Positions 1 through 64,000 of a stretch of 64,000 nucleotides of DNA are shown here, in pieces; the stretch's first letter is position 1; each line of letters starts with the position of its first letter. A model generated the notes under the pieces. That model saw only the letters and a program-made list of their open reading frames with translations. It made no database searches and had not been told where the DNA came from. The position numbers and the translations under genes are program-made. Origin of the DNA: Asaia bogorensis (GTDB lineage Bacteria; Cyanobacteriota; Cyanobacteriia; PCC-6307; Cyanobiaceae); contig CALRQW020000001.1 in the NCBI GenBank assembly GCA_943370455.1, forward strand, positions 377,506 to 441,505, written 5' to 3'.

Positions 1-415
1 GATCGCCGTCGTTGCCAATAATCGGAGCGATCAGAGTTTTCTTCTGGTCTTTGAGCTGCTTGTTGAGCTCCGTCACCTTCTCGTTCATCACGTTGAGGGG
101 CAGAGCCACCACACCGGCCTTGAGAGAAGGGTTGCTCTTGTTCAAGGCCGCCAGCTGCTCGTTGGCTTTGGCGCTCTCGAGGTAAAGCGGCAACACCAGA
201 TCCTGATCACGGGGGATCGGTAGGGGCACCCCTTTGGAGTCGGTGAGAACGAATACCGGCACCACTTGCAGCTTCTTGATTGCATCCGCTTCCGGAATCG
301 CCTGCGCAGGCGCGGGCACCAGGGAGAGTGCAGTCATCGCCAGGCCAGCGCTCAGCGCAACGGAGCCGAGCTTGCGGCCCAGGAGATGGCGCATGGCGTT
401 GCGGCGTGACTGCAT
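1..415 (-). CDS. Tic22-like family protein (5' part; runs off the window)
   Basis: Manual translation from ATG 415 (alternative ATG 394): MQSRRNAMRHLLGRKLGSVALSAGLAMTALSLVPAPAQAIPEADAIKKLQVVPVFVLTDSKGVPLP..., a signal peptide followed by the KL..VPVF..TD..G.PL pattern of cyanobacterial Tic22; not in the ORF track. Confidence 0.7.
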   Translation of the reverse strand, partial: MQSRRNAMRHLLGRKLGSVALSAGLAMTALSLVPAPAQAIPEADAIKKLQVVPVFVLTDSKGVPLPIPRDQDLVLPLYLESAKANEQLAALNKSNPSLKAGVVALPLNVMNEKVTELNKQLKDQKKTLIAPIIGNDGD

Positions 416-488
416 GCGATCAACTGTTGAAAGGCTGAGCCTAGTCAGGGAAATCCACCTAGCTTTCAACGGCTGGACGGTGCCGGCC

Positions 489-1682
489 ATGACCACTGCA
501 GAACAGCCCACTGCGGTAGCTGCCGCATCGAGCGTGGTCGGTCTGCGCCGCACGACTGAGGTGAGAGATTGGCCACGGAAGCTTGGGCTGGTGGCCGGTG
601 TCACCGCTGCGCTGCTCGGTAGCCAAACCCTGGCCGCCAGCAGCCCACTCCGCAGCGATGTGCGGCTGCTGCTGCCCAGCGAAGGCTTGTTGGCTGGGCT
701 CGGCGATGGCCTGCGGCGGGGCTACAGCGTGGCCATGGAGGAAAGCCGCAGCTGCGGCGTGCAGCCGCCCAGCCTGCAGGTGGGCTGGCTTCCGCCCGGC
801 GCTGATCCCCAAGCCCCCGTGGGGGCAGCCCCCCGCAGCCACCTGCTGGTGGCACCGCCCGCTGCTCCCCTCCCCGCCTATGGCCTACTGGCCGAGCAGC
901 AGCGGCTGAGTGTGCTGCTGCCGCTCCAGCGGGGCGTTTCTCTCGACGGCCTGCCGCTGCTCCGCGGCTCGGATCGACTCTGGCCGCTGATGCCAGGCCG
1001 CAGCCTGGAGGCCGATCGCCTGGCCGAGGCCCTACTGGCCGACGGGATCAAACGGGTGATGGTGGTGCGCGATCGCAGCGCTGAGAGCAAGGCCCTCACC
1101 GATCGCTTCGTGGCCAGCTTCTCCAACGGCAAAGGGGATGTGATCGGCCCCACCGCCGCACCGATCAGCCTGCAGGGCGATGACCGCGCCGCCATGGCGC
1201 AGCTGGTGAGCGATGTGGATTGGTATCGCCCGCCAGCCCTGGTGGTGATCACCCAGCCCGGCAGCGAACTGGCCAAGGCGGTGCGCGCCGCCAACTGGCC
1301 CCCAACGCTGCTGTTGGCCTGGAGTGCGCCGGTGGAGCAGCCCCTGGCGATCGAGCAGATCGGGGTGAATCCCCTCAGCCGCGGACCGGGCTGGAACTCC
1401 TTTGCTCAGCGCTTTGAGCAGCGCTGGGGCTACAAACCCGGCGTGGTGGAAAGCGCCGGCTACGACAGCGGCCTGATGAGCGCCCTGGCCTCCGTGCAAG
1501 CCGGAGGCCGCAGCGGCTGGAATCTGCAGTGGTTCAGCGCCAATGCCAAACCGCAGCCGTTGTGCACAGCGCTGAAACTGCGCGCGGAGGGGGCAAAGGT
1601 TCGGCCCCAGGCCGCCAGCAGCCAGTTCGATCTCAGCCCTGCGGTGCCGCCATCGGCGCAACTGCAACTGAGCCGTGGCTGA
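489..1682 (+). CDS. Periplasmic-binding-protein-like (branched-chain amino acid ABC substrate-binding fold) protein
   Basis: ORF 234..1682; likely start ATG 489 (or later). Hydrophobic signal-like segment, LLLPSEG..G...RRGY and F..RF..RWGY.PG.VE.AGYD patterns of type I PBP. Confidence 0.6.
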   Translation: MTTAEQPTAVAAASSVVGLRRTTEVRDWPRKLGLVAGVTAALLGSQTLAASSPLRSDVRLLLPSEGLLAGLGDGLRRGYSVAMEESRSCGVQPPSLQVGWLPPGADPQAPVGAAPRSHLLVAPPAAPLPAYGLLAEQQRLSVLLPLQRGVSLDGLPLLRGSDRLWPLMPGRSLEADRLAEALLADGIKRVMVVRDRSAESKALTDRFVASFSNGKGDVIGPTAAPISLQGDDRAAMAQLVSDVDWYRPPALVVITQPGSELAKAVRAANWPPTLLLAWSAPVEQPLAIEQIGVNPLSRGPGWNSFAQRFEQRWGYKPGVVESAGYDSGLMSALASVQAGGRSGWNLQWFSANAKPQPLCTALKLRAEGAKVRPQAASSQFDLSPAVPPSAQLQLSRG

Positions 1683-4059
1683 GCTGGTTCTGCCGCTGGA
1701 GGCCGCCAGCCTCGAGGCCATCGGCGAGGTGGGGGGCAAGAACGCCTCCCTCGGAGAGATGATCCGCCAGCTCTCTGAGCAGGGTGTGCGGGTACCCGGA
1801 GGCTTTGCCACCACCGCCGCGGCTTATCGCCACTTCATCGAAGCGGGTGGGCTGCAGCAGCAGCTGCACTCCATCCTTGATGGCCTCGACGGCCACGACA
1901 TCGCTGCACTGCAGGCCGCCGGTGCCGCAGCTCGGGCGCTATTGCTGGCGGCACCCCTGCCCGGCGATCTCGAGCAGGCGATTCTCAGCGCCTACCGCCA
2001 GCTGGGATCCCCGTCGGTAGCCGTGCGCTCGAGCGCCACCGCCGAAGACCTACCGGATGCCTCCTTTGCCGGTCAACAGGAGACCTACCTCAACGTGGAG
2101 GGGGAACAGGCGCTCCTGGCGGCCTGCCGGCGCTGCTTCGCTTCGCTATTCACCGATCGGGCCATCTCCTACCGGCAGATCAACGACTTTGATCACTTCG
2201 AGGTGGCCCTCTCGATCGGCGTGCAGCGCATGGTGCGCTCCGATCTCGCCTGCTCCGGCGTGATGTTCAGCATCGACACCGAAACCGGCTTCCGCAACGC
2301 CGTGCTGCTCACCGCGGCCTATGGCCTCGGCGAGAACGTGGTGCAGGGGGCGGTGAACCCCGATGAGTACCTGATCTTCAAACCCACCCTGGAGCAAGGC
2401 TTTGCGCCGATCGTGAGCCGCCGGCTCGGCAGCAAAGCGATCCGGATGGTGTACGGCGAGCACGGCTCCACGCGCAACGTGGAGGTGCCACCGGCCGAAC
2501 GCCGCCGCTACGCCCTCAGCGACGGCGAAGCCCTGCAACTGGCGCGCTGGGCCTGCCTGATCGAGCAGCACTACAGCACCCGCCGCGGCCAGCCCACCCC
2601 GATGGACATCGAATGGGCCAAAGACGGCGAAACCGGTGAGCTGTTCATCCTCCAGGCCAGGCCGGAAACGGTGGAATCCCGCCGCAGCACCACGCTGCTG
2701 CGCAGCTGGCAGCTCGAACCCCACAACGCGGAACTGCTCTGCACCGGCCGTGCCATCGGCGCCTCAGTGAGCAGCGGCAGAGCCCGCATCCTGCGCCACC
2801 CCTCCGAGATTCAGCGGTTTGAGCCGGGTGATCTGCTCGTCACGGAGCGCACCGACCCTGATTGGGAGCCGATCCTCAAGCGGGCCAGCGGCGTGATCAC
2901 CAACCAAGGCGGCCGCACCTGCCACGCCGCGATCATCGCCCGCGAGATGGGGATCACCGCGATCGTGGGCGCTGGCGACGCCACCGAGCGCATCGCCGAC
3001 GGCAGCACGATCACCGCCAGCTGCTGTGAGGGCGACGAAGGCCGGGTGTATCGCGGAGCGCTTCCCTTCCGAGTGGAGGAGAGCGACATCGGCGAACTGC
3101 CCCCCACGCGCACGCGCATCCTGATGAACGTGGGCAACCCGGAGGAGGCCTTCAGCCAGGCGGCCATCCCCTGCGACGGCGTGGGGCTGGCACGGCTGGA
3201 ATTTGTGATCGCCAATCACATCCGCGTGCATCCGATGGCGCTGCTGCAGCCCGATCGGCTCCGCGACCCCGCCGAGCGCCAAGCGATCGCCACCCTCACG
3301 AGTGGCTATGAGCACCCGGCCGACTACTACGTGGATCTGCTGGCCCAGGGCATGGGACGACTCGCCGCCGCCTTCCATCCGCGGCCGGTGATCCTGCGCT
3401 TCTCTGATTTCAAAAGCAACGAATACGCCAAGTTGCTGGGGGGCAGCAGCTTCGAGCCCAGCGAGGAAAACCCGATGATCGGCTGGCGGGGCGCCTCCCG
3501 GTACTACGCCGAGGGCTTCCGCGAAGCCTTCGCCCTGGAGTGCAGGGCCCTCAAGCGGGTGCGGGAGGTGATGGGGCTCACCCAAGTGATCCCGATGGTG
3601 CCCTTCTGTCGCACCCCCGAAGAGGGAGATCGGGTGCTGGCTGAGATGGCGCGCGAAGGGCTGGTGCGGGGCGAGAACGGCCTTGAGGTGTACGTGATGT
3701 GCGAGCTGCCCAGCAACGTGATCGCCGCTGAGGCCTTCGCCGAACGCTTCGATGGCTTCTCGATCGGCTCCAACGACCTCACCCAGCTCACCCTGGGGCT
3801 CGATCGCGATTCAGCCTTGGTGGCTGATCTGTTCGATGAACGCAATGCCGCGGTGGTGGAGCTGATCCGCATAGCGATCCGCACCGCCAAACGCTGCGGC
3901 CGCAAGATCGGCATCTGCGGCCAGGCGCCGAGCGATCACCCGGAGTTCGCCGAGTTGCTGGTGCGCGAAGGCATCGATTCAATCAGCCTCAACCCCGACG
4001 CCGTGCTCAAGACGCGCATGAAGGTGGCGGCAATCGAGGCCGAGCTCAAGGGCAGCTGA
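1675..4059 (+). CDS. ppsA: Phosphoenolpyruvate synthase (pyruvate, water dikinase)
   Basis: 794 aa; VGGKNASLGEM, VAVRSSATAEDLPDASFAGQQET, phospho-His motif GGRTCHAAIIARE, FSIGSNDLTQ. Confidence 0.97.
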   Translation: MAELVLPLEAASLEAIGEVGGKNASLGEMIRQLSEQGVRVPGGFATTAAAYRHFIEAGGLQQQLHSILDGLDGHDIAALQAAGAAARALLLAAPLPGDLEQAILSAYRQLGSPSVAVRSSATAEDLPDASFAGQQETYLNVEGEQALLAACRRCFASLFTDRAISYRQINDFDHFEVALSIGVQRMVRSDLACSGVMFSIDTETGFRNAVLLTAAYGLGENVVQGAVNPDEYLIFKPTLEQGFAPIVSRRLGSKAIRMVYGEHGSTRNVEVPPAERRRYALSDGEALQLARWACLIEQHYSTRRGQPTPMDIEWAKDGETGELFILQARPETVESRRSTTLLRSWQLEPHNAELLCTGRAIGASVSSGRARILRHPSEIQRFEPGDLLVTERTDPDWEPILKRASGVITNQGGRTCHAAIIAREMGITAIVGAGDATERIADGSTITASCCEGDEGRVYRGALPFRVEESDIGELPPTRTRILMNVGNPEEAFSQAAIPCDGVGLARLEFVIANHIRVHPMALLQPDRLRDPAERQAIATLTSGYEHPADYYVDLLAQGMGRLAAAFHPRPVILRFSDFKSNEYAKLLGGSSFEPSEENPMIGWRGASRYYAEGFREAFALECRALKRVREVMGLTQVIPMVPFCRTPEEGDRVLAEMAREGLVRGENGLEVYVMCELPSNVIAAEAFAERFDGFSIGSNDLTQLTLGLDRDSALVADLFDERNAAVVELIRIAIRTAKRCGRKIGICGQAPSDHPEFAELLVREGIDSISLNPDAVLKTRMKVAAIEAELKGS

Positions 4060-4093
4060 AGCGACCTACCGCAGAGCAACAGCTGCCAGATGC

Positions 4094-4113
4094 GCAAGCT
4101 CTGCCTAGCTTGC
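4094..4113. promoter_or_regulatory. Perfect inverted repeat GCAAGCT-N6-AGCTTGC upstream of hoxE (candidate operator or RNA hairpin)
   Basis: Read directly in the 76-nt ppsA-hoxE gap. Confidence 0.35.
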
Positions 4114-4135
4114 AAACAGCCGGCCTGGGCTTGCC

Positions 4136-4582
4136 ATGGCGACGTTGGAGCAGGGCTTCGCCGAGCTTGAACCGGTGCTGCAGCGCCACGGCCATCAGGC
4201 CCAAGGCCTGATCGAGGTGCTGAACCGCGCCCAACAGCTCTACGGCCACCTGAGCGAGCCGCTGCTGCGCCACATCGCCCGGCAACTGCAGCTGCCCTTC
4301 AGCCGGGTGCAGGGCACGGCGAGTTTCTACCACCTGTTTCGCTTTGCGCCGCCGGCGCGCCACAGCTGCCTGGTATGCACCGGCACCGCCTGCCATGTGC
4401 AGGGGGCGGCGCAACTCCTGGCCGAGCTCAAGGCTGCACCGCTGGCAGAGCTGGGTGTGGAACTGGGCTCGGTGCGCTGCATCGGCACCTGCAGCGGAGC
4501 CCCTCTGGTGGTGGTGGATGGAGCGGTGTGGAACCACGTGGAGACCAGCGCTGTGCTGAAGCAGCTGCGGGAGTTGGAGTGA
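4136..4582 (+). CDS. hoxE: Bidirectional [NiFe] hydrogenase diaphorase subunit HoxE (NuoE-like, 2Fe-2S)
   Basis: 148 aa; TASFYHLF, C-x4-C (CTGTAC) and C-x3-C (CIGTC). Confidence 0.93.
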   Translation: MATLEQGFAELEPVLQRHGHQAQGLIEVLNRAQQLYGHLSEPLLRHIARQLQLPFSRVQGTASFYHLFRFAPPARHSCLVCTGTACHVQGAAQLLAELKAAPLAELGVELGSVRCIGTCSGAPLVVVDGAVWNHVETSAVLKQLRELE

Positions 4583-6072
4583 TGGGCGACTGCCTCCGGC
4601 TCTGCACCGCCGCCAGCTGCCGCAGCCGCGGTGCCTTGGCCCTGCTGGAAAACAGCGATCGCCCGGTGAAGCAGGTGGGTTGCCTGGGTCCCTGCAGTGA
4701 AGGGCCGCTGGCGGCCATGGGGGATCAGCTGCTGTCGCTACAGCCGGCAGAGAACGAAAGCCTCGGCCCCACGCTGGAGTCGGCGCTGGCCACAAGCCGT
4801 GAGATCAGCGCGGAGGATCCGTTTCTGAAGCTGCAGCGGCGCCTGGTGCTGGCCCGCTGCGGGGTGGTGGATCCCGGCTGCATCCACGACGCCCTATCCC
4901 AGGGCGCCTATCAGCAACTGCAGGCGATGCTCGCCGCAGACGATCCGAGCGCCGTGATCGAAACCGTGCGCCGCAGCGGTTTGCGTGGGCGGGGCGGCGC
5001 CGGCTATCCCACGGGGCTGAAGTGGGCCACCGTGGCGGCCATGCCCGGTGAGCACAAAGTGGTGGTGTGCAACGCCGATGAGGGCGACCCCGGCGCCTTC
5101 ATGGATCGCACCTTGATGGAGGGCGATCCCCACACCCTGCTGGAGGGCATGGCGATCGCCGCCTTCGCCGTGGGCGCCAAGCAGGGCTACATCTACGTGC
5201 GGGCGGAGTATCCGCTGGCGATTGAGCGGCTGCGCACGGCGATCGCCGCGGCCGAAACCCACGGCTGGTTGGGTACGACGATCAGCGGGAGCCGTTTCAG
5301 CTTTGCGATCGAGCTGCGAGTGGGCGCCGGCGCCTATGTGTGCGGCGAAGAAACGGCGCTGATCCACTCGATCGAAGGTCGCCGCGGCGTACCGCGGCCC
5401 AGGCCGCCCTACCCGGCCGAGCACGGCGTGTTCGGGTTGCCCACGCTGATCAACAACGTGGAGACGTTCGGCAACATCCCGGCGCTGTTGCAGCTGGGGG
5501 TGGAGGCCTACGGGGACGGCACCAAGGTGTTTTCGCTCACGGGGCATGTGCAGCGCAGCGGTGTGCTGGAGGTGCCGATGGGCACGCCCCTGCGCACGAT
5601 CGTGGAAACGATGGGGGGTGGTGCCCCGCCCGGCCGCAGCATTAAGGCCGTGCAAACCGGCGGCCCTTCCGGCGGCTGCGTGCCCGCAAGCGCCCTTGAT
5701 ACACCGGTGGATTACGACTCGCTCAAGGCCCTCGGCACGATCATGGGCTCCGGTGGAATGGTGGTGCTGGATGACACCACCAACATGGTGGATCTGGCCG
5801 CCTTCTTCATCGCCTTCAGCCGCGAGGAATCGTGCGGCAAGTGCATCCCCTGCCGCTCCGGCACGGTGCAGCTGGAGATGCTGCTGCGCAAGTTGCTGGA
5901 GCGCCGAGGCAACGCTGCGGATCTGAGCCAGCTCGAATCGCTCTGCCACACCGTGGCCGATGCCAGCCTCTGCGGCCTGGGCCAGAGCGCCCCAAAACCG
6001 GTGCTGAGCACGCTGCGCCATTTCCGCAGCGATTACCTGGAGCTGTTGCAGCCAAAGGAGGTGGCGCAATGA
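4582..6072 (+). CDS. hoxF: Bidirectional hydrogenase diaphorase subunit HoxF (NuoF-like, FMN/NAD)
   Basis: True start ATG 4582 overlapping the hoxE stop; SGLRGRGGAGYPTGLKW, NADEGDPGAFMDR, GAGAYVCGEETAL, ESCGKCIPCR, LCGLG. Confidence 0.95.
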   Translation: MGDCLRLCTAASCRSRGALALLENSDRPVKQVGCLGPCSEGPLAAMGDQLLSLQPAENESLGPTLESALATSREISAEDPFLKLQRRLVLARCGVVDPGCIHDALSQGAYQQLQAMLAADDPSAVIETVRRSGLRGRGGAGYPTGLKWATVAAMPGEHKVVVCNADEGDPGAFMDRTLMEGDPHTLLEGMAIAAFAVGAKQGYIYVRAEYPLAIERLRTAIAAAETHGWLGTTISGSRFSFAIELRVGAGAYVCGEETALIHSIEGRRGVPRPRPPYPAEHGVFGLPTLINNVETFGNIPALLQLGVEAYGDGTKVFSLTGHVQRSGVLEVPMGTPLRTIVETMGGGAPPGRSIKAVQTGGPSGGCVPASALDTPVDYDSLKALGTIMGSGGMVVLDDTTNMVDLAAFFIAFSREESCGKCIPCRSGTVQLEMLLRKLLERRGNAADLSQLESLCHTVADASLCGLGQSAPKPVLSTLRHFRSDYLELLQPKEVAQ

Positions 6073-6800
6073 GCGTCTGCACGCTGCGGATCAACGAACG
6101 CGATGTCGCAGTACCCAGCGGCACAACGCTGTTGGAAGCAGCACGCCAGGCGAGCATCCCAATCCCCACGCTGTGTTTTCTGGAGGGGCTGTCAGCCGTA
6201 GCCGCCTGCCGGCTGTGCCTGGTGGAGGTGAGCGGCGCCGATGGGCATGCAGAACCGCGCCTGCTGGCGGCTTGCGTCACCACCGCCACCGAGGGCATGC
6301 GCGTGCAAACCCACACGCCACGGCTGCAGGAGATCCGGCGCACGGTGGTCGAACTGCTGTTCACCGAAGGCAACCACGTGTGCGCCATCTGCGTGGCCAA
6401 TGGCCATTGCGAGCTGCAGAACATGGCGGTGGAGGTGGGCATGGATCACAGCCGCCTGCCGTATCGCTTCCCCGACAGGCGCGTGGATCTTTCTCACGCC
6501 CAGTTCGGGCTCGATCACAACCGCTGCATCCTCTGCACCCGCTGCGTGCGGGTGTGCGACGAGGTGGAAGGCGCCCACGTGTGGGATGTGGGCTGGCGCG
6601 GCGAACACTGCCAGATCATCAGCGGCCTGGGGGAACCCTGGGGGGCTGTGGAGGCCTGCACCCACTGCGGCAAATGCGTGGATGTGTGCCCCACCGGAGC
6701 TCTGTTTCACAAGGCCGACACCAGCGAGGAGAAGCACAGCCACCCGGAGCGTCTCCAAACCCTGGTGCATGCCCGCACCCATCAGGAGTGGAGCCCATGA
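6069..6800 (+). CDS. hoxU: Bidirectional hydrogenase subunit HoxU
   Basis: Start ATG 6069 (ATGA overlap); IPTLC, ACRLCLVE, HVCAICVANGHCELQ, CILCTRCVRVC, CTHCGKCVDVCPTG. Confidence 0.95.
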   Translation: MSVCTLRINERDVAVPSGTTLLEAARQASIPIPTLCFLEGLSAVAACRLCLVEVSGADGHAEPRLLAACVTTATEGMRVQTHTPRLQEIRRTVVELLFTEGNHVCAICVANGHCELQNMAVEVGMDHSRLPYRFPDRRVDLSHAQFGLDHNRCILCTRCVRVCDEVEGAHVWDVGWRGEHCQIISGLGEPWGAVEACTHCGKCVDVCPTGALFHKADTSEEKHSHPERLQTLVHARTHQEWSP

Positions 6801-7345
6801 CGAAGGCAAGGCTGGCAACGGTGTGGCTGGCGGGTTGCTCTGGCTGCCACATGTCGTTTCTCGATCTCGACGAATGGCTGCTGGAGCTCGCCGACCTGGC
6901 TGACATCGTCTACAGCCCGGTGGGATCCGACCAGAAGCTCTACCCCGAGAACGTGGATATCGCTCTGGTGGAAGGCGGGGTGGCCAACACCGACAACCTG
7001 GAGCTGCTGCAGCGGGTGCGCGCCAACACCCGCATCCTGGTGAGCTTCGGCGACTGCGCCATCACCGCCAACATCCCAGGCATGCGCAACATGCTGCGAG
7101 GCAGCGATCCGGTGCTACGGCGGGCCTACCTGGAGCTGGCCGATGCCAGCGGCCAGCTGCCCCAGGCGCCGGGCATCGTGCCGGAGCTGCTGGAGCGGGT
7201 GCTGCCGGTGCATGAGCTCGTGCCGGTGGAGGTGTATCTGCCGGGCTGCCCGCCGCCCGCCGAGCGGATCCGCGCCGCTCTCGAGCCGTTGCTGCGGGGC
7301 GAGCTGCCGCAGCTGAGCGGCAGCGATCAGATCCGCTTCGGCTGA
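6797..7345 (+). CDS. hoxY: [NiFe] hydrogenase small subunit HoxY
   Basis: Start ATG 6797; WLAGCSGCHMSFLD, SFGDCA, LPGCPP. Confidence 0.96.
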   Translation: MTKARLATVWLAGCSGCHMSFLDLDEWLLELADLADIVYSPVGSDQKLYPENVDIALVEGGVANTDNLELLQRVRANTRILVSFGDCAITANIPGMRNMLRGSDPVLRRAYLELADASGQLPQAPGIVPELLERVLPVHELVPVEVYLPGCPPPAERIRAALEPLLRGELPQLSGSDQIRFG

Positions 7346-7363
7346 GGACTAGAGGAGCAGCTC

Positions 7364-8839
7364 ATGACGACGAACCACGCCACTGACGCCAACCAGCCCG
7401 CCCGCCACACGATCACGATCGATCCGGTGACCCGCATCGAGGGTCACGCCAAGATCTCGATCCACCTGGATGCAGCTGGAGCCGTGGACACGGCCCGCTT
7501 CCATGTGACGGAGTATCGGGGCTTCGAGAAATTCTGCGAGGGCCGGCCGTTCACCGAGATGGCGGGCATCACGGCGCGCATCTGTGGCATCTGCCCGGTG
7601 AGCCATCTGCTGGCGGCTGCGGCCACCGGCGACAAGATCCTGGCGGTGCAGATCCCACCCGCCGCCGAAAAGCTGCGGCGGTTGATGAATCTGGCGCAGA
7701 TCACCCAGTCGCATGCGCTGTCGTTCTTCCACCTCAGCAGCCCCGATTTCCTGCTGGGGTGGGAAAGCGATCCAGAAAAGCGCAACATCTTCGGACTGAT
7801 CGCCGCCAACCCCGAGCTGGCCCGCAGCGGTATCCGCCTGCGTCAGTTCGGCCAGGGGGTGATCGAGGCGCTGGGTGGTCGCAAAATCCACGCGGCCTGG
7901 GCGGTGCCGGGCGGTGTGCGTAGCCCCTTGAGCCCGGAAACCCGCGATCAGATCCGGCAGGGCCTACCGGAGGCCTTCGCCATCGCCGAACAGGGGCTGG
8001 CGCTGTTCAAGCAGTTGCTCGACACCCAGCTCGGCGAGGAACTGGAGGTGTTTGGCCGCTTCCCCTCGCTGTTTATGGGGCTGGTGAGCCGTGATGGCAG
8101 CTGGGAGCACTCCAGCGGCCGCCACTGCGCCGGCATCCGTGTGATGGCCAGCGACGGCTCCCTGGTGGCCGATGGCCTCAAGGAAGACGACTACGCCTCC
8201 TTTCTGGCGGAGGCCGTGGAGCCCTGGAGCTATCTGAAGTTCCCCTACATCAAGGCGCTGGGGCCGGAAGCGGGCAGCTACCGGGTGGGCCCCCTTGCAC
8301 GCCTCAACCTGTGCGAGCGCATCGGCACGGAACGGGCCGATCGGGAGCTACAGGAGCTGCGCCAGCGCGGTGGCCGGGTGGTGACGGCCTCCTTCCTGTA
8401 TCACCTGGCGCGGTTGATCGAAATCCTGGCCTGCCTGGAGCAGATGGAGCAGCTGCTCGACGATCCCGAGCTCACGGCAACCCATGTGCGCGCCCGCGCC
8501 AGCGTGAATTGCCATGAAGCGGTAGGGGTGAGCGAAGCGCCCCGCGGCACGCTGCTGCACCACTACCGCGTGGATACCAATGGCCTGATCGAGCGGGTGA
8601 ATCTGATCATTGCCACGGGGCAAAACAACAGCGCCATGAACCGCACGATCACCCAGATCGCGCGCCACTACCTCGATGGAAACAACCTGAGCGAGGCGCT
8701 GCTCAACCGCGTGGAAGCAGGCATCCGCTGCTTCGATCCCTGCCTCTCCTGCAGCACCCATGCCGCAGGCCAGATGCCGCTGCAGGTGCAGCTGTTCGGC
8801 TCCGAAGGGGAGCTGTTGCAGCAGCGCCGGCGTGGTTAG
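7364..8839 (+). CDS. hoxH: [NiFe] hydrogenase large subunit HoxH (group 3d)
   Basis: PVTRIEGH, Ni motifs RICGIC and DPCLSCSTH followed by a C-terminal extension. Confidence 0.97.
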
Positions 8840-8841
8840 CG

Positions 8842-9309
8842 ATGGCACGCAGGCAGGCTCTGGTGATCGGCATCGGCAACCGCCTGCGCAGCGATGACGG
8901 CGCTGGCATCCGCGTGGCCGAAGCACTCGAAGCCCAAGCCACAGGCCTGCAGGTGGTGCTCTGTGACCAACTCACCCCTGAGCTGGCCGAACCCATCAGC
9001 CAGGCCCGCGCCGTGCTGTTTATCGATGCACAGATGAGCGATGCCTCTGAGCCAACAGCCGAAGCCCCCGTTGACGCGCACCCGCAGCCCCTGGAAGCCT
9101 CAAACCATGGCGATCCAAGCGGCCATGCACTCACCCCGCCGCGCCTGCTGGCCCTGAGCGCCGCGCTGTATGGGCCCTGCCCGCCGGCCTGGCAACTGCT
9201 GATCCCCGGTGAGCAGTGGCAAGTGGGTGATCAACTGTCTGCCCGCACCGCCGCCGTCTGCCGGAACGCCGTGCCGGTGGTGCTGGCCTGGAGTGCACGC
9301 CATGCATGA
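8842..9309 (+). CDS. hoxW: Hydrogenase maturation protease HoxW
   Basis: VIGIGNRLRSDDGAG, QLTPELAE, FIDA, SGHALTP. Confidence 0.9.
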   Translation: MARRQALVIGIGNRLRSDDGAGIRVAEALEAQATGLQVVLCDQLTPELAEPISQARAVLFIDAQMSDASEPTAEAPVDAHPQPLEASNHGDPSGHALTPPRLLALSAALYGPCPPAWQLLIPGEQWQVGDQLSARTAAVCRNAVPVVLAWSARHA

Positions 9310-9643
9310 GCTGGCCCTGCTGCAGGAGCTCTGTGCCCTGGCCGCCGCCGCCGCCGAGGAGCAGGGGGCGAGCCAGATCCACCGGATGGAGCTGCGGGTG
9401 GGAGAGCTGGGAGGGGTTAACCCCGAGGCGCTGCGCCAGGCCTTCGCCGTTGTGGCGGCAACGGCTCCCTGGCAGACGGCAGAACTGCAGCTCGATGTAG
9501 TGCCAACGCGCTGTTTCTGCCCAGACTGTGCGCAGGCCTTCAGCCCGCTGGATGTGATCTACGCCTGCCCCCAGTGCGGTGCCATCAGCCGGCAGGTGCT
9601 GCAGGGGCGGGAACTGGAGCTTGTAGCGCTGGAGGTGTCGTAG
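9302..9643 (+). CDS. hypA: Hydrogenase nickel metallochaperone HypA
   Basis: Start ATG 9302: MHELAL, CPDC and CPQC zinc sites, QGRELEL. Confidence 0.95.
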   Translation: MHELALLQELCALAAAAAEEQGASQIHRMELRVGELGGVNPEALRQAFAVVAATAPWQTAELQLDVVPTRCFCPDCAQAFSPLDVIYACPQCGAISRQVLQGRELELVALEVS

Positions 9644-10336
9644 GTGTGCGGGCAATGCGGCTGCGATGAACCCCAGGCGGCACCGCTGCCGCGCCGGCGG
9701 CTTGAGCTGCATCAACCCCTGCTCAGCCGCAACGACAACCAGGCCGCCCGCAACCGCGACCATTTCAGGCGCCACGGTCTGCGCACGATCAACCTGATGT
9801 CGGCACCGGGTTCGGGCAAAACCGCCTTGCTTGAGCAGCTGGCGCGCCACTGGCCCCGCCCGCCGATCGGGGTGATCGTGGGTGATCTGGCCACCGACAA
9901 CGACGCCCGGCGCCTGCAGCTGGCTGGAGCCCGAGCGGTGCAGATCCGCACGGGCGATCTCTGCCACCTCGATGCAACGCTCGTGGATCAGGCCTTCAGC
10001 CAGCTCGATTGCCGCGGCATCGACCTACTCGTGATCGAAAACGTGGGCAACCTGGTGTGTCCGGCGGCCTTCGATCTGGGGGAGCAGCGGCGGGTTGCGC
10101 TGTTGTCGGTAACGGAAGGCGAAGACAAACCGCTCAAATACCCCGCCCTGTTCAAAAGCGCCGACGCGGTGGTGATCAACAAGGCCGATCTCGCGGAGGC
10201 GGTGGGCTTCGATCGCCGCACAGCCATCGCCAACCTCAGCGCCATCGCTCCTCAGGCGGCGTTGTTTGAGCTCTCCGCCCGCACCGGCGAGGGGCTTGAT
10301 TCCTTGATCCATTGGTTGGATGCCAAACCCGCCTGA
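9644..10336 (+). CDS. hypB: Hydrogenase nickel GTPase HypB (no His-rich linker)
   Basis: GTG start, MCGQCGC; SAPGSGKT, TGDLCHLDA, ENVGNLVCPA, GEDKPLKYP, NKAD. Confidence 0.96.
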   Translation: MCGQCGCDEPQAAPLPRRRLELHQPLLSRNDNQAARNRDHFRRHGLRTINLMSAPGSGKTALLEQLARHWPRPPIGVIVGDLATDNDARRLQLAGARAVQIRTGDLCHLDATLVDQAFSQLDCRGIDLLVIENVGNLVCPAAFDLGEQRRVALLSVTEGEDKPLKYPALFKSADAVVINKADLAEAVGFDRRTAIANLSAIAPQAALFELSARTGEGLDSLIHWLDAKPA

Positions 10337-12698
10337 TCCCCCTGCCGAACAGCACCTGAGCCTGGAACTCCACGGCCTTGTGCAGGGGGTGGGCTTTCGC
10401 CCGCATGTGGTGCGGCTGGCGTTACTGCATGGCCTGCACGGCACGGTGGCCAACTCCAGCCGCGGCGTGCAGCTGGAGTTGGAGGGGTCACGGCCCGCCT
10501 TGGAGGCATTCCGCCACAGCCTTTTGGCCAAGCCACCGGCTCGGGCTCGCATCGATCACGAGGTCTGCCGCTGGCAGCCCGTACACGCTGGCGGCGCCGG
10601 GGGAGTGCGAATCCTGGAGCCGCAAACCGGTGGCAACGGCTCAGCGCCAGTAAGCCCCGATCTAGCGATCTGCCTCCGCTGTCTGGAAGAGCTCCGCGAT
10701 CCAACCAACCGCCGCCACGGCTACCCGTTCATCAGCTGCACCGATTGCGGACCGCGCTACAGCGTCGTGGAGCAGCTGCCATTTGAACGGGAGCACACCA
10801 GCTTTCGCCACTTTCCGCTGTGCGAGCAGTGCCAGAGCGAGTTCAGCGATCCAGCCGATCGGCGCTTTCACGCCCAAACCATCAGCTGCCCGGCCTGCGG
10901 GCCCGCGCTGCACTGGGATGGCAGGCCGATCAGCAGCGCCGCAGGAATCCAAGCCGCGGCGGCCGCTCTGGCCGAGGGGGGCATCGTGGCCCTGCAGGGG
11001 GTGGGTGGCTTCCAGCTGCTGGTGGATCCAACCAACGCGGAGGCGCTGCAACGGCTGCGCCGGCGCAAGGGGCGTCCCCATAAACCCTTAGCGCTGCTCG
11101 CCAGTCGCGACTGGATGGAGAGCCATTGCTGCAGCCATGCCGGCGAACGGGAGCTCTGGCATGGGCCCACGGCTCCGATCCTGCTGCTGCGCCGTTCACC
11201 AGATGAGCCAGCCGGGATCGCAGCGGACGTGGCCGGCAGCAGCCCCTGGCTGGGAGTGATGCGCGCCAGCACCGGCCTGCAACAGCTGCTGCTGGAGGCC
11301 TGCGGCGGTGTGGTGGTGGCCACCAGTGCCAACCGATCCGGCGAACCGCTCTGCGCCAACGCCGATGCCGATGCCGCAACCCTGCGCGAGCTGGCCGATC
11401 ACGTGCTCAGCCACACCTTGCCGGTTGTGAACCGCATCGACGACAGCGTGCAGCGCTGGGCGGCAGTAGGAGCCCTCACCCTGCGCTTGGGGCGCGGCCT
11501 GGCGCCTGTGGCGCTTCCGCATCCCAGCAGCAACGCCGGATCGCTTGGGCTAGGCGCTCAGATCAAAGGGGCCGTGGCACTGCAAACCGCGAGCCACCGC
11601 CTGCTCAGCCCCGATTTGGGGGATCTGAGCAGCGTGGTGGGCGCCGCCCACCACCAACGCACCTGCCGCGACTGGTTGCAGCGCCATGGCTTACGCCTGA
11701 GCCACCTGGCCTGCGACCAGCACCCGGGCTACAGCGCCAGCGCCTGGGCCGAGGAGCTGGCCGCACGTGAGCAGCTGCCACTGAGCGCCGTGCAGCACCA
11801 CCACGCCCACCTGCTGGCGGTGATGGCGGAGCATCGAATCGAGGGTCCTGCGCTGGGTGTGGCCTGGGATGGCGCCGGCCAGGGAGAGGATGGCAGCCTC
11901 TGGGGCGGCGAAGCCCTGGCGATTAGCCCCGATGGCTACCGGCGCATCGCCCATCTGCGCCCCTGGCCACTACCGGGGGGTGAGCGGGCCCAACGGGAAC
12001 CGCGCCGGGCTGCCCTGGGCCTGCTGCTGGAGGCCTACGGACCCAGCTGGCGCGATCGGCTGGCGCCCCTGCCCAACCTCAGCTGGCGCACAGCCTTCAG
12101 CGACAACGAACTGCAGGTGCTCGAGCAGAGCGTGTGGCGCGGCCTCAACGCACCGCGCAGCTCGAGCATCGGCCGGTTATTTGATGCCGTTGCAGCGCTG
12201 CTGGGGCTGGCGCAGTGCTGCAGCTACGAAGCCCAGGCCGCCCTGGCGCTTGAGGCACTGGCCCTCGAAGCCCTTGAGCAGCCCAGCAAGACGGCCTGCC
12301 CGCTGGAGCTACCGCTGCAACGCAGAGATTCTTCAAGCCCGTGGCAGTGGAACTGGCAACCGCTGCTGGAGCAGCTGCTGGAAGCCCTAGCCCAGAACAT
12401 CCCCCCGCCTCAGCTGGCCCTGGCCTTTCATCAGGCCCTGGCCCAGGCGATCGCCGCACTCGCCCGGGCAGAAGGCTGCGAGGAACTGCTGTTGGCGGGG
12501 GGCTGCTTCCAAAACGCTCTGCTGCTGGAGCTCAGCATCAGCGCCCTCAAGCAGCAGGGCTGCCGGGCGCTCTGGCCGCAGCAGCTCCCCTGCAACGACG
12601 CCGCCCTGCCCATCGGCCAGCTGCTAGCAGCCGAAAGCGTGTCTATAAACCGGGTAGCCCCCAGGGCCGAAAGCCATGTGCCTGGCCGTCGCCGGTGA
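10320..12698 (+). CDS. hypF: Carbamoyltransferase HypF
   Basis: GLVQGVGFRP acylphosphatase domain, CTDCGPRY and CPACGP zinc fingers, TSANRSGEP, QHHHAH, WDG.G, SSIGRLFDA, PCNDA. Confidence 0.95.
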   Translation: MPNPPDPPAEQHLSLELHGLVQGVGFRPHVVRLALLHGLHGTVANSSRGVQLELEGSRPALEAFRHSLLAKPPARARIDHEVCRWQPVHAGGAGGVRILEPQTGGNGSAPVSPDLAICLRCLEELRDPTNRRHGYPFISCTDCGPRYSVVEQLPFEREHTSFRHFPLCEQCQSEFSDPADRRFHAQTISCPACGPALHWDGRPISSAAGIQAAAAALAEGGIVALQGVGGFQLLVDPTNAEALQRLRRRKGRPHKPLALLASRDWMESHCCSHAGERELWHGPTAPILLLRRSPDEPAGIAADVAGSSPWLGVMRASTGLQQLLLEACGGVVVATSANRSGEPLCANADADAATLRELADHVLSHTLPVVNRIDDSVQRWAAVGALTLRLGRGLAPVALPHPSSNAGSLGLGAQIKGAVALQTASHRLLSPDLGDLSSVVGAAHHQRTCRDWLQRHGLRLSHLACDQHPGYSASAWAEELAAREQLPLSAVQHHHAHLLAVMAEHRIEGPALGVAWDGAGQGEDGSLWGGEALAISPDGYRRIAHLRPWPLPGGERAQREPRRAALGLLLEAYGPSWRDRLAPLPNLSWRTAFSDNELQVLEQSVWRGLNAPRSSSIGRLFDAVAALLGLAQCCSYEAQAALALEALALEALEQPSKTACPLELPLQRRDSSSPWQWNWQPLLEQLLEALAQNIPPPQLALAFHQALAQAIAALARAEGCEELLLAGGCFQNALLLELSISALKQQGCRALWPQQLPCNDAALPIGQLLAAESVSINRVAPRAESHVPGRRR

Positions 12699-12863
12699 AT
12701 TGGTGAGCATCAGCGAACACGCCGATCCGCTCTGGCGGATGGGTGATGTGTGCTTTGGGGGTGTGCTGCGCCAGGTGAGCTTGGCCTGCGTGCCGGAAGC
12801 CCAGATCGGCGATCAGCTGCTGGTGCATGTGGGCGTGGCGCTCACGGTGCTGGAGCCGGAGCC

Positions 12864-12867
<4 letters not shown>
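12676..12867 (+). CDS. hypC: HypC/HybG hydrogenase chaperone
   Basis: MCLAVAG, V.L.CVP, GDQLLVHVGVAL. Confidence 0.95.
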
Positions 12868-16441
<3,574 letters not shown>

Positions 16442-16445
<4 letters not shown>

Positions 16446-17464
16446 GCATCCCCCTCACCACGACCTACCTGGGCCTTGAGCTTCCCTCACCGATCGTGGT
16501 GGGAGCCGCAGCCCCCCTCAGCAGTGACCTGCGACGGCTGGAGCAGCTGGAACGCGAGGGAGCCGGAGCGGTGGTGTTGCATTCCCTGTTCCTGGAGCAG
16601 ATCGAGCGCGATTGGCGGGAGTGGATCCACCACCAACAGCACAGCAGTGAGAGCCATCCCGAAGCCCTGAGCTACCTGCCAGCCGTGAATCCCCAGCACC
16701 TGGGCCTTGAGGGCTACCTCGAAGAGATCCGGCGTGCGCGGGAGGCCCTTTCGATCCCCGTGATCGCCAGCCTCAATGGCACCCACAGCGGCCACTGGAG
16801 CGAAGCAGCCCGGGCCCTGGAGCTGGCGGGCGCCTCCGCGATCGAGCTCAACCTCTACAGCGTACCCAGCAGCACCAGCTGCAGCAGCGCCGAACTGGAG
16901 GCGGAGCAGCTGGAAATCGTGCGGCAAGTGTGCAGCGCCCTTTCGGTGCCAGTGGCGGTGAAGCTCAGCCCCTGGTACACAGGTCTGGCGGCCATGACCC
17001 GCTCCTTGGCCGAGGCGGGAGCCCGCGGCGCGGTGCTGTTCAACCGATTCCTGCAACCGGAGATCGACATCGACACACTCAGCACCGAAGCGCACCTGGA
17101 GCTGAGCCATCGCAGCGAGCAACGGCTACCGCTGCGCTGGATCGGCCTGCTGCATGGCCGGGTGGCCTTAGACCTGGCGGCCAGCACCGGCATTGAGAAC
17201 GGGCGCGATGTGCTGCGGATGCTGATGGTGGGTGCGCAGATCTGCCAGGTGGTGAGTGCACTACTGCGTCACGGCCCTGGGGCGCTGCAGCGCATGCGCG
17301 AGGAGATGCAGCAATGGCTCGAGGAGAACCACATCGAAAGCCTCGCCAGCCTTCGCGGCAGCCTCAGCCAGCAACGCAACCCCAACCCCGAAGCCTTCGA
17401 GCGAGCTCAATATCTGCGGGCTCTCAGCAGTTACGCCCTACCCGCGGACTGGGGTGAGCGATGA
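16442..17464 (+). CDS. Dihydroorotate dehydrogenase-like flavoprotein (nifJ-associated family)
   Basis: TTYLGLEL.SP, PVIASLNG, IELNLY, PVAVKLSP, LFNRF.QP, STGI, QVVSALL; ATGA-coupled to nifJ. Confidence 0.85.
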
Positions 17465-18525
17465 GCGCCGAGGCGAAGCAACTGCTGGAGCAGATCCACC
17501 GCAGCACCACCCGACCCTGGACCTTGATGGAGGTATGCGGCGGCCAAACCCACGCCCTGCTGCGCCATGGCATTGACCAGCTGCTGCCGCCCGAGATCAC
17601 GCTGATTCACGGGCCCGGCTGCCCGGTGTGCGTGACCGCCACAGAGCGGATCGACCAAGCCCTTTCGATTGCTGAACGGCCGGAGGTGATCCTCTGCTCC
17701 TACGGCGACATGCTGCGGGTGCCGGGTAGCGACGGCCGCGATTTGCTCAGCCTGCGGGCCAAGGGAGCCGACGTGCGCGTGATCTATTCCCCTCTCGATG
17801 TGCTGGAGCTGGCCCGTCAACACCCAGAGCGACAGGTGGTGTTCTTCGCCGTGGGGTTTGAAACCACAGCTCCGGCCACCGCGTTACTGGCGCAACAGGC
17901 CCTAGCCGAGGCGATCAGCAACCTGAAGCTGCTGGTGGCCCATGTGCGGGTGGTGCCGGTGCTTGATCAGCTGCTGAGCGATCCGGCCTGTGCGGTGCAG
18001 GGGGTACTGGCCGCCGGCCATGTGTGCACGGTGATGGGCGGCAGCGAACTCAACGATCTGGTGCACCGCCACCGAAGGCCGGTGGTGATCACAGGGTTCA
18101 GCGCCGAGGAGCTGCTGCAGGGGATCCTGCGCTGCATCACCCAACTGGAGCGGGGGACCCATCAGCTGGAGAACGCTTACACAAAGGCGGTACAAAGCAA
18201 CGGCAATGAGGATGCCCAGGCTCTCCTAGCGAAGGTCTTTGAACCGACAGACACCCGCTGGCGTGGGCTAGGAACGATCGCGAACGGTGGTTATCAGCTC
18301 AAGGCTCGGTTTGATCGGCTGAATGCTGGTCCTGATTGGCCACTGAAAACCACAAAGGAGCCTCAAACAAAACAGCCTTGCCCCAGCGGCTTGGTGTTGC
18401 AGGGTCTACTACGTCCGAAGGAATGCCCCCATTTCGGCACCAGCTGCACACCAAACACGCCTCACGGGGCACCAATGGTGTCGAGCGAGGGAGCCTGCGC
18501 GGCCTACTACCGCTACGGCCGATAA
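17461..18525 (+). CDS. hypD: Hydrogenase maturation protein HypD
   Basis: MEVCGGQTH, GPGCPVCV, GFETTAP, GHVC, CPHFGTSCTP..P.GAPMVSSEGACAAYY. Confidence 0.97.
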   Translation: MSAEAKQLLEQIHRSTTRPWTLMEVCGGQTHALLRHGIDQLLPPEITLIHGPGCPVCVTATERIDQALSIAERPEVILCSYGDMLRVPGSDGRDLLSLRAKGADVRVIYSPLDVLELARQHPERQVVFFAVGFETTAPATALLAQQALAEAISNLKLLVAHVRVVPVLDQLLSDPACAVQGVLAAGHVCTVMGGSELNDLVHRHRRPVVITGFSAEELLQGILRCITQLERGTHQLENAYTKAVQSNGNEDAQALLAKVFEPTDTRWRGLGTIANGGYQLKARFDRLNAGPDWPLKTTKEPQTKQPCPSGLVLQGLLRPKECPHFGTSCTPNTPHGAPMVSSEGACAAYYRYGR

Positions 18526-18528
18526 AGG

Positions 18529-19560
18529 ATGCACCCCACTGATTCAACGATTCAGCTAGCCCATGGTGGTGGCGGGCACCTCAGTCAGCAGCTGATACAG
18601 AATTTGCTGATGCCTGCCTTTGGCCCAGCCGATGGAGTGCTCCACGATGCGGCAGTTTTTTCCAGCCCTGGACAAAGGCTGGCGTTCACAACCGACTCAT
18701 ATGTGGTGAGGCCGTTGTTCTTCCCAGGGGGCGACATTGGTCGCTTGGCCGTGATCGGTAGCGTGAATGACCTGGCGATGGCGGGAGCCAGGCCCGTAGC
18801 CCTCAGCCTGGGATTGATCCTTGAGGAGGGGCTTCCGATGGACACACTGAAGCGGGTAGTCCGCTCAATCAAAAACGCAGCTGAGCAGTGCGGAGTCAGG
18901 GTGATCACTGGAGATACAAAGGTGGTGGAGCGCGGCAAAGGTGATGGGATTTACATCAATACCAGCGGCATTGGGGTGGTGGAAGTGATCAAGCCGGTTC
19001 ATCCCAGCTCTGTGCAACCAGGCGATGCACTACTGGTAAGCGGTGATCTAGGGCGACATGGCCTGGCGGTACTGATCGCCCGGAATGATCTGGGGATTCG
19101 CAGCCAGCTGGAGAGCGACCTTGCTCCCCTCAACGGGACTGTGGAAGAGTTGATAGCAGCAGGTATTGAGTTGCATTGCCTACGCGATCTCACCCGCGGC
19201 GGCCTCGCAAGTGCCGTGGATGAAATCGCTCGAAGCTCTGGGTGTGGGATGGAGCTAGAGGAAAACAACATTCCCTACGATGCCAACGTGCAACGCGCGT
19301 GTGACCTACTGGGACTGGAGCCACTCAGCATGGCCAATGAGGGCCGGATGCTGGTGATCTGCCCAGAGGAAGATGCAGAGCGTGCCTTGAAAGTCCTACA
19401 GAATCTCAACCCCCTCGCAACACGCGTTGGCGTTGTTCAGGAACGGGACAGCACAACAACATGCTGGGGACACGATTATCCCGTGACTCTGCGCAACAGC
19501 CTAGGAGTGCTGAGGCCCTTAGATCTGGAGCGGGGAGAGCAGCTGCCGCGCATCTGTTGA
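18529..19560 (+). CDS. hypE: Carbamoyl dehydratase HypE
   Basis: LAHGGGG, TTDSYVV.PLFFPGGDIG, GDTKVV, RDLTRGGL, ANEG, C-terminal QLPRIC. Confidence 0.97.
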   Translation: MHPTDSTIQLAHGGGGHLSQQLIQNLLMPAFGPADGVLHDAAVFSSPGQRLAFTTDSYVVRPLFFPGGDIGRLAVIGSVNDLAMAGARPVALSLGLILEEGLPMDTLKRVVRSIKNAAEQCGVRVITGDTKVVERGKGDGIYINTSGIGVVEVIKPVHPSSVQPGDALLVSGDLGRHGLAVLIARNDLGIRSQLESDLAPLNGTVEELIAAGIELHCLRDLTRGGLASAVDEIARSSGCGMELEENNIPYDANVQRACDLLGLEPLSMANEGRMLVICPEEDAERALKVLQNLNPLATRVGVVQERDSTTTCWGHDYPVTLRNSLGVLRPLDLERGEQLPRIC

Positions 19561-19629
19561 AGCAAGCCGCAGTGAATCGCCAAGCCGCAAGAGCATCCAT
19601 AGATTCAAAACAGCTCTCAAAGCCAAGCA

Positions 19630-20370
19630 ATGAAACAGCACCATGAACGAACACTGAATGCACTCTTTGCCCACCCCTTGCACCATAATCTGCGCATGAA
19701 TGACGTTGAAGTGCTGTTGCTTCATCTCGGCATCCACATCGACCATCGATCCGACCACCGCATCAATCTGCAAGCACCGAGCGGCTCGAGAATTGTGCTG
19801 CATGCCGCCTCAGGCAAACATCATCCATTCCTGAGTGAAGATGGCATCTTGCAAATAAGACGCTTCTTAAAGCAGGAGGGGATCACCCCTGAACACCCGA
19901 TCTCGAATGACGTTTACCCCCGTGGCGAACAAGCAAAACGACTAGTAGTTCACGTTGACCACCGGGGTGCACACTTGTGGTGGCTAGAGGGAGATGACGT
20001 CCACACATCCACTCTGCAACCGCATGGCCTATGGAGCAGCCATCAGCACCTCAGCCACCGTCACGATCGAGATATCACTGGACAGCGAGCACCCATAGAC
20101 TTTGAGTTCCTTAACGAGATCAGCCACGCAATTCTGCAAGCAGATCGCATACTCCTGCTGGGCCATGGCCATGGGGAGAGCGATGTTTGCAAGCTTATAA
20201 GTAAACACATAGAGCAACATCATGCAGGTGCCGCAAAATACCTAGAGACAAGAATCCTAAACGACACGGGATGCAGTGACGCCGAACTAATCGCAATTGC
20301 CCATGAACTCTTTGGAAATCCACCACAGCGGAGCCTGCCGAGAGGGACAACGAGGGACACGAAGACATAA
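19630..20370 (+). CDS. His-rich two-domain protein: N-terminal HicA-like domain plus C-terminal eRF1-like/host-attachment (baeRF-type) domain
   Basis: N-term H.RTL.ALFAHP...N.....V..LL..LG...RRFL...GITP; C-term VV.VDHRGA......FL.EI..AI..ADRILL.GHG; 29 His in 246 aa (counted). Confidence 0.6.
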   Translation: MKQHHERTLNALFAHPLHHNLRMNDVEVLLLHLGIHIDHRSDHRINLQAPSGSRIVLHAASGKHHPFLSEDGILQIRRFLKQEGITPEHPISNDVYPRGEQAKRLVVHVDHRGAHLWWLEGDDVHTSTLQPHGLWSSHQHLSHRHDRDITGQRAPIDFEFLNEISHAILQADRILLLGHGHGESDVCKLISKHIEQHHAGAAKYLETRILNDTGCSDAELIAIAHELFGNPPQRSLPRGTTRDTKT

Positions 20371-20444
20371 CAAGTGACCACAAGAAAAACAAGCACATTG
20401 CAACATAATCAGAACACGACGAGCAACTATCACCGTTTAGCGCA

Positions 20445-20478
20445 AAAAAGGCCACCTGAGCAGCCAGGCGGCCTTTGC
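20445..20478 (-). terminator. Intrinsic terminator after minus-strand peptide gene 1
   Basis: Minus strand GCAAAGGCCGCCTG-GCTGCT-CAGGTGGCC followed by TTTTTT. Confidence 0.7.
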
Positions 20479-20511
20479 ATACCTTCAGGTACTAAGCGCT
20501 AAAGAAACAAC

Positions 20512-20781
20512 TCAGCGGCGGCGTCCACGGAAGAAACGACCATACGAGTTGGGGGCACTAGGAGCAACGGCAGGTGGAGAAAGAGTGGCAGTGTTATTGC
20601 TGAAGTTGTCATTAAAAGAACCCGCAATGCCACCAGTTGTAGCTTGCGAAGTCAGAGACGGGAAGTAGCCGAGATTAACATTGTTGCCATTACCAAAAGA
20701 AGCGTCATCAAGGATTGAGATGTCGAACAGGCCACCGCCACAGATCAACTGCGCATCAGCATCAGCAAGAAGATAAATCAT
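20512..20781 (-). CDS. Double-glycine-leader secreted peptide precursor 1 (89 aa)
   Basis: From ATG 20781: MIYLLADADAQLICGG|GLFDIS...; leader matches the two neighbouring precursors; has its own terminator. Confidence 0.75.
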   Translation of the reverse strand: MIYLLADADAQLICGGGLFDISILDDASFGNGNNVNLGYFPSLTSQATTGGIAGSFNDNFSNNTATLSPPAVAPSAPNSYGRFFRGRRR

Positions 20782-21283
20782 GAGAATGAACAACGTGAGT
20801 GAATAGAGGACAGGACACATGCCCGCCCTTCTCAGTTGTAGGCCCGAAAGAAGAACACGAAAGCTTCAAAGCAGATGAGCAGCAGTAGCGAGGCTGAGAA
20901 GAATGCAAAGCGTGCAAGGCACTCCCCCAAAAGAACACTACCCAGAAAAGGGAAAGGCATTGCCCCGGCAGTAGCAAGTCACACAAGAAAACCAAGCGAG
21001 CCTGAGAACAACAGCACCAATCAGCCAGACACCCAAAACAGACAAGACAGAAACAGGCAGAACAACATCAGCTCATCAGAATCCAAGACACACGGAAGCG
21101 AAGCCAGATGAACAAGAAGGCATCTAGTCAAGTCAGCAAAAATCAGCAATGAAGACACACGAAAGCACAAGCCAGCACATAAGGATCAAAATGCTGCAGA
21201 AACGATGAAAGATGTTTCAAGCTTCCGGAGAGAGCTAGAACCCACTTGGGCAATGCCCATTTCAACTTTGAACGAACATTCAG

Positions 21284-21583
21284 ATGACCAAGTTCGAACT
21301 TCTGTCTGACTGCCAGGCCGAAATCCTGGCCGGTGGCAACGGCGGCTGGGGCTTCCCCAGCCTGACCAGCAAGACCTCCTCGATGGAGATCAACAATCTG
21401 ATCAGCCAGTCCAACGTCGGCTCCGCATGGGCATCTGGCGCATCCGCCAGCACCGGCGGCCTAGGGGGTGGCTGGTACAAGATGTTCTCGCGCCCTCAGG
21501 AAGTCGAGACCTTTGCTGATGCGACCAACATCCAGAAGAACTTCAACGGAATCAGCAACTTCGGATTCAGCATCGCTGTCTGA
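21284..21583 (+). CDS. Double-glycine-leader secreted peptide precursor 2 (99 aa)
   Basis: MTKFELLSDCQAEILAGG|NGGWGFPSLTS...; G/S/N-rich core without Cys. Confidence 0.85.
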   Translation: MTKFELLSDCQAEILAGGNGGWGFPSLTSKTSSMEINNLISQSNVGSAWASGASASTGGLGGGWYKMFSRPQEVETFADATNIQKNFNGISNFGFSIAV

Positions 21584-21600
21584 GCGAGCCATCTAACAAC

Positions 21601-21627
21601 GGGGCCACAAGCATGTGGCCCCTTTTT
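21601..21627 (+). terminator. Intrinsic terminator after precursor 2
   Basis: GGGGCCACA-AGCA-TGTGGCCCC-TTTTT. Confidence 0.85.
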
Positions 21628-21654
21628 ACGGCTGATCATTCAACCCCCAAGACA

Positions 21655-21876
21655 ATGCAAACACTCAACGATCTTGAGGCCGAAACCCTGTGCGGTGGAA
21701 TTGGCTTTGCGATGCCAACAATCCAGGTGAGCCCGAACATCATTGTGAACACAATCCCGCAGATAAATGCCGGTTCTGCACTGGCTCTCTTTGGCGGAGA
21801 CGCCACCGTAGAGCAAGGCAATGGTTCGCTGCTGTGGAACACCCTGATTACATCGTTATTCAATCTTCGTCGATAG
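21655..21876 (+). CDS. Double-glycine-leader secreted peptide precursor 3 (73 aa)
   Basis: From ATG 21655: MQTLNDLEAETLCGG|IGFAMPTIQVSPNII... Confidence 0.8.
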   Translation: MQTLNDLEAETLCGGIGFAMPTIQVSPNIIVNTIPQINAGSALALFGGDATVEQGNGSLLWNTLITSLFNLRR

Positions 21877-21912
21877 ATCCAAGGTCAGGTTCCTTCAACA
21901 GATCACAGGCCT

Positions 21913-21939
21913 ACGGCTCTGGCTAGCCAGGGCCGTTTT
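21913..21939 (+). terminator. Stem-loop (weak terminator/attenuator) between precursor 3 and the transporter
   Basis: ACGGCTCTGG-CTAG-CCAGGGCCGT-TTT. Confidence 0.55.
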
Positions 21940-21971
21940 CAAAAGACCATTCGTTCGGCCCAGCCGAGCCC

Positions 21972-24197
21972 ATGAAAAGACCTCAACTCAAGCTCAATTC
22001 ACTACGCAGCTTGCGGAAGCGTATACAGACTCTGATCAGCGGGCAGGACACGCACTATGCATGCGTGCGCCAGTTCAACGAGGAAGACTGTGGAGCAGCC
22101 TGCATAGCAACCGTATGTGAGCACTACGGCCAGACAAAAAGCCTGGCTCGGGTACGAGTGTGTGTTGGCACGCTGGCAACAGGCACGACACTGCTGGGAT
22201 TGAAACGAGGGGCCGAGGAACTGGGCTTGCAAGCAAGAGCTGCAAAAGCAGACCTGTCCTTGCTCCAACACCTCAGCGAGATCCCCCTACCCATGATCTG
22301 CCACTGGAATGGTAATCACTGGGTTGTTCTTCATGCTGTGAAAGACAACCATCTCGTGATTGCCGATCCGGCGGTGGGGATTCGGGAAATAGCCAAAGAC
22401 GAGTTTGCAAAGCGTTGGCAGAACGGGGTTGTGCTGTTGGTCGAACCCGACCCTTCACGCTTCAATAAACAGGAAGAAGAATCAGGCCATCGCGGTCTGT
22501 GGGTTCTCACCGAATTCCTGAAACCCTTCAAAGGCCTGCTGGTGCAGGTGCTGATGCTCAACATTGTGATCGGCACTCTGGCGCTGAGCATGCCGGTGTT
22601 GATGCAAATCCTCACCGACGATGTACTGGTACGAGGTGATTACCACATGCTCACCAGCTTGGCCATAGGCATCATGCTGCTCACGGCGTTGCGCAATGGC
22701 CTCGGCTGGGTACAAGGCCACATGGTGGGCCACTTCGGCCAGAAGTTGCAGCTGCAGATGATCATGCACTACGGCCAAAGGCTGTTTCATCTGCCGATCA
22801 ACTACTTCGAAAGCCACCGTAGTGGCGAAGTCGTCAGCCGCATCGGTGATATCGAACACATCAATGGTCTGCTCACCGGTGTGGTCACCGGGCTGCCGAG
22901 TCAGTTCTGCATCGCCACCATTTCACTTATCTGGATGTTCACCTACAGCGCACCACTCACTCTGGCGGCAGTGCTGTGCTACGCGGCTGTGGTGGTGTGC
23001 AATCTGAGCTTTCTACCAGCAGTGCAGTCCAAGATCAAAAAACTCTTGGTGGGCTCTTCGGAAAACCAGGGATATCTGGTGGAGGTGTTTCGAGCGGCCA
23101 CAGTTCTGAAGACAACAGAAGCCACCCCCCAGGCATGGCAGGAATACCAGCGCAACTTCGGCCGGTTGGCGCGGCTGAGCTGGGACACCACAAAACTGAG
23201 ACTGAACGAAAGCACAGCCACCAGCCTGCTCGGGGGTCTCACCTCGATCGCCCTGCTCTGGTACGGCAGCAGCTTTGTGATCAACAGCCAGCTCAGCATT
23301 GGCCAACTGCTGGCCTTCAACGGCATGGGAGCCAATGTGCTCGGTTTTCTGGCAGGGCTCAGCGGCCTCTCTCAGGAGCTGATCACGTCCGGTGTGGTGT
23401 TGCGGCGTCTATCCGAAGTGCTCGAGCGCGATCCAGAAAATGCCAACGAAACCGATAAACACCACGCCGGCATCAGCTCTCAGGCGCCGATTCGCTGCAA
23501 CGACATCAGCTGGCACTATCCCGGCCGCAGAGCCCTACTGGATCATTTCACCCTGGAGATTCCGGGTGGGTGCACCACAGCGCTGATCGGCGAATCGGGT
23601 TGCGGGAAGAGCAGCATCACCAAGCTGATTGCCGGCATCTACCCGCTGGAGCACGGCAGCATCCACTACGGCAGTTTCAGCGCGAGGGATCTCAACCTCG
23701 ACAGCCTGCGCCGGCAGGTGGTGCTAGTGCCGCAGGAATCGCACTTCTTCAACCGCAGCATCTTCGACAACTTCGCCTTCACCCATCCGGGCGTGGATTT
23801 CGCACAGGTGGTCGAGGCTTGCCAGCTGGCCATGGCTGACGACTTCATCCACGACCTGCCCGATGGCTACGGCACGGTGCTGGGTGAATTTGGCGCCAAC
23901 CTCTCAGGCGGACAGAAACAACGCTTAGCCATTGCCCGCGCCCTGATCAACGATCCTCCGGTGCTGATCATGGATGAATCCACATCGGCCCTCGATCCAG
24001 TGCTGGAGCAGCGGCTGATGGATCGCCTGCTCGCCTACCGAAAAGGCCGCACAACGATCCTGGTGAGCCATCGGCCCTCGGTGATTCTGCGAGCCGACTG
24101 GATCGTCTACATCGAGCGCGGGCAGGTGAAGCAGCAAGACAAGCCGAATGCTCTGCGCGAGAGCTCCATGGTCTCCCCTTACCTCACAGCAGCCTGA
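21972..24197 (+). CDS. Peptidase C39-containing ABC transporter (PCAT; type I secretion)
   Basis: Q..EEDCGAAC (catalytic Cys), HWNGNHWVV, ADPA; Walker A GESGCGKS, LSGGQKQR, MDESTSALD. Confidence 0.95.
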   Translation: MKRPQLKLNSLRSLRKRIQTLISGQDTHYACVRQFNEEDCGAACIATVCEHYGQTKSLARVRVCVGTLATGTTLLGLKRGAEELGLQARAAKADLSLLQHLSEIPLPMICHWNGNHWVVLHAVKDNHLVIADPAVGIREIAKDEFAKRWQNGVVLLVEPDPSRFNKQEEESGHRGLWVLTEFLKPFKGLLVQVLMLNIVIGTLALSMPVLMQILTDDVLVRGDYHMLTSLAIGIMLLTALRNGLGWVQGHMVGHFGQKLQLQMIMHYGQRLFHLPINYFESHRSGEVVSRIGDIEHINGLLTGVVTGLPSQFCIATISLIWMFTYSAPLTLAAVLCYAAVVVCNLSFLPAVQSKIKKLLVGSSENQGYLVEVFRAATVLKTTEATPQAWQEYQRNFGRLARLSWDTTKLRLNESTATSLLGGLTSIALLWYGSSFVINSQLSIGQLLAFNGMGANVLGFLAGLSGLSQELITSGVVLRRLSEVLERDPENANETDKHHAGISSQAPIRCNDISWHYPGRRALLDHFTLEIPGGCTTALIGESGCGKSSITKLIAGIYPLEHGSIHYGSFSARDLNLDSLRRQVVLVPQESHFFNRSIFDNFAFTHPGVDFAQVVEACQLAMADDFIHDLPDGYGTVLGEFGANLSGGQKQRLAIARALINDPPVLIMDESTSALDPVLEQRLMDRLLAYRKGRTTILVSHRPSVILRADWIVYIERGQVKQQDKPNALRESSMVSPYLTAA

Positions 24198-24199
24198 CG

Positions 24200-25423
24200 A
24201 TGAGCAACCTCCAACGCCGCAGCGACATCATTCCGGCCCAGCTCACGCCACTGCAGGCCGACGACTTTCTGCCAGAACTCGGGGGGTGGAGCAAAACCCT
24301 CGGCCAGCGAGTGCTCGCCGTTGGAACTGTGAGCGTGCTCGCCCTGGCGGTGTGGCCCTGGCAGGAAACCGTTCGGGCTGCAGGTGTGATCCGACCTGCG
24401 GGTGAAAACACCATCGTGCAAAGCCAGCTCGATGGTGTGTTGGCCAGGGTGTGGGTGAAGGAGAACCAGCAGGTCAAACAAGGAGAACCACTGGCTGAGC
24501 TCGACCGCCGCAGCCTCGACAACGAACGACGCAAGCTGGAAGGGGAGCTCACGCAATCCCTGGCGCAACAACGCGACAGCCGTGCCTCAAGCCTGGATGC
24601 GCAGCAGCAGGCGCAAGCCACCCGGATGTTGAATAGCGCCCAACGGAACTCAGCCCAGAGGGATCTCGATAGCGCTGCCTCCACTGTGCGCTACCGGGAG
24701 ACGGAACTGAAGCGCTACCGCAGCCTGCTCTCCAGTGGGGCCGTGGCCGAAACAGTGATTGAAGAAAAGCAGGCCCAGGCCGTGTTGGCCCGCAATGATT
24801 TCGCCAAAGCACGCCAAGCGATGCGGGAACAGGAGGCCCGTGGTGCGGCTGAACTAGCGCGGCTTGGCCAGGGCTCCAACCAGACCGCGCGAGAGGAACG
24901 GGAACTGACCAAGCAGGTGGAACAAGTCCGAGCGCGCCTGGAGGAAGTGAAGCGGGCATTGCTCAACAGCGTGATCAGAGCACCCAAATCGGGCACGGTG
25001 ATTGTGAGCAACCTCAGGCATGCGCAACAGGTGATCCGCAGCGGAGAGGTTTTGGCACAAATCGCACCGAGCCAGGGAGAGCTGCAGGTGAAGCTGAGCG
25101 TGCCGAGTTCTGATGTGGGCAACATCAAAGCCAATCAGCCTGCCTATCTGCGAATTGCTGGATGCCCTTATCCCGAATTCGGTGTTCTGCAAGCACGGGT
25201 GCTAACCATCTCAGCTGACACGATCAGTCAGAACACTGGCGGCGATGGGCGGAGTCCTTCCGGATTTCAGGTGTCTCTACAGCCTTCCAGCAAACCACTC
25301 AGCAATGGAAATCGGCGCTGCGCATTGCGGCATGGCATGGATGTCCAAGCCGATATCGTGACACGCAAGACAACAGTTCTTGGCTTCATTCTGACAAAGC
25401 TACGACTGTCGACAGGAACCTGA
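24200..25423 (+). CDS. HlyD-family type I secretion membrane fusion protein
   Basis: One TM helix, VQSQLDGVLARVWVKENQQVKQGEPL, long coiled coil, IRAPKSGTV, YPEFG.L...V..IS.D. Confidence 0.93.
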   Translation: MSNLQRRSDIIPAQLTPLQADDFLPELGGWSKTLGQRVLAVGTVSVLALAVWPWQETVRAAGVIRPAGENTIVQSQLDGVLARVWVKENQQVKQGEPLAELDRRSLDNERRKLEGELTQSLAQQRDSRASSLDAQQQAQATRMLNSAQRNSAQRDLDSAASTVRYRETELKRYRSLLSSGAVAETVIEEKQAQAVLARNDFAKARQAMREQEARGAAELARLGQGSNQTAREERELTKQVEQVRARLEEVKRALLNSVIRAPKSGTVIVSNLRHAQQVIRSGEVLAQIAPSQGELQVKLSVPSSDVGNIKANQPAYLRIAGCPYPEFGVLQARVLTISADTISQNTGGDGRSPSGFQVSLQPSSKPLSNGNRRCALRHGMDVQADIVTRKTTVLGFILTKLRLSTGT

Positions 25424-25530
25424 ATAAGAACCTGATCACATCACACTGCAGCAGGTCAGGGGCAGGGATACAGCGATCAACAAGCGACAAGATTCATACG
25501 CTTCTGAGGCATCATCCCACACATCTCAGG

Positions 25531-26214
25531 ATGAATACTGAACCCCAGGTGCTTGATCCCGCTGTTGCAGACCCAATGGTGATTGAGCCCAGTGTTGTTG
25601 AGCCAGCACCCACAGAAACTCTGAATCCCGTTGTGGGTACACCGATTGATCCCATCACGGGCAGCAACGGCAATCCCGGCAGCTCATCAAACACATCGAA
25701 TGGCAATCAGGTTGCCGTCAACTCCAACTTTGACTATTCAGTCCACAACTTCACTGTCTACAGCTACAGCTCGACTACGAATCAAGAGACCCTCAACGCT
25801 CAGATGGGTCAAGCCAACAGCGATCCACAGCTCTCAGACGGCTTCAACTGCGGGACCGGTGCAGCTCTGTTTGGTCGGAGCTACCGATTTGAATCACGCC
25901 AGTTTTTCCGTGGCAATCGCCGCCTCTCACGCGTGGATCGCATCACCAACTTCGAGGCCGAAGCCGGTGACACCCTTGAGCTGTCACGGCGCCTGTTCAA
26001 AGGCATTGGCGAGCTTGACTTTGTGGCCGTTGCCAATCGGAAAGCAAGCCAGCGCGCAGCGCGCACCGACAACGACATCATCTACGAACAATCCACGGGT
26101 CGGCTTTACTTCAATGCCAACTCGGGCGATCGTGGATTTGGAAGCAAGGGTGGCCTGTTTGCCATCTTGGAATCCACACCACTGATCAACGACAGCCACT
26201 TCGTGATCTTCTGA
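25531..26214 (+). CDS. Small secreted protein with a cyanobacterial RTX/hemolysin-type C-terminal domain
   Basis: Pro-rich then N/S/T-rich N-terminus; C-term DRITNFEAEAGDTLEL...IIYEQSTGRLYFNAN....GFG..GGLFAIL. Confidence 0.75.
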   Translation: MNTEPQVLDPAVADPMVIEPSVVEPAPTETLNPVVGTPIDPITGSNGNPGSSSNTSNGNQVAVNSNFDYSVHNFTVYSYSSTTNQETLNAQMGQANSDPQLSDGFNCGTGAALFGRSYRFESRQFFRGNRRLSRVDRITNFEAEAGDTLELSRRLFKGIGELDFVAVANRKASQRAARTDNDIIYEQSTGRLYFNANSGDRGFGSKGGLFAILESTPLINDSHFVIF

Positions 26215-26242
26215 ATCAGATCCGCCTGTCGAGGGAGTATTC

Positions 26243-26287
26243 AGCGCTTCTGGGTCCAGATCATTCTGGGCCCCAGAGGTGCTTTTT
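26243..26287 (+). terminator. Long hairpin terminator between the convergent RTX-tail and ZIP genes
   Basis: AGCGCTTCTGGG...CCCAGAGGTGCT (G-U pairs) followed by TTTT. Confidence 0.6.
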
Positions 26288-26289
26288 GT

Positions 26290-27051
26290 TCAAGCCAGGA
26301 TGGCAATCAGCAACATCAACGCCAGGCCACCGGCGAAGCAGGCAAAACCAGGCAATGCCAGCCCTGGTTCAGCCTGGTTTTTGATTTCAGGCACCAAATC
26401 AGATGCTGCAATGTAGATAAAGTTGCCAGCGGCAAACAACACCAAAGGAGCCAGAGAAATCTGCTCGTGCAACCACCAGGCTAAGAAGGCACCTAGCGGA
26501 AATGTGAACGCTGAGACCAAGTTCCAAAACAGCGCTTTGCGAGGTCTCCAGCCGCTGTGCATGAGCACACCAAAATCACCAAGCTCCTGGGGGATCTCAT
26601 GGGCAATTGCAGCCATCCAAGCCGCGATCCCGGCGGGTGGATTGATCAGATAGGTGCTGGCAATCCCAAGGCCTCCGATGAAGTTATGCAGGCCATCACC
26701 CATGAGGATCAACAGGGCTATTGACTCGCGCACCCAGCGATCCTCCTCTCCCAGACGCAGCTGGCTGTGATGCCGATGGGAATGATGCCAATGCAGGAAC
26801 TGCTCCAATGCCAGAAATGCTGTAAAGCCAGCCGCAACCCATTCACCTGATCGCAGCGGATCGAGGACCCGATATCCCTCCGGCAGCATGTGGAACAGCG
26901 CACCACCCAAGAGCGAACCCGCCGCCAGAGAAACCAGCGGCGTGAGGAGCAGCTGTAAGCGCCAAGCTGGAAGCACCAGCGTGATCCCACCCACGAGAGC
27001 CACAAAGCTCATCACCAGGCTGCCGAACAGCAGTGTTCCTTCAGGGCTCAT
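26290..27051 (-). CDS. ZIP-family divalent metal (Zn/Fe/Mn) transporter
   Basis: AAGSLLGGALFHMLPE, His-rich loop HWHHSHRHH, GDGLHNFIGG, AHEIPQELGDFGVL. Confidence 0.93.
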   Translation of the reverse strand: MSPEGTLLFGSLVMSFVALVGGITLVLPAWRLQLLLTPLVSLAAGSLLGGALFHMLPEGYRVLDPLRSGEWVAAGFTAFLALEQFLHWHHSHRHHSQLRLGEEDRWVRESIALLILMGDGLHNFIGGLGIASTYLINPPAGIAAWMAAIAHEIPQELGDFGVLMHSGWRPRKALFWNLVSAFTFPLGAFLAWWLHEQISLAPLVLFAAGNFIYIAASDLVPEIKNQAEPGLALPGFACFAGGLALMLLIAILA

Positions 27052-27470
27052 CCCTGCCACCACAGCCAGGTCTCGCGGTTGAGCAGAAATCCCACAAGCG
27101 TGAGCACCACCATCAGCACCACCTGATCAGCGCGTGAATCAGGAATGCGGATGTCAGCCACAAGATGCGCAAGATTCGTTGTGCTGTACACCACACCCAG
27201 CACAAACTGCGCCATGCGCCACGGCATCCGATTGCTCCAGCCCAGGGGATCAGACACCGCGTGAACGGCCAGAATCATGGCGATCACCGGAATCAGAAAG
27301 TAAACCAGCATCGCCAGAAAGATGCGCGGCAGTTGCGATGGTGAAACTTGGCTCTTGATCTCCACTGAAGCGCCGTGGAAGAGCGGCATCAGGCCCAATT
27401 CCACATGAAACAGCATCAGAAGTAGCCAGGCGCACCACAGCCCAGCCACGCGTAATGCAACAGAGTCCAC
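27048..27470 (-). CDS. Hypothetical membrane protein (about 4 TM)
   Basis: 140 aa hydrophobic ORF, 4-nt overlap with ZIP; LFHVELGLMPLFHG. Confidence 0.7.
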   Translation of the reverse strand: MDSVALRVAGLWCAWLLLMLFHVELGLMPLFHGASVEIKSQVSPSQLPRIFLAMLVYFLIPVIAMILAVHAVSDPLGWSNRMPWRMAQFVLGVVYSTTNLAHLVADIRIPDSRADQVVLMVVLTLVGFLLNRETWLWWQG

Positions 27471-27627
27471 AGATTAGTTGCGTACTCTCCAGTTTCGATC
27501 AGCGATCTCGACTGAGCGGCTACCACATCAACCAGATCAACAGCAGATCTGCCGGCACGGCACAACCAACACAGAAGCAAAGCGCCAAAGACTCTGAAGC
27601 AAGTCTCCGAGTCAGTGTCTGGTGTCT

Positions 27628-29046
27628 ATGGCGCAGCTCCTCGCTGGCACCGATCTGCTGGTCGTGCCCTCGTTCAACGCCGATCCGCGCACCCTGGCCT
27701 GCATCGATGGCTTGAACAGCTGGGCGGAGCGGCACCTTGTGGAGCTGCGCCATCTGCTCGATCCCGGCAATCGGCTGGTGTTCATCACGCCCACCCCCAT
27801 CAGCGAGGGCTGCCTGGAAGCCGTACTCAAGCTGATGCCGGCTGTACCGCCGTCGTGGCTTCGGGAGCGACTGCAGCCGCTGTGTCTGCACGACCATGCT
27901 CCAAGGCCGCTGAGCCACAAACTGCTCGCCAGGCCTCGTTTGCTCGACCAGCTTCGCGGGCAGCTCAGGCCAGGAGCACGGCTGGCCTGTTATTCCGTTT
28001 CACCGGCGGAGATGGCTCTCGCGCAGCTGCTGAACCTGGAACTTGAGGGCACACCGGCATCCCTGTCGGGGTTCGGCAGCAAAGCCGGATCCGCCGAGGT
28101 GTTTGCGCAACTCGGCATGCCCTTTCCGCGCACCACCGTGCTCTGCCACAGCTTGGAGCAACTTCGCGATGCCAGCACTGAACTGCTGGAGCGCCATCGC
28201 GATATCAACAGCCTCGTGGTGAAGCTCAACCGGATGGCCGGCGGGCGGGGCAATGCTCCGCTCGAGCTGGATCTACAGGCTTGGCGGCTGCAGCCACCTC
28301 TGCAGCGCCGCCGGCTGCTGGAGCATGCCGTGCAGCATCTGGCGATGCCGCTGCCCCACTGGCGCGATGAGCTCCTGAGCCATGGAGCGATCGCCCAGGA
28401 ACTGATCGATGGCCGCGCTGGAGCGCTGAGCTCACCCAGCGTGCAGCTCTGGATTGATGGCGATGGAGCAGCACAGCTGGTCTCCACCCATGAGCAATGG
28501 CTGGGGGGCCCCCACGGGCAGAGCTTCAAGGGCTGCCGCTTTCCTGCCCGTTTTGCCTACCGCGAGGAGCTCATGGCCATGGGAGAGCGCCTCGGCCAGC
28601 ACCTGGCCGGGCTGGGCTGCCGAGGGGCCGTGTTGCTGGACGTGCTGGCCAGGCGCCAAGACAACCGCTGGGAGCTATGGGCCATCGAAATCAACCTGCG
28701 CAAAGGGGGCACCACCCATCCGTTTCAGCTGGCAGCCAGTGCCACCGGCGGGCAGTTGGATCGCGCGAGCGGTGAGCTGCGCAGCGCTGATGGGTCGGCG
28801 GTGTTTTACGAAGCCAGCGACGAACTGCGCATGCCCCACTGGCACGGGCTGCTGCCAGAACAACTCCTCGACGACTGGGTACGCCGTGGCCTCTTCTTGA
28901 ACAGCGCCAACCGGCGAGGATGCATCCCCCATCGCCTCGGAGCCCTGAGTGAGCACGGTCTGCTGGGCGCCACGGTGTTGGGACGCAGCCGGCGAGAGGC
29001 CTCAGATCTGATGCGGCAAATGCGCCGCGGGCCACGGCAACCCTGA
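27628..29046 (+). CDS. ATP-grasp peptide ligase PGM1-related protein
   Basis: VVPSF, L.DP..RL.FIT, PRPLS.KLLARPRLL, GSK.GS, VVKLN..AGG.GN, SPSVQ, HEQ.LGG..GQ.F.GC.FPA, AIEINLRKGGTTHP. Confidence 0.8.
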   Translation: MAQLLAGTDLLVVPSFNADPRTLACIDGLNSWAERHLVELRHLLDPGNRLVFITPTPISEGCLEAVLKLMPAVPPSWLRERLQPLCLHDHAPRPLSHKLLARPRLLDQLRGQLRPGARLACYSVSPAEMALAQLLNLELEGTPASLSGFGSKAGSAEVFAQLGMPFPRTTVLCHSLEQLRDASTELLERHRDINSLVVKLNRMAGGRGNAPLELDLQAWRLQPPLQRRRLLEHAVQHLAMPLPHWRDELLSHGAIAQELIDGRAGALSSPSVQLWIDGDGAAQLVSTHEQWLGGPHGQSFKGCRFPARFAYREELMAMGERLGQHLAGLGCRGAVLLDVLARRQDNRWELWAIEINLRKGGTTHPFQLAASATGGQLDRASGELRSADGSAVFYEASDELRMPHWHGLLPEQLLDDWVRRGLFLNSANRRGCIPHRLGALSEHGLLGATVLGRSRREASDLMRQMRRGPRQP

Positions 29047-29100
29047 TCGGAACCCCTATGCCGAGAGGAGCGCGCCGATCCCTGCTGGTCGTCTTTCTCC

Positions 29101-29385
29101 ATGAGCCGATTCCATTCCAAGGCCTACCTCGGGGCAGCTCTGGTCCTCACCCTCACGGCGGGGGCTGCCCAGGCCCAGCCCAGCAGCTTTGAAGAACGGC
29201 GCCAGCTGATGCGGCAGATGAGCCAACAGTTGCAGGTGCGGCTGGAGCAGCGGTTGCGCTGCATCAACCAGGCCAAAACGTTTGCTGATCTGGATCAATG
29301 CCAGCGGGCCAACAGCACCGGCTGGCATCACGGCCCTGGCATGGGTGGTGCGGGCTGGGGTGGCTGGGGCTGCCCGATGTGGTGA
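29101..29385 (+). CDS. Small exported protein (signal peptide, two-Cys helical domain, G/W-rich tail)
   Basis: AALVLTLTAGAAQA signal; RLRCINQA...DQCQR. Confidence 0.7.
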   Translation: MSRFHSKAYLGAALVLTLTAGAAQAQPSSFEERRQLMRQMSQQLQVRLEQRLRCINQAKTFADLDQCQRANSTGWHHGPGMGGAGWGGWGCPMW

Positions 29386-29397
29386 AGCGCTGGCCGC

Positions 29398-30300
29398 TCA
29401 GCTCACGAGCTCCACGTCGTCGAAGCGGGCGGCCAGCAACCTGGCCTGCTGGAGCAGATGCTCCACGAGCTGCTGCACAGCCGGCTGATCCACCAGATCG
29501 CGGCGAACCACCAGCGCTTCACCGGTGATCAGGCCGAGATCCCAATCCAGGCGCACGGTTGTGGGTTGCAGGGCTTCGGTGAGGCTCTGGCCGTAGGTGA
29601 GCGTGACCCCATCAGCGCAGCGCCCCTCCCAACAGCTCGGGTCGTAGCGCTTGATCCGCACCGGATCACTCCACAGGCCCTGCTCACGCAGCACGGCTTC
29701 GGTGCGGGGAAACCAGCCGGGGGGCAAGGCCAGGCTGGGAAAGGGCTCGAAATCCGAGCCACTCAGGCCGCGCACCTGGGCCAGCGGATGGTCGGGGGCT
29801 GCCAGCAATTGCACCGGTTCGCGCAGCAGATCCAGCACCCACCAATCGGGATCATCCGGGCCCGGCAGATCGGGCTGATAGCTGCCCACCCAGGCATCCA
29901 TCACCCGCTCCTCCAGCAACTGCAGCGGGCGCTGAACACCGGGTAGATCAAAACGGCCCACAGTCCATCCCTCCGGCGGGCTGGCCAGAAACCAGGGGCC
30001 TGAGGCATAGGTGGCATCGATGCGCAACGGCGCTCGCCCGCGCAGGCGGGCCTGTTGATGCACGGCCCGCTCGGCCAACAGCAGTGAGGCATCACCGCCG
30101 AGCTGCATGAAGCCATCGGCGCGGCTCAGCTTCAGCTTGAACAGCTTCAGAGCGGAGCGCACCTGACGCGACACCGTGCTCTGGTGCACCTCGAGCACAT
30201 CGCTCACGGCACCTTCATGCCCCAACCACAGGTAGAGATCCAGAACCGCGAGATGCTCCAGCGGAAGGACCACATACCTGCAAGCTGCCGGGCCAATCAT
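29398..30300 (-). CDS. LysR-family transcriptional regulator
   Basis: HTH V.DVLEVHQSTVSR.VR; substrate-binding domain; start uncertain (30267-30300). Confidence 0.8.
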   Translation of the reverse strand: MIGPAACRYVVLPLEHLAVLDLYLWLGHEGAVSDVLEVHQSTVSRQVRSALKLFKLKLSRADGFMQLGGDASLLLAERAVHQQARLRGRAPLRIDATYASGPWFLASPPEGWTVGRFDLPGVQRPLQLLEERVMDAWVGSYQPDLPGPDDPDWWVLDLLREPVQLLAAPDHPLAQVRGLSGSDFEPFPSLALPPGWFPRTEAVLREQGLWSDPVRIKRYDPSCWEGRCADGVTLTYGQSLTEALQPTTVRLDWDLGLITGEALVVRRDLVDQPAVQQLVEHLLQQARLLAARFDDVELVS

Positions 30301-30425
30301 TCGGCAACAGCTGCTGTTGAGCGGCGGCGTGGCTCTGCCTGATACAGACCGATAGGAAGAGCCGCGACAACGCCGCTGCCAAACCAGGCAGCCAATTGCA
30401 GATTGGTTGTAGTTGGCCTGTCGGC

Positions 30426-31508
30426 ATGCAGCGATGGCGTCACGCGCTCGGGCGCTGCATCAGCTGGAGTTGGTGCACCACCGCAGGCCTGGCCCTGCTC
30501 ACGCTGCTGATCAGCCTGCTGATCGATGAGCGCTTCAACACAGCACTTGAGCTGAGAAACCTTCCCTGGAGCGTGCTGCCGGTGATCGCCGGTGTGGCAC
30601 TGCTCAACACCAAGCAGGAAGGCTTGCTGGTGGTGCTGTTTCTGGCTCTGGAGATCTCAAGCAACCTCGCCCATGGGACGGGCCACGCAGATGGGCGGGT
30701 TGAAGCGCTGATCTGGGCGCGCCGCAGCCTGATCCTTGTGTGCTGCATCTGGGCCGCCCATGTGCGCTCACAGCTGGAAGACCAACGGCTGAAACTGCAA
30801 GCCAGCCAGGCTGCATTGGAAGAAAAACTGGCCCAGAGCCTGAAGGCCTCCGCCCTGGCCCATGAGCTGCGTCAGCCCCTGAGCCAGCTGCTGCTTCAAA
30901 CCCGGCTACTCCAGCACCGCTTCGAAGAATCAGCCATCAGCAACCCAGCGCTGCAGCAAACGATGGCGGAACTACTGAGCTGCGGTGCTCAGATCAACGA
31001 CCTGATCGAGGCCATCGGCTCACTCCTCAGGGAGTCGGCCACGCCGATGCAACCCGTCGACCTCACCGCAGTGCTCCGTGCCTGCTTGCAGCGGCTGAAA
31101 CCGCTGCTGCAGGCCTCCAGCGTGGAATTGCAACTGCAGCTGCTGCATCCACCAGTGCTGGTGAGCGGAGTGCCCGGGCAACTGGAGATTGCCTGCTGCA
31201 ATCTGCTCAGCAATGCCTGCGAGGCGTTAGACGGGCAACCGCAACCGCGCCGCCTGGCCTGCAGCCTTCAAGCTGAGGCCGGCATGGTTGAGCTGGTGGT
31301 GGCCGACAGCGGCCCGGGCCTAGCCAACACCAACGTGCGCGAACTGTTGATGCGCAGCACCAAACCCCAAGGAATGGGGGTGGGCTTACTCACCGTGCAA
31401 TCGATTGCCTGCCGCCACGGCGGTGCACTGCACCTGGGCCGCTCCAACCCATTGGGGGGAGCGGAAGTGCGTCTCAAACTGCCGCTGGCGAACCCGCGTC
31501 CCACCTGA
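30426..31508 (+). CDS. Membrane sensor histidine kinase
   Basis: N-terminal TM helices, H-box AHELRQPL, N-box NLLSNA, G1 DSGPG, G2 GMGVGL. Confidence 0.9.
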   Translation: MQRWRHALGRCISWSWCTTAGLALLTLLISLLIDERFNTALELRNLPWSVLPVIAGVALLNTKQEGLLVVLFLALEISSNLAHGTGHADGRVEALIWARRSLILVCCIWAAHVRSQLEDQRLKLQASQAALEEKLAQSLKASALAHELRQPLSQLLLQTRLLQHRFEESAISNPALQQTMAELLSCGAQINDLIEAIGSLLRESATPMQPVDLTAVLRACLQRLKPLLQASSVELQLQLLHPPVLVSGVPGQLEIACCNLLSNACEALDGQPQPRRLACSLQAEAGMVELVVADSGPGLANTNVRELLMRSTKPQGMGVGLLTVQSIACRHGGALHLGRSNPLGGAEVRLKLPLANPRPT

Positions 31509-32115
31509 GGGTGCGGTGCAGCGTGGCCAGCCGCACCAGCTCCGAGCCACTCACGCCGAGCTTGGCGGCCACGCTTTTGCGATAGGTCTCCACCGTGGCC
31601 ACGCTGAGCTCCAACCGGGCAGCGATTTCCTTATTGAGCAGCCCGCAGCCCAGTTCACGCACCAGCCGCTGCTCCCGCGGACTGAGCCGATCGATCGCTG
31701 CCAGCTGCTGCTCACAACCTTGCATGGCCGTTGCGATCCCACCGCAGAGACTCTGCTTCCAGGGCATCAACACGGTCAGCAGCTGATCCCAAGCCTGGGC
31801 CTTATCCACCACGCCAATCGTGAAGGGCTTCAGATCAGCAGGGGGCTCGAACTGAGAGGCCAAGGCCGTAATGAACAACAGCTCAGCCTCCGGCCTGCGC
31901 TGCAGGAGCGGATCAGCCGCACCGCGATAACACTCACCACCCAACTCCACATCGAGCACCAACAGACGGGGTGGAGAAACGCGGATCAGGGCAACAACCT
32001 CCTGCACCGAAGCACAAACCCCGGTGACGTTCAGGCCGGCCACTTCAGACAACACACCAGCGATGGCCTGGCCCACCATGCGGTGATCGTCGAGAACAAC
32101 AACATCCAAAACCAC
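31474..32115 (-). CDS. NarL/LuxR-family response regulator
   Basis: VVLDDHRMV, LLVLDVEL, LSPREQRLVR...G..NKEIA..LELSVATVETYR. Confidence 0.92.
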   Translation of the reverse strand: MVLDVVVLDDHRMVGQAIAGVLSEVAGLNVTGVCASVQEVVALIRVSPPRLLVLDVELGGECYRGAADPLLQRRPEAELLFITALASQFEPPADLKPFTIGVVDKAQAWDQLLTVLMPWKQSLCGGIATAMQGCEQQLAAIDRLSPREQRLVRELGCGLLNKEIAARLELSVATVETYRKSVAAKLGVSGSELVRLATLHRTLRWDAGSPAAV

Positions 32116-32173
32116 ACCAATCGCCGACCTACAAGTGTTCTACACCCTCAAGGTGAAGCGCATGTCCCCAAAT

Positions 32174-32183
32174 GGGGGGGGGG
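32174..32183. repeat. G10 homopolymer tract upstream of the response regulator
   Basis: aatGGGGGGGGGGtagcc read directly. Confidence 0.9.
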
Positions 32184-32345
32184 TAGCCAGGCGGAGATGG
32201 ATTTGAGGCTTAAATGCAAGATCTGCATAAGCGGATCCACAGCAATCTGCCTCGACTTCTGCACACACAAGCAGCACACCACCACACCACCCATCCCAAT
32301 TCAGGGATCCGCAAACAAGGATCTAGGCGCACAAGCGCACTCGAC

Positions 32346-32365
32346 CAATCCTTAAGCAATCCTTA
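32346..32365 (+). promoter_or_regulatory. Direct repeat CAATCCTTA x2 (11-bp period) just upstream of an RHH gene
   Basis: Copies at 32346 and 32357. Confidence 0.4.
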
Positions 32366-32370
32366 CGGCA

Positions 32371-32589
32371 GTGCCGATGGTTTCTCTCAACGCTCGCTCA
32401 GGCTCCAGCTTCCGCTCCAGCCAGCGCCTCACCATCACCGTGGCCTACTCCACCCTGGATGCCCTGATTGAGCGCAGCAACCGTGAGGGCCGCTCCCTCA
32501 GCAACCTGGCGGCATATTTGCTGGAGAGCTCCCTCGATCGCCGCGGCGCTGAATCCACTTCTGCACCTCCACAGCAAGCAACACACTGA
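32371..32589 (+). CDS. Ribbon-helix-helix (CopG/Arc-like) DNA-binding protein
   Basis: QRLTITVAYSTLDALIERSNREGRSLSNLAAYLLE. Confidence 0.8.
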   Translation: MPMVSLNARSGSSFRSSQRLTITVAYSTLDALIERSNREGRSLSNLAAYLLESSLDRRGAESTSAPPQQATH

Positions 32590-35098
32590 GGCTCAACGCC
32601 AGCTGCACCAGCCACTGCTGCAGCGGCAGTGGCCCGGTGCCCAATAGATGTTGGCCCCAAGAGCTGTGCATCATCAACACGTGCAGAGCAAAAGCGGCCG
32701 CCGTGCCCACCAGCAGCAGCGGCGATCGCAGCGGTGAGGCGCTGAACACGGAATGCCTCTCCAGGCGGCAATTGCCGATCTGCACGTTTTCAAACAACAC
32801 CATCTGAAGCAGCAACGCGTTGCGGGCCTGCTCGAGCGGCCAGCCCCGCTGCAGCAGCGCTGCATACAGCGCAAAGCCCACCACCCCCATCACGAGGGCG
32901 GCGAGCACGGTGCGCTGGCGCATCAGGCGATTGAACACCGGTTCCTGCGGCGGCCTGGGCCGCTGGCGCAACACATCGCCCTCGGCCGGTTCAATGGCGA
33001 GGGCGACATCCTGCACACCATTGGTGGCCAGATTCAGCCAGAGCAGCTGCACCGGCAGCAGCGGCAGGGGTAGCCCACTGGCCACCGCCAACGTGATCAG
33101 CACAATCTCGGCCGCGCCCGACGACACCAGCAGCGCAATCACCTTGCGCACATTGGCGTAGGCGATCCGGCCCTCCTCGATGCCAGCCACGATCGAAGCG
33201 AAGCCGTCGTCGGCCAACACCAAATCGGCCGCCTCCCGAGCCACATCGGTGCCGCTGCGCCCCATGGCAATGCCGATCTGGGCGGCCCGCAGCGCCGGGG
33301 CATCGTTCACGCCATCACCGGTAACAGCCACAAAATGGCCGGCCCGCTGTGCCGCCTGCACCAGCTGCAGCTTCTGATGAGGTGCCATGCGCGCAAACAC
33401 GCAGCGGCTGGCCACCAGGCGCTGCAGCTGCCGCGGGCTGGCCTGCTCCAGCTCGCGGCCCTCCACCACCGCATCGCGGCCCTGCAGCAAGCCGAGTTGG
33501 CGGGCGATGGCTGCCGCCGTGATGGGGTGATCGCCCGTGATCATCCAAACGCGAATGCCCGCTTCATGGCAACGCTGCACCGCCAGCGCTGCGCCCGGCC
33601 GCAGCGGATCCATCAACCCCAACAACCCCAGGCAGTCGAGGCCACTGGGCTCTGGTGGGGTGGGCTGCTCACCCAGCGGCTCGAGGCCTCGGCCCTCGGC
33701 CAAAGCCAAGACCCGCAGCCCCTCGCCCGCCAGCGCTACGGCCTGCTCCAGCCAGTGCCGCTGCATGGCTGGGCTGGCGTTGCACATCGGCAACACACGC
33801 TCCGGAGCGCCCTTGACCAGCACGCTAATCCCGCCGGTGCGGGCGGCATGAAAGCTGGCGGCGAAGCGGTGTTCAGGCTCAAAAGGAATCGCATTGCGCT
33901 GGGGCTCCGCCAGCAGCGCCCGCTCCCGGCTCAAGCCCTGCTGGCGGGCGAACTGCAGCAGCGCCACATCGGTGGGATCACCGCGACCCACCCAATCGCC
34001 ATCGCGGCAATGCAGATCCGCTTCATTGCAGAGCACAGCAGCCCGCGCCAGCCGCTCCAGCGCCACGCCATCGGCGGGAAACACCCGCTCCACCGAGAGC
34101 TGATTGCAGGTGAGCGTGCCGGTTTTGTCGCTGGCGATCAGGGTGCAACTGCCCAATCCCTCCACAGCGGGGAGCCGCCGCACGATCACCTGGCGCTGCG
34201 CCATGCGGTGGCTGGCCACTGCCAGAGCCACCGTGAGCGCCACGGGCAGCCCCTCGGGGATGGCTGACACCGCTAAGGCCACGGCAAACAGCAGCGCCTC
34301 CATCAGCGAAATGCCGCCGCGCGCCATGGCCAGCCACCCCACCGCGAGGGCCGCCAGGCTCACCAGCAGACCGATGTTGTGGCTGAAGCGATCGAGACGC
34401 TGCAGCAGCGGCGGCCGCCCGGGCTGAATCGTTTGCAGATCGCTGGCCAGCCGCCCCACCTCGGTGGCCTGGCCCGTGGCCACCACCAGCCCAACCCCGC
34501 GGCCCCTCGCCACCGTGCTGCCGGCATGGGCCATGGTGCAGCGCTCAGCCAAGGGCGTGTCGTCGGGCAGCTGCGCCTGGGCGTATTTGTGCACCGGCAG
34601 GGATTCACCGGTGAGTAGCGCCTCATCCAGCTCGAGGTTGTGGCTGCGCAGCAGGCGCAGATCCGCCGGCACCACCTGGCCGCTCTCCAGCCACACCGCA
34701 TCGCCCACCACCAGCGTTTCGGCATCGCAAAGCACCACCTCGCCATCGCGGCGCACCAGGGCCTGCACCCGCAACAGCTGGCGCAGCGCATGGCTGCGGC
34801 GCTCCGCCTTCCATTCCTGCAGCCCGCCCACCAAAGCGTTGAGCAGCAGCACAGCGGCGATGAACAGTGCATCCTTGCGGTCGCCCACCGCCAGTGACAG
34901 CAGCGCCGCCACCAGCAGCACCGCGATCAAGGGGCTGGCGAACTGGCGCAGCAACAGCGCGGCCAGGCTGGGAACCGAGGCCTGCGGCAGGCGATTGGGG
35001 CCATCTGCCGCCAGCCGCCGCTCCGCCTCAGCACCCGTGAGGCCGTCGGCGCTGCCGGAGGGCAAGCGGGCATGCCAGGGAGTGGGATCGTTCGGCAT
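32498..35098 (-). CDS. Cation-transporting P-type ATPase, type IIA (Ca2+/CtpF-like)
   Basis: LTGES, AIPEGLP, DKTGTLT, KGAPE, MITGDH, TGDGVNDAPAL, LLWLNL. Confidence 0.95.
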   Translation of the reverse strand: MPNDPTPWHARLPSGSADGLTGAEAERRLAADGPNRLPQASVPSLAALLLRQFASPLIAVLLVAALLSLAVGDRKDALFIAAVLLLNALVGGLQEWKAERRSHALRQLLRVQALVRRDGEVVLCDAETLVVGDAVWLESGQVVPADLRLLRSHNLELDEALLTGESLPVHKYAQAQLPDDTPLAERCTMAHAGSTVARGRGVGLVVATGQATEVGRLASDLQTIQPGRPPLLQRLDRFSHNIGLLVSLAALAVGWLAMARGGISLMEALLFAVALAVSAIPEGLPVALTVALAVASHRMAQRQVIVRRLPAVEGLGSCTLIASDKTGTLTCNQLSVERVFPADGVALERLARAAVLCNEADLHCRDGDWVGRGDPTDVALLQFARQQGLSRERALLAEPQRNAIPFEPEHRFAASFHAARTGGISVLVKGAPERVLPMCNASPAMQRHWLEQAVALAGEGLRVLALAEGRGLEPLGEQPTPPEPSGLDCLGLLGLMDPLRPGAALAVQRCHEAGIRVWMITGDHPITAAAIARQLGLLQGRDAVVEGRELEQASPRQLQRLVASRCVFARMAPHQKLQLVQAAQRAGHFVAVTGDGVNDAPALRAAQIGIAMGRSGTDVAREAADLVLADDGFASIVAGIEEGRIAYANVRKVIALLVSSGAAEIVLITLAVASGLPLPLLPVQLLWLNLATNGVQDVALAIEPAEGDVLRQRPRPPQEPVFNRLMRQRTVLAALVMGVVGFALYAALLQRGWPLEQARNALLLQMVLFENVQIGNCRLERHSVFSASPLRSPLLLVGTAAAFALHVLMMHSSWGQHLLGTGPLPLQQWLVQLALSLSVLLAVEVQKWIQRRGDRGSSPANMPPGC

Positions 35099-35149
35099 CA
35101 CCCCAAACCTCTAGCCCGATCGCAGCGGCGCGGCAGCCGGCCGCATTGC

Positions 35150-35338
35150 CTAGGCGTTGATCTCAGCGTGCATCGCCCAGAGGGCGGCATAGAGCGGCCG
35201 CATCTGGCGATCGATCCGCGCCACATCGGCGGGGCTGGAGCGGCGATGGCAAAGGGTTTGCAGCAAGGCCTGGATCTGCGTCTGCAGCTCGGTGATCCGC
35301 CGCTGGTAACAAGTGGTGGTGATGGGCAGGGTGGTCAT
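35150..35338 (-). CDS. Hypothetical small helical protein (62 aa)
   Basis: 1-nt overlap with the upstream gene's stop; amphipathic helices. Confidence 0.6.
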   Translation of the reverse strand: MTTLPITTTCYQRRITELQTQIQALLQTLCHRRSSPADVARIDRQMRPLYAALWAMHAEINA

Positions 35339-35580
35339 CAGGCCTCAACCTCCACCGGGCTGGCGGCGCGGTCGTCTGCCGCGGCGGTGCGCAGGCGCCA
35401 GCCCTGATCGCCATCGGGCTCGATCACCATCAGCCGCTCCCCGCGCAGCAGCGCGTGGCTATCGGTGATGCCCTTCACGTAGCCAGCGAGAAACCAGAGG
35501 GTCATGCCGGCCTGTTCACCGCTGAGCAATTGATCAAGGCTCTCCGCCGAGACACCGATCTCCCAGTTGCCGTTGTTCAT
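35338..35580 (-). CDS. Hypothetical protein (80 aa)
   Basis: From ATG 35580, MNNGNWEIGVSAESL...LWFLAGYVKGI; coupled to the next ORF. Confidence 0.55.
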   Translation of the reverse strand: MNNGNWEIGVSAESLDQLLSGEQAGMTLWFLAGYVKGITDSHALLRGERLMVIEPDGDQGWRLRTAAADDRAASPVEVEA

Positions 35581-35701
35581 CCCACGACTCCATCGCGTGC
35601 ACCCCACCAGCCTGAGGGCAGAACCCCTGCAGCAGCCCCGCCTGCGGCTGTGCTGCTGCAGTTGTGCTCAAGGGCGAGGCCAGAGCCGGCGTAGCAGCAG
35701 T

Positions 35702-35848
35702 TCAGCGGTTCCGCCGCTCCAGCGAGGCTTCGATGATCGTTTGGCAGAGATTGCTCACGCTGCGGGCCTGTTCTCCGGCCAAGCGGCGCAACACAGCATG
35801 CACCTCAGGTGTGAGGTTCACCGTGACGCGGCTGTTGCGCAACGGCAT
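35702..35848 (-). CDS. Ribbon-helix-helix DNA-binding protein
   Basis: From ATG 35848: NSRVTVNLTPEVHAVLRRLAGEQARSVSNLCQTIIE. Confidence 0.75.
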   Translation of the reverse strand: MPLRNSRVTVNLTPEVHAVLRRLAGEQARSVSNLCQTIIEASLERRNR

Positions 35849-35936
35849 CCCCCCCGGCTGCTCGGGCGACTGCCGACGATCTGGACCCATCACAGCTGGC
35901 ACGAAGAGCGCCGCTGTTCTACAGCAGATCTACAGG

Positions 35937-36155
35937 CTAACTATCGCCATGTTCGAGGCGCTCCACACGCTCCTGCAGCTGATGCAGCTGCTCGGCCATC
36001 TCCTGGGGATCCGGCAGCGCTGGATAGCCGAGATCGCGGCGCACCAGGTTGGCCACATAGGCCGTGATGCTGAGGCCTTGTTCCGCGGCACGCTGCTTGA
36101 TGGCCTCGATGAGCTCCTGCGGCAAAACCATCGAGAGCTGCTTACGGGGCGTCAC
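35937..36155 (-). CDS. Ribbon-helix-helix protein with C-terminal coiled coil
   Basis: RKQLSMVLPQELIEAIKQRAAEQGLSITAYVANLVR...LHQLQERVERLE. Confidence 0.75.
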   Translation of the reverse strand: MTPRKQLSMVLPQELIEAIKQRAAEQGLSITAYVANLVRRDLGYPALPDPQEMAEQLHQLQERVERLEHGDS

Positions 36156-36281
36156 GACGATCGAAAGTCCAAAGAAAGTAATGCGTTGGCAGGCCGCACA
36201 AAGACCAGCCCAACCGTTGCAATTAAGCGCATCGGACTGCAGCAGTCTGCAGCAATTTTTTGCGCTGCGTTCAGATCCACA

Positions 36282-36776
36282 TCAGGCGCCGCTGGCGTAC
36301 AGCCCCATGAGCTCAGCCCGCCCCAGGGCGTGGGCCTCGATCGCCGCCCGCAGATCAAACACCGAGCAACCAGGCGGCAGATCCAGGGACGCATCCAATG
36401 CCACCAGCTCAAAGCGATAGCGATGGGCCAGGCCCGCCGGCGGCAACGGGCCCTGATAGCCGATCCGCTCAAAGCGGCCCACCCCCCAGCAGCTTCCGTG
36501 GCGGGCGCCATTGGGCAGCTCAGGTGCCCGCTCCAACCCGGCCGGCAGCGCCCGCAGCGCAGCTGGGATGTTGAACAGCAGCCAGTGCACCCAACTGCCG
36601 GCCGGTGAATCCAGATCTTCCAGCAGCAGGGCGTAGCTGCGGGTGTGCTCCGGCGCACCGCTCCAGCGCAGCGGCGGCGAGAGGTTGAGCCCCTCGCCGG
36701 TGTGAATGAGCGGGATCAGCTCGCCATCGCGGAAAGCCGGCGATTCGAGGTGGAAGGTTCCATTGCTGCTCACCAT
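36282..36776 (-). CDS. YbhB/YbcL-family (PEBP, Raf kinase inhibitor-like) protein
   Basis: From ATG 36776: LESPAF.DGELIP, SPPL.WS, DLDSP.G.WVHWLLFNIP, GPLPP.G..HRY.F. Confidence 0.92.
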   Translation of the reverse strand: MVSSNGTFHLESPAFRDGELIPLIHTGEGLNLSPPLRWSGAPEHTRSYALLLEDLDSPAGSWVHWLLFNIPAALRALPAGLERAPELPNGARHGSCWGVGRFERIGYQGPLPPAGLAHRYRFELVALDASLDLPPGCSVFDLRAAIEAHALGRAELMGLYASGA

Positions 36777-36931
36777 GCGCGCAGGGCCCAGGCACTGGCG
36801 CCAGGGTGCGCGCCTCGATCCCCGCTGAACGCCGCAGCCGCAGCATCCCAGCGCCGGCGCTGCGGCTGTGCCGCCCCAACCGCCGGATCCAGGCCAGCGC
36901 CATAAATCACAAGCAGCGATGGGAGCTGGCT

Positions 36932-37042
36932 GTGGTGCCTGTGATTCCGGTGTCTCTGGCGGTGCAGCTCTGCCTGGCCTTGGTGGCTCTCGGCCTGCTG
37001 GTGTTCGCGATGGCCGCCATGCAGCAGCTGTGGAACCGCTAA
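36932..37042 (+). CDS. Putative single-TM small protein (about 36 aa) overlapping the capA start
   Basis: GGGAG RBS at 36921; GTG starts at 36932/36935/36941; hydrophobic VQLCLALVALGLLVFAMAAM. Confidence 0.45.
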   Translation: MVPVIPVSLAVQLCLALVALGLLVFAMAAMQQLWNR

Positions 37043-38199
37043 CCCTCAAGCTGCTGCTGGGGGGTGATCTGATGCTCGGCCGTGGCATCGATCAGCAGAT
37101 GCCCCAGCACTGCGATCCAACCGTGCACGAGGCGGTGGTGCGCGATGCACGCCACTACGCGCAGCTCGCCGAGCAGATCCATGGCCCGATGGCGGCGCCG
37201 TTCCAACCCGCCACACCCTGGGGCCAGAGCCTGGCCTGGATGGAGCAGTTCAACCCCGAGCTGCGGCTGGTGAATCTGGAAACAGCCATCACCACCAGCT
37301 CCAAACCTTGGCCGGGCAAAGGCGTGCACTTCCGCATGCACCCCGCCAACATCACAGCCCTGCAGGCGGCTCGCCTCGATGGCTGCAGCCTGGCCAACAA
37401 CCACAGCCTCGACTGGGGCTTCAATGGCCTGGCCGACACCCTGCGCTGCCTGCGCCAGGCGGGCATCCAGGCCGCCGGCGCAGGCCTCAGCCCCCATCAG
37501 GCACAGCGACCGGCGCGGTGGCAGCTGGGTGATGGCCGCGAGCTGTTGCTGTTCGCCTGGGCCTTCACCAGCAGTGGCGTTCCGCCGGCCTGGGCCGCCC
37601 TGCCCTGCCGCCCCGGCGTGGCCCTGTTGAGCGGGATCAACAACGGCAGCGTGAAATGGATGTGCCGTTGCATCAACCGCCAGCGGCGCCCGGGGGATCG
37701 CGTGGTGGTGGCGTTGCACTGGGGGGCCAATTGGGTGCCGGTGGTGCCGGAGCAACACCGCTGGCTGGCACGCCAACTGATTGAACTGGCCGGGGTGGAT
37801 GTGGTGTTCGGCCATTCCTCCCACCACCCACTGCCCCTGGAGATCCATCAGGGCCGGCTGATCCTCTACGGCTGCGGCGATCTGATCAACGACTACGAAG
37901 GCCTGCCGCCGCGCGACCCCTGGCGCTCTGATCTGGTGTGCCTCTACGGGGTGGAGCTGGAGCGCCGCAGCGGTGCTCTCAGAGGCCTCGAGCTGCAGCC
38001 GTTTCAGCTGCGGGGCTTCCAGCTGCAGGAGGCATCAGCTGCCGATCGCCAACTGCTCGAGCACCAACTGGGCCTGGAAGCCGCTCCGGCGGGTTGGCGT
38101 TGCCGGAGCGAAGGCCACGGCTGGCGGCTGGAACGGCAACGCAGCAGCGCTGCAGCATTGGCACCCCAGCCCCACGCCACCCCGTTGAGCCATCCATAG
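37030..38199 (+). CDS. CapA-family (poly-gamma-glutamate synthesis/metallophosphatase-fold) protein, cytoplasmic Rv0574c-like type
   Basis: GTG 37030: LLLGGDLMLGRGIDQ, VNLETAIT, LANNHSLDWG, LHWGANW, GHSSHH, LYGCGDLINDYEG. Confidence 0.9.
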   Translation: MEPLTLKLLLGGDLMLGRGIDQQMPQHCDPTVHEAVVRDARHYAQLAEQIHGPMAAPFQPATPWGQSLAWMEQFNPELRLVNLETAITTSSKPWPGKGVHFRMHPANITALQAARLDGCSLANNHSLDWGFNGLADTLRCLRQAGIQAAGAGLSPHQAQRPARWQLGDGRELLLFAWAFTSSGVPPAWAALPCRPGVALLSGINNGSVKWMCRCINRQRRPGDRVVVALHWGANWVPVVPEQHRWLARQLIELAGVDVVFGHSSHHPLPLEIHQGRLILYGCGDLINDYEGLPPRDPWRSDLVCLYGVELERRSGALRGLELQPFQLRGFQLQEASAADRQLLEHQLGLEAAPAGWRCRSEGHGWRLERQRSSAAALAPQPHATPLSHP

Positions 38200-38226
38200 G
38201 TTGCGCCGGTCCACGCCGCCGCCGCC

Positions 38227-38952
38227 ATGATCCAGCTGATCGACAACCTCCCCGCCGGCACCCTGGGGTTCAGCTGCGGCGGCCAGATCAGCGGCGACGA
38301 CATGCAGCGCGTCGTGATCCCGCAGGTGGAAGCGGCACTGCTGGAGCATGAGCGGATCAAAGCACTGGTGATGCTCCAGAGCGACTTTGAAGGCCTCAGC
38401 CTGGAGGCCGCCTGGGACGACACCAATCTGGGCCTGCGCCACTGGGATGGCTTTGACCGCCTGGCGGTGGTGACCGACCTGGGCTGGGTTCGGCAGGCCA
38501 GTCGAGCCCTCGCCCTGCTGTTGCCCTACCCGGTACAGCAGTTCAACCTCAGCGACTTTGAAGGCGCACGGCGCTGGCTGAGCGAATCGCTGGGCACCGT
38601 GCACCTGGAGCGGCAGGGGGAGGTGATCACCATCAGCCTGATCGGCTTGCTCGATCCAGAGGTGTATGCCCGCATCGACGACGACCTGGCCAACCTGTTC
38701 AGCCAAGTGGATCACCCACGGGTGTTGCTGGATCTGCGGCAGTTCGATGGATGGCTAGCCCTGGGGGCCCTGCGGCAGCATCTGGCCTTGGTCCGCGATT
38801 ACCGCCACCGCGCCCAGAAGCTGGCGGTGGTGAGCAATGGCCCCTTGATGCAGCTGGCGCCGCGGCTGATCAAAACCTTCAGCCACGCCGACACCCAAAC
38901 CTTCAGCAGCAGTGATCTGCTCGCCGCCCAGGACTGGATCTGCGGCGACTGA
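38227..38952 (+). CDS. Tandem STAS/SEC14 (SpoIIAA-like) domain protein
   Basis: Two repeats: F.G.SLEA.WDD..LG.RH...FDRLAVVTD..W and FDGW..LGALRQHL......R...KLAVV. Confidence 0.85.
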   Translation: MIQLIDNLPAGTLGFSCGGQISGDDMQRVVIPQVEAALLEHERIKALVMLQSDFEGLSLEAAWDDTNLGLRHWDGFDRLAVVTDLGWVRQASRALALLLPYPVQQFNLSDFEGARRWLSESLGTVHLERQGEVITISLIGLLDPEVYARIDDDLANLFSQVDHPRVLLDLRQFDGWLALGALRQHLALVRDYRHRAQKLAVVSNGPLMQLAPRLIKTFSHADTQTFSSSDLLAAQDWICGD

Positions 38953-39013
38953 GCCGCAGAACTCGCCGCCGCCAACACGCATCCTTTGGCTGGGTGGGAC
39001 TGCGCTCTGTGCC

Positions 39014-39322
39014 ATGAACACCCAGCACTGCCAAACCTGCTCCTACTGGGATCAAGCCCACGGCCTGGAGATGACCTCCATAGGTGCGATCGCTCCGTGC
39101 ACCCGCCATGCGCCCAACTTGTTCACGCTCGAAAGCGTGGAGATCAGTGAGGCCGCACAACAGTTCAGCGGCTACTCCCTTGGCGATGGCCTCAGCGACA
39201 TGCAACTGCCGATGGCGCTCTGGCCATACACCAACCGCAACCAGATCTGCGGCGATTACAAACCCTGCGATCTGGAAGAAAACGTGCGGCGTTGCCGGCA
39301 GCGAGCCACGCCGCTGATCTGA
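39014..39322 (+). CDS. Small Cys-rich hypothetical protein (putative metal-binding)
   Basis: CQTCSYW...CTRHAP...WPYT....ICGDY. Confidence 0.6.
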   Translation: MNTQHCQTCSYWDQAHGLEMTSIGAIAPCTRHAPNLFTLESVEISEAAQQFSGYSLGDGLSDMQLPMALWPYTNRNQICGDYKPCDLEENVRRCRQRATPLI

Positions 39323-39403
39323 GCCGAATGGCCTGCTCCGCAGGATCGATGAGAGGGGCATTCATAGCTTGAAAGAGCCATTGATCTCCCAAGAGGCATT
39401 CCA

Positions 39404-39838
39404 ATGAGTCTGATCAAGTGGGAACCCCTCACTGACATCGAAGCGATGGTGGATCGCGCCTTCAGTTGGCCCAACCTCCGCCTAGGAACTTCGATGCCAC
39501 TGAGCGAATGGGGTCCGCGGGTGGATATCTGCGAAAGCGACGGAACCTATTTGTTCAAGGCCGACATTCCCGGCATGAACAAAGAGGATGTGTCGGTATC
39601 GATCGCCGAAGACATGCTCACCATCCAAGGTGAACGTAAGCGTGAAAGCGAGGAAACCCGGCCCCATTTCCATCGGGTGGAGCGCTCCTATGGCAGCTTC
39701 AGCCGCAGCTTCTCCCTGCCCGAGGATGCCGATCGCACAACCGTGCATGCCCACTGTGAAAACGGCGAGCTCACCGTGAGCATTGCCAAGAAGGCGGGTG
39801 CCGAAGAGGCCAAGCCGCTCAGCATTCCGGTGGAGTAA
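39404..39838 (+). CDS. Hsp20/alpha-crystallin small heat-shock protein
   Basis: PRVDICE, ADIPGM.KEDV, L.I.GER, ERSYGSFSRSFSLP, ENGEL.V. Confidence 0.96.
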   Translation: MSLIKWEPLTDIEAMVDRAFSWPNLRLGTSMPLSEWGPRVDICESDGTYLFKADIPGMNKEDVSVSIAEDMLTIQGERKRESEETRPHFHRVERSYGSFSRSFSLPEDADRTTVHAHCENGELTVSIAKKAGAEEAKPLSIPVE

Positions 39839-39875
39839 GTCCAACGCCCCGCAGGTGCCCCTGCGGGGCAACCGC

Positions 39876-40871
39876 TCAATCCACGAGCAGCGAGGCCACC
39901 TGATCGCGGCCGTTGCCTTTGGCCAGATACAACGCCTGATCAGCCCTGTAAAACAGATCAGCAAAGCTCTGATCCCGATCCGCCAGCTGGGTGGTGCCAC
40001 CACTGATGTTCGGGTGATAGTCAGACTGATCGAACACGCCCGGCATGGCGGCGATCGCCTGGCGAATCTCCTCCGCCAGCTGGGTGGCGCGGCTGATGGA
40101 AGCGTTCACCAGCAGCACGGAGAATTCCTCGTCGCCAATGCGCCCGAACAGATCCTCATGGCCCAGCTTCTGTTGGGCCAAGGCGCAAACATCCAACAGC
40201 ACCTGATCACCAGCCTGGTGGCCCCATCGGATGTTGATCTGGCGGAAATTATCGATATCGAAATTGAACAGAGCCAGCGAATGGCCCTGGGCGCGAGCCT
40301 GCTCAAACTCCTGTTGGCCGAAGCGAAAAAATACGCTGCGGTTGTACAAACCGGTTACGGGGCATTGCATGCTGCGCTGGCGCAGCTCCAGCTCCCGCAT
40401 CACCAGATCAGCCATCAGCTTCAACATCACCCGCTGGTGGGGATCCAGCACCCGCGGCTTGCGATCAATCGCGCAGAGCGTGCCCAGGTTGTAGCCATCG
40501 CCGGTCCGCAACGGCACACCGGCATAGAAGCGAATCTTCGGCTCATCCACTACCAGTGGATTGGTGTTGAAGCGTGGATCGTCGAGGGCATCCGGCACCT
40601 CCATCAGCTCCGGCTCCGCAATCGCATGGGCACAAAACGCCATGGCGCGCGGCGTTTGCTGCGCCTCGAGGCCATGGCGTGCCAGAAACCACTGGCGATC
40701 GCGATCTACCAGCGACACCAGGGCAATCGGCACGCCCAGCACCGCCGAGGCCAACTCCACGATGCGGTTGAACTCTGGATCCTCCGCGGTATCGAGCACC
40801 GCGAAGCGCCGCAGCGCCCGCAGCCGCTGCTCCTCATTGGCAGGAATCGGATAGTCGGGATAGGGGCTCAT
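39876..40871 (-). CDS. GAF-GGDEF diguanylate cyclase
   Basis: GAF (AFCAHAI, RFYAGVPL, LGTLCAID); GGDEF domain (DIDNFRQIN..WGH..GD, GRIGDEEF, ADQALY.AK..GRD). Confidence 0.92.
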   Translation of the reverse strand: MSPYPDYPIPANEEQRLRALRRFAVLDTAEDPEFNRIVELASAVLGVPIALVSLVDRDRQWFLARHGLEAQQTPRAMAFCAHAIAEPELMEVPDALDDPRFNTNPLVVDEPKIRFYAGVPLRTGDGYNLGTLCAIDRKPRVLDPHQRVMLKLMADLVMRELELRQRSMQCPVTGLYNRSVFFRFGQQEFEQARAQGHSLALFNFDIDNFRQINIRWGHQAGDQVLLDVCALAQQKLGHEDLFGRIGDEEFSVLLVNASISRATQLAEEIRQAIAAMPGVFDQSDYHPNISGGTTQLADRDQSFADLFYRADQALYLAKGNGRDQVASLLVD

Positions 40872-40937
40872 CGCAGCACGACAAAGAACAAGAACACCAA
40901 GGCCATCGATGGGTGGCGCACGTGCCGCCTCGTGCGA

Positions 40938-41330
40938 TCAATACACCCTGCTGTCAGTCTGATCAGCGGAGGCCTGTAGCGGCGTGAGGCGAATGCCGCC
41001 CTCATGCAGATGAATGCGGAACTGATCACCCGGCTTGAGCTGCAGTTTCTCGGTGTAGGCACGGCCCACCATCAGATTGCCGTTGAAGTGCACATGGGTG
41101 TTGAAGCTCAGCTCCCGCCCTTGGCTGCTGCGGCTGGCGCGCCCGCGGCCGGGATGCCCGGGCAAATGCACACCCTTGGCCTCCAGGATGGCCTCGTAGA
41201 AATCGGTGAAATGGAGATGCTCCCGGCCATCCTCAGAGCGGGTGGCATAGCCGCAAGAGCGCACCAGCTCGGAGCGGCTGAGGCCCCGTAGCTGATCCAA
41301 TTTGGCGAGCAATCGATCACCTTCGAGCAT
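40938..41330 (-). CDS. Cyanobacterial AbrB-like transcriptional regulator (accessory paralog)
   Basis: From ATG 41330: L.G..LLAK, ELVRSCGY, FTDFYEAILEAKG, GRELSF...V..NGNL.VG.AYT..L.LKPGD.F. Confidence 0.9.
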   Translation of the reverse strand: MLEGDRLLAKLDQLRGLSRSELVRSCGYATRSEDGREHLHFTDFYEAILEAKGVHLPGHPGRGRASRSSQGRELSFNTHVHFNGNLMVGRAYTEKLQLKPGDQFRIHLHEGGIRLTPLQASADQTDSRVY

Positions 41331-41355
41331 GGAAGCGGCAAGCAGCGGCCACGAT

Positions 41356-41631
41356 CTAAGAACGGCTGCTGAGCTTGTGTTCAAGCCAATGTTGTTCTGC
41401 CGCTAAAATGCTGCAGCTGTGGACCAATCGCAGGCGCTGCAGATAGCGGATGGGCCGCTGTTTGCTGACAATCCAAGACCTCAGCCGATGCACAGCCGCA
41501 GCAGGATCCACAACGAACCAGGCGCGATCGCGATCCAGGCTGAAGTGGCCATCAGCGCAGAGCCAACGAGGCCGCGCCCGCACCATCGCTGAGGGCGGCA
41601 GCAACAACACCCGCCAACCAACCATCACCAT
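41356..41631 (-). CDS. Possible hypothetical protein (91 aa)
   Basis: Fills the abrB-hydrolase gap; W/aromatic pattern (WLCADGHFSLDRDRAWF) looks protein-like; no family recognised. Confidence 0.35.
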   Translation of the reverse strand: MVMVGWRVLLLPPSAMVRARPRWLCADGHFSLDRDRAWFVVDPAAAVHRLRSWIVSKQRPIRYLQRLRLVHSCSILAAEQHWLEHKLSSRS

Positions 41632-41766
41632 GTTGCAAGGGAGGTGATGCTGAACAGCGCGGCAGCAGCTGGTGATCACCGGCACAGATTCGGAGCAAAG
41701 CTGCCGCGCGGATCGGAAGCCTCAACTGGGCTTTTTCTGATGGGAACAAACCATCGCCCAGCCTCC

Positions 41767-42441
41767 ATGGCGCGCACAGCCAGCCGCATCAGCCTCACCA
41801 TCCCCGCCGACGGCGGCAGCCTTGTGGGCGACCTCACCCTGCCGCCCCAACCCGACGGTTTGGTGGTGTTCTGCCATGGATCCGGCAGCAATCGCTTCAG
41901 CCCCCGCAATCGCCGCGTTGCCGAAAGGCTGGAACGGGGCGGCCTAGCGACCCTGCTCTGCGACCTCGAACGCAACGGCGAAGCCATCCATGGCCGCACC
42001 CTCGCGTCGCTGCCTCCTCTGCAGCAGCGCCTGTTGCGGGTGCTCGACTGGACCGCGCAGCAAGACGATCTCAGCCGCCTGCCCCTGGCGCTGTTTGGCA
42101 GCAGCACCGGCGCCGCCCTGGCCCTCGTTGCCGCTGCGGAGCGGCCAGGGCGGGTGCAAGCCGTGGTGTCGCGCGGCGGACGCCCGGATCTGGTGTTCCA
42201 GCGGCTGGATGAGGTGCGCTGCCCTGTGTTGTTGCTGGTGGGTGAGCACGATGTGGATGTGCTGGAGCTGAATGCCTGGGCGGCCGGACAACTGCAAGTG
42301 CGCAACCAACTGGTGGTGATCCCCCAGGCCAGCCATCTATTCGATGAACCTGGCTGCCTGGATGCCGTTGCCGAGCAGAGCTACAGCTGGCTGATGGAGC
42401 AATTTCGGCAGGGCCGATTCAGCACTGCAGATGATTTGTAG
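41767..42441 (+). CDS. Dienelactone hydrolase-type alpha/beta hydrolase (like the C-terminal half of Rv0571c)
   Basis: VVFCHGSGSNRFSPRN, FGSSTGAA, AVVSRGGRPDL, LLLVGEHD, ASHLFDEPG. Confidence 0.9.
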   Translation: MARTASRISLTIPADGGSLVGDLTLPPQPDGLVVFCHGSGSNRFSPRNRRVAERLERGGLATLLCDLERNGEAIHGRTLASLPPLQQRLLRVLDWTAQQDDLSRLPLALFGSSTGAALALVAAAERPGRVQAVVSRGGRPDLVFQRLDEVRCPVLLLVGEHDVDVLELNAWAAGQLQVRNQLVVIPQASHLFDEPGCLDAVAEQSYSWLMEQFRQGRFSTADDL

Positions 42442-42595
42442 ACAAGCTCTGCAAGCTGCTGCACAACCACAGTGGCTTGCCAGCAGTAAACGGCACTTCG
42501 CCACCTTTTAACGCTCGTATTCTCAAGCTGCTGAGAGATGCAGCAGAGCTGAAGTCTCTTGGCGTCTTTTCCACTCTCACCCGCGGAGTTTTCCG

Positions 42596-42865
42596 ATGAA
42601 CGAGCGTATTCGCGTGCTTCAGCGCCAGCCCAAACGCATCTCGATCACCCTCAGCTATCACGTGCATGAGGCGCTGCTCACCCGATCGGAAGAGGAGGGA
42701 AGATCCGTGTCGAATCTGTGTGCATTCCTACTGGAAGATGCCCTGAGAGATCCTCAGCGCAGCCTCACTCCCCAGCCTTCGGGCAGCGGCATGGCAAACG
42801 CAAACAGCCACAGCCTGCAGCCGCCGGCCCACGCCGCAGCGCGGCTGAACACACGGGCGTTCTGA
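42596..42865 (+). CDS. Ribbon-helix-helix DNA-binding protein
   Basis: PKRISITLSYHVHEALLTRSEEEGRSVSNLCAFLLE. Confidence 0.8.
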   Translation: MNERIRVLQRQPKRISITLSYHVHEALLTRSEEEGRSVSNLCAFLLEDALRDPQRSLTPQPSGSGMANANSHSLQPPAHAAARLNTRAF

Positions 42866-42932
42866 TGGTGCATTGATTGAGCTGAAACGGCTGGGCGGCC
42901 ACGATGCGGTCGCCCGGCCTGATCAACCACCC

Positions 42933-43772
42933 TTAATTGGGAAAGAGTGCCGGGGTGAGATGGCGGCGCAACTTCGTGAGCGCATGCCGCTCCAGCCGTT
43001 GCACCTGATCCTTGCTGCGGCCGATCAAACGAGCCACTTCGGCAAAGGAGCGCTGCTTCTCCTCCCCGTAACGCAACTGAATCACGGTGAGCTCCGGCGT
43101 TGAGAGATGCTGCAGTTGGCTGTGCATCCAGCGGTAGTCATCCGCGATCGTCGGTTGATGCTCATCGGTCACGGTATCCAGCAGGGTCATGTCACCGTCG
43201 CTGCCGTTGAGCTGTTGATCGAGCGAAACCGTGTTGCTGCGGTGCTGGATCGCCATCGCATACAGCAAGCGCTGCGGCGATTCCTGCAACACCTCGGCCA
43301 GCTGATCCACACTCAGCGGCTGACTGCGCAAGCTCTGCAGGGAATCGGCGCGGTTGGCCAGGCTCACCAGATTCACCGGAATGCGGATGCTGCCGCTGTG
43401 CTCCTGCAGATAGCGGTTGATCGCCTGGCGAATCCACCAGTAGCCATAGGTGGAAAACTTGTAACCGCGGGTGGGGTCGTATTTCTCGGCCGCCCGCAGC
43501 AGCCCCAGATTGCCCGCCTGCACCAGATCCATCGGGTCATGGGCCAGGTGCTTGAGCCGGCGGATGTAGCGCAGAGCCACGGTCACCACCAGGCGCAGAT
43601 TAGCCGTCACGATGCGCTGCAGGGCGCGGCGGCCGCGCCGTTGCAGGGCTGGTGAAGGATCACTGGTTTCCATCCAATCCTTCACGATCGTTCCCAGATG
43701 CACTTCCTCTTGGGCCGTGAGCAAAGGGATCCGACCAATGCTGCGCAGATAGTCACCAAAAGCATCACTCAT
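42933..43772 (-). CDS. Accessory sigma-70 factor (group 2-like, divergent)
   Basis: YLRSIGRIPLLT.QEE, NLRLVV, DLVQ.GNLGL.RAAEKYDPTRGYKFSTYGYWWIRQAI, region 4 HTH. Confidence 0.92.
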   Translation of the reverse strand: MSDAFGDYLRSIGRIPLLTAQEEVHLGTIVKDWMETSDPSPALQRRGRRALQRIVTANLRLVVTVALRYIRRLKHLAHDPMDLVQAGNLGLLRAAEKYDPTRGYKFSTYGYWWIRQAINRYLQEHSGSIRIPVNLVSLANRADSLQSLRSQPLSVDQLAEVLQESPQRLLYAMAIQHRSNTVSLDQQLNGSDGDMTLLDTVTDEHQPTIADDYRWMHSQLQHLSTPELTVIQLRYGEEKQRSFAEVARLIGRSKDQVQRLERHALTKLRRHLTPALFPN

Positions 43773-43824
43773 GGACGCGGAACTTGATGGCGCTCAATCC
43801 TCCGGCCAATCCGCGATTGCAAGC

Positions 43825-45024
43825 TCAGGCTGAGCAGGCTTGCCCATGGATCGAGGCGTCCTGCAGCATCAATGTGGGCTCCTCCTGACGCTGCGGCCGC
43901 CAGGATTGATAGGCACCCGCACGCTCAGGGCGGCTCAACACCAGCTGCCAGAGCAAACCCTGGCGCGAGCGGAAGAACCCTGCACAACTGAGCAGGTAAT
44001 AGCGCCAGAACCGGAAAAACTCCGGCGTGCTGTCGCACTCCAGGCGTGGCCAGGCCCGCTCGAAGTTCTGCCACCAGGCCAACAGGGTGCGGTCGTAGTC
44101 GCAACCGAAGTTTTCCCAGTCTTCGATCAAGAAATGCCCCTCAAGGCCATCGGTGAGCTGCCGCGCCGACGGCAGCCTGCCGCCAGGAAAGATGTAGCGA
44201 TCGATCCAGGGATCGGTGCGGTTGGTGGTGCGGGCCGAGCCAATCGTGTGCAGCAAGGCCAGGCCATGGGGATGCAGCAGCCGCTTGAGCGTGCGGAAAA
44301 AGGTGGTGTCGTTGCGGCGGCCCACGTGCTCAAACATCCCCACCGAGGCAATGCGATCAAACAGTCCTGGATCGCGCGCAGGCAGCTGGCGGTAATCACA
44401 CAATTCCACCCGGATCGGCAAATCGGCCAGGTGCTCACCGATCCAACTGGCCTGCTGGGCCGACACGGTGATGCCCACCACCTCCACGCCGTAGTTACGG
44501 GCGGCATAGGCGGCGAGAGAACCCCACCCGCAGCCCACATCCAGCAGGCGCATCCCAGGCCGCAACTCCAGCTTTTCGCAGATCAGCCGCAACTTGTGAT
44601 CCTGGGCATCCGCGAGGCTCTCGGCATGGCGCCAATAACCGCAGCTGTACACCATCTGCGGGTCCAACATCGCGGCGTAAACCCGTGGATCGATGTCGTA
44701 ATGGCGGCGGCCCACCACAAAAGAGCGCCGCAAGGCTTGGGGGTTGCTGAGCTGATCGCTCACCATCCGGGCCAGCTCCGCAAGGCGCGAGCGCAGCGTG
44801 AGGGGGCGGTTGGCATCACTGCGCAGCAGCCGGCAGATCAGCTCATCGAGCTGTTCACAATCCCAATCGCCCCGCACATAGCCATTGCCCAACGCCAGCG
44901 AGCCCTGCTGCAAAAGCGCTCCATAGAACTGCGGATTGTGCACCCGAAAATCCCAGGGGCGATCGCCGTTGAAGCGCACATCAGCGGCCTCCACGATGGC
45001 CGCAAGGCTTGCGGGAACGGGCAT
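43825..45024 (-). CDS. cfa: Cyclopropane-fatty-acyl-phospholipid synthase
   Basis: From ATG 45024: HYDI, MVYSCGYW, AQ..KL.LIC.KL.L.PGMRLLDVGCGWG, SVGMFEH, YIFPGG, DY..TL..W. Confidence 0.93.
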   Translation of the reverse strand: MPVPASLAAIVEAADVRFNGDRPWDFRVHNPQFYGALLQQGSLALGNGYVRGDWDCEQLDELICRLLRSDANRPLTLRSRLAELARMVSDQLSNPQALRRSFVVGRRHYDIDPRVYAAMLDPQMVYSCGYWRHAESLADAQDHKLRLICEKLELRPGMRLLDVGCGWGSLAAYAARNYGVEVVGITVSAQQASWIGEHLADLPIRVELCDYRQLPARDPGLFDRIASVGMFEHVGRRNDTTFFRTLKRLLHPHGLALLHTIGSARTTNRTDPWIDRYIFPGGRLPSARQLTDGLEGHFLIEDWENFGCDYDRTLLAWWQNFERAWPRLECDSTPEFFRFWRYYLLSCAGFFRSRQGLLWQLVLSRPERAGAYQSWRPQRQEEPTLMLQDASIHGQACSA

Positions 45025-45139
45025 GTCTTGAGCAAAACGCCTCCCACCCAATCCGCAGTAGAGCAATCCATCGCCGGTGGCGCTAAATCTGCGGCGCCAT
45101 CACCGCGGCCCCGCTGTAACCCGGCTGCAATGCAAGCGC

Positions 45140-47197
45140 TCAGGGCCAAGCCTGCAGTGCCAGAGCCTGCGGATCCTGACCACGCCACTGGAGCCGCTTG
45201 AGACAGAGCGAACCGGCACCACGGCTGCGCAGCCAATCCGCCGGCTGTTCGCGCCTCTCACCTGGTGGCTGCCAGCGCACCAACTCCACATCATCGAGAT
45301 CCAGCCATTGCTGACCCGCGCCTGGCGGATCCAGAGCAATGGCAGGACTGACCGCGACAACATGCTCCGGCACCTGGAGATCCAAGCGCACAGGCTGCCA
45401 TCGTCCGTGCGTCCGCAATGGAACCGAGCGCATCACCCGCGCCACGGAAAGCCCCCTCAGGGCGCCATACCAACTGATCTGAACGCGTGGCGTGCTGCCG
45501 GCTGGTCCCCTCAGCCAGGCGAGAAAGGTGAGGCGTTCCCCCGGTTGCACCGCAACGCGATGGAGGGGGCGGAGCAGCACGGGTTGCCGATGCAGGGCAG
45601 AACGCCTCAAGCGCACCCCATAACTCCCGCTGCGTGCCGCACTGCGCTCAACCCGCTGATCGTTGTTGAACAAAGCCCAGAGCACCCCTTCACCGGAGCG
45701 TGCTCCCACCAGCTGATCCTCAAAGTTGCCAACCGCCAGTAGCGAACGCCCCAGCTCCAAAGGCGCATCGCCGCGCCAACCACACACCGTGGCATGGGAA
45801 TTGAACGACCAAAGCCGAGAAGGTTGTGAACCTGCAGCCACAGACAGCCAACGCGTCTGCTGTTGTGCCTGAGCGGAGACGTCCAGCTCCATCACATCAT
45901 CCTGAATGACCCAAGGGGCAGCACTTTTGGCCGCGATTCCCCGCAGAATCCAGCCCGCCAGCTCTCCCGCAGCGGGATGAGGGCGGTAGCGATGCAACAG
46001 CAGCGGGTAGACGATCACCCGCTGCACCACGCCTCGGTGGAGATGCACCTCAAGCAACTGCGACGGGAATGTGCTCCAGAGGGTCTGATCAAAGAGGAAG
46101 TTGCCAAGCCCCAGGGCCACGAGGCTGCGTCCATCCCAATGGAAGCCCCCCAGCACATGGGAGTGATGAATCAACACCAAGGTGGCACCAGCACGGCGGG
46201 CCACGTCCGCCATCTGGGCCATGGGTGGAGTGGGCTCGCTCTGATACTCGTTCCCCCCGTGAAGCATCACCACCACAGGTCCAAGGGCGCGAGCAGCCCG
46301 CACGGCAGCGTTGAGCCGGCTGGCCTCGCAAAGGGCAGCTCCAGGCTTGGATTGCTCAGCAGAAGCGACGTAACTGATCGGGTGCTGACTGCCGTGAATC
46401 GTGGTGCAACCCAACACGGACAACGGCCGTCCGCCAAAGTTGCGCACCGCTGGTCGCCAAGCCTCATCCATCGTGGATCCAGCCCCAAACATGCCCGTGC
46501 CAGGGCGATATCCAGCCAGCTGCAAGGTCTCCAGTGTTGAGGTCAACCCAGACTCGAGAGCATCAAAGATGTGGTTATTGGCCAGACCAACCATGTCGAC
46601 ACCGGCCCGTTGCAAAGCCGCCGGGAGTGCGAGCGAGCTGGCAAACACATAATCCTTTGTGGGATGAAAGGCAGCTGCCCTAAAGCCTTGACGCTCTGCC
46701 ACAGGATCAGGAAATAGCGGGCTTTCCAAGTTCAACAACGTGAGATCTGCTCGGGCCAACAACGGCTGAACGGCCTGGAGCAATCGCTGGTGACCAGCCA
46801 CACCGTCGCCGGGCAGGAGCTGCGGGGCATGGTGTGTCATCGAATCACCGCTGAAGAAACGACGCCCAGCCATCACATCGCCAACGGCATGGAGCACAAC
46901 GGTGTCTGAATCAGCCGGGCTCAAACGCAACAGGAGGGGCAACCCTGGCTGCACAGGGCGCAGCGCCGAGGCATACCCCGCTCGCGAAGCCTCAAGCCAG
47001 CCTGGCCCGGCCGACAGCGACAGGCGAAAACGTCCGTCAACCCCGGTGGAGGTGCGAAGGGAACCGTGGCGAATCTGAACCGCGGCAATCGGCTTGCCAT
47101 CGAGATCAACAACACGACCCGTCACTGAGCCGCCCTGCAATTGGCAAGCCGTGAGCGGCATCGCAACCACCAGAACAGCAACCAGGCTGCGAATCAC
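45140..47197 (-). CDS. Multidomain lipoprotein: carboxypeptidase-regulatory-like domain + CapA domain + C-terminal carbohydrate-binding-like domain
   Basis: GTG start, lipobox LTAC; VTGRVVDLDGKPI...TGVDGRF; AVGDVMAGR, LNLESP, LANNHIFD, LHGGNEY, LGNFLFDQ; GNFED...W...RSG.YGV. Confidence 0.85.
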   Translation of the reverse strand: MIRSLVAVLVVAMPLTACQLQGGSVTGRVVDLDGKPIAAVQIRHGSLRTSTGVDGRFRLSLSAGPGWLEASRAGYASALRPVQPGLPLLLRLSPADSDTVVLHAVGDVMAGRRFFSGDSMTHHAPQLLPGDGVAGHQRLLQAVQPLLARADLTLLNLESPLFPDPVAERQGFRAAAFHPTKDYVFASSLALPAALQRAGVDMVGLANNHIFDALESGLTSTLETLQLAGYRPGTGMFGAGSTMDEAWRPAVRNFGGRPLSVLGCTTIHGSQHPISYVASAEQSKPGAALCEASRLNAAVRAARALGPVVVMLHGGNEYQSEPTPPMAQMADVARRAGATLVLIHHSHVLGGFHWDGRSLVALGLGNFLFDQTLWSTFPSQLLEVHLHRGVVQRVIVYPLLLHRYRPHPAAGELAGWILRGIAAKSAAPWVIQDDVMELDVSAQAQQQTRWLSVAAGSQPSRLWSFNSHATVCGWRGDAPLELGRSLLAVGNFEDQLVGARSGEGVLWALFNNDQRVERSAARSGSYGVRLRRSALHRQPVLLRPLHRVAVQPGERLTFLAWLRGPAGSTPRVQISWYGALRGLSVARVMRSVPLRTHGRWQPVRLDLQVPEHVVAVSPAIALDPPGAGQQWLDLDDVELVRWQPPGERREQPADWLRSRGAGSLCLKRLQWRGQDPQALALQAWP

Positions 47198-47373
47198 CCG
47201 TCACCCGCAAGGGAGTCCAGCCTGGTAGCAATCGCAAAGCACACCATCAGCCTGGCAACAAATCACAGCTTGATGATGCACATCCACAGCAATCATCCCG
47301 CAGATCACAAGAACGACACCCTGAACTCCGATAAGGGAGCGAACAATAACAAGCACTTGTCACCAGCACTGCA

Positions 47374-48570
47374 TTGACGAGCTACCTGCTGTATGTGCTG
47401 GTTGTTACCACCTTCCTCTACCACACTCTTGAACGCTACCGAAGATTCAAGAAAGCCCGCGACTTGATTCGTTGGCGTGTCCATGTGAATGGCATCAGAG
47501 GAAAATCAACAACAACGCGTTACATCGCGGCCGTATTCCGGGAGCAGGGCTATCGAACCTTTGGCAAAACAACCGGGAGCGCAGCAAGAATCCTGTTACC
47601 GGATGGCAGCGAAACCAGCGTCCGCCGCAAGGGGATGGCCAACGTCAATGAACAGGTGAGAATCCTCAAACAATTCAGCGACGAAGGCGCAGAAGCCGCC
47701 GTGATTGAATGCATGGCCGTAAATCCAATTTACGGCGAATGGCTGGAGCAGAAGGTGATGCAATCCGGAATCGGCGTTCTCACCAACGTCCGATTGGATC
47801 ACACCGACTATCTGGGCGAAACACTCGAGGAGATCGCCCAATCCCTGGCGAGATTTATTCCACATGATGGCATCCTGATCACCGCAGAGCAGAACCCAAC
47901 ACTCCAGGCCATCTTGAAAAACAGGGCAAAGGAGCGCGGCACTCAGCTCGTGACTGTTGATGGCAGGAGCATTAACAAGGAGGAGCTCAAAGGATTTAAT
48001 CATTTCGCGATTGAAGACAATGTAGCCATTGGCTATGCAATAGCCGATCGGATCGGCCTCTCCAAAGACCGTGCATTGCGAGCCATGCAAGTAGCCGAGC
48101 CCGATCCAGGGGCACTGTGCCTAACCACACTAAAGCGGAATACGAAAACGATTCACTGGGCCAACCTCTTTGCCGTGAATGATCGCGAGAGCTTCGTGGA
48201 CTTATGCCAGCGAATCTTCAGCATCCATCCTGATAGCCAGAGGATCGTCATTCTCAACAATCGGCACGATCGACCATCGAGAGTAGAACTGTTCACGCAA
48301 CTCTCACTGCAACTTCAATTTGAAGCCATCATCACCTTCGGAGACTACGAGAAAGAAGTCAGCCGGCTTACCTCCTCCACGAGCTGCCGCGTGGTGCATT
48401 GCGGAAACAGCAGCGAGCTCAAACAGGCCAATGGTTCCACCCTACTCGAAACGATCGCAAACCTGATCGATCGGCGGGGTTCAGCCGTTCTAGTGGGCGC
48501 CGTCAACATTCACACTCCACAAGCCGAGCGCTTGTTGGATGCACTCTCCAGGCAGGAGCGATGGAGCTAA
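47374..48570 (+). CDS. pgsB: Poly-gamma-glutamate synthase PgsB/CapB (Mur-ligase-like)
   Basis: VHVNGIRGKSTTTR, GKTTGS, ANVNEQ, IECMAV.P, TNVRLDH.DYLG.TLEEIA, FA.ND, NNR.DR..R. Confidence 0.93.
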   Translation: MTSYLLYVLVVTTFLYHTLERYRRFKKARDLIRWRVHVNGIRGKSTTTRYIAAVFREQGYRTFGKTTGSAARILLPDGSETSVRRKGMANVNEQVRILKQFSDEGAEAAVIECMAVNPIYGEWLEQKVMQSGIGVLTNVRLDHTDYLGETLEEIAQSLARFIPHDGILITAEQNPTLQAILKNRAKERGTQLVTVDGRSINKEELKGFNHFAIEDNVAIGYAIADRIGLSKDRALRAMQVAEPDPGALCLTTLKRNTKTIHWANLFAVNDRESFVDLCQRIFSIHPDSQRIVILNNRHDRPSRVELFTQLSLQLQFEAIITFGDYEKEVSRLTSSTSCRVVHCGNSSELKQANGSTLLETIANLIDRRGSAVLVGAVNIHTPQAERLLDALSRQERWS

Positions 48571-49553
48571 GCACACCAGAGATTCAGCGCTTCAGCCTTA
48601 CGATTGGAAGCCTACTTGCCCTGTTTTGGCAGCAGCGTAATGGAATCACACCAGGTGGAATCATTGTTCCTGGAATGCTAACGAATCTTGCCTTAGTTTC
48701 ACCAGGCTGGTGCTCGATCGTGGTAGCCACCGCTTATCTCATACAACAGATTTATCAACGCTGGCTTGAACGACTGCATCATCAGAGGCGCCTACCCATG
48801 TACATCCTTGGCGCACTCTCCATCCTGATCAGCACACCCCTAGCCCTGATTGCAATTCAACTCGGCTTGATTGCCTCCACACTCGATGGCATCACCGGCT
48901 GCCTACTCCCAGGCGTGATCGCCTTCAACCTTCATCGCCAAAATTGGCGATTGGTGAGCCAGGGAATGCTGATTGTGAGTGCAGGAACCCTGATCCTCAC
49001 ACTCTCACTTGTTGGCATCGGAAGCCAGCTCTTTGGGATCCACTTCAATGAACTCAACCAGTACTACAGGCATGTGAGCAGCATTCAACTGCATTTCAAG
49101 TCAGTTCAGTTTCTTGTGGCGCTACTGATCGGCATGACGATATACAAACGCACCCACGAACGACCCGGTGGCTATGTGGTGGCACCAATGGCTGCTGTGC
49201 TTCTCTTGGAACCACTGAGTGCCGCCATGTTTGTGGTGGGCTGTTTGAGTGTGGAGCGTGGGGTGCGCGCGATGAGTGCTCGCAGCTTGATCGTAGGCCT
49301 GAATCGTTACGTGATTGCACTGCTCTTGAGCATCGCCTATGTGTGGAGTGCGGAGATGCTGTTTATCCAGCTCGGGATGGAAGCCTTGCCCTTTCAGGGC
49401 AATCACATCCTGGTTGTGATCGCCATCCTCTCCTATGCCAACGACGTTGTGCTGTACGGCCGATCCAAGGTGCTGCCATGGATGCTGATGATGATCAGCT
49501 CGGCCATGGCCGCTCTGTTGATCACCCACCATCTCTGGGCACTCACCTCGTAA
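48561..49553 (+). CDS. pgsC: PgsC/CapC membrane protein, tandem two-domain form
   Basis: GITPGGIIVPG and LLPGVIA....RQ in the first half; degenerate second copy RPGGYVVAP...ANDV; 330 aa, about twice a normal CapC. Confidence 0.8.
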   Translation: MELSTPEIQRFSLTIGSLLALFWQQRNGITPGGIIVPGMLTNLALVSPGWCSIVVATAYLIQQIYQRWLERLHHQRRLPMYILGALSILISTPLALIAIQLGLIASTLDGITGCLLPGVIAFNLHRQNWRLVSQGMLIVSAGTLILTLSLVGIGSQLFGIHFNELNQYYRHVSSIQLHFKSVQFLVALLIGMTIYKRTHERPGGYVVAPMAAVLLLEPLSAAMFVVGCLSVERGVRAMSARSLIVGLNRYVIALLLSIAYVWSAEMLFIQLGMEALPFQGNHILVVIAILSYANDVVLYGRSKVLPWMLMMISSAMAALLITHHLWALTS

Positions 49554-58161: not shown

Positions 58162-58899
58162 TTAGGCAGCCGCGGCCAGGGAGTAGCGCTCTCCCACCTG
58201 GGGATCGATCAACTGGCTGCCGGCCGGCATCGCTGCAGACGCGCTCGCCGGGCTGCCCTTCATCCACAACAGCCGGGTGAGCAATCCGCTGAAGGCCACA
58301 TCGCCACCCGCGGTGCTCGCCAACACGGTGCGTGGTGAGAACCGCTCCAGCAGCTGCGGCAGCACGGCTTGGCCGCGCACGAACGCGCCCGCCACCGGTA
58401 AGCCCAGATCCACCACCGGTGTGATCACCGCATCGAGGGGTCGAGCCTGCAGATCGGGGCTGAGGTAGCCGTGGGGCTCGAGATAGAGCGACCCATCTGG
58501 ATGCTCCAGCAGGTAGCCGTTCTCCACCTGCGGCACGGGCGCTCCGGCCGTGGCTGTGATCTGCAGTTCGCCGTGGCAGCAGTGCTCACCGGGCCGCAGA
58601 GCGGTGACCGTTTCAAAGCCGAGGCTGCGCACCTTGGCTGCAGCCGACACCGATCCCACCACCGGGAGCGAGCGCGGCAGCAACTGCAGGGTTTCGGGAT
58701 GGGCGTGATCGTCGAGCCCTTGGGTCAAGAGCAACAGATCAAGTTCCTCAGGCACCGGCTGGCTGGCCGGCAGTTGGCCCTCGAAAAACCAAGCCCCCGG
58801 TGGAAACCGGAGCGCGCCCGTGAGCCAGGGATCCACCAGCACCCGCAGCCCCCCCAGCTCCAGTAGCCAGCCGTTGGCCCCGAAGTAGGTGGCGTACAT
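58162..58899 (-). CDS. MBL-fold metallo-hydrolase
   Basis: From ATG 58899: ATYFGANGWLL, LVDPWL, LLTQGLDDHAHP, ENGYL, YLEPHG. Confidence 0.88.
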   Translation of the reverse strand: MYATYFGANGWLLELGGLRVLVDPWLTGALRFPPGAWFFEGQLPASQPVPEELDLLLLTQGLDDHAHPETLQLLPRSLPVVGSVSAAAKVRSLGFETVTALRPGEHCCHGELQITATAGAPVPQVENGYLLEHPDGSLYLEPHGYLSPDLQARPLDAVITPVVDLGLPVAGAFVRGQAVLPQLLERFSPRTVLASTAGGDVAFSGLLTRLLWMKGSPASASAAMPAGSQLIDPQVGERYSLAAAA

Positions 58900-58980
58900 G
58901 GGCTCTGCAACAAGGAGATCGACCCTAAGAAGCGCCGCTGCGCGGGTGCTGGAATGCACTACAGGCGAGCGACTGTGCCG

Positions 58981-60663
58981 ATGCTGCGGCTCAACGAACT
59001 GAAGCTGCCGCTCGACCACGAGCCCGAAGCGATCGGCGAGGCCCTCTGCCGCCGCTTGAAGCTGGCACCGGAGCAGCTGCTGGAGCCGCCCCAGGTGGTG
59101 AAGCGCAGCGTGGATGCGCGCCGCAAGAGCAACATCCAGCTGGCCTACAGCGTGGAGTTTGGCCTTGAGCCAGGCCAAGAGCAGCGGCTGCTCAAACGCT
59201 TTGGGCGCGACCCGCACCTGCAACCCGCTCCCGACACCACCTATCAGCTAGTGGCTCAGGCACCAGCTGATGCCGATCTGCCGCGGCCGGTGGTGGTGGG
59301 AGCCGGCCCCTGCGGCTACTTCTGCGCCCTGCTGCTGGCCCAGATGGGCTTGAAGCCCCTGCTGCTGGAGCGGGGCAAACCGGTGAAGGAGCGCAGCGCC
59401 GACACCTTCGGCTTCTGGCAGCGCAAACGCCCGTTCAACCCGGAATCCAACGCCCAGTTCGGCGAAGGCGGCGCCGGCACCTTTTCCGACGGCAAGCTCT
59501 ACAGCCAGGTGCGCGATCCGCGCCATCTGGGCCGCAAGGTGCTCGAGGAGCTGGTGGCTGCAGGCGCCAACCCTGAAATCCTGGTGCTGCACCACCCCCA
59601 CATCGGCACCTTCAAGCTGGCCACGGTGGTTCGAGGCCTGCGGGCGCAGATCACCGCGCTCGGGGGTGAGATCAAGTTCGAAAGCCGCGTGGATCGGCTG
59701 GAGCTCAATCCGAGCGATCACTCGGTTCGCGGCGTGACCCTCGCCGATGGCCGCTTCATCGCCGCCCAGCAGGTGGTGATGGCGGTGGGCCATAGCGCCC
59801 GCGACAGCTTTGCGATGCTCCACGCGCAAGGCGTGGCGATGGAGCGCAAACCGTTCTCGGTGGGCTTCCGCATCGAGCATCCCCAACCGCTGATCGATGC
59901 GGCGCGCTGGGGGAGCTGCGCCGGCCACCCGCAGCTGGGGGCAGCGGAATACAAGCTCGTGCACCACGCCAGCAATGGCCGCTGCGTTTACAGCTTCTGC
60001 ATGTGCCCCGGCGGCCTGGTGGTGGGCGCCACCTCAGAGCCTGGGCGTGTGGTGACGAATGGCATGAGCCAGCACTCCCGCAATGAGCGCAATGCCAACA
60101 GCGGCATCGTGGTGAACATCGAGCCAGGCGATGTAGAGCCCTATGGCGACGGCCCCGGCGATCCGCTGGCAGGTGTTGCCTTCCAGCGGCATTGGGAATC
60201 GCGGGCCTACGCCCTGGGCGGTGAAACGTTTGCCGCTCCCGGGCAGCGCCTCGCTGATTTTCTGGCGGGCCGCAGCAGCAGCGCCACCGGCAGCGTGCAG
60301 CCCTCCTACGCGCCCGGAGTCACGCTCACGGATCTGAGCACTGCCTTGCCGGAGTACGCGATCGAGGCTCTGCGCGAAGCCCTACCGGCGTTCAACAGCA
60401 AGATCGCCGGCTACGCGATGGACGACGCGATGCTCACAGGGGTGGAGACGCGCACCTCATCGCCCGTGCGCCTGCCGCGCAATGAACAGCTGGAGAGCAT
60501 CAACACTCCCGGGCTTTACCCAGCGGGAGAGGGGGCCGGCTTTGCCGGCGGCATCCTCTCCGCTGCGATGGATGGCATCCGCGTGGCGGAAGCCGTTGGC
60601 CTCACTCTTCTTCGTCGGCAGCACCCAGAGGCGCCAGGCGAATCTGCTTGCGACCCAGCTTGA
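58981..60663 (+). CDS. NAD(P)/FAD-dependent oxidoreductase
   Basis: VVGAGPCG, FGEGGAGTFSDGKL, PHIGT, GHSARD, FCMCPGG.VV, GVETRTSSP, GEGAGFAGGI.SAA.DG. Confidence 0.92.
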   Translation: MLRLNELKLPLDHEPEAIGEALCRRLKLAPEQLLEPPQVVKRSVDARRKSNIQLAYSVEFGLEPGQEQRLLKRFGRDPHLQPAPDTTYQLVAQAPADADLPRPVVVGAGPCGYFCALLLAQMGLKPLLLERGKPVKERSADTFGFWQRKRPFNPESNAQFGEGGAGTFSDGKLYSQVRDPRHLGRKVLEELVAAGANPEILVLHHPHIGTFKLATVVRGLRAQITALGGEIKFESRVDRLELNPSDHSVRGVTLADGRFIAAQQVVMAVGHSARDSFAMLHAQGVAMERKPFSVGFRIEHPQPLIDAARWGSCAGHPQLGAAEYKLVHHASNGRCVYSFCMCPGGLVVGATSEPGRVVTNGMSQHSRNERNANSGIVVNIEPGDVEPYGDGPGDPLAGVAFQRHWESRAYALGGETFAAPGQRLADFLAGRSSSATGSVQPSYAPGVTLTDLSTALPEYAIEALREALPAFNSKIAGYAMDDAMLTGVETRTSSPVRLPRNEQLESINTPGLYPAGEGAGFAGGILSAAMDGIRVAEAVGLTLLRRQHPEAPGESACDPA

Positions 60664-60967
60664 TTTCAAACTCGTCGCCGGGCTTGAGATCGAGCAGAGC
60701 GGTATAAGCCTTGCCGACCATCAAGTTGCCGTTGAACTGCACCTTGGTGGTGAAGCTCAGCTTGCGGCCACCCTTACCCACCTTGCCGGTCGCACCACCA
60801 AACTCCACGCCTTTGGCGTTGAGCAGGGCTTCGTAGAAGGCCGTGAAGTTGAGACGCTCGGAGCCATCCTTCTTCGTGGACACATAGCCGCAGGCCCGAA
60901 CGATGTCGGACTTGCTCACGTCGCCAAGCTCTTTGACCTTGGCGAGAAGATCTGCTCCTGTGAGCAT
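60602..60967 (-). CDS. Cyanobacterial AbrB-like regulator (cyAbrB; core-type copy)
   Basis: MLTGADLLAKVKEL, ACGYVS, NFTAFYEALL.AKG, GRKLSF...VQ.NGNL.VGKAYT, EFEIKLGRKQI.L. Confidence 0.93.
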   Translation of the reverse strand: MLTGADLLAKVKELGDVSKSDIVRACGYVSTKKDGSERLNFTAFYEALLNAKGVEFGGATGKVGKGGRKLSFTTKVQFNGNLMVGKAYTALLDLKPGDEFEIKLGRKQIRLAPLGAADEEE

Positions 60968-61061
60968 TAGATTGTTAGTTATGCAACTTTTGCATTATCG
61001 CATCGCGACCCGAGCACTGCAACCGGACTGCCAAACTCCTCTCGCCGGCCAGTGAGTCGCC

Positions 61062-62870
61062 ATGGCGTGCACGGTGGTGTGGTTTCGGCGCGATTTGCGT
61101 CTGAGCGATCACGCAGCCCTCAGCCAAGCCTGTCGCCGCGGGGCGGTCCTGCCGGTGTTCGTCCTGGATCGGGATTTGCTGTTTCATCCCGAAACCGCTG
61201 TTGCTCGGGTGGCGTTCATGCTCGAGAGCCTGCGGGCGCTGGATGCCGAACTGCGCCAACGCGGCGGGCGTCTGCTGATTCGCAGCGGCGATCCAGCTGA
61301 GGTGTTGCTGCAGCTGGTGCGCGCCAGTGGCGCCGATGGCGTGATCGCTCACACCGATAGCGAACGCCTGGTGGGCCGTGTGCGCGATGCCCGCGTCAGC
61401 CGCGCCCTGGCCGCTCACCGCATCCCACTGCACTGGGTAGAGCCCGCCGGCGCCACCGGCGAGCTGATGCCCTACAGCCACTGGAGCCGCCAGTGGCATC
61501 AAGCCATGGCCAGCCCCGCCGTGCCGGCACCGGAGCGGTTGGTGGTGCCAGCCCCTTCAGAAGCACTGCCCGATCTGCCGGTTCCGAGCCTCCAAGAACT
61601 GGGCCTGCGCGCCGACGCCAAACCGATCCCCACCGGTGGCAGCGCCGCTGCCTTCCAACGGCTCGAACAGTTCTGCGAAGGCTCCGCCTCACGCAGCTAC
61701 TACTGGGAGCTCAGCTACCCCTCCGCCAAGGTCACCACCGGGCTGAGCCCGTATCTGAAATTCGGGGTGATCACTCCGTGCCAGTGCCTCCAACGCCTGG
61801 CTTGGCTGCTGCCCCGCAGCAGCGGTGAAGGCGGGCGCCGCGATCCCCGCAGCCGCAGTGCCGTGCAACTGGCCAGCCGCCTGCGCTGGGGCTGCGCCAT
61901 CCACCAGCGCTTCCGCTACTTGCCGCAACTGGAGTTGAGCGCGCTGTGGAGTCCGCTCGAGGGCGGCAGCGGCGTGGGCTTTGCTGCAGCGGAGCTGAGC
62001 TCAGATCAGGCCGCCGGGGGGCTCACAGCTGAACAAGAGGAGCTCTATGCCGCCTGGCGTGAAGGCCGCACCGGTTTTCCGATTGTGGATGCCGCGGCCC
62101 GCTGCCTTCAAGCCGAAGGCGGCTGGCTGGAACTGAATTTCCGCAGCCGTGCCATCTACGCCAGCTTCCTCTCCAATCTCTGCGGGATCGACTGGCGCTT
62201 CGGGGCCCTGCATTACATGCGCCACCTGATCGATGGCGATTGCCCGATCGATCACTACCAATGGGCGATGCAGGCCGGCGTGACCTATCACGGCAGCAAG
62301 GCCTGGACGCGGATCTACCACCCGGGGCAGGTGGCCGTGGATCGCTGCGACCCCCAGGGGCTGTTCATCCGCCGCTGGCTGCCGGAACTACGGGGCCTCA
62401 CCAACGATCAACTCGGCTCCCCTCCCGCCATGGCCGACTACCCCGCCCCAGTGCTCGATTACGAGCGCTCACGCCGGCTGCGCCTGGAGGCGTTGGAGCA
62501 GCAACGCCTCCACATCGGAGACGTTCAAGCCGCCATGGCTCGCCTTCCACAACATCTCCATCCCTTCGGCTACGAGCGCATTGCCGGATGCGATGTGGCC
62601 TGGGCGGATCTCTGGGCCAGCCAGCCACCTTCGGCCCTTCAACCCAGTGCCGTAGACCTGGAGCGACTGGATCCCGCCGGCTGGAAAGCCCTGCTCAGCT
62701 GGTTCAGCGGCACCAGCCGCACCAACAACACCAGCCGAAGCACGGGCGCCGCCCGAAAGGGGAGCAACAGCAAGGCCAGTGGAGGCCGCTCCAGAAGCCG
62801 CCGGACCCAGGAAAGCCCAGGCCAACTGAGCCTGGATCTTGGCTTCGCCCTGGATGCTGAGATCGGTTGA
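61062..62870 (+). CDS. DNA photolyase/cryptochrome family FAD-binding protein
   Basis: VVWFRRDLRLSDH.AL, LSPYLKFG, W..GRTGFPIVDA, R...ASFL, FIRRWLPEL, YP.P. Confidence 0.9.
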   Translation: MACTVVWFRRDLRLSDHAALSQACRRGAVLPVFVLDRDLLFHPETAVARVAFMLESLRALDAELRQRGGRLLIRSGDPAEVLLQLVRASGADGVIAHTDSERLVGRVRDARVSRALAAHRIPLHWVEPAGATGELMPYSHWSRQWHQAMASPAVPAPERLVVPAPSEALPDLPVPSLQELGLRADAKPIPTGGSAAAFQRLEQFCEGSASRSYYWELSYPSAKVTTGLSPYLKFGVITPCQCLQRLAWLLPRSSGEGGRRDPRSRSAVQLASRLRWGCAIHQRFRYLPQLELSALWSPLEGGSGVGFAAAELSSDQAAGGLTAEQEELYAAWREGRTGFPIVDAAARCLQAEGGWLELNFRSRAIYASFLSNLCGIDWRFGALHYMRHLIDGDCPIDHYQWAMQAGVTYHGSKAWTRIYHPGQVAVDRCDPQGLFIRRWLPELRGLTNDQLGSPPAMADYPAPVLDYERSRRLRLEALEQQRLHIGDVQAAMARLPQHLHPFGYERIAGCDVAWADLWASQPPSALQPSAVDLERLDPAGWKALLSWFSGTSRTNNTSRSTGAARKGSNSKASGGRSRSRRTQESPGQLSLDLGFALDAEIG

Positions 62871-62892
62871 GCCCGAGGAGCTCCAGATCCGC

Positions 62893-63717
62893 TCAGCTCG
62901 GCAGTTGCTGCGACACGATGCCGCTCCACTGCACGGCCTTCACCTGATCGCGGCGCCAGGAATGGAAGAGCAGCTCCTCGCCCACCGTGCACAGCGGGCA
63001 CACACTGATCTGCTCGGCCGGAACACCAGCCAACTCCAACTGGCGGCGCGTGGCGGCGCGGATGTCGAGGCGGCAGCGGCCGGGTTCGGGATCGCTCAGC
63101 AGCGCACCGCAGCGCTCCAGCTCCGCCATGGCAGCACCGGTGGCTCCGCCGCCAGCCGCCATTGGCAGCGCATCCGCGACCTGCTGGGCGACGCCCAGCT
63201 CCACCTGATAGCGCTCGCCACTCACCGCCGGGCCGAGAGCCACCAACAGATCACTGCGGCTGCAGCCTGCTGCCTCCAACTGCGCGATCGCCTCCAGAAG
63301 AATGCCGCCCGCCACCCCGCGCCAGCCGGCATGGCAGGCCGCCACACGGCCGCTCACCGGATCGGCGATCAACACCGGTGTGCAATCGGCACCGCACACC
63401 CAGAGGCTTTGGCCGCCGGCATCGCTCACCAGGCCATCGGCTTCCGGCCAGGGTTCAGCGGCAGCCGCACTGGCGGGAAGCACCAGGGCGCTGTGCACCT
63501 GCTTGGGGCGATGCACGCTCACGCCAGCGCTCACATAGCCCGCCAGCACCTCCGGCCCGCGGCCCTGCCACTGGCGGGGGAAGAAGCCGTGCTCAAACGC
63601 CGCGAGCAGGTCGGCCTGGAGGTAGTAGCCGCCGTAGCAGCCGATCCAGGTCCACCCCTCCAGCAGGTTGAAGCGGGAATCAGGGCGATCAAACGGGGGA
63701 TCAACGGCTTCCGCCAC
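62893..63717 (-). CDS. pgeF: Peptidoglycan editing factor PgeF (YfiH/laccase-domain)
   Basis: QVHS, ADGL, ADC.PVL, AACHAGWRG, LGPAV, CP.CT, SWRRD. Confidence 0.9.
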   Translation of the reverse strand: MAEAVDPPFDRPDSRFNLLEGWTWIGCYGGYYLQADLLAAFEHGFFPRQWQGRGPEVLAGYVSAGVSVHRPKQVHSALVLPASAAAAEPWPEADGLVSDAGGQSLWVCGADCTPVLIADPVSGRVAACHAGWRGVAGGILLEAIAQLEAAGCSRSDLLVALGPAVSGERYQVELGVAQQVADALPMAAGGGATGAAMAELERCGALLSDPEPGRCRLDIRAATRRQLELAGVPAEQISVCPLCTVGEELLFHSWRRDQVKAVQWSGIVSQQLPS

Positions 63718-63728
63718 GGTCCGCCACC

Positions 63729-64000
63729 TCAGGCGTCAGGAAGATCGCGCAGCACCCAGAAGCCATCGAAGCCGCTCTGGGCTTCGCTGCTCTGCACCGC
63801 CAGGAACTGCACGCCACCCACCTGCTCGCGCGCCGCGCGGAAGGCCTGCGCGGCGGCTTTGGCCTCCTCATCTTCCAGGTTGCCCAGCAGCCAGCGATCC
63901 TCCAAACCGGCCTCCAGCACCAACTGGTTGCCGCTCACCTCCAAGCGCACCGGCTCAAGGCCAGCAATCCAACCCGCAATGGCCAGAGACCGGGTGGCGC
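63729..64000 (-). CDS. Tab2/Atab2-family RNA-binding protein (3' part)
   Basis: RSLAIAGWIAGLEPVRL...LVLEAGLEDRW...GVQFLAVQ...FDGFW.LRD. Confidence 0.8.
   Translation of the reverse strand, partial: ATRSLAIAGWIAGLEPVRLEVSGNQLVLEAGLEDRWLLGNLEDEEAKAAAQAFRAAREQVGGVQFLAVQSSEAQSGFDGFWVLRDLPDA

Follow-up and report, generated by a model that had tools for sequence, protein, structure and literature searches.

A C39 export cassette of freshwater and brackish picocyanobacteria with three undescribed double-glycine peptide families and a possible structural role outside the cell

What is exported when a C39 peptidase transporter is encoded beside several small cysteine-free peptides with double-glycine (GG) leaders, and does the product build an extracellular structure or kill competitors? 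[quoted passage not shown] All six genes were recovered at the same positions in the ORF listing of the 64-kb window. The features of the locus and its surroundings are:

20450..20465, minus strand: terminator-like hairpin and T-run, 3′ of pep1
20512..20781, minus strand: pep1, precursor of 89 aa, of which 16 aa form the GG leader (MIYLLADADAQLICGG) and 73 aa the Cys-free core
21192..21259, plus strand: candidate promoter/operator upstream of pep2, with elements conserved in an alignment of the window, L001, L004 and L007
21284..21583, plus strand: pep2, precursor of 99 aa, of which 18 aa form the GG leader and 81 aa the core
21601..21627, plus strand: GC-rich hairpin and T-run in the pep2/pep3 gap, read as a partial terminator (attenuator)
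21655..21876, plus strand: pep3, precursor of 73 aa, of which 15 aa form the GG leader and 58 aa the core (IGFAMPTIQVSPNIIVNTIPQINAGSALALFGG...)
21972..24197, plus strand: PCAT, short-type C39 peptidase, ABC transmembrane domain and ATPase (Pfam, NCBIfam)
24200..25423, plus strand: HlyD-family periplasmic adaptor (TIGR01843 best match, HlyD_3, Biotin_lipoyl_2)
25531..26214, plus strand: 227-aa protein with a disordered N-terminal half and a beta-rich C-terminal module
27048..27470, minus strand: 140-aa protein with at least three transmembrane (TM) segments, 0.8 kb downstream of the cassette
27622..29046: BesA-like ATP-grasp gene, near the cassette
30396..31508: two-component sensor kinase gene, 4 kb downstream of the cassette

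The mechanical ORF of pep1 extends to 20820 and its ortholog in L001 begins at the equivalent of MIYLL; the start position is identical in the orthologs of L001-L003 and L027. A start of pep3 at the in-frame ATG at 21613 is unsupported, its orthologs beginning with MQTL.

Peptide precursors and their exporter

The leader motif L.D.[DQE]A[QE].[IL][CA]GG was found three times in a six-frame translation of the window and in none of 60 block shuffles, and a general GG-leader filter passed only pep1, pep2 and pep3 in the window against a shuffle mean of 0.27. The leader is conserved across 32 homologs of pep2 and 26 of pep3, and the proposal of three Cys-free GG peptides with a common leader held. 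In LahT150 the leader positions -4, -7 and -12 dock into the C39 groove; in the three leaders described here position -4 is I/L/L, -7 is A/A/A and -12 is L/L/L. The leaders are short, end in GG and carry hydrophobic residues at these three sites of a helix, which fits the LahT150 rule, and an AF2 model of pep2 contains a helix only at leader residues 4-15 (mean pLDDT 49.5).

The exporter combines a C39 domain (PF03412, E 9e-37) with the transmembrane (ABC_membrane, PF00664) and nucleotide-binding (ABC_tran, PF00005) domains in one chain, and aligns over its full length with PCAT1 (PDB 4ry2, E 5e-106). Gln34 and Cys40, the His of NHWVVL and the Asp of IADPA, which we take to be the catalytic residues of C39 peptidases, align with the PCAT1 motifs DCGAAC, HFVV and VADP, so that the intact Cys/His/Asp of the transporter was borne out by both the Pfam matches and this alignment. 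So was the adjoining HlyD gene, which begins 3 nt past the PCAT stop; its best match, TIGR01843 at 148 bits, falls under the cut-off, and Pfam HlyD_3 and Biotin_lipoyl_2 also match. Directly 5′ of the PCAT lies a pep3-type gene in all 35 loci with upstream sequence. Together, the intact C39 motifs, the leaders fitting LahT150, the helix of pep2 and the GG gene abutting the PCAT at every such locus make it well supported that this transporter should cut after GG and export the peptides.

The cores have the size and composition first attributed to them, at 73, 81 and 58 aa for pep1, pep2 and pep3, respectively, with 50-59 % G/S/N/T/A/Q, no Cys, masses of 6.1-8.4 kDa and 4-10 aromatic residues. 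The pI of the mature peptides, 6.1-8.6, is near neutral to mildly basic and none is strongly cationic; they contain no hydrophobic segment of TM length. The cores hold alternating strand-like stretches such as IQVSPNIIVNTIPQINAG, and are predicted to be disordered yet carry invariant positions, features that, with their composition, would suit peptides prone to assemble. In pep2 the core has a variable, Gly-rich middle between two conserved modules, FPSLTSKTSSMEINNLISQSNVGSAWAS on the N-terminal side and ADATNIQKNFN..NFGFSxAx on the C-terminal side. Its homologs form 45 clusters at 46-91 % identity, all labelled 'hypothetical', and those of pep3 form 41. Comparison of the two families by hhalign (probability 91 %, E 9e-7) identifies pep2 and pep3 as distant paralogs with a common N-terminal core module, which would fit co-assembly. 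None of the three peptides has a match in Pfam, NCBIfam or the PDB, in keeping with the suggestion that they are uncatalogued; the three families are undescribed so far, while the cassette type itself is known from EbfG and the class II microcins.

Transcription and distribution of the cassette

Upstream of pep2 the alignment contains three sets of invariant columns, TGCTGCAGAAAC at 21192-21203, TAGAAC at 21236-21241 and the palindrome TTGGGCAATGCCCA at 21246-21259, and RNA coverage begins near 21271-21298, by pep2. RNA contigs span pep2, pep3 and the start of the PCAT. In freshwater metatranscriptomes contig depth is 57-378 for pep2, 8-25 for pep3, 4.5-23.5 for pep1 and 0-7 for the PCAT, making pep2 the major transcript at 10-100 times the depth of the exporter; the description of the peptides as 'abundant' applies at the RNA level. 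Depth falls 4-25 fold at the hairpin between pep2 and pep3, and contigs still read through to the start of the PCAT.

The cassette consists of pep2, pep3, the PCAT and HlyD, in some loci followed by the gene for the 227-aa protein, and contains only the peptide, PCAT, HlyD and 227-aa genes. The gaps between its genes are 71-141 nt, bar one spacer of 463 nt that is neither transcribed nor conserved. It has a lower GC content than its flanks, occupies a hot spot beside hyp genes, and is present in numerous picocyanobacterial contigs from lakes and brackish water and deleted in others, giving a natural deletion variant: an accessory, island-like export unit of freshwater and brackish picocyanobacteria. 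The peptide repertoire differs among loci, which carry from one to four tandem peptides (four genes in L031) and extra families. pep1 is an occasional accessory, found in L001-L003 and L027 and lacking in L004, L007 and the majority of other loci. Sequence change in the peptides outpaces that in the exporter 3-5 fold (dN 0.21-0.34 vs 0.06-0.08), with dN/dS of 0.3-0.5 for the peptides and 0.06-0.09 for the PCAT.

As far as gene content shows, the peptides are unmodified, as had been proposed: no modification enzyme (LanM, YcaO, radical SAM or ATP-grasp) is co-inherited with the precursors in the cassette, and Pfam/NCBIfam domain content revealed no SurA, LanM, S8 peptidase or second ABC transporter within it. 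The BesA-like ATP-grasp gene persists in loci without the cassette, and because of this we assign it to the conserved flank; it is absent from other contexts of the cassette.

The 227-aa protein

The last gene of the cassette encodes a protein that has an acidic, Pro-rich and disordered N-terminal half bearing the conserved motif DPITG...NTSNGNQVAVNS, and whose C-terminal ~100 aa form a beta-rich module in the AF2 model, of the kind that ends large secreted proteins. The protein has 98 homolog clusters and no sequence match in Pfam, NCBIfam or the PDB; Foldseek returned nothing significant, with AprA at rank 13 (E 1.6). Its C-terminal module has 2113 matches at E ≤ 0.001, mostly at the extreme C-terminus of host proteins of 100-2600 aa. 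We scanned nine module-bearing examples: RTX repeats occur in one of them, as 12 stretches, cadherin matches in four (two exceeding the cut-off), and LRR and SBBP were seen as well.

The earlier name of 'RTX-tail protein' applies loosely, in that this module is common to RTX- and cadherin-type proteins. It fails in the stricter sense: a regular-expression search of the 227-aa protein found no GGxGxD nonapeptide (PF00353-type), and there was no Pfam match even at E 10. The protein resembles RTX type-I substrates in a module placed at the extreme end of other proteins, one of them with 12 RTX-repeat stretches, and differs from them in lacking the nonapeptide repeats. RTX substrates are normally paired with exporters without an active C39 domain. 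JGI gives a truncated homolog the label 'Ca2+-binding RTX toxin-like'. The gene lies directly 3′ of HlyD in 10 of the 13 loci with downstream sequence and is missing from more distant cassettes; the proposed link of the protein to this exporter comes from gene order. With more than 2,000 matches and no annotation the C-terminal module deserves a family definition, as do the three peptide families.

Possible roles of the exported peptides

EbfG1-4/PteB of Synechococcus elongatus PCC 7942 form a 'group III' cyanobacterial bacteriocin-type cluster (Wang, Fewer & Sivonen 2011), and our cassette likewise has a short-type C39 ABC transporter without CAP_ED, an HlyD and adjacent precursors, the features that define this group (Wang et al. 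2011). The likeness to EbfG drawn in the first-pass annotation stands at this level of cluster type. Both systems place several tandem small GG-leader genes by a short-type C39 exporter in a cluster type that includes HlyD and is described without modification enzymes or an immunity gene, and EbfG precursors of about 9-10 kDa with mature parts of 6-7 kDa are of similar size. Secretion of EbfG depends on the cysteine of PteB, EbfG1-3 form amyloid, and EbfG4 is found at the cell surface and within the matrix. No homology emerged from the sequence comparison: the EbfG amyloid hot-spot A[FI]NI[GS] is absent from 32 pep2, 26 pep3 and two pep1 sequences (window and L001), local scores against three published EbfG N-terminal peptides were trivial, and this partial comparison, using published EbfG fragments and the motif, detected no similarity. 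Parnasa et al. state that other cyanobacteria contain no homologs of mature EbfG. The peptide families of this cassette occur widely among planktonic picocyanobacteria and are also highly expressed in situ, unlike ebfG, which is repressed in wild-type planktonic culture, and near lineages add the 227-aa protein with its secretion-type tail.

Alternatively, pep2 and pep3, with or without pep1, may kill related picocyanobacteria as unmodified bacteriocins, either diffusible and class II microcin-like or of the two-peptide type, possibly surface-retained and contact-dependent like CdzC/D; we consider this somewhat unlikely. Class II microcins (MccV, MccL and MccN, with CvaB/CvaA) are 5-10 kDa, mostly unmodified, carry a 15-18 aa GG signal and are exported by a PCAT, an MFP and TolC. 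Our peptides, from a cyanobacterial host unlike those microcins, have the same canonical architecture of GG leader with adjoining PCAT and MFP and a mature size of about 6-8.5 kDa. The co-conserved pep2/pep3 pair recalls two-peptide systems, and GxxxGxxxG, a kind of motif seen in Cdz toxins, occurs in 12 of 26 pep3 members. The rapid divergence of the peptides relative to their exporter, the variable repertoire and the low-GC presence/absence island with its natural deletion variant are also typical of bacteriocin arsenals and count against a structural reading. Class II microcins and Cdz, however, as a rule have immunity genes next to them, and no conserved small TM ORF, or adjacent membrane immunity gene such as defines class II microcins, was found beside the peptides in the window, L011, L016, L019, L021 or L031, which represent four genomic contexts; L031 has none in the 2.4 kb upstream despite its four peptides. 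On these grounds the evidence leans to a non-toxic extracellular role. The cores are neither cationic nor amphipathic and have no TM-length hydrophobic stretch. CdzABCDI of Caulobacter crescentus, whose rationale is that planktonic cells gain little from diffusible toxins, has long hydrophobic glycine zippers and the immunity gene cdzI, in contrast to our families, which have no extended hydrophobic zipper of the CdzC kind and no immunity ORF, GxxxGxxxG being partial in pep3, rare in pep2 (5 of 32) and limited to single occurrences.

If the peptides are toxins, immunity would either be unneeded or be encoded outside the cassette, for which the 140-aa protein with at least three TM segments is the candidate. 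Its position 0.8 kb downstream limits the claim of 'no immunity gene nearby' to the cassette itself, and in most of the closer loci that reach far enough the gene is at most one gene from the cassette. On the other hand it overlaps a ZIP gene, stays where the cassette is lost and is absent from distant cassettes. It could nevertheless be an immunity protein kept even where the cassette has been lost.

Amyloid-forming microcins exist, so structural and toxin roles are not exclusive. MccAB1 of A. baumannii and MccE492, class II microcins that are exported by a PCAT, self-assemble and build biofilm, offer a precedent for a dual function in which the same peptides form aggregate-structuring fibres and act as toxins, and features of both readings co-exist in the cassette. 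To such a combination we give a slim chance: it inherits the gaps of both the structural and the bacteriocin readings, the GAV/GAA motifs on which those microcins rely are essentially absent (none of 32 pep2 and 2 of 26 pep3 members), and the cassette lacks an immunity gene, which those microcins have along with accessory (cupin) genes. Nor do we give more than a very small chance to secreted signalling peptides, whether of a pheromone or quorum type or a differentiation signal of the sort suggested for exporters of the HetC type in cyanobacteria. The sensor kinase gene at 30396..31508 would suit such a role, but the cassette itself shows no sensor or regulator conserved from one context to another, cores of 58-81 aa far exceed the typical pheromone length, and very high transcript levels with low-complexity composition better suit a stoichiometric material.

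We moderately favour, by analogy and not by homology with EbfG, a structural or surface role over a bacteriocin, and the best explanation overall, to which we give somewhat less than an even chance, is an export cassette for unmodified peptides that assemble outside the cell, as opposed to self-toxic killing. pep2 and pep3 would be transcribed from a promoter just 5′ of pep2, with pep1, if present, transcribed divergently, and the hairpin terminator after pep2 would hold the peptide message 10-100 fold over that of the machinery. The C39 domain would bind the 15-18 aa amphipathic leader via -4, -7 and -12 and cut after Gly-Gly, and the 58-81 aa cores would leave unmodified through a PCAT dimer that works with HlyD and with an outer-membrane channel whose gene lies elsewhere. 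These steps of transcription, attenuation, cleavage and export are supported by sequence, comparative and RNA data. Beyond them we infer amyloid or matrix behaviour: the Cys-free, G/S/N/T/Q-rich, aromatic-studded peptides may be disordered as monomers outside the cell and assemble, each alone or with one another, at the cell surface or within an extracellular matrix, reaching an EbfG-like function via unrelated sequences, and the 227-aa protein, with its type-I-secretion-style C-terminal module, is probably exported too as partner or anchor. A further proposal, which we think quite unlikely, is that one PCAT/HlyD serves both the GG-leader peptides and the 227-aa protein, and that planktonic picocyanobacteria combine these into a composite structure, extracellular or on the surface, of co-polymerising paralogs with an anchor or nucleator; it would rank among their most highly transcribed accessory functions in lakes. 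Such a composite could bear on microcolony formation, on grazing or phage resistance and on sinking.

Among picocyanobacteria, which rank with the major primary producers of lakes and estuaries, this cassette is widespread and strain-optional, and in natural communities the transcript level of its main peptide, pep2, far exceeds that of adjacent genes. Should the peptides be toxins, they would be the first weapons of the class II microcin kind in picocyanobacteria, without the usual adjacent immunity gene. If they are structural, the idea derived from EbfG, that small GG-motif proteins serve as matrix or surface material, would reach from one laboratory model to planktonic picocyanobacteria, and the cassette would offer a molecular handle on their aggregation and microcolony formation.

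Gene content of the cassette

The GC content of the window is about 67 % and falls to 51-60 % in the stretch from 18 to 28 kb. The double-glycine (GG) peptides, C39 transporter and HlyD gene described there in the first-pass annotation were all confirmed, the peptide genes and the 227-aa gene being located as ORFs and the transporter and adaptor by ORF and domain matches:

20512-20781, minus strand: pep1, GG-leader peptide
21284-21583, plus strand: pep2, GG-leader peptide
21655-21876, plus strand: pep3, GG-leader peptide
21972-24197, plus strand: PCAT, C39-peptidase ABC transporter, 741 aa
24200-25423, plus strand: HlyD adaptor, 407 aa
25531-26214, plus strand: 227-aa protein

The true starts of pep1 (MIYLL) and pep3 (MQTL), set by orthologs, are internal start codons of the mechanical ORFs. 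Translating the window in six frames gave three instances of the leader motif proposed earlier, against none in 60 block shuffles, while a looser GG-leader filter was passed across the 64 kb by the pep1, pep2 and pep3 ORFs only. Leader positions -4 (I, L and L in pep1, pep2 and pep3), -7 (A in all three) and -12 (L in all three) correspond to the residues which, in the co-crystal structure of LahT150, are seated in the C39 domain's hydrophobic groove. PCAT contains C39, ABC_membrane and ABC_tran domains with no additional N-terminal domain. Its alignment with PCAT1 (4ry2; E 5e-106) covers the full length and keeps the motifs for Gln/Cys, His and Asp; the top match of the adaptor is the type-I HlyD family.

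The mature cores of pep1, pep2 and pep3 (73, 81 and 58 aa; 6.1-8.4 kDa; pI 6.1-8.6) consist of 50-59 % G/S/N/T/A/Q, with 4-10 aromatic residues, no Cys and no hydrophobic stretch of transmembrane length. The peptides had been proposed to be unmodified, and by its gene content the cassette is not a RiPP cluster. Neither Pfam nor NCBIfam gave a match to any of the three peptides or to the 227-aa protein when the threshold was relaxed to E 10; a T6SS_VgrG3-like_C match at E 0.16 was disregarded. A curli-like reading of the GNGN/QxN motifs was an impression only, Curlin_rpt being absent from the Pfam matches. Likeness of the pep1 C-terminus (SYGRFFRGRRR) to the 227-aa protein (SYRFESRQFFRGNRR) is not kept in the related locus L001, and a 19-nt inverted repeat linking pep1 and the 227-aa gene (GGLF[D/A]I) lacks conservation at the protein level; both were attributed to chance. 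The pep2 and pep3 peptides are distant paralogs, which hhalign (probability 91 %, E 9e-7) aligned over the leader and some 30 residues at the start of the core. In an AF2 model of pep2 built from 32 sequences only a leader helix at residues 4-15 was formed, the remainder being low-confidence coil (mean pLDDT 49.5).

The 227-aa protein, previously thought to carry an RTX tail, is not an RTX protein, as the nonapeptide is absent. Its AF2 model has a disordered N-terminal half and a beta-rich C-terminal domain (pLDDT 60-80). A PDB profile search with the 227-aa family gave 0 matches at E 10, and Foldseek gave no significant match. A profile of the last 110 residues matched 2113 representative proteins of 100-2600 aa, in most of which the module lies at the extreme C-terminus. 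Pfam searches of nine module-bearing examples gave cadherin matches in four (two above the Pfam cut-off), two of these four proteins also having LRR or SBBP domains, and 12 RTX-repeat stretches in one; the remaining four had no Pfam match. This uncurated module fits a putative tail of type-I-secretion style.

Distribution and variability of the island

Homolog clusters numbered 45 for pep2 (46-91 % identity), 41 for pep3 and 98 for the 227-aa protein, nearly all annotated as 'hypothetical protein' and drawn from metagenomes of lakes, rivers and estuaries, with some of marine origin; the cluster look-ups added a single 'Cyanobacteriota bacterium' label. Searches of a species-representative genome collection with the pep2 profile matched 32 pattern stretches, none of which was confirmed, and with a degenerate DNA pattern gave one match only, from an unrelated Oscillospiraceae. 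An exact look-up of the window PCAT sequence gave no match. A metagenome scan by PCAT recovered 30 further loci (59-93 % identity), and profile searches were then run on all loci. A pep3-family gene lies immediately 5′ of PCAT in 35/35 loci with upstream sequence and is preceded by a pep2-family gene in 24, while pep1 is limited to five (the window, L001-L003 and L027). Of the 13 loci that extend far enough downstream, 10 have the 227-aa gene after HlyD, and the other three are distant cassettes (PCAT identity 61-67 %). Such distant cassettes occupy unrelated genomic contexts and encode 1-4 GG peptides in tandem, from related or additional families, with shared motifs such as PQxNxGxA and a hydrophobic end at the C-terminus. 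Two to four different GG peptides per exporter (59-67 % identity) were seen at L016 4693-5870, L031 1297-2135, L019 2268-2816 and L011 2971-3234, and in L011 a different third peptide stands in the place of pep1. Together, these related exporters and their GG peptides look like a larger, diversified superfamily.

On long contigs the cassette comes after HypF-HypC-PFOR-DHODH-HypD-HypE and the gene for a ~246-aa protein. In window-type loci it is bordered by the 246-aa gene on one side and a ZIP/140-aa gene pair on the other, and in L007-type loci it is found on the opposite side of that pair. L009 and L010 represent a natural deletion variant with whole flanks, in which the cassette is reduced to a 137-aa remnant of the 227-aa gene at 8001-8414, corresponding to its C-terminal module (JGI label 'RTX toxin-like'). 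Because these three locus types delimit the cassette, the 246-aa, ZIP, 140-aa and ATP-grasp genes were assigned to the flank. The cassette, [pep1]-pep2-pep3-PCAT-HlyD-227aa, is thus an island with presence/absence variation. Its GC content is 7-15 points under that of the flanks in every locus, and searches for a tRNA, an Rfam family or direct repeats at its flanks gave nothing that marks the island. DNA-metagenome depth is ~3-5 times lower from HypE onwards, a measure by which absence and divergence are not separable. In run X1 the source is represented at 131x by an 87-kb contig that matches the window without a difference over the 19 kb compared.

A number of flanking genes were also noted. 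The His-rich conserved 246-aa protein (19630-20370, plus strand) belongs to no known family and comes after HypE in every case, whether the cassette is there or not. The 140-aa protein (27048-27470, minus strand) has at least three TM segments and likewise belongs to no known family; its gene overlaps the beginning of the ZIP zinc-transporter gene (26290-27063, minus strand). Which side of the cassette the pair occupies depends on the genome, and the 140-aa gene is retained both in L001, which has lost ZIP, and in L009, which has lost the cassette. The ATP-grasp protein with a pre-ATP-grasp domain (27622-29046, plus strand), which belongs to the conserved flank and not to the cassette, has as top match the L-propargylglycine--L-glutamate ligase BesA (129 bits, far under cut-off). 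A 94-aa protein (29101-29385, plus strand) has a signal peptide and a tail rich in Gly, His, Met and Trp (GWHHGPGMGGAGWGGWGCPMW). It is kept in L001 and L009, has comparatively high RNA depth (41 in metatranscriptome run X27) and no Pfam match, and presumably resembles periplasmic metal-binding proteins; it adjoins a LysR-type gene and a sensor kinase whose top, sub-threshold match is ZraS. A second low-GC stretch carries a poly-gamma-glutamate capsule-type gene set (45140-49553 and 36868-38199) comprising PgsB (47374-48570, above the NCBIfam cut-off), CapC (48399-49553) and PGA_cap proteins (45140-47197, minus strand, and 36868-38199), another extracellular-polymer locus ~20 kb from the cassette.

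The dN/dS values were 0.06-0.09 for PCAT, 0.09-0.13 for HlyD, 0.13-0.2 for HypE, 0.16-0.25 for the 227-aa gene and 0.3-0.5 for most pairs of pep2 (up to 0.83). The peptides are under purifying selection, yet change 3-5 times faster than the exporter. Between the same genomes PCAT shows 88-90 % amino acid identity compared with 73-77 % for the adjacent HypE (18529-19560) at similar dS, a pattern suggesting that the exporter is very strongly constrained or that lineages have exchanged the cassette.

Transcription and regulatory elements

The pep2-pep3 sequence is present in many freshwater metatranscriptomes. Contigs of several runs mapped on the window gave word depths, a rough measure of expression which pools related strains at ≥ 90-93 % identity, of 57-378 for pep2, 8-25 for pep3, 4.5-23.5 for pep1, 0-7 for PCAT and about 0-2.5 for HypD/HypE, the order of magnitude of the differences agreeing across three runs. 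Individual contigs span pep2, pep3 and the start of PCAT. The fall in depth after pep2 coincides with a GC-rich 9-bp hairpin and T-run 3′ of the gene (21601-21627), and pep1 has its own terminator. Upstream of pep2, TGCTGCAGAA, TA[GA]AAC and the palindrome TTGGGC-N3/4-GCCC (21192-21259) are invariant in four divergent loci and may constitute a promoter and operator, or a 5′ hairpin. The spacer between the divergent pep1 and pep2 (20821-21283) measures 463 nt, compared with 220 nt for its counterpart in L001. Its base composition is strongly asymmetric between the strands (A 40 %, C 26 %, G 22 %, T 12 %), and it had no metatranscriptome coverage; its hydrophobic minus-strand ORFs were rejected as immunity genes for want of conservation and RNA. 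In two metatranscriptomes a high-depth contig swaps 79 nt of the pep2 Gly-rich middle (21435-21515) for a different 79 nt. This variable linker, substituted in some transcripts, is a strain-variable segment between two conserved modules.

Candidate roles of the exported peptides

The cassette has the same architecture as the group III clusters defined by Wang et al. 2011, to which type ebfG/pteB, encoding biofilm-matrix proteins and their exporter in Synechococcus elongatus, also belongs. The peptides had been described as EbfG-like; comparison with EbfG fragments and the motif only gave no demonstrable kinship by homology. This kind of system is already known. New to description are the three families of peptides, the C-terminal module and the conserved association with the 227-aa protein. 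In the mechanism to which the data point, the peptide genes would be strongly transcribed with attenuated read-through, their leaders recognised by an active C39 domain, and the peptides, left unmodified, cut after GG and exported in one step via HlyD and a predicted unlinked outer-membrane channel.

Outside the cell, we favour self- or co-assembly of the peptides on the surface or in the matrix. The cores are near-neutral to mildly basic and of low complexity, rich in strand-like alternation and aromatics, and disordered as monomers yet with invariant positions; two paralogs are inherited together, expression looks stoichiometric rather than catalytic or signalling, and the one cluster of this type that has been characterised in cyanobacteria codes for matrix and surface proteins. 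That the peptides are instead bacteriocins would suit the island behaviour, rapid peptide divergence and variable repertoire equally well, and part of the pep3 family carries a GxxxGxxxG motif of the kind seen in Cdz, the glycine-zipper two-protein bacteriocin of Caulobacter. The peptides are not alike in sequence to Cdz. Class II microcins and Cdz are as a rule encoded beside a small membrane immunity gene; the cassette differs from a class II microcin locus in this feature, since in none of four genomic contexts do the peptide genes have a conserved small membrane ORF beside them, which argues for assembly, whereas the neighbouring 140-aa multi-TM protein could be an immunity factor. The two roles can also coincide, as in amyloid-forming microcins.

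A less likely reading is that the GG peptides and the 227-aa protein are dual substrates of one exporter and together build a composite structure. The deletion variant of L009 and L010 provides a natural cassette-less comparator.
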